The position numbers and the translations under genes were made by a program. The notes beneath the pieces were generated by a model. That model was not told where the DNA came from. It was given only the letters and a program-made list of their open reading frames with translations, and searched no databases. Below, one piece after another: positions 1 through 34,365 of a DNA stretch of 34,365 nucleotides. Each line of letters opens with the position of its first letter. Positions within the stretch are counted from its first letter, which is position 1. This DNA is from an uncultured bacterium (GTDB lineage Bacteria > Chlamydiota > Chlamydiia > Chlamydiales > SM23-39), in the NCBI GenBank assembly GCA_964441355.1, contig CAYTXY010000001.1, positions 1-34,365 on the forward strand, read 5' to 3'.

Positions 1-2
1 TT

Positions 3-281
3 CATCACATCGCAAGCCGAGGCCTGCAAATGCGTTATGACGCAAGGCCCGTCCGCGCCGCGCCTCCTACTCTCGGATCCCGCGTTCGAAAAATCGCCGC
101 CCTGGCTGGGTCGCTCATTTCCGTGGCCGGTACCTTGGCCTCAATAGGACGAATGACGAAAATCATCCCAAAGGATCACCCATGGGGCCATCTCCTCAGC
201 GGGCTTGCCATTGGAGTCCATGCCATCGAAGGGGCCATGATCACCATAAGAACGTTGAAAACGTACTATGAAAATATTTAG
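3..281 (+). CDS. C-terminal fragment of a hypothetical membrane protein (ORF open to the left window edge)
   Basis: The frame is open from nt 3 with no upstream stop, so the ATG at 30 need not be the true start. Two hydrophobic stretches are present (IAALAGSLISVAGTLASIG, LLSGLAIGVHAIEGAMITI). No family motif recognised. Confidence 0.3.
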   Translation, partial: HHIASRGLQMRYDARPVRAAPPTLGSRVRKIAALAGSLISVAGTLASIGRMTKIIPKDHPWGHLLSGLAIGVHAIEGAMITIRTLKTYYENI

Positions 282-500
282 TTACCTGGGTAGGATGATG
301 CCCATGAGGTCGACTAAGTCCTGAACGAATGCAAGGGCCTCAGTAGTATCCCGTAAAACGATCCGATCCCCATCCACCCGGAACATGCCCACGGCAGCTA
401 GCATGAGTCCGGCTGCTAAAGCCGCGGCGGGGAGGAGGAGCTTTCTAGAGCCCCCTAAACAAGGAGGGCAGCAAGGGGTCTCTCGGCAGACTGGATACAT
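282..500 (-). CDS. Small hypothetical membrane/secreted protein (72 aa)
   Basis: ATG at 500 follows an AT-rich divergent gap. Cys-rich N-terminus followed by one hydrophobic helix (LLLPAAALAAGLMLAAVGMF). Its stop abuts the stop of the convergent upstream ORF. No family recognised, so coding status is uncertain. Confidence 0.25.
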   Translation of the reverse strand: MYPVCRETPCCPPCLGGSRKLLLPAAALAAGLMLAAVGMFRVDGDRIVLRDTTEALAFVQDLVDLMGIILPR

Positions 501-572
501 TTTTTTTGAGCCTTGATTGTTCTAGGTCTATTATAGCATAGTATCTAGTATCCTCATTGTAGAATAATCTCT

Positions 573-1439
573 ATGCATTGGAACGATCTCGAGAAAGCCT
601 TCAACCGCGCCATCCTCCTTTCGGCCTCTAGGAAAAAGCTTGCCCTCACTTTTCCGGTCCTCGTCTTATGCGGGATCCTCTCGGTTTTTTGCAAAGCTGT
701 CTCGTTCGAGTCGGGAGAATGGGTTTCGATGAGCCTGGCCTTTTTCCCCATCCTCTTTTCCTCCGGGATTTTGCTTGCCCTCGGCGTCCTTGTCATCCGT
801 ATGCACCATCACGAGGCGAAAAACCTTGCGCTCGATTTCAGGAAGCTGATCGGGGGATCGGTCGATCTGATTGTCGGGATCTCCTACTTGTCGCTTGTTC
901 CGATCCTAGCTTATCTCTTCCTTTGGACGCTCCTCGGCATCTTTTTCCTTTTGAAAGAAGTTCCTGTGCTCGGCGATTTTTTCAGCGTCGTCTTATCTTT
1001 TGGCCCCTTCCTGCTCATCTTCGGATCGCTCCTCCTCTGCATCTTCAATTTAGGGCTTCTTTTTTTCGTGGCCCCTGCGGCAGCCCTGCAGCCCCTGAAA
1101 AACATTCCGCTCGCCAAAAGGGTGTGGAATGTCCTCAACCGAAAGCTTTTTACGGCCCTCATCCTTTTGTTTGTCGCCCTCGTTCCCATTGGCTTTGTCG
1201 CCGGCCTCTTGAGCTTTGCCGCCTTCTTGACCGATGTCAGCTTTTTGGTCGGCGAGCGGTCTCTCTCCGTTGCCCTCGAGTGGTTCTTCATCATGCTCCC
1301 TTTTTGCGCCATCTTGGCCCCCGCCGTCGTTTTCTTCTTTAATTTCGCGGCGGAAAGCTACCAGCTTTTGCAAGGGATCTCATCTCCGGCGGATATCTAT
1401 GGAGCAAAAAGCCGCGAACCATCCGACATAAAGTCATGA
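573..1439 (+). CDS. Hypothetical polytopic membrane protein
   Basis: ATG at 573 after an AT-rich gap. The 288-aa product is dominated by hydrophobic helices (FPVLVLCGILSVF, LAFFPILFSSGILLALGVLVI, LLLIFGSLLLCIFNLGLLFFVAP, LILLFVALVPIGFVAGLLSFAAF). Its stop overlaps the next start (ATGA at 1436-1439). No family recognised. Confidence 0.65.
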   Translation: MHWNDLEKAFNRAILLSASRKKLALTFPVLVLCGILSVFCKAVSFESGEWVSMSLAFFPILFSSGILLALGVLVIRMHHHEAKNLALDFRKLIGGSVDLIVGISYLSLVPILAYLFLWTLLGIFFLLKEVPVLGDFFSVVLSFGPFLLIFGSLLLCIFNLGLLFFVAPAAALQPLKNIPLAKRVWNVLNRKLFTALILLFVALVPIGFVAGLLSFAAFLTDVSFLVGERSLSVALEWFFIMLPFCAILAPAVVFFFNFAAESYQLLQGISSPADIYGAKSREPSDIKS

Positions 1440-2377
1440 AAATCGCCATCGTTGGAGCGGGGCTTGCGGGTTTGAGCGCATGCTGGCATCTTTGCGGCTC
1501 GCAAGTTCAGCCGACGCTTTTCGACCCTAAGGGAATCGGTGGTGGAGCGTCCGGAATCTCCACGGGGCTTTTGCACCCGTTTCCGGGTCTCCGCGCCCTC
1601 CGTTCCTGGGGAGCCGGGGAGGGGATGGAGGCAACCCGCGCTCTTCTCGCTGTCTCAGAAAAGGCTCTGGGGCGCCCTGTTGCTTCGAGGGATGGGATTT
1701 TCCGCCCCGCCCTCAGTCTTCAGCAAAAAAAGGATTTTGCTCTCCGCGCGGAAAAAGACCCGGAGGCCGTTTGGCAAGAGCACCCGATTTTTGGGCCAGG
1801 GATTTGGATCCCGGGGGGGATGACCGTATATTCGCGCCTTTATTTGGAAGGGCTATGGAAGGCGTGCCAACCTCTCGGCGCTGGGTTCCTTCAAGAATCG
1901 ATTGTCTCCCTGGAAGATTTAGGGGCGTTCGACCGTATCGTCTTGACGGCCGGATTCGAGACGCTCAAATTCGCGCCCCATCTGCCACTGGAAGTGACGA
2001 AAGGGCAGACGCTTCTTTGCCGCTGGCCGGAAAAACTCCCATGCAGCGTCGTTTCGCAAGGGCATATCACTTTGACCGAGGATCCCTCCCTCTGTCAAAT
2101 CGGGTCGACGTATGAGCATGGGTTTACAACGCTGGCACCCGACAAAATTGCCATCTCAGAATTGCTTGGCAAAGCGGCTCGCATTTATCCGCCCGCCAGC
2201 GAGTACGAAGTGGTCGAGGTCCGAGCTGGGGCGAGGATCGCTCGGCCAAAAGGCTATAGGCCGATTCTGGAAAGACTCAATGCGAAAACCTGGGTGTTCA
2301 CAGGTCTTGGCTCGAGAGGACTGCTCTATCATGCCTGGCTCGGCAAGGACCTTGCCGGGGAACTTCTTTTTTCTTGA
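1436..2377 (+). CDS. FAD-dependent oxidoreductase (DAO-type)
   Basis: N-terminal Rossmann dinucleotide fingerprint MKIAIVGAGLAGLSACWHL (GxGxxG). Length of 313 aa and the C-terminal FTGLGSRGL segment fit DAO-family flavoenzymes. ATGA-coupled to the upstream membrane protein. Confidence 0.8.
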   Translation: MKIAIVGAGLAGLSACWHLCGSQVQPTLFDPKGIGGGASGISTGLLHPFPGLRALRSWGAGEGMEATRALLAVSEKALGRPVASRDGIFRPALSLQQKKDFALRAEKDPEAVWQEHPIFGPGIWIPGGMTVYSRLYLEGLWKACQPLGAGFLQESIVSLEDLGAFDRIVLTAGFETLKFAPHLPLEVTKGQTLLCRWPEKLPCSVVSQGHITLTEDPSLCQIGSTYEHGFTTLAPDKIAISELLGKAARIYPPASEYEVVEVRAGARIARPKGYRPILERLNAKTWVFTGLGSRGLLYHAWLGKDLAGELLFS

Positions 2378-2576
2378 ATTCTTTTAGTGTTTTTGTGAAA
2401 AATCAAAATTTATACTGCGACCGCTCAAAAAGTGTGAAAAATGCCAAGGAAGCGGCGCAGATTTTTGTGTCTGGAACGAGGGGCGTGTTCATAGACACGG
2501 TCCGAAGTGAAGACCAAAAATATGCTGCCAAGCTGACGCCGGCAGATTCACATTTTTTGGGTGAGAGCAGTATAGC

Positions 2577-3470
2577 ATGAGACGGCTTCTCCTTTTTTTC
2601 ATTTTGCTTGCGGCGAGTTTTACCGCCGGCTTTGGCGTGGCGCGCGGGAAGGTGGCCCAGCTCTTTGTCGCGAAGATCGCCGCCGCCTCCGATCATCACC
2701 CTCGGACCATGGAATTTCGCCCAACACCCTATCCTTTGGAAAATCGAAGTTTTCGCATCGTGATCGTCGGAAGAAACAATGGCGCTAACTTGGAAAAAAC
2801 CCTCCAATCGGTGTTTTTGCAAAATTATGAAAATTTCCGGATTTTGTATATCGACGACGCCTCCGACGATGGGAGCGGCGATTTGGCAAGAGACCTGATT
2901 TATGACAGCCCTATTTTTACGAAAATCCAATTCCATCAGAACGAGAAGCCGCTCGGCACGCTCGCCAGCCTGACAAGGGCCATTAGAGGATTTCCCGATG
3001 AAGAGATCGTAGCCGTGTTGCATGGAGACGATTGGCTTGCGCATGAATGGGTGATCGCCCGTCTCAACCAGTATTACGCCGATCCCGATCTTTGGCTGAC
3101 CTATGGAGAGGCTAGCGACTATCCGACCTATCAGCTTGGGAAAGCAAGGCCATTGGATGGAAAAGGCAAACCGATCCGCTCCCAGCCGCTCTCTACTACT
3201 CATTTGAAGACGTTTTATGCAGGGCTCTTCAAAAAGATCGACGATGCCGATTTGCAATACAAAGGGGAGTATTTTCAAGGCGCTGCGGATCTTGCCTTCA
3301 TGTTTCCGCTGCTTGAAATGGCCGATGGCCACTCCCAATGCCTTCAAGAAGTCCTCTATATTTGCAATAGGGACAGTTTGAAAACGGAGGACCGCGAGCT
3401 CCATGCATTTTGTGAAAAGCAGATCCGGTCGCTGCCGCCTCATGAGCCACTGACGGGCGGGTTCGAATGA
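2577..3470 (+). CDS. Family-2 (GT-A fold) glycosyltransferase with N-terminal TM anchor
   Basis: TM anchor LLLFFILLAASFTAGFGV, then the GT2 signature FRIVIVGRNNGANLEKTLQSVFLQNYENFRILYIDDASDDGS and HGDDWL. Confidence 0.85.
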   Translation: MRRLLLFFILLAASFTAGFGVARGKVAQLFVAKIAAASDHHPRTMEFRPTPYPLENRSFRIVIVGRNNGANLEKTLQSVFLQNYENFRILYIDDASDDGSGDLARDLIYDSPIFTKIQFHQNEKPLGTLASLTRAIRGFPDEEIVAVLHGDDWLAHEWVIARLNQYYADPDLWLTYGEASDYPTYQLGKARPLDGKGKPIRSQPLSTTHLKTFYAGLFKKIDDADLQYKGEYFQGAADLAFMFPLLEMADGHSQCLQEVLYICNRDSLKTEDRELHAFCEKQIRSLPPHEPLTGGFE

Positions 3471-5113
3471 GACCGAAATTTTTCTACTTGCTACCCATTT
3501 TGGCTGCGATTCTATTCGGATATTGGATGGGGGGAGGGCATGTTGCGAAAAAAGAGGAGAAGGTCGTCTTCAATGAGATACCCCATCCTGAGAGAGATTT
3601 CCCACTGACGGAAGAAAAGCCGTTTGCTCTGATCGTCTACGCCTACAAAAACGGCAAGATTTGCGAAAGGACGCTGAAATCGATCTTCGAACAAGAGTAC
3701 GACCGCTTCCGCGTCATTTTCATCGATGATGGTTCCAAGGATGGGACGTTTGAAAAAGTCCAATCTTTCGTCTTGGACAACAAGCAAGACCATAGAGTGA
3801 TCCTGATCCAGAATCCAGAGCGGCTTGGGGCCGTCGCTTGCCTTTACCGCGCGGCCGCGACATTGCATGACTTTGAGATCGCGATCCCTCTCGATGTCAA
3901 GGACTGGCTGGCCCATCCGAGAGTATTGGGCCGCCTGAATGCCGTTTACCAAAATCCAGATGTTTGGCTCACCGCCTCGGGCCCCATCCTTTACCCGAGT
4001 TATGAAAAAACGAATTGCCCATTGAATTTAGAGAACTTGGAGCCTCACATCCCCATCTCATTTTATTCGGCTCTTTTCAAGCAGGTCCGCCTCGCCGATC
4101 TTGTGAGGGAGGGCAGGTTCACTTTCGGCAAGGAGGCTTACGTCAGGCCGCTTCTCCAGATGTCTCAGGGAAGGCACCGCGTCTTGAACGAGCCCCTCTT
4201 CATCGCAAACCTTGCGAGATCTTGCAGGGAAGTGACGAGCGAGCCGCTCTCTTCTTATCAGGCTTTGCCCGAATTTCCAAAGAGCTCGGATGTTGAAGAG
4301 AGGGCAGACATCGTCCTCTTTTCCTGCGACCGCCCTTTGCAACTCTTCGCTTGCCTCGAGTCGATCCACCGCTACATGACCGGTTTCGAGAAGATCCATG
4401 TCCTTTGCCGTGCGAGAGAACCCAGATATCTGCAGAGTTACGAAAAGATTGCGGCGGAATTTCCCGAAGTGCATTTCGTGTTCCAGGGAAAAGAGGCGAA
4501 AAAGGATTTTAAACCCCTGCTTTTGAAAATCCTCTTCGACTCATCCAGCGAGTATGTCATGTTCGGCACCGACGACCAGATCGTTAAAGATTTTGTGGAT
4601 CTCAAAACGTGCATGGAAACGATGTCGAGAACGGGAGCCTACGGGTTCTACTTGCGACTGGGGTGCAATATCACCTATTCGTACCAAGTGGGCAAAGACC
4701 AGCCGGTGCCAAAAAGCGTCGATCTTGGCAAAGGGATTTATGCCTGGAATCTTAAAGCCGGAAATTGTGATTGGGATTTTCCCCATAGCGTCGATATGAC
4801 CCTCTTTCAAAAGAACATCTTAAAAGAGCCATTCGAAAACATGCGCTACAAGACTCCGAACAGCCTCGAGTTTTGCTGGGCCAAAGAATACATTTCCAAA
4901 CATGAGATCGGGCTTTACTTCGACCACTCCAAAGTGGTGAATATTCCACTCAACGTCGTGGGCCGGACGGGCAATCCGCATATGAACTACCTCACGGCTC
5001 CCGAATTGCAAACCAAATTCGAGCAAGGGCTCAAGATCGACATCGACCCGCTCTACCGCATCGCAAACTCATCCCCTCACTTCGAGTACTACCCCGAGTT
5101 TGTTCTGAGATAG
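3467..5113 (+). CDS. Two-domain glycosyltransferase: GT2 domain plus a C-terminal second transferase-like domain
   Basis: ATGA overlap with the upstream gene. TM anchor FFYLLPILAAILFGYWM. The GT2 signature FALIVYAYKNGKICERTLKSIFEQEYDRFRVIFIDDGSKDGT is paralogous to the upstream gene (DWLAHPRVLGRLNAVYQNPDVWLTASG vs DWLAHEWVIARLNQYYADPDLWLTYGE). A roughly 260-aa C-terminal extension (ADIVLFSCDRPLQLFACLESIHRY ... FGTDDQIV) is of unassigned family. Confidence 0.85.
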   Translation: MRPKFFYLLPILAAILFGYWMGGGHVAKKEEKVVFNEIPHPERDFPLTEEKPFALIVYAYKNGKICERTLKSIFEQEYDRFRVIFIDDGSKDGTFEKVQSFVLDNKQDHRVILIQNPERLGAVACLYRAAATLHDFEIAIPLDVKDWLAHPRVLGRLNAVYQNPDVWLTASGPILYPSYEKTNCPLNLENLEPHIPISFYSALFKQVRLADLVREGRFTFGKEAYVRPLLQMSQGRHRVLNEPLFIANLARSCREVTSEPLSSYQALPEFPKSSDVEERADIVLFSCDRPLQLFACLESIHRYMTGFEKIHVLCRAREPRYLQSYEKIAAEFPEVHFVFQGKEAKKDFKPLLLKILFDSSSEYVMFGTDDQIVKDFVDLKTCMETMSRTGAYGFYLRLGCNITYSYQVGKDQPVPKSVDLGKGIYAWNLKAGNCDWDFPHSVDMTLFQKNILKEPFENMRYKTPNSLEFCWAKEYISKHEIGLYFDHSKVVNIPLNVVGRTGNPHMNYLTAPELQTKFEQGLKIDIDPLYRIANSSPHFEYYPEFVLR

Positions 5114-5118
5114 GTGGT

Positions 5119-5622
5119 CTTCTGAAAAAGATCAGCGAGAGAGGAAAAATACTGGCAAGGGCCAAAAAGTCTCTTTTGCTTGAAGCTTCTGAAAAAGATC
5201 AGCGCAGAGAAAAATAGCACAAGGTCGAGAGTCCGCAGAGAAAAAAAATTAAGAGGCAGGACGGGACCCTGCCCTGAGTTAAGGAGGTGGATTCAGCCTT
5301 TTATCTCATGACAAATCATCGGATTCCTTATTTCAAGTGTAGTGCCAGACAGGTTTGAAAGGCGATTTCAAATGCCAGGTCCCTGCTACTTATGTACCTC
5401 AATTGATGCTGCAAAGCTTTTGCCCTTATACCTGAAATACCAAAGCCGTTGGAAACTCCTTCACTCAGGGCAGGGTCCCGTCCTGCCTCTAATTTTTTTT
5501 TCCTCTGCGAACTCTCGACCTTGTCCGATTTTTCTCTGCGCTGATCCGTTTCAGAAGCTTTTAGCAAAGAGGCTTTTTGGCCCTTGCTAGCAATTTTCTC
5601 TCTCGCTGATCCGTTTCAGAAG
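5119..5622. repeat. Foldback element: about 170-bp imperfect inverted arms (5119-5288 and 5455-5622) around a 166-bp spacer
   Basis: The reverse complement of 5455-5622 aligns with 5119-5288 along its full length with a few mismatches or indels (by-eye alignment). Each arm contains an internal direct duplication starting CTTCTGAAAAAGATCAGCG. The element fills the whole gap between the stop at 5113 and the ATG at 5630. Confidence 0.9.
5469..5501 (+). terminator. Possible intrinsic terminator inside the right arm of the foldback element
   Basis: GC stem GGCAGG (5469-5474) / CCTGCC (5482-5487) with a 7-nt loop, then TCTAA and a run of nine T (5493-5501). The mirror copy in the left arm would act on the minus strand. 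The 5-nt gap between stem and T-run weakens the call. Confidence 0.35.
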
Positions 5623-5629
5623 CTTTTTA

Positions 5630-6451
5630 ATGACTCAGTTTATGGGGAATTTCGTATTATATCTTCCTATGCATGGGAAGTTTTTGTTTCTGGGAACTGG
5701 CGCCTCGACGGGTGTGCCCGTCATCGGATGCAGCTGCGCCGTTTGCTCTTCGAGTTCTTCCTACAACAAGAGGCTCCGCCCGGCAGGGCTTATCCGGATC
5801 GGGCAAAAGTCGCTCCTGATCGACGTCGGCCCCGATTTTCGCCAGCAGGCGTTAAAGTTCAAAATCAACCGCCTCGATGGCGTATTGCTGACCCACACCC
5901 ATTACGACCATATTTCCGGCATCGACGAGCTTAGAACCTATTTTTTAATGCAAAAGAAGGCTATGCCATTGCTTCTCTCCAAAGAAAGCGCCGAGGACTT
6001 GGCGGTCCGCTACCACTACCTCTTCAAGTCGGCGGGGCCTAAAGAATCATTGACTGCCCAGCTCGATCTCCATATTTTGGCAAAAGAGAGGGGAGAGGTC
6101 GACTTTTTGGGGGAAAAGATCGGCTATTTCAGCTATTTTCAAGGAAAGATGAGAGTCACTGGGTACAGGATTGGCCATTTTGCCTATGTTTCGGACATCA
6201 AGGATTACTCCGAGGAGATTTTTGAATCGCTTGCCGGCGCTCACACCTTGGTCGTCAGCGCCCTTCGGGACGGGGCTGCCAAGCTGATGTTTTCTTTGGA
6301 CGAGGCGGCAGCTTTTTCTAAAAGAGCGGGAGCCAAGAGGACCCTGATCACCCATATGAACCATGAGGTGGACTACGAGAGCGTAAACCGGAAACTCCCC
6401 TCGGGTGTACAATTAGCTTACGATGGATTGGAGATCGAATTTGGAATCTGA
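5630..6451 (+). CDS. Metallo-beta-lactamase-fold hydrolase, PhnP-like phosphodiesterase type
   Basis: HxHxDH motif in LLTHTHYDHISGIDEL. The N-terminal FLGTGASTGVPVIGCSCAVCSS resembles PhnP/COG1235-type MBL enzymes. Start is uncertain (ATG at 5630, 5642 or 5669). Confidence 0.85.
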   Translation: MTQFMGNFVLYLPMHGKFLFLGTGASTGVPVIGCSCAVCSSSSSYNKRLRPAGLIRIGQKSLLIDVGPDFRQQALKFKINRLDGVLLTHTHYDHISGIDELRTYFLMQKKAMPLLLSKESAEDLAVRYHYLFKSAGPKESLTAQLDLHILAKERGEVDFLGEKIGYFSYFQGKMRVTGYRIGHFAYVSDIKDYSEEIFESLAGAHTLVVSALRDGAAKLMFSLDEAAAFSKRAGAKRTLITHMNHEVDYESVNRKLPSGVQLAYDGLEIEFGI

Positions 6452-7748
6452 AACAATCGTTCGGGAGGGACGCCTCCAAATTCTCGGCAGCCAAGAAAAG
6501 AGGGCGCTCCTTGTCGGGGCTTATTTGACTGCGGACGCTAAAGACCAAACGATCGAACAGCTCGATGAACTGGAGAATTTGACGCGGACGTTTGGTCTCT
6601 CAACGGTGCTCAAGCTCCCGGCGCCGATTCGGGAATTCAACCCGGGGACGTTTTTCGGCAAAGGGAAGGTGGAAGAGATCCGGCAGCTTGCCATAGAGCA
6701 TAAGTGCGATATCGTCATTTTCGACGATGAGATCTCTCCTCAGCAGCAGCGCAACCTGGAAAAGATTTTAGAAAAAATTGTCATCGACAGGACGGAGCTG
6801 ATCCTTGGGGTCTTTGCGCAAAGGGCGCAAACGAAGGAAGCGAAGCTCCAGATCGAGCTCGCGAGCGTCCGCTACCAGATGCCCCGTTTGCGGCGCCTTT
6901 GGACCCACTTGAGCCGTCAAAGGATGGGCGGCGCTGGCGGCGGATACCTGAAAGGGGAAGGGGAAAAGCAGATCGAGATCGACCGGCAGATCTTAAAGCA
7001 CAAGATCACCCAGATCCAAAAAGAGCTCGAACAAGTAATAAAACATCGCCAAACACAGCGGCGGGAGAGGGAAAGGACAGCCATTCCAACATTTGCGATC
7101 ATCGGCTATACCAACGTCGGCAAATCGACCCTGATGAACGCCCTGACCGATGCTGGGGTCTTGGTCGAAGACAAGCTCTTTGCCACTCTCGATACGACGA
7201 CCCGCAAATACCTCCTCTCGAACAAGCAGCCAATCCTCTTGATCGACACCGTCGGGTTCATCCGGAAAATTCCCCACCAACTCGTCGCCGCCTTCAAGAG
7301 CACCCTCGAAGAAGCGGTCCGGGCCGATATTTTGCTGCACCTGATCGATGCGAGCAATCCGGTAGCTCCCGCACAATCTGAGGCGGTCCTTGGCATCTTG
7401 AAAGAGCTTGGAGCAGCGGGCCGGCCGATCATCACGGTGCTGAATAAGATCGACCAATGCAAAAGCCGCCTCGACATCGACCGTCTCCGCTTCAAATATC
7501 CCAAAACGGTCGAAATCTCCGCCCTGAAGCAAACAGGGTTCGATCGATTGCTGGAACTCATGATCCGTGAGACCATGCTGCTGCGCAAGAAGGTTCGCCT
7601 CCGCGTTCCCCAAAGCCAATACGCCTCTCTGAGCGAGGTGATGAGGGATGGCAAAATCATCACGAGGGAATATGATGAGAACGATATTCTTCTCGAAGTG
7701 GAGATCCCAGTCCATCTAGAACGAAAAGTCGCTCATTTCGAGGTATGA
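6423..7748 (+). CDS. hflX: GTPase HflX
   Basis: G1 GYTNVGKST, G3 DTVGF, G4 NKID. HflX-type N-terminal domain with glycine-rich GGAGGGYLKGEGEKQIEIDR. Overlaps the upstream gene by 29 nt. Confidence 0.9.
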   Translation: MDWRSNLESETIVREGRLQILGSQEKRALLVGAYLTADAKDQTIEQLDELENLTRTFGLSTVLKLPAPIREFNPGTFFGKGKVEEIRQLAIEHKCDIVIFDDEISPQQQRNLEKILEKIVIDRTELILGVFAQRAQTKEAKLQIELASVRYQMPRLRRLWTHLSRQRMGGAGGGYLKGEGEKQIEIDRQILKHKITQIQKELEQVIKHRQTQRRERERTAIPTFAIIGYTNVGKSTLMNALTDAGVLVEDKLFATLDTTTRKYLLSNKQPILLIDTVGFIRKIPHQLVAAFKSTLEEAVRADILLHLIDASNPVAPAQSEAVLGILKELGAAGRPIITVLNKIDQCKSRLDIDRLRFKYPKTVEISALKQTGFDRLLELMIRETMLLRKKVRLRVPQSQYASLSEVMRDGKIITREYDENDILLEVEIPVHLERKVAHFEV

Positions 7749-9058
7749 CGATGACAAAGCAGTGGCATACTTTTGCGATCTGGTCGGGGTTCGTGGCGGC
7801 CCTGTCGGGCTTTCTGCAAAGCTATGCAACTTGCGTCATTGCGGGCGCGCTTCTTTTCATCGTCAAAGAGTTCAGCTTAACGACCACATCTGAGGGTCTT
7901 GCCGCCTCGATCATCATTTTAGGCGCCATGCTGGGAGCGCTTTCTACCGGATATTTTGCCGACAAGTTCGGAAGAAGGGCGGTGCTTTTCTTTTCCTCTG
8001 TCTTGTATGTGGCCTCGAACATCCCCATCCTTTTTATTTCCAGTTTCCCTTTGCTTCTTTTCCTTCGCTTTATGACCGGGATCGCGGTGGGGATGACCTC
8101 TCTTTGTTGCCCGCTCTATCTAGCCGAAATCGCCCCGCCTGCAAGACGGGGGGCGTTCGTCTGCTGTTTTCAGCTGGCCGTCACGGTCGGCACACTGATT
8201 GCCTATGCGATCAATTTGGGATTCACGAGTTCAGAAAACTGGCGGTTCATGCTGTTTTTTACCGCCATTCCAGCGGCTTTTCAGGCGGCGCTCTTGTTTA
8301 CGATTCCTGAAAGCCCCAAGTGGCTTATGGGATCAGGGCTTAAGAAAAAAGCAGCAGCCTCTGCGAAATCTCTCCACACGGGCGATGATCCGCCTCGGAA
8401 CAAGGATGAACTGGAAGATTCGAGTTGGAGGCACCTTTTTTCTCCCATTTTCCGCAAAGGGGTATTGATCGGCGTCTTTCTCGTCGTTTTACAGCAGTGG
8501 TGCGGCATCAACGCGATCATCTATTTCGCACCGAAAATCTTCCAAGAAGCGGGATTTGCAAGCACGCAAGGCGCTATCGCAGCGACTTTGGGTTTAGGCT
8601 GCTTCAACTCCGTTGCCACCGTCATCTCCATATTTTTGATCGATCGGTTGGGGAGACGAACCCTTCTCCTCATCAGTCAAGGCGGAGTGGCTTTAAGCCT
8701 TCTTTTCTTTACGGCGACCTTTATTTTTCCGAGCCATTTTTTCGTTGCCGTCCTTTGCCTGATTCTCTTTATACTTTCCTACTCTCTCGGACTCGGTCCG
8801 ATCCCTTGGGTCTTGGTTTCTGAGATCTATCCTTTGGCCATCCGGGCCCATGGAATCGCGCTCATGACGTTCCTAAGCTGGCTGAGCAACTTCCTCGTCG
8901 TCTTTACCTTTCCGAGTCTCCTCGCCTCCTGGACAGGTACTGGAGCCTTTGGCCTTTATACCCTGATCGCCATCGGAGCGTTCTTCCTTTTCCAATGGAT
9001 CATCCCGGAAACAAAAGGCAAGAGCCTCGAGGAGATCGAATCCTCGCTTTATCGGTGA
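7745..9058 (+). CDS. MFS transporter, sugar-porter family
   Basis: Polytopic MFS protein with sugar-porter signatures FADKFGRRAVL, PESPKWL and PETKGKSLEEIE. ATGA-coupled to hflX. Confidence 0.9.
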   Translation: MTMTKQWHTFAIWSGFVAALSGFLQSYATCVIAGALLFIVKEFSLTTTSEGLAASIIILGAMLGALSTGYFADKFGRRAVLFFSSVLYVASNIPILFISSFPLLLFLRFMTGIAVGMTSLCCPLYLAEIAPPARRGAFVCCFQLAVTVGTLIAYAINLGFTSSENWRFMLFFTAIPAAFQAALLFTIPESPKWLMGSGLKKKAAASAKSLHTGDDPPRNKDELEDSSWRHLFSPIFRKGVLIGVFLVVLQQWCGINAIIYFAPKIFQEAGFASTQGAIAATLGLGCFNSVATVISIFLIDRLGRRTLLLISQGGVALSLLFFTATFIFPSHFFVAVLCLILFILSYSLGLGPIPWVLVSEIYPLAIRAHGIALMTFLSWLSNFLVVFTFPSLLASWTGTGAFGLYTLIAIGAFFLFQWIIPETKGKSLEEIESSLYR

Positions 9059-9838
9059 CTATTTGGAAGAAGCTGGATAGGCTTGCTTGACGAGGATCTG
9101 TTGGCAGGCGTTTTTGAGAAGCTGTAAGACGTCTTTGGCCGTCTGAGTGTCCATCGCGGCCGATCTGTGAAGTTCCTGTTCGATGCGAGGAGAGAGGCGC
9201 AAGAATTGTTTCGCAAGCTCTGCCGTTTCGATAAACTTGGGATTGTCTGCCGGCAGATCGAGGACCTCGTGCAAAGCTTGGAGCATTTTCCCATATTCGA
9301 CGCCGAGCAGGCGGAACCGCTCTTGAGGCAAGGGGTCTGCGATCAGGGGCGCGACCGCGGGAAAGATGATGAAATTGGCAAATGAGGAAATCAGGTAAGC
9401 CCCGACAAAAAGCCTCAAGCCCGAAAAAGAAAATAGATCTTCCATGCCGCTCTTTACGCAAACTCCGAGGCTTCCTTGAGAAAGGCAGCGTGTGAAATAG
9501 CGGGCGACCGGGAGGAGGAAAGCTCCGGCTCCGAGAGCAAGCCCGGCGAGTTGCATAGTGTTGCCGATGGCGGCGTCGCATTCCGCCTTGGTATCGAAGC
9601 CGAGATTACCCTGATGAAGATAGGGGGACAACCTGGAGATGTTCTTAGGACATACGCGGTATTGGATCTCTTCCGGCTTGGACTGGGAAATCAGCTTGAA
9701 ATTCTGCCAGGCGAACTTCTCGTCCCATTCAGGCTGTTTGGGGAGGATCCAATATTTCATTTTTTGGTAGGCAAAGCTCGTCAGCCCGTACGTGGCCGAA
9801 AGGAGAGGAAGGGCACCGTAAAATTTTAATAGGCTCAT
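9059..9838 (-). CDS. Hypothetical TM-hairpin protein, last gene of the giant-ORF operon (paralog of 9835..10770)
   Basis: 4-nt overlap with the upstream gene. TM helix LAGLALGAGAFLLPVARYF, two-Cys loop (RCLSQGSLGVCV), second TM region LFVGAYLISSFANFIIFPAVAPL, and a helical tail ending AKDVLQLLKNACQQIL. Aligns with the upstream protein (NLGFDTKAECDAAIGN...CLSQG vs RLGYDDPVHYQTALGD...CLQGQ). Confidence 0.75.
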   Translation of the reverse strand: MSLLKFYGALPLLSATYGLTSFAYQKMKYWILPKQPEWDEKFAWQNFKLISQSKPEEIQYRVCPKNISRLSPYLHQGNLGFDTKAECDAAIGNTMQLAGLALGAGAFLLPVARYFTRCLSQGSLGVCVKSGMEDLFSFSGLRLFVGAYLISSFANFIIFPAVAPLIADPLPQERFRLLGVEYGKMLQALHEVLDLPADNPKFIETAELAKQFLRLSPRIEQELHRSAAMDTQTAKDVLQLLKNACQQILVKQAYPASSK

Positions 9839-10770
9839 GGCATCTTCTCAAAAATGGGATTTGGATCGAGAACTTCTTGGCAGGCCGCTTTTAAATGATT
9901 CGTAAGTTTTTGGGCTTCCTTTTTCGGGATTTGCAGCTCGACATGGAGAGTGGCTTCGATCAGTTCGGAATTTTTTTGGATGCGCAGGGCCAAGTCCTCT
10001 GCCGAAGAGGGGGCGGTTTTTGAGCGCTCTCTCAGCTCTTTAGCGGCCGTTAAGTATAGGGTTTCGAGCCGTGACTGCCTCCAGCCCAAAGATGGGTCGT
10101 GAAGGAATTTCCCGAGCCAACCTTTCCGGTGGGCATAGAGGGAAGCGGCCAAAAGGAGCCCTGCTACGGCAAGCACGGTCTTGCCAGGGGTATTTTGCCA
10201 AAAGTCGGCGGCCTCTTTACTGCAAAGAGCATAGGCGCGGGCCTTTTCGGATGAGTTCTGTCCTTGGAGACAAGCAATCCTCAGGACTCTCGCAAGGACA
10301 AAGATGGCAAGGCCGGTGAGCCCCGTTTGTGCCGCAATCGCCCGGTCGCCGAGGGCCGTTTGGTAATGGACAGGGTCGTCGTAGCCGAGGCGGATCGCAT
10401 TTTGGCGGGGCACCCGCTTAAATACCTCAACGGTTGCGATCGATTGGATCGCATTGCTTGAGGCCATTTCGCCGAGGCGCCTGAGGTTATAAGAAGGATC
10501 GTTCGGCCGTAAAAATGCAGTATCGAGGGGAGCCGGCGGGACGATGGGTTCGAGCGCCGGTTCTTTTTTCAGAGGCGAAGCGGCTGCGCCAAAGAAAATG
10601 TTTTGGATCCAATGGACAAATTCCAAAAACCAGCGGCAAATCTTTTCCCAAACGGCCCTCAAAGGATTTTCCACCGCCTGCCTCGTAATCGTTCGACCTT
10701 TGAGCGAGCCGGCTTCCAGCTTGGGCAAAATGAGTGGAGGTTCGCTTTTGTTAGAGATGGCAGAGGTCAT
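9835..10770 (-). CDS. Hypothetical TM-hairpin protein (paralog of 9059..9838)
   Basis: 4-nt overlaps on both sides. TM helix GLTGLAIFVLARVLRIA, two-Cys loop (CLQGQNSSEKARAYALC), second TM helix VLAVAGLLLAASLYAH, and a helical tail ending AQKLTNHLKAACQEVL. Confidence 0.75.
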   Translation of the reverse strand: MTSAISNKSEPPLILPKLEAGSLKGRTITRQAVENPLRAVWEKICRWFLEFVHWIQNIFFGAAASPLKKEPALEPIVPPAPLDTAFLRPNDPSYNLRRLGEMASSNAIQSIATVEVFKRVPRQNAIRLGYDDPVHYQTALGDRAIAAQTGLTGLAIFVLARVLRIACLQGQNSSEKARAYALCSKEAADFWQNTPGKTVLAVAGLLLAASLYAHRKGWLGKFLHDPSLGWRQSRLETLYLTAAKELRERSKTAPSSAEDLALRIQKNSELIEATLHVELQIPKKEAQKLTNHLKAACQEVLDPNPIFEKMP

Positions 10771-13700
10771 GGCTTACCCTTCCGAAGTTGCTGATAAATT
10801 TTGCCAAGCGCACTATTTTTATAATCCCGTTTCGACTGCTCCTTGAAGGCGCAAATGGACTCTTTAAAATGTTTTTCCATTTCTTCGATTTTGCCTTTTT
10901 TCCCACTGAAGGAAGAGGTGCTTGCTGCGCTGCCCAGCCAAGTTTTTAAAATTTTCTGTTCTTTTTCATTGTAATGAACCTGGCCGTCGAAATACTTGGC
11001 TTGGACAAGAAGGCGAGCTAGCTCAGGGTTTTTCTCCAATTCGTCCTTGGGGATCGGCGGATTGCTTTCATAGAGGCTATTCAAACCGAGATCCCCGATC
11101 CATACCTGCACGTCATCGCCGCCAGCCCGTGGGAAGCCGGGGTGGTCGCGGCTAAATAAGTTTACCCACCAGTTCTTGTGGGTAAAATAATCTGCCATAT
11201 ACGCGTCTTTTGATAAGTCTGGATCTTTGCCCTTGCGCGCGAGCCCCTGTTTTTCCTGGAGGGCGGCTTTGAAGGCTGCTACATCGAAGGGCTCCAAGGC
11301 GATGAGCTTGAATTGCTTCGTCCTTCGGTTTTTTACGATTATAATGTTTTGCAAGGGTTTCTGGAATTGGCTGAAGGGGGCCCTAAGAGTAGGCGTGCTG
11401 CGTTGAAAATTGGAGCTGAGTAAAAATTCCTCATCGAAGATGGGCATTTCAGAGACGATTTGGTTCGGGTTTATAAAATTCGCGCCGTGCCAAGATAAAT
11501 ATGAACTCTTTTCATACAGTGCCGACTTTTCGACGTTTCCAGCGTCGAGCGCCCACTGGTAATGGGTCGCGGGATGAACGTCAAGCCGTTTTGCTTGGCT
11601 TTCTTCTTGCTGCATCATTTGGTCCTGCTGCTGCTCTTGCTGCTGTTCTTGCTGGACCTCGACCTGCTGCTCCATGCCGGAGGAGAAAATCGATTTTCTC
11701 ACCTTGTCAGGCAGCTCCGCTCGGCTCACCGTCTGGTTCATGAGGGAGCGGAGCTCATTTTTATATTGAGCAAGGCCGCCAGTCAGTCCGAGCCGATCGA
11801 TGAGCCGATCGATTTTATCCCCGTAGGCCGCCTGAGCGTCAACGAGGTCGGTCCCTTGGCCGTAGTTGAGGAAAGGGGAGATCGTCTGTTTCTGGAAAAA
11901 GAGAGGCTCGACCAGTTTGACAAGATCGTTGATGAATCCGATATTTTTAAGCTGAAGGATTTTTCCCAAAAGCCATTCTTCGACGACGCCGCTGAGTTTG
12001 TGAGTCGTTGCGACCTCGTTGTCTTCGCCTTGGCGGCGCGCTTCGTGCTGGATCAAATACCGGAGCACTTGTTTCTCACCCACATGGGCATCCGGCGGAA
12101 GGCCGAGGAATTCCCGGATGGCCAGCGCATCGCTCTCTAAGAGGGCGATTTCGATCCTTTGTCCTGCTGCGATCTTCCTCATCCGGCCCACAGCCTGGAT
12201 GAAATCGCGCATGATCATCTTCTTGCTCACTGTTACTAGGGCAATGGCGTTGATCGCTTGTTTGATGTCGATCCCGAACGTATGTTTTTGATCGTAGATC
12301 GTGAGCTGTTTTTGGACGGGGCAGGAGCTTCTTTCCAATGGGATAAGCGTCGATTCCCCTTTTTCCCAAATCATCGCGTCTTCTTCTTTATCGAACACGA
12401 TGGCGCACTCCTCGGAGGATCCGTTCATTATGCGGGACTCCAGCCACTTCTTGGCCGTTTCTTCCAGGTCGCATTCTTTGAGGGTGCCGCCGGCGTCGAT
12501 GAGCGCCTTGATATGGCGGTATTTTGAGCCGTTGATCAACGCGTCCCTGAGTTCTTTTGCGCTCGGGAAGACCGTTACTTTGTCTTTCGCTTGGGCATAG
12601 GCTAATGCGACGATTTGCCCCCTTGCCCCCTTTTCGAATTTGGGGGGGAGGTTGTCATGGAAAGCGCCTGAGTCCCACAAGGCTCCGGCGAACCCTTTTG
12701 TCTTCTTGTAAAGAAAGCCAAAGATTTGCGAGGTGGCTTTGAGGTTTTCCGGATAGACCTTCGCTTGCGTGAGCACATATTTTCCAAGAAGGGCAAATTT
12801 TTGTTTCGGATCGGCGTCGAGAACTTTCATTAACCGGTCGACGATGTCGGGATTGAATAAAGGAAGATCGTCCCTCTCTCCGAAATAGCTCTCGAACTCG
12901 ACATGGGCTTTCGTCTTATAATTGGGATTTTTCTTGACCTCTTCAGAGTTCTCTTTCATTTCCTTCAAGGCTTTTCCTTGAAGGTCAAAGACGAGTTTTT
13001 CGACGATCGGCCGTCGAACCGCCGGCTCTTTCAAATAGGCTTGGATCGTTTCGTCGACCCGCTCAAACGGGTCGCTGCGTTGCGAGCCGAGATTCGGCGC
13101 GTTGCTGCCGCTGAACGGATCTGCGAGGATGCTCGTATTGGTATGGAATCCGTAGTTTTCCCCAAAATTTTTCTCCAAGGTGAGAGGAAGGAGGATGTTC
13201 AGCTGCCCTCGGATGAGGCCGAGCTGGTCGCGGAGCTCCGCATCGGAAATTTTTTCGACCCAAATTTCTGCCTCGTGAGTCGGGTCATTGCCCAGGAAAT
13301 AGTTCTTGAGCCGCTCTTTTTCGGGGGCGGAACAATGTCGGTAGAACTGATGCAGCAAGGGGAACTCATCCCCATGTTCTAGAAAGGAGAGTAGTTTTGC
13401 CGTCAAGGCCGGCTTGATTTTATTCTCGAAAACTTTCGGGGTGCACGCCTTGGCTTTGCCCGGGAAGAAATCAAAGCTTGCGATTTCGAGGATCTCGGGG
13501 CTTGTCAAAAGCTCATAGATTTTTAGGGTAAGCGCGAGGTAGTTTTCTCCGATCGGCTGGGCCTCTCCGGCTGGAAAGTTGAGCTCGGAGCGAGGATTGA
13601 AGATCATGTCGGCCTCATCGCAAAGCACGTAGCCTTTTTCTTTGAAGAGTTTGAAGATCTTGCGCATGAGTTCGGCTTGCATTTCCCGCTCAGGGGTAGG

Positions 13701-16700
13701 AGACTGGTTCCAGAGCCGCAAGATCCGGTAGAATTGGTTGCGGAACGCTTTGATATCGCGGTCGGTGGTCATGACGAATTCCCGCTTTACGATGGCGTCC
13801 TCGAACATCTTCAAGAGGCCTTTCAAGTTCTCTTCGCTCAAATCGGTATTGATATTGAATTGGAACCGTTTGACCTTTTGCATAAAGGACTTGCCGAGAA
13901 TTTGTTCGCCTTTCCTCATATTGTCGAGGAGCGCTTCGGGCATGATGGCCATGCAAAGGCGGGTGCCGTCTGCGCACCAAAAGGCAAATGTCGGCAGTTG
14001 GTAGGTAGTTTTCCCTTTTCCTACCATCATTTCTTGGATCAAATTCTCTAGCACGAGCGCTTCCAACGACCCTTCGATTTCGACCCCGAGCCCGGGCAGG
14101 TTTTTGATCTGTTCTTCGAGGTAATAATAGCCGTTATGGTATTCGAACACTTTCAAGAAGCGGTTCTTCTCGGTGGGGATGTAATGCCGTTTGGTGCTCG
14201 CCGCCTGAACGAACTCCGTTAGGGCCAGCTGGAGGAGCGGATCGTCCTCTTTCAAATGGCTGACCCGTTCGACCTCCGCCATTTTTTCGATCACTCTGGC
14301 CCTTTGGCCGTTTTGGATCGCCAGATCGAGATAAAGGTCGATCCCCCGGTCGAGGTTGGCGATATCCTCCGGTTTCAATTCGGGATTTCTCGACTTGAGA
14401 GTCCCGAGCTTATTTTTCCTATAGAGGACGATCAGTTCGTTCAATTCGATGGGCGCCGACGCATCGCCATCGGACGGGGGCTGCGAGCGGGCCGCTTTTT
14501 CAGGATCATTGGGGGCTTTCGCAAAGAGGCGCAAGATGGCAAGTTCCGCCCCGGCAAGCGCTTCCCGCATGTAATAGTGGGTTTTTTCGAGTGTGATGCG
14601 CTTTTCTTGGAAAAGAGCCAGATTTTTCAATGCGTAATGATTTGTATCCTTAGATTCAAGATAGAAGAGGGCGTCTTTATAATAGAAGTCGAACGCCTTC
14701 TTTTCGAGCGAAGTGGTCCCTTGTCCAAGAAGTAGGTCTTGGAGGTCGGCCTCGGCAAGTCCGCCGTTCGCTTTTTTAGCGGCGGTGACAAAATCGAGAG
14801 GATCATCAAGAATGGGTTGCAGCAAGAGCGAGTTAGGAGCGGCCGTTTTTCCGTTCCCTACCGGCGCGCGAAGCCATTGATGGATCTGATTCAAATCGAG
14901 CTTTTTGCCGGAGGCTAGAAAGGCGATGGCATCTTTGGCCCGATCGGGATTTTTTATTTTCAGGTCTTTCAGGATTTGGAGATCTTTCGGATCGATATCG
15001 GAAATTTCAAGGAGCGCCAGTTCTTCATCGAGGTCCAGGCGGAAGAGGCCGAGCTTGGGAAGAGTTTTGAAATATTCGTCTGCGACCTGTTTGCCTAATT
15101 TGCCCCCCTCGTTTTGGACTAAGGCAGCCTGGGCGAGGGCTCGAAGCGCGGTCAACGGGGGAGCGTTATGGGAGACATACTTGTCGAGGCCTGAGATCAA
15201 TTGGAAGATCTCCTTTTCTTTTTGAGGGAAAGGACGGCTGCTTCCGCCAAACTCCCTCAGGAGAGCGAAGGCGTCTTTATATCGCTTTTTGGCACCGTGG
15301 ATCATCGCGAGATAAAAGTTCGCGCCGAGATCGTTCGGATTGGAAAAGCGCTTGGCGCCATCGAACTTGTCGTAGGTGTAGTAGGATTGTTTGCTTTTCT
15401 TTTCATCCAACTCTTCGGAGTTTCTCTCGAAGGCCAGGTGAGACGAGAGGGAGCTTCCCTTGAAGGGGACGAGGGGTTGGGCGGCCAAAATGAGTTTTTC
15501 CTCCCCCCTTTTATTTTGCAGCAAGAGGAAGTTGGGCAAGTGAGCGCCTAGTGGATTGATCTGACGGCGCTTGAGATGATACCCGGCGAATTGCTCCGAT
15601 TTAAAAAGAGTTCCGTCTTTGACAAACGATAGGGCGAATCTTGGAAATTCGATCCGGGCCGTCTCTTTTGTCTGCGGGTCTTTCCAAATCATCGTTTGGG
15701 TGGGGTCTTCGAATTGCAACGCCCAAGAAAAAGTCTTTTTTTCTTTCGCAAGGTCGACGAGCTCGAGAGGCGCCATTCCGCCTTTGGCGGTTGTGATTTT
15801 TCTTAGGATTTGATGGGAACCCTCGATTTTCAAAATTTCCGAGCTGCCGATTTCTGCCCGATATTTTGGCTGAGAGGTCTTGGCATCGAGGATGAGCATT
15901 TCTCCCTTCCCGTGCCAATGGGTATGCCCAGCGATCAGGGGCAAGGCGGGCAAGATCCATTTATCTTTTTCCAACGTTGGGATCGCAGAGTGAATCGCAT
16001 GGACCAATTGATCGAGTTCCGATTTTTCTTTTTTCTTGCCGAGAACCACATCGCGTGGAACGTATTGATACCAGCCGCGGGGGAATTTTCTTTGGATCAC
16101 ATACTGTCCGTCCGGTTGCCGGATGAGGCGGTTAACGGCCGTATGCTGATCAGTAAATTCAAACGTGGTGAGGGAGATCGCCTTGCACCGGAATTCCTTG
16201 TCATATAGCTCCGCAAAGACGGGGCTGCTCAGCGCGTCGGCGGGAAGGGGAATGCCGCTGATTCCAGGGGCGATCACGAGCCCCTGCTGCAAGTCGAGGA
16301 TCGTTCCATCTACAGCCGTAAAGACGAGAGGGTTGTCCTTGGATTTCGTAACGTGGGGGCTTTTCGCCAAGGAGGGATAGACTTCCCGGGCGATCCGGTC
16401 TAAAAAAGCGGGGTCGGTTTGCGTGGCTTTCAAAATGGCGGGGGCGAAACGGACAAGGAGCCGCTTAAGATCCGCAGCGAGGAGCGGGTCGACCGTAACA
16501 CCCGACGGCGGGAAACTATGATAGAAAAGGACGTGGCGCAAGAAATCTTCCGCTTCGCCGGCCCCGAGCGTAGCTTTCGCCAATTTCTGCTGAGCGAGAA
16601 GCCCATGGATCACCCCTAAAGATTCGGGAGGCGCCCCAACGAGAGCCCTCTTCAAGGTGGACTTTTCCCCGTCTGCAAGGGAGGTGAAAAATGGGGGCGC

Positions 16701-19700
16701 CGGATGATTTTTGTAAACTGCTGGATGATATTGCCGGGCCTGCAGGCTGTATTGGCCAAGGCGCGAGGCTAGAGAGAGAGCGAAATCAGATGCCGCATGG
16801 TTGCCGATTTTCGAATTCAGAAGGTACTCGCCTTCCACGAATTCGGCCAGTTGCCGCTCCAATTCGGGGCCCCGGTTTTTCATCGCCAGCTCATCGCTGA
16901 GCAGCGGCGCGTCGAAGAGGAGTTTTAGACAGTAGGTCTGCAGGTCAGGGCGTTGGAGAAGGTTCGGCTTTTTCCGGAAAAAAGAAAGGGTGTTGGCGAT
17001 TTGCACCGCAGGCTCGGTACGGAGCGACGCGAGCTCTTCATATTCTTGTTTCGTGAGATATTTCTTCAGTTCGTCGATATCTTGGACCATGACGACATTG
17101 AGGTCGTAGATATTCCGTCCCGCTTCGGTGATGCCAGGGTAAAACGACCTGAAGGATTTCGATGTGGAGGGGAAAAATTTACCGAGCAGCTTTTGGAAGA
17201 AGTTTTCAAAAGGATCCCAGTGGCCTCCCTCGATCCTTGTCAGGTGGCGCCCTTCGATCTGTCTGATGACCTCGTCTACGACAGGGCGCTGGGAATGATG
17301 GAATTGGTGGGCCTTGTCGGACCCGTCGGCAATCTGGGGATTGTCTTGGAAAACGGATTCGTCGATCCCATCGACTTTGGGATAGATGAACCAGCCTTTT
17401 AACCCCAAAAAGGAGTAGATCGCGCCGACGGCCGGGCTGAGTTCGTTAGCCGCGTCAACCCCTTCGAAGCTCACCTCGTAGGATTGTTCGGTCTTCTTGA
17501 ATCCTGACGGTTTGACGAAGGTCCCGCGGAAAAAATATTCGGCGTTGAAAGCGAGTCTGCGGGCGGCATAAAACGCCTTCGGAAGAAAGCTGCCGGTCAG
17601 CATTTCCTTGTATATGCTCACCTCCGGCATTTTCGTTGGGAAAGAGGGGACGAAACGGTCCAAATAGTTTTTAAGATGCCTGCCCTCCAAGATGAAGGAT
17701 TGGCTGAGCTGTTTGACGATATCGGGGTTTTTGGCGATTTCGTCTGCCAACGTTCCTTTGCCGAATAATTGATCCAGCATCACGGCCCCTTTGAAAACAT
17801 TCTCGGACATCTCGAAACCGCCCATCATAATTTTGGGCGTGGCGACGAGATCCCCGGTGAAAAAGGAGGAAAGTCTCCGTTTCACCGGGGACAAATTCGT
17901 TTCGAATAAGGAATCGCCGTCTCTGTGTCCTTCAAAAAGACTTTGGAACGCTGGATTTGCTAAGTGCTGTTCGAGGGCCTTCATCCGCTTTTCGAGCTTT
18001 GGGTCGCCGAGTTGATAAAAGACGCCGCGGTTGAAGACGTAGGGGGCGATTTCCTTCAAGGGCATGTGCTGGTCGTTCAGATGGGTCGATGCCGGAAGCT
18101 TTTCCATTAACCGGTCGGCAAGGGCCATCGTTTCCATCATGAGAAGCCCCGACTCGGCGTCGGGAAGGCGCGGGACGCTCGCATCGAAATAGCTTTTGAA
18201 ATAGAAGTGGCTGATTGTCTCCAAAGAAAACAGAATTTTTTCCGCCATTTCAGGGGTCAATCCCTTCCAGAACATCTCGTCTAAGGCCGCTAAATTGAAA
18301 CGGTCGAAGAAGGATTTCACCGAGAAGACGATCCCGTCGTAGTTTTCATTTTTGTATTCGGCTGTCAATTGGGCTGCGTAATCGAACATCCTGCTTATGT
18401 TCGAAAGGGCAGGGCTCCATCCGGTAAAATCTTCGATCAGCTTCAATTTGGCAAGCGGCGGCGCAGCGTCGCTGACAGCATCAGAGCGGTCGGGAAGAGC
18501 GATCGTTTCTCCCAGTCCCCCGTAGATCGGTTCGGTGCTGACGGGAGGGATCTTTTCGGCGAGCTCACGAAAATAGGCCGACTCCTCTTCTTTGATCCTC
18601 GCTTTCACTTCGCCTAAAAGGGAATGGGCGTAGAGGAATTTTTCTTTAGGGACGACGGCGTTATCCAAGAGTTGACGATGGAGGATCTCAAGGGCGGCTT
18701 TATTCAAGTTCAAGAAAATTTCCGGCTCCGTTTCAGCCAATACCGGACCCTGGCTCAAATGGACGAGGCTCGCCAGTTTGATGTCGGCGGCGGCATCCCC
18801 TTTGTCTTTGAAGTAGGTTTCCCAAACTTCCCAAGGATTGTTGAAAAAGGAGACGGAAGGGGCTGCGCTGAAATGTTTTTTAATAAAATCGTCGAATGTC
18901 CACCCTTTCTGCACGACAAAGCCGGACATCGCGGCGATCGATTCCGCAACGTCTTTGCCTCGGGTTGCCATAGTTTGCTGCGCTGTCTGCCCTAGCCGCG
19001 TTGCTAGGCAGGTCAACAGCGGGGTCTTATCAGAGCAACCGTTTAGTGAATCGTCCCAATTTTGGCTGAGAAGGGAAATCAAGGGTGTGAGTTGATTCGC
19101 CTCTCCCACAGCGCTTGTCGCTTTCAGTAAATCTTCCAAAAATTCGGGCTTCAACAATCGATCCCGCGGGATCTCTTTGAGGAGCACGTCGTTTTTCCCT
19201 TGGTAGATTCGAACCGAGTAGGCGGCCCCTTTTTTTGACTTTTCGATACGGAGGAGGGCTGTCGCCTCTTTAAAAAATGATTGACCTTCCATCAACGAAA
19301 TGATGTCTTTGAGAGGCTGTCCGGCATTGACCCTTTGTTGCAGTTGGTTGATGTTGCCCAAAATCGGTTGTTCGACAGTCAAAGGAATAAAAACGGCGCT
19401 TAGCTGATTCGCATCCAACGCATCGAGCCGGCTGGCGAGCTCGCCCCGGAGCTGAGCGCTCGCCGATTTCACAACTACGTCGTATTCATAACTGGAGGTA
19501 AGGAAGCGGACGATGGGATAGCGCATCATTTGCTCTCGGAAATTTTCTAAGAGCTTTCCGAGCGCCTCCAGGTCGGATAGGGCGGATTGGAGTTCCAAGT
19601 CTTTTATTTGAGATAAGAGCGGTTTGAGAGAAGCTGTGAAGGGGAGGAAGCCTGGGGTGTCGAGTTTTGTATTTGGGCCGAGGTCCTTCGCAAACATCGC

Positions 19701-34365: not shown

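Follow-up and report, generated by a model that had tools for sequence, protein, structure and literature searches.

A giant chlamydial protein of the DUF3638 family carries a probable SecA-like ATPase module

Introduction

The window analysed here, a stretch of 34,365 nucleotides, encodes on its minus strand a protein of 3196 amino acids, and the question it raises is what kind of motor, if any, sits in the C-terminal third of such a giant. An earlier note proposed an SF2-type ATPase core there, likened it both to SecA-type DEAD motors and to the DUF3638/DUF3645 module of giant eukaryotic proteins, and raised the possibility of a eukaryote-like giant NTPase in a bacterium. Our analysis indicates that the region at 12080-14120 is probably the nucleotide-binding core of a SecA-like SF2 module (a "DEAD motor") of 860 residues belonging to the DUF3638/DUF3645 giant family (Table 1).

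Table 1. Features of the giant gene and its neighbours, in order of transcription (aa, residues of the giant; nt, positions in the window)
Feature	aa	nt	Strand	Basis
Two-TM paralogue 1 (234 aa)		21036..21740	minus	First gene of the operon
Two-TM paralogue 2 (233 aa)		20354..21055	minus	Stop overlaps start of giant by 4 nt
Giant ORF (3196 aa)		10767..20357	minus	ORF list and translation; full-length homology to 3000-4000-aa relatives
Site of relatives' His-Asn-Cys cysteine-protease-like domain	~330-540	18738..19370	minus	
ATPase module (860 aa)	2041-2900	11658..14237	minus	Conservation in relatives, AlphaFold2 model, PDB matches
Motif I / Walker A, GKGKTT	2113-2118	14004..14021	minus	Script-located; invariant residues in alignments
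Motif II / Walker B, DEAD, followed by MIFNPRSELNF	2247-2250	13608..13619	minus	D2247/E2248 invariant
Insertion, ~270 aa, mostly helical (approximate boundaries)	~2265-2535	12753..13565	minus	Model secondary structure; colinear conservation
DUF3645-equivalent segment, ENYGFHTNTSILADPFSGSNAPNLGSQRSDPFE	2400-2432	13062..13160	minus	BLASTP alignment to Hypoxylon P0162
Motif III position, GFAGA	2555-2559	12681..12695	minus	Motif table
RecA lobe 2: IDAGG, AIVF, motif V, motif VI	~2580-2755	12093..12620	minus	Strand/helix pattern of model
Motif V, HTFGIDI (family HTTGxDI)	2692-2698	12264..12284	minus	G2695 and D2697 invariant
Motif VI, QAVGRMR, arginine pair R2725/R2727	2721-2727	12177..12197	minus	Q, R, R invariant
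41-residue helix directly after lobe 2	2761-2801	11955..12077	minus	Model helix 721-761
Two-TM paralogue 3 (311 aa)		9835..10770	minus	Start overlaps stop of giant by 4 nt
Two-TM paralogue 4 (259 aa)		9059..9838	minus	4-nt overlap with preceding gene

Results

The giant belongs to a family shared with eukaryotes

The bacterial source assumed earlier was confirmed: the host is an environmental chlamydia, all four GTDB loci came from Chlamydiae MAGs, and one of these (L001) is syntenic with the window at 91% nucleotide identity. A protein identical to the giant is on record at NCBI (P0152). Along its full length the ORF belongs to the DUF3638 family of giant proteins. Pfam DUF3638 (PF12340) matched aa 2104-2270 (E 3.1e-13; 50 bits against a curated cut-off of 31 bits) and all 14 relatives tested, and an exhaustive profile search returned 4243 representatives at E<=1e-3. 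The best 150 of these 4243 were mostly giants of ~2500-4300 aa, with ~30 shorter (partial) sequences, and were matched over most or all of the module. With the module profile, proteins carrying both DUF3638 and DUF3645 (PF12359) were recovered from Leishmania infantum (E 1.9e-117) and Hypoxylon (E 7e-54), and the fungal protein aligned colinearly from Walker A through motif VI.

The proposed resemblance to the DUF3638/DUF3645 module thus stands for DUF3638 and for the giant homologues, but not for the DUF3645 Pfam model. Among the profiles that the earlier note had singled out, DUF3638 matched, whereas those for DUF3645, SecA_DEAD, DEAD and SNF2, like Helicase_C, had no match in the 3196-aa protein even at E<=10. 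Six DUF3645-positive sequences grouped, in a simple NJ tree, as a clade of their own, apart from that of the giant. The idea of a eukaryote-like NTPase therefore needs rewording: the motor is homologous to that of eukaryotic giants, but in that tree it is not nested among eukaryote-type sequences, so that "eukaryote-like" would mean a shared family, a recent transfer from a eukaryote not being demonstrated. We conclude that the giant is a real member of an already known, large family shared with fungi and protists; no function has been published for either the eukaryotic DUF3638/DUF3645 giants or the giant's own group.

An SF2 core with an insertion in its first lobe

A script search of the translated ORF located GKGKTT within LIQEMMVGKGKTTYQLP (aa 2106-2122) and DEAD within GYVLCDEADMIFNP (aa 2242-2255), both at the nucleotides reported before (Table 1). 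The reported spacing of about 130 aa between motifs I and II also held, and the distance from motif II to motif VI, put earlier at about 470 aa, measured ~475 aa. Walker A lies in the context EMMVGKGKT, compared with EMIMGSGKT in the family consensus, and the strand ahead of DEAD corresponds to module residues 202-207 in the AlphaFold2 model. DFIQAVGRMRKIAAGQ, at aa 2718-2733 (nt 12159-12206), contains motif VI, whose GRMR occupies aa 2724-2727 (nt 12177-12188); the arginine pair noted previously (from residue 2721, nt 12174-12197) is this same motif, placed a few residues off.

Among 14 giants, the invariant residues included G2113, G2115 and K2116 in motif I and, in lobe 2, D2621, G2623, G2695, D2697, Q2721, R2725 and R2727. 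Seven positions (G2115, K2116, D2247, E2248, Q2721, R2725 and R2727) were invariant in alignments of 14 to 52 relatives; in the 52-sequence alignment, the GK (G2115 and K2116), the DE, the glycine of GFTGT, the D of IDAGG and the Q..R.R were all retained without exception. Judged from these alignments, the motif set is far beyond chance, given the DUF3638 match above cut-off and the invariant residues in relatives.

In the AlphaFold2 model of the module (mean pLDDT 88.8, pTM 0.85), N-terminal helices lead into RecA lobe 1, an alpha/beta lobe that contains the helical insertion; RecA lobe 2, also alpha/beta, comes next, and behind it a long scaffold-like helix and further helices. Two RecA-like lobes, which the earlier note had suggested looking for by structure prediction, are thus present in the model, and with conserved motifs I, II, V and VI this confident model bears out the SF2-type core. 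The 41-residue helix would sit where SecA has its helical scaffold.

The insertion is not where it had been expected. It had been placed between the lobes, with a second lobe either far away or heavily decorated; model secondary structure and the motif table instead position it within RecA lobe 1, between motifs II and III, and lobe 2 is of ordinary size with normal motifs V and VI. The insertion is colinear in relatives and in a fungal protein; it is family-wide and not peculiar to this giant. By BLASTP, the fungal DUF3645 (Hypoxylon P0162, aa 2351-2383) falls on aa 2400-2432 of the giant, a segment preceded by an LLPLTL motif; here Y2402, G2403 and P2421 are invariant among the 14 giants, and P2414 nearly so.

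At motif III the giant reads GFAGA where the family has GFTGT, both threonines being replaced. This substitution is also present in the 91%-identical orthologue at L001, whereas other members of the clade keep GFTGT. In SF2 enzymes, loss of the motif III threonines usually uncouples hydrolysis and does not abolish it. The degenerate motif could weaken the coupling of hydrolysis to movement.

SecA is the closest structural match

Foldseek searches of the PDB with the module model returned SecA or SecA2 at ranks 1-13 (E 4.4e-9 to 4.8e-5), with modest TM-scores (0.33-0.44) over alignments of ~880-1000 columns; the best non-SecA match was DRH-1 (E 1.5e-3). Sequence similarity to SecA was not significant: hhalign of a 97-sequence module alignment against E. 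coli SecA gave a 20-column local match (E 0.034, probability 1.5%), the family profile found no SecA in the PDB at E<=10, and the Pfam SecA models did not match the 3196-aa protein. The earlier comparison with SecA-type motors is therefore upheld by structure but not by sequence, and these comparisons place the giant outside the SecA family.

Local motif contexts are nevertheless alike. Against a validated E. coli SecA sequence, motif I reads EM.TGEGKT in SecA and EM.MG.GKT in the family, and motif II DEVDSILIDEARTPL in SecA and DE.D..LN.R.E.NF in the family; for motif III, a 20-residue SecA stretch was set against the family stem plus GFTGT.

A conserved operon and a divergent N-terminus

The giant is the third gene of a five-gene operon, between four paralogues that share one layout: TM, loop, TM and helical tail. 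The overlapping start and stop codons (Table 1) suggest coupled translation. A promoter-like site precedes paralogue 1 (21799-21770, minus strand; a consensus match only). At every clade locus with both flanks (the window, L001, L003, L004 and L008) there are 2-3 upstream and 2 downstream paralogues, and L002, on a truncated contig, has two downstream. The loop between the TM segments contains two Cys in most copies, one or both being absent in some. No Pfam or NCBIfam family matched these proteins, whose own family is confined to the giant's clade (~10 database matches); the more distant bacterial relatives L005 and L007 have the motor without such neighbours.

Many relatives have an N-terminal cysteine-protease-like domain, but neither its His-Asn-Cys triad nor its core can be recognised in the 3196-aa protein or its clade. 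The giant matched only the helical part downstream of that domain (aa 543-1138, E 1.6e-28). When the N-terminal domain of one relative (P0029) was modelled, its only PDB matches were AnkH/LegA3 and LegA15/AnkD (E 2.5e-6 to 1.3e-4).

Discussion

We favour a SecA-like motor, and presume that the module is an active ATPase. ATP would bind between RecA lobes 1 and 2, and hydrolysis would open and close the lobes, so that the insertion would move against both lobe 2 and the scaffold helix, clamping a bound polymer and moving or remodelling it. If SecA is a guide, a polypeptide is a likelier substrate than a nucleic acid. The giant shares its operon with four two-TM, Inc-like proteins and is therefore likely to act with them at a membrane, possibly as a complex; the most likely site would be the inclusion membrane, after type III secretion.

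An SF2 nucleic-acid helicase or translocase (RIG-I/Dicer-like, DinG/XPD-like or SNF2-like), whose insertion would be an accessory nucleic-acid-binding domain, appears unlikely. SF2 motifs I, II, III, V and VI are all present, one of the 14 relatives weakly matches Pfam DEAD (2e-3) and ResIII (7.5e-3), and Foldseek does list DRH-1, MDA5, Dicer-2, CasDinG, INO80, XPD and UvrB (E 1.5e-3 to 3e-2). However, the 13 SecA matches have E-values from 30-fold to >10^5-fold better than any helicase, Pfam found no nucleic-acid-binding domain across the 3196 aa, and ResIII, like DEAD, Helicase_C and SNF2, had no match there even at E<=10.

The same ranking of SecA could also point to a dedicated membrane translocon, as could the motor and membrane-protein genes, whose start and stop codons overlap and which are kept side by side at all of the clade's Chlamydiae loci. 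In such a translocon the four two-TM paralogues would form a channel of eight helices, and cargo would be exported or inserted across the bacterial or inclusion membrane, as in accessory SecA2/SecY2 systems; the Cys pair in most loops suggests exposure to an oxidising compartment. We consider this improbable: motors at L005 and L007 lack these neighbours, the small-protein family is limited to one clade, nothing like SecY or a signal-peptide-binding groove was identified, and 2000 N-terminal residues are not accounted for. It is more doubtful still that the giant is a catalytically weakened scaffold, mainly a structural or adaptor effector whose enzymatic functions have decayed in the clade. 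The GFAGA motif of the giant and its closest orthologue and the undetectable protease-like core would fit such decay, but the giant keeps intact the invariant residues of Walker A (the lysine), motif II (DE), motif V (G and D) and motif VI (Q/R/R), loss of the motif III threonines usually leaves hydrolysis uncoupled and not abolished, and identities of 45-90% between motors of the clade indicate purifying selection.

The SecA-like motor that we prefer and SecA both have two RecA lobes, a domain inserted after motif II and before motif III, and a long helix behind lobe 2; their local contexts are also similar (EM..G.GKT, DE.D and then an arginine, G[MF]TGT and T..G.DI). The preprotein cross-linking (preprotein-binding) domain of SecA occupies the same topological place as the insertion, which is larger in the giant and mostly helical; the SecA domain is about half the size of these ~270 residues. 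Unlike SecA, the module is embedded in a 3196-aa protein; a SecY partner was not identified, nor were a wing domain and a C-terminal zinc-binding tail. "SecA-like helicase-related domains" have been described in endosymbiont effectors (Zhang et al. 2012, PMC3482391).

Eukaryotic giants, such as a 4946-aa "ubiquitinyl hydrolase 1" of Leishmania infantum and fungal proteins with DUF6606, DUF3638 and DUF3645, are similar in overall size and in having the motor in the C-terminal third. Homology with their motor runs colinearly from Walker A to motif VI, insertion included, and a conserved region upstream of the motor (profile positions ~1456-1776) is also shared. In contrast, the 3196-aa protein has no DUF6606, thioredoxin, RanBP zinc-finger or ubiquitin domain and no DUF3645 Pfam match, and its gene lies in a bacterial operon with two-TM proteins.

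The Legionella effectors AnkH/LegA3 and LegA15/AnkD have a cysteine-protease-like domain, LegA15 being an atypical GTPase. The N-terminal domain of the giant's relatives shares their signatures (GHA, YN.G.G and SGTCSW, compared with rGHa, D/NRg and GNCSWANV; PMC6712400), whereas the giant's clade has lost the recognisable core and triad and has no ankyrin repeats.

Classical Inc proteins have a short hairpin between their hydrophobic segments. The flanking proteins differ in their loop of ~25-40 aa, with two Cys in most copies, but they resemble chlamydial Incs in having two nearby hydrophobic segments, soluble N- and C-terminal parts and a host among the Chlamydiae.

Motor motifs and DUF3638 membership

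The SF2 motifs I, II and VI are all present in the window protein (GKGKT, DEAD and QAVGRMR), the 3196-residue giant that is encoded by one open reading frame according to the ORF list and its translation. The earlier note had placed an SF2/DEAD-type core at these three motifs, and all were confirmed at their sites, the last being shifted by three residues. Across relatives, alignments of 14 and of 52 sequences show no variation in GK (motif I), DE (motif II) or Q..R.R (motif VI), and chance occurrence is ruled out by the Pfam DUF3638 match described below together with the invariance among the 52 sequences. The family patterns in the table were drawn from a 97-sequence alignment of the module (residues 2041-2900 of the giant, nt 11658-14237; module residue 1 is residue 2041). 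At motif III, GFTGT is found in about 70-90% of the family, other members of the window's clade included, and GFAGA is common to the window and its 91%-identical orthologue at L001, the closest orthologous locus. Motif III of SF2 proteins (S/T-A/G-T) couples hydrolysis to movement; GFAGA at this place may loosen that coupling.

Coordinates of the features in the giant, its predicted module structure and the genes around it
Feature	Nucleotides	Residues	Strand	Family pattern	Window sequence	Source or remark
Giant protein, 3196 codons	10767-20357		minus			ORF list and translation
Upstream of motif I				FEY...R..Q	FEY...EEQ	E in place of R
Motif I (Walker A, GKGKTT)	14004-14021	2113-2118	minus	EMIMGSGKT	EMMVGKGKT	script search of translation
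Motif II (DEAD)	13608-13619	2247-2250	minus	IDExD..LN.R.E..F	CDEADMIFNPRSELNF	script search of translation
Motif III, about 270 residues further on				L..N.Q....LF....GFTGTLWN	GFAGALWD	
GFAGA	12681-12695	2555-2559 (module 515-519)				two strands run into it (AlphaFold2 model)
Lobe 2 motifs				IDxGG, KGVVF	IDAGG, AIVF	
Motif V				YDQ.HTTG.DI	HTFGIDI	
Motif VI, context DFIQAVGRMRKIAAGQ	12177-12188 (GRMR)	2718-2733 (context)	minus	LRDLLQ.V(W/G)RMR	QAVGRMR	
Lobe 1 strands		module, up to 223				AlphaFold2 model
Insertion, mostly helical		module ~225-495				AlphaFold2 model
Lobe 2		module ~540-715				AlphaFold2 model
41-residue helix, then further helices		module 721-761				AlphaFold2 model
Small two-TM paralogue	21036-21740		minus			upstream of the giant
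Small two-TM paralogue	20354-21055		minus			upstream of the giant
Small two-TM paralogue	9835-10770		minus			downstream of the giant
Small two-TM paralogue	9059-9838		minus			downstream of the giant
474-aa Cys-rich protein, one hydrophobic segment	21838-23262		minus			upstream of the operon
AAA-family ATPase, 542 aa	23350-24978	AAA domain 294-426	plus			divergent from the 474-aa gene
Overlapping ORF	2403-3443		minus			opposite-strand overlap
Overlapping ORF	2577-3470		plus			Pfam glycosyltransferase family 2

Pfam DUF3638 (PF12340) matched residues 2104-2270 of the giant (E 3.1e-13; 50 bits, cut-off 31; scanned alone, the module scored 52.3 bits), which by Pfam's own criterion makes it a DUF3638 member and places it in a known, functionally uncharacterised family. 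Among the Pfam models that bear on the earlier note, DUF3638 matched and the others did not: the window protein had no match at E ≤ 10 to DUF3645 (PF12359), to SecA_DEAD, SecA_PP_bind or SecA_SW, or to DEAD and Helicase_C, and a scan of seven segments of the giant at the same threshold matched DUF3638 alone. Fourteen bacterial-type giants scanned with Pfam all carried DUF3638; DUF3645 was found in one of the 14, and DEAD (2e-3) and ResIII were weakly matched in one. In the family, DUF3645 lies about 120 residues after DUF3638; the equivalent segment of the window protein (residues 2400-2432, ENYGF...DPFE) aligns to fungal DUF3645 by BLASTP and is well conserved in bacterial-type sequences. Neither NCBIfam nor PADLOC gave a match for the giant or its five neighbours, so nothing here points to a known defence system.

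Used in an exhaustive HMMER search, a profile built from three sequences (residues 2041-2900) returned 4243 representatives of 50%-identity clusters at E ≤ 1e-3, 1240 of them at E ≤ 1e-30. Such a search was needed: word-indexed searches proved very lossy, returning two close relatives and later 14 matches. The best 150 of the 4243 are mostly giants of about 2500-4300 residues (some 30 are shorter and partial), and in the majority the 860-residue module is present in whole or for the most part, at approximately residues 2000-2900. These 150 relatives came from Logan and JGI, and the bacterial origin of the branch that we call bacterial-type rests on eight loci.

Homology to eukaryotic giants

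A 36-sequence profile of the module matched a 4946-residue Leishmania infantum protein (E 1.9e-117; UniRef name 'ubiquitinyl hydrolase 1') with DUF3638, DUF3645, thioredoxin-like, RanBP zinc-finger and ubiquitin domains, and a 3251-residue protein of Hypoxylon cercidicola (E 7e-54) with DUF6606, DUF3638 and DUF3645. In pairwise BLASTP comparisons, the window module is colinear with the Hypoxylon protein from Walker A to past motif VI (module residues 65-731, E 3e-11), and its lobe 2 is 34% identical to that of the Leishmania protein (E 5e-21). The earlier note was thus correct in likening the module to the DUF3638/DUF3645 module of giant eukaryotic proteins. Upstream of the motor, positions ~1456-1776 of a full-length profile of the 14 giants match eukaryote-type proteins, and the corresponding region (residues ~1450-1780) is kept in Leishmania and other DUF3645-positive proteins (full-length profile, E 1e-12 to 5e-21), so that the shared architecture reaches past the ATPase. 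Judged from sequence, homology to the eukaryotic DUF3638/DUF3645 giants covers the whole motor plus this upstream region. The family is found in fungi, kinetoplastids, ciliates, microsporidia and intracellular bacteria, mostly as giants of about 3000-5000 residues. The literature on DUF3638, DUF3645 and DUF6606 yielded only incidental mentions, and we found no paper giving DUF3638/DUF3645 a function.

Several further segments of the giant can be recognised. Residues ~1450-1780 (nt ~15000-16000) hold W1558 and align to the family motifs IELPRFGLSF and LEN..G..K.LIP. A Gln/Glu-rich linker, QQVEVQQEQQQEQQQDQMMQQEE (residues ~2897-2923, nt ~11580-11660), lies between the motor and a C-terminal domain of about 270 residues with the motifs PF..FQKP and LLVQAKYF.G.; this domain is conserved in bacterial-type relatives, has weak eukaryote-type matches (E ~1e-3) and has no Pfam match.

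In a crude neighbour-joining tree of 106 modules, six of them eukaryote-type (midpoint root, without support values), the six DUF3645-positive sequences formed a clade of their own, apart from that of the window, which argues against a recent transfer of this gene from a eukaryote to a chlamydia. A link to the Simkania and Waddlia giants with a viral-tegument-like deubiquitinase (VTD) was rejected: no DUB domain was found in the window protein, and the VTD paper mentions no such P-loop modules.

Predicted fold of the module

AlphaFold2, given a 36-sequence alignment, modelled the module with a mean pLDDT of 88.8 and a pTM of 0.85. Two alpha/beta lobes are predicted, and the model as a whole matches SecA and helicases. 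It places the large insertion, proposed earlier to separate the lobes, within lobe 1 and between its motifs II and III, lobe 2 being of ordinary size; it follows from the motif table that the long gap between motifs II and VI consists of the lobe 1 insertion plus an ordinary lobe 2.

When the model was compared with the PDB by Foldseek, ranks 1-13 were all SecA or SecA2 (from B. subtilis, E. coli and M. tuberculosis), with E-values of 4.4e-9 to 4.8e-5, TM-scores up to 0.44 and about 900 aligned columns. The top non-SecA match was C. elegans DRH-1 (1.5e-3), followed by CasDinG, MDA5, Dicer-2, INO80, XPD and UvrB. SecA is the SF2 protein known for an insert of this kind, its preprotein cross-linking domain, which lies between motifs II and III; it also has a long scaffold helix following lobe 2. 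The modelled module shares this overall layout: the insertion, at the corresponding point between its motifs II and III, is predicted to occupy the place of the SecA substrate-binding domain, and a 41-residue helix at the scaffold position follows lobe 2. We predict with high confidence, on the strength of the model, that the motor is SecA-like rather than helicase-like.

We compared motifs with the E. coli SecA sequence, validated against 2fsf_A. SecA IAEMRTGEGKT resembles EMIMGSGKT of the DUF3638 family, SecA DEVDSILIDEARTPL resembles DExD..LN.R.E.NF, and a 20-residue stretch of E. coli SecA resembles the family stem plus GFTGT. By hhalign, the module alignment gave a lone 20-column match to the single E. 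coli SecA sequence, at the stem plus GFTGT stretch (E 0.034, probability 1.5%), and only short local matches to the single sequence of human eIF4A. The family profile retrieved no SecA from the PDB at E ≤ 10, and PDB sequence searches with the whole giant or the family profile found nothing relevant. The SecA likeness suggested in the earlier note is thus borne out by predicted structure and not by sequence. Zhang et al. (2012) mention in passing 'SecA-like helicase-related domains' in endosymbiont effectors (PMC3482391).

A conserved operon with small two-TM proteins

A GTDB scan identified four loci with the giant, all in Chlamydiae MAGs, and one of them shares synteny with the window over 18.6 kb, at 91% nucleotide identity. 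Ahead of the giant gene lie two or three genes for proteins of about 235 residues, and behind it two for proteins of about 260-390 residues; start and stop codons in the operon overlap by 4 nt. This layout was seen in every clade locus with both flanks on the contig (the window, L001, L003, L004 and L008), and the truncated contig of L002 retains the two downstream small genes. The small proteins are all paralogues of one family, with an N-terminal FL.EN.P..NL, a hydrophobic segment, a loop of about 25-40 residues bearing two cysteines in most copies, a second hydrophobic segment and a helical tail that starts D....R...L..EY. Both hydrophobic segments are visible in the aligned paralogues, and a crude hydropathy scan finds both in some copies only. 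No Pfam, NCBIfam or PADLOC model matches this family, and its roughly ten database matches all lie beside orthologous giants in this Chlamydiae clade.

At the distant bacterial loci L005 and L007, the giant homologue lacks small two-TM neighbours; that of L007 adjoins mevalonate-pathway genes. At L005, the homologue P0155 lies among RasGEF, F-box and RRM genes (4538-6560, 23386-24921) and ordinary housekeeping genes, a mix that would be expected of an amoeba-associated intracellular bacterium. A relative of one small protein (P0178, 85% identical to the product of 21036-21740) bears the JGI label 'YecT (DUF1311 family)', which is probably a mis-annotation; the window copy matched no Pfam model, DUF1311 included, at E ≤ 0.01.

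Upstream of the operon, the gene for the 474-aa protein is separated from it by a 97-nt gap with a promoter-like site at 21799-21770 (a consensus match only). This gene probably lies outside the conserved operon, because it is kept (79% identity) in the closest orthologous locus only. The N-terminal ~290 residues of the neighbouring AAA-family ATPase have no Pfam match. Elsewhere in the window, the minus-strand ORF at 2403-3443 is probably spurious, since, of the two overlapping ORFs, Pfam recognises only the one on the plus strand.

The N-terminal Cys-His domain of relatives

Many relatives of the giant have an N-terminal domain with the invariant pattern GGW..GHA, then YN.G.G and, about 95 residues on, Q.SGTCSW. 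A pattern search found this Cys-His motif in 65 of the 125 relatives longer than 2500 residues (for example P0014, P0029 and P0030) and in P0157, a DUF3645-positive protein of 5087 residues; a domain profile detected the core in the Leishmania protein. The His-Asn-Cys triad residues are invariant in a 25-sequence alignment of motif-bearing relatives. Modelled from P0029, the domain has a core pLDDT above 90, and its only PDB matches are the Legionella effectors LegA15, AnkD and AnkH (E 2.5e-6 to 1.3e-4). AnkH is described as cysteine-protease-like, its His-Asp/Asn-Cys triad lying in the domain patterns rGHa, D/NRg and GNCSWANV (PMC6712400), the same signature patterns as in the relatives of the giant, and LegA15 has since been shown to act as an atypical GTPase relying on that cysteine (PMC9757750). 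Many family members thus pair the motor with an AnkH/LegA15-type cysteine-protease-like (or atypical GTPase) domain.

This triad and core are absent from the window protein and its clade at the equivalent place (residues 330-540, ~18738-19370). In the window protein, only the helical stretch downstream of the core can be detected (residues 543-1138, E 1.6e-28). We conclude that the window protein and its clade have lost a putatively enzymatic N-terminal core.

Discussion

The best-supported reading is that the module would act as an ATP-driven, SecA-like clamp. Nucleotide would sit between the lobes, contacted by K2116, D2247/E2248 and R2725/R2727, and lobe motion would be passed through the insertion and the scaffold helix to a bound polymer, which we infer to be polypeptide rather than nucleic acid. 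Judging from its operon, the motor may work at a membrane together with the four two-TM proteins, in a putative complex and perhaps after secretion. A rival reading, an SF2 translocase moving on nucleic acid, is supported by the helicase matches of Foldseek at E ~1e-3; those matches come after 13 consecutive SecA or SecA2 structures, and it is the SecA-like clamp that the ranking favours. The small two-TM proteins might instead build the channel of a dedicated translocon. The invariable presence of their genes at the clade loci with both flanks is consistent with such a channel, no SecY-like gene is found in the operon, and the distant homologues do without these neighbours.

A decayed scaffold is a further rival, supported by GFAGA at motif III and by the lost N-terminal triad. 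Motifs I, II and VI of the window protein keep the residues that are invariant in the 52 sequences. In its widest form, the clamp reading becomes an undescribed membrane machine of environmental chlamydiae: with four two-TM partners, a SecA-like motor would be fixed in the membrane of the inclusion (or of the bacterium), where it would pull, thread or extract proteins. DUF3638 giants, which number in the thousands in bacteria and eukaryotes, would then represent a second lineage of SecA-type motors for protein remodelling, separate from Sec, and in many of them the motor is joined to a Cys-His domain of the AnkH/LegA15 type. We regard this full picture as a long shot.

What merits attention here is the combination of a SecA-like predicted fold, a clade-specific operon of membrane proteins and a lost N-terminal domain. 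The SecA-like motor, the placement of the insertion and the pairing with a Cys-His domain give an anonymous DUF testable hypotheses, namely a polypeptide substrate and ATP-driven clamping in DUF3638 giants. As to chlamydiae, the conservation of an operon that holds four Inc-like paralogues suggests a large candidate effector complex where host and symbiont meet. Inclusion-membrane (Inc) proteins of chlamydiae have as their hallmark two hydrophobic segments set close together; in the small proteins the loop between the two segments is longer than in classical Incs. The giant itself stands outside the SecA family, though it may work in a similar manner.
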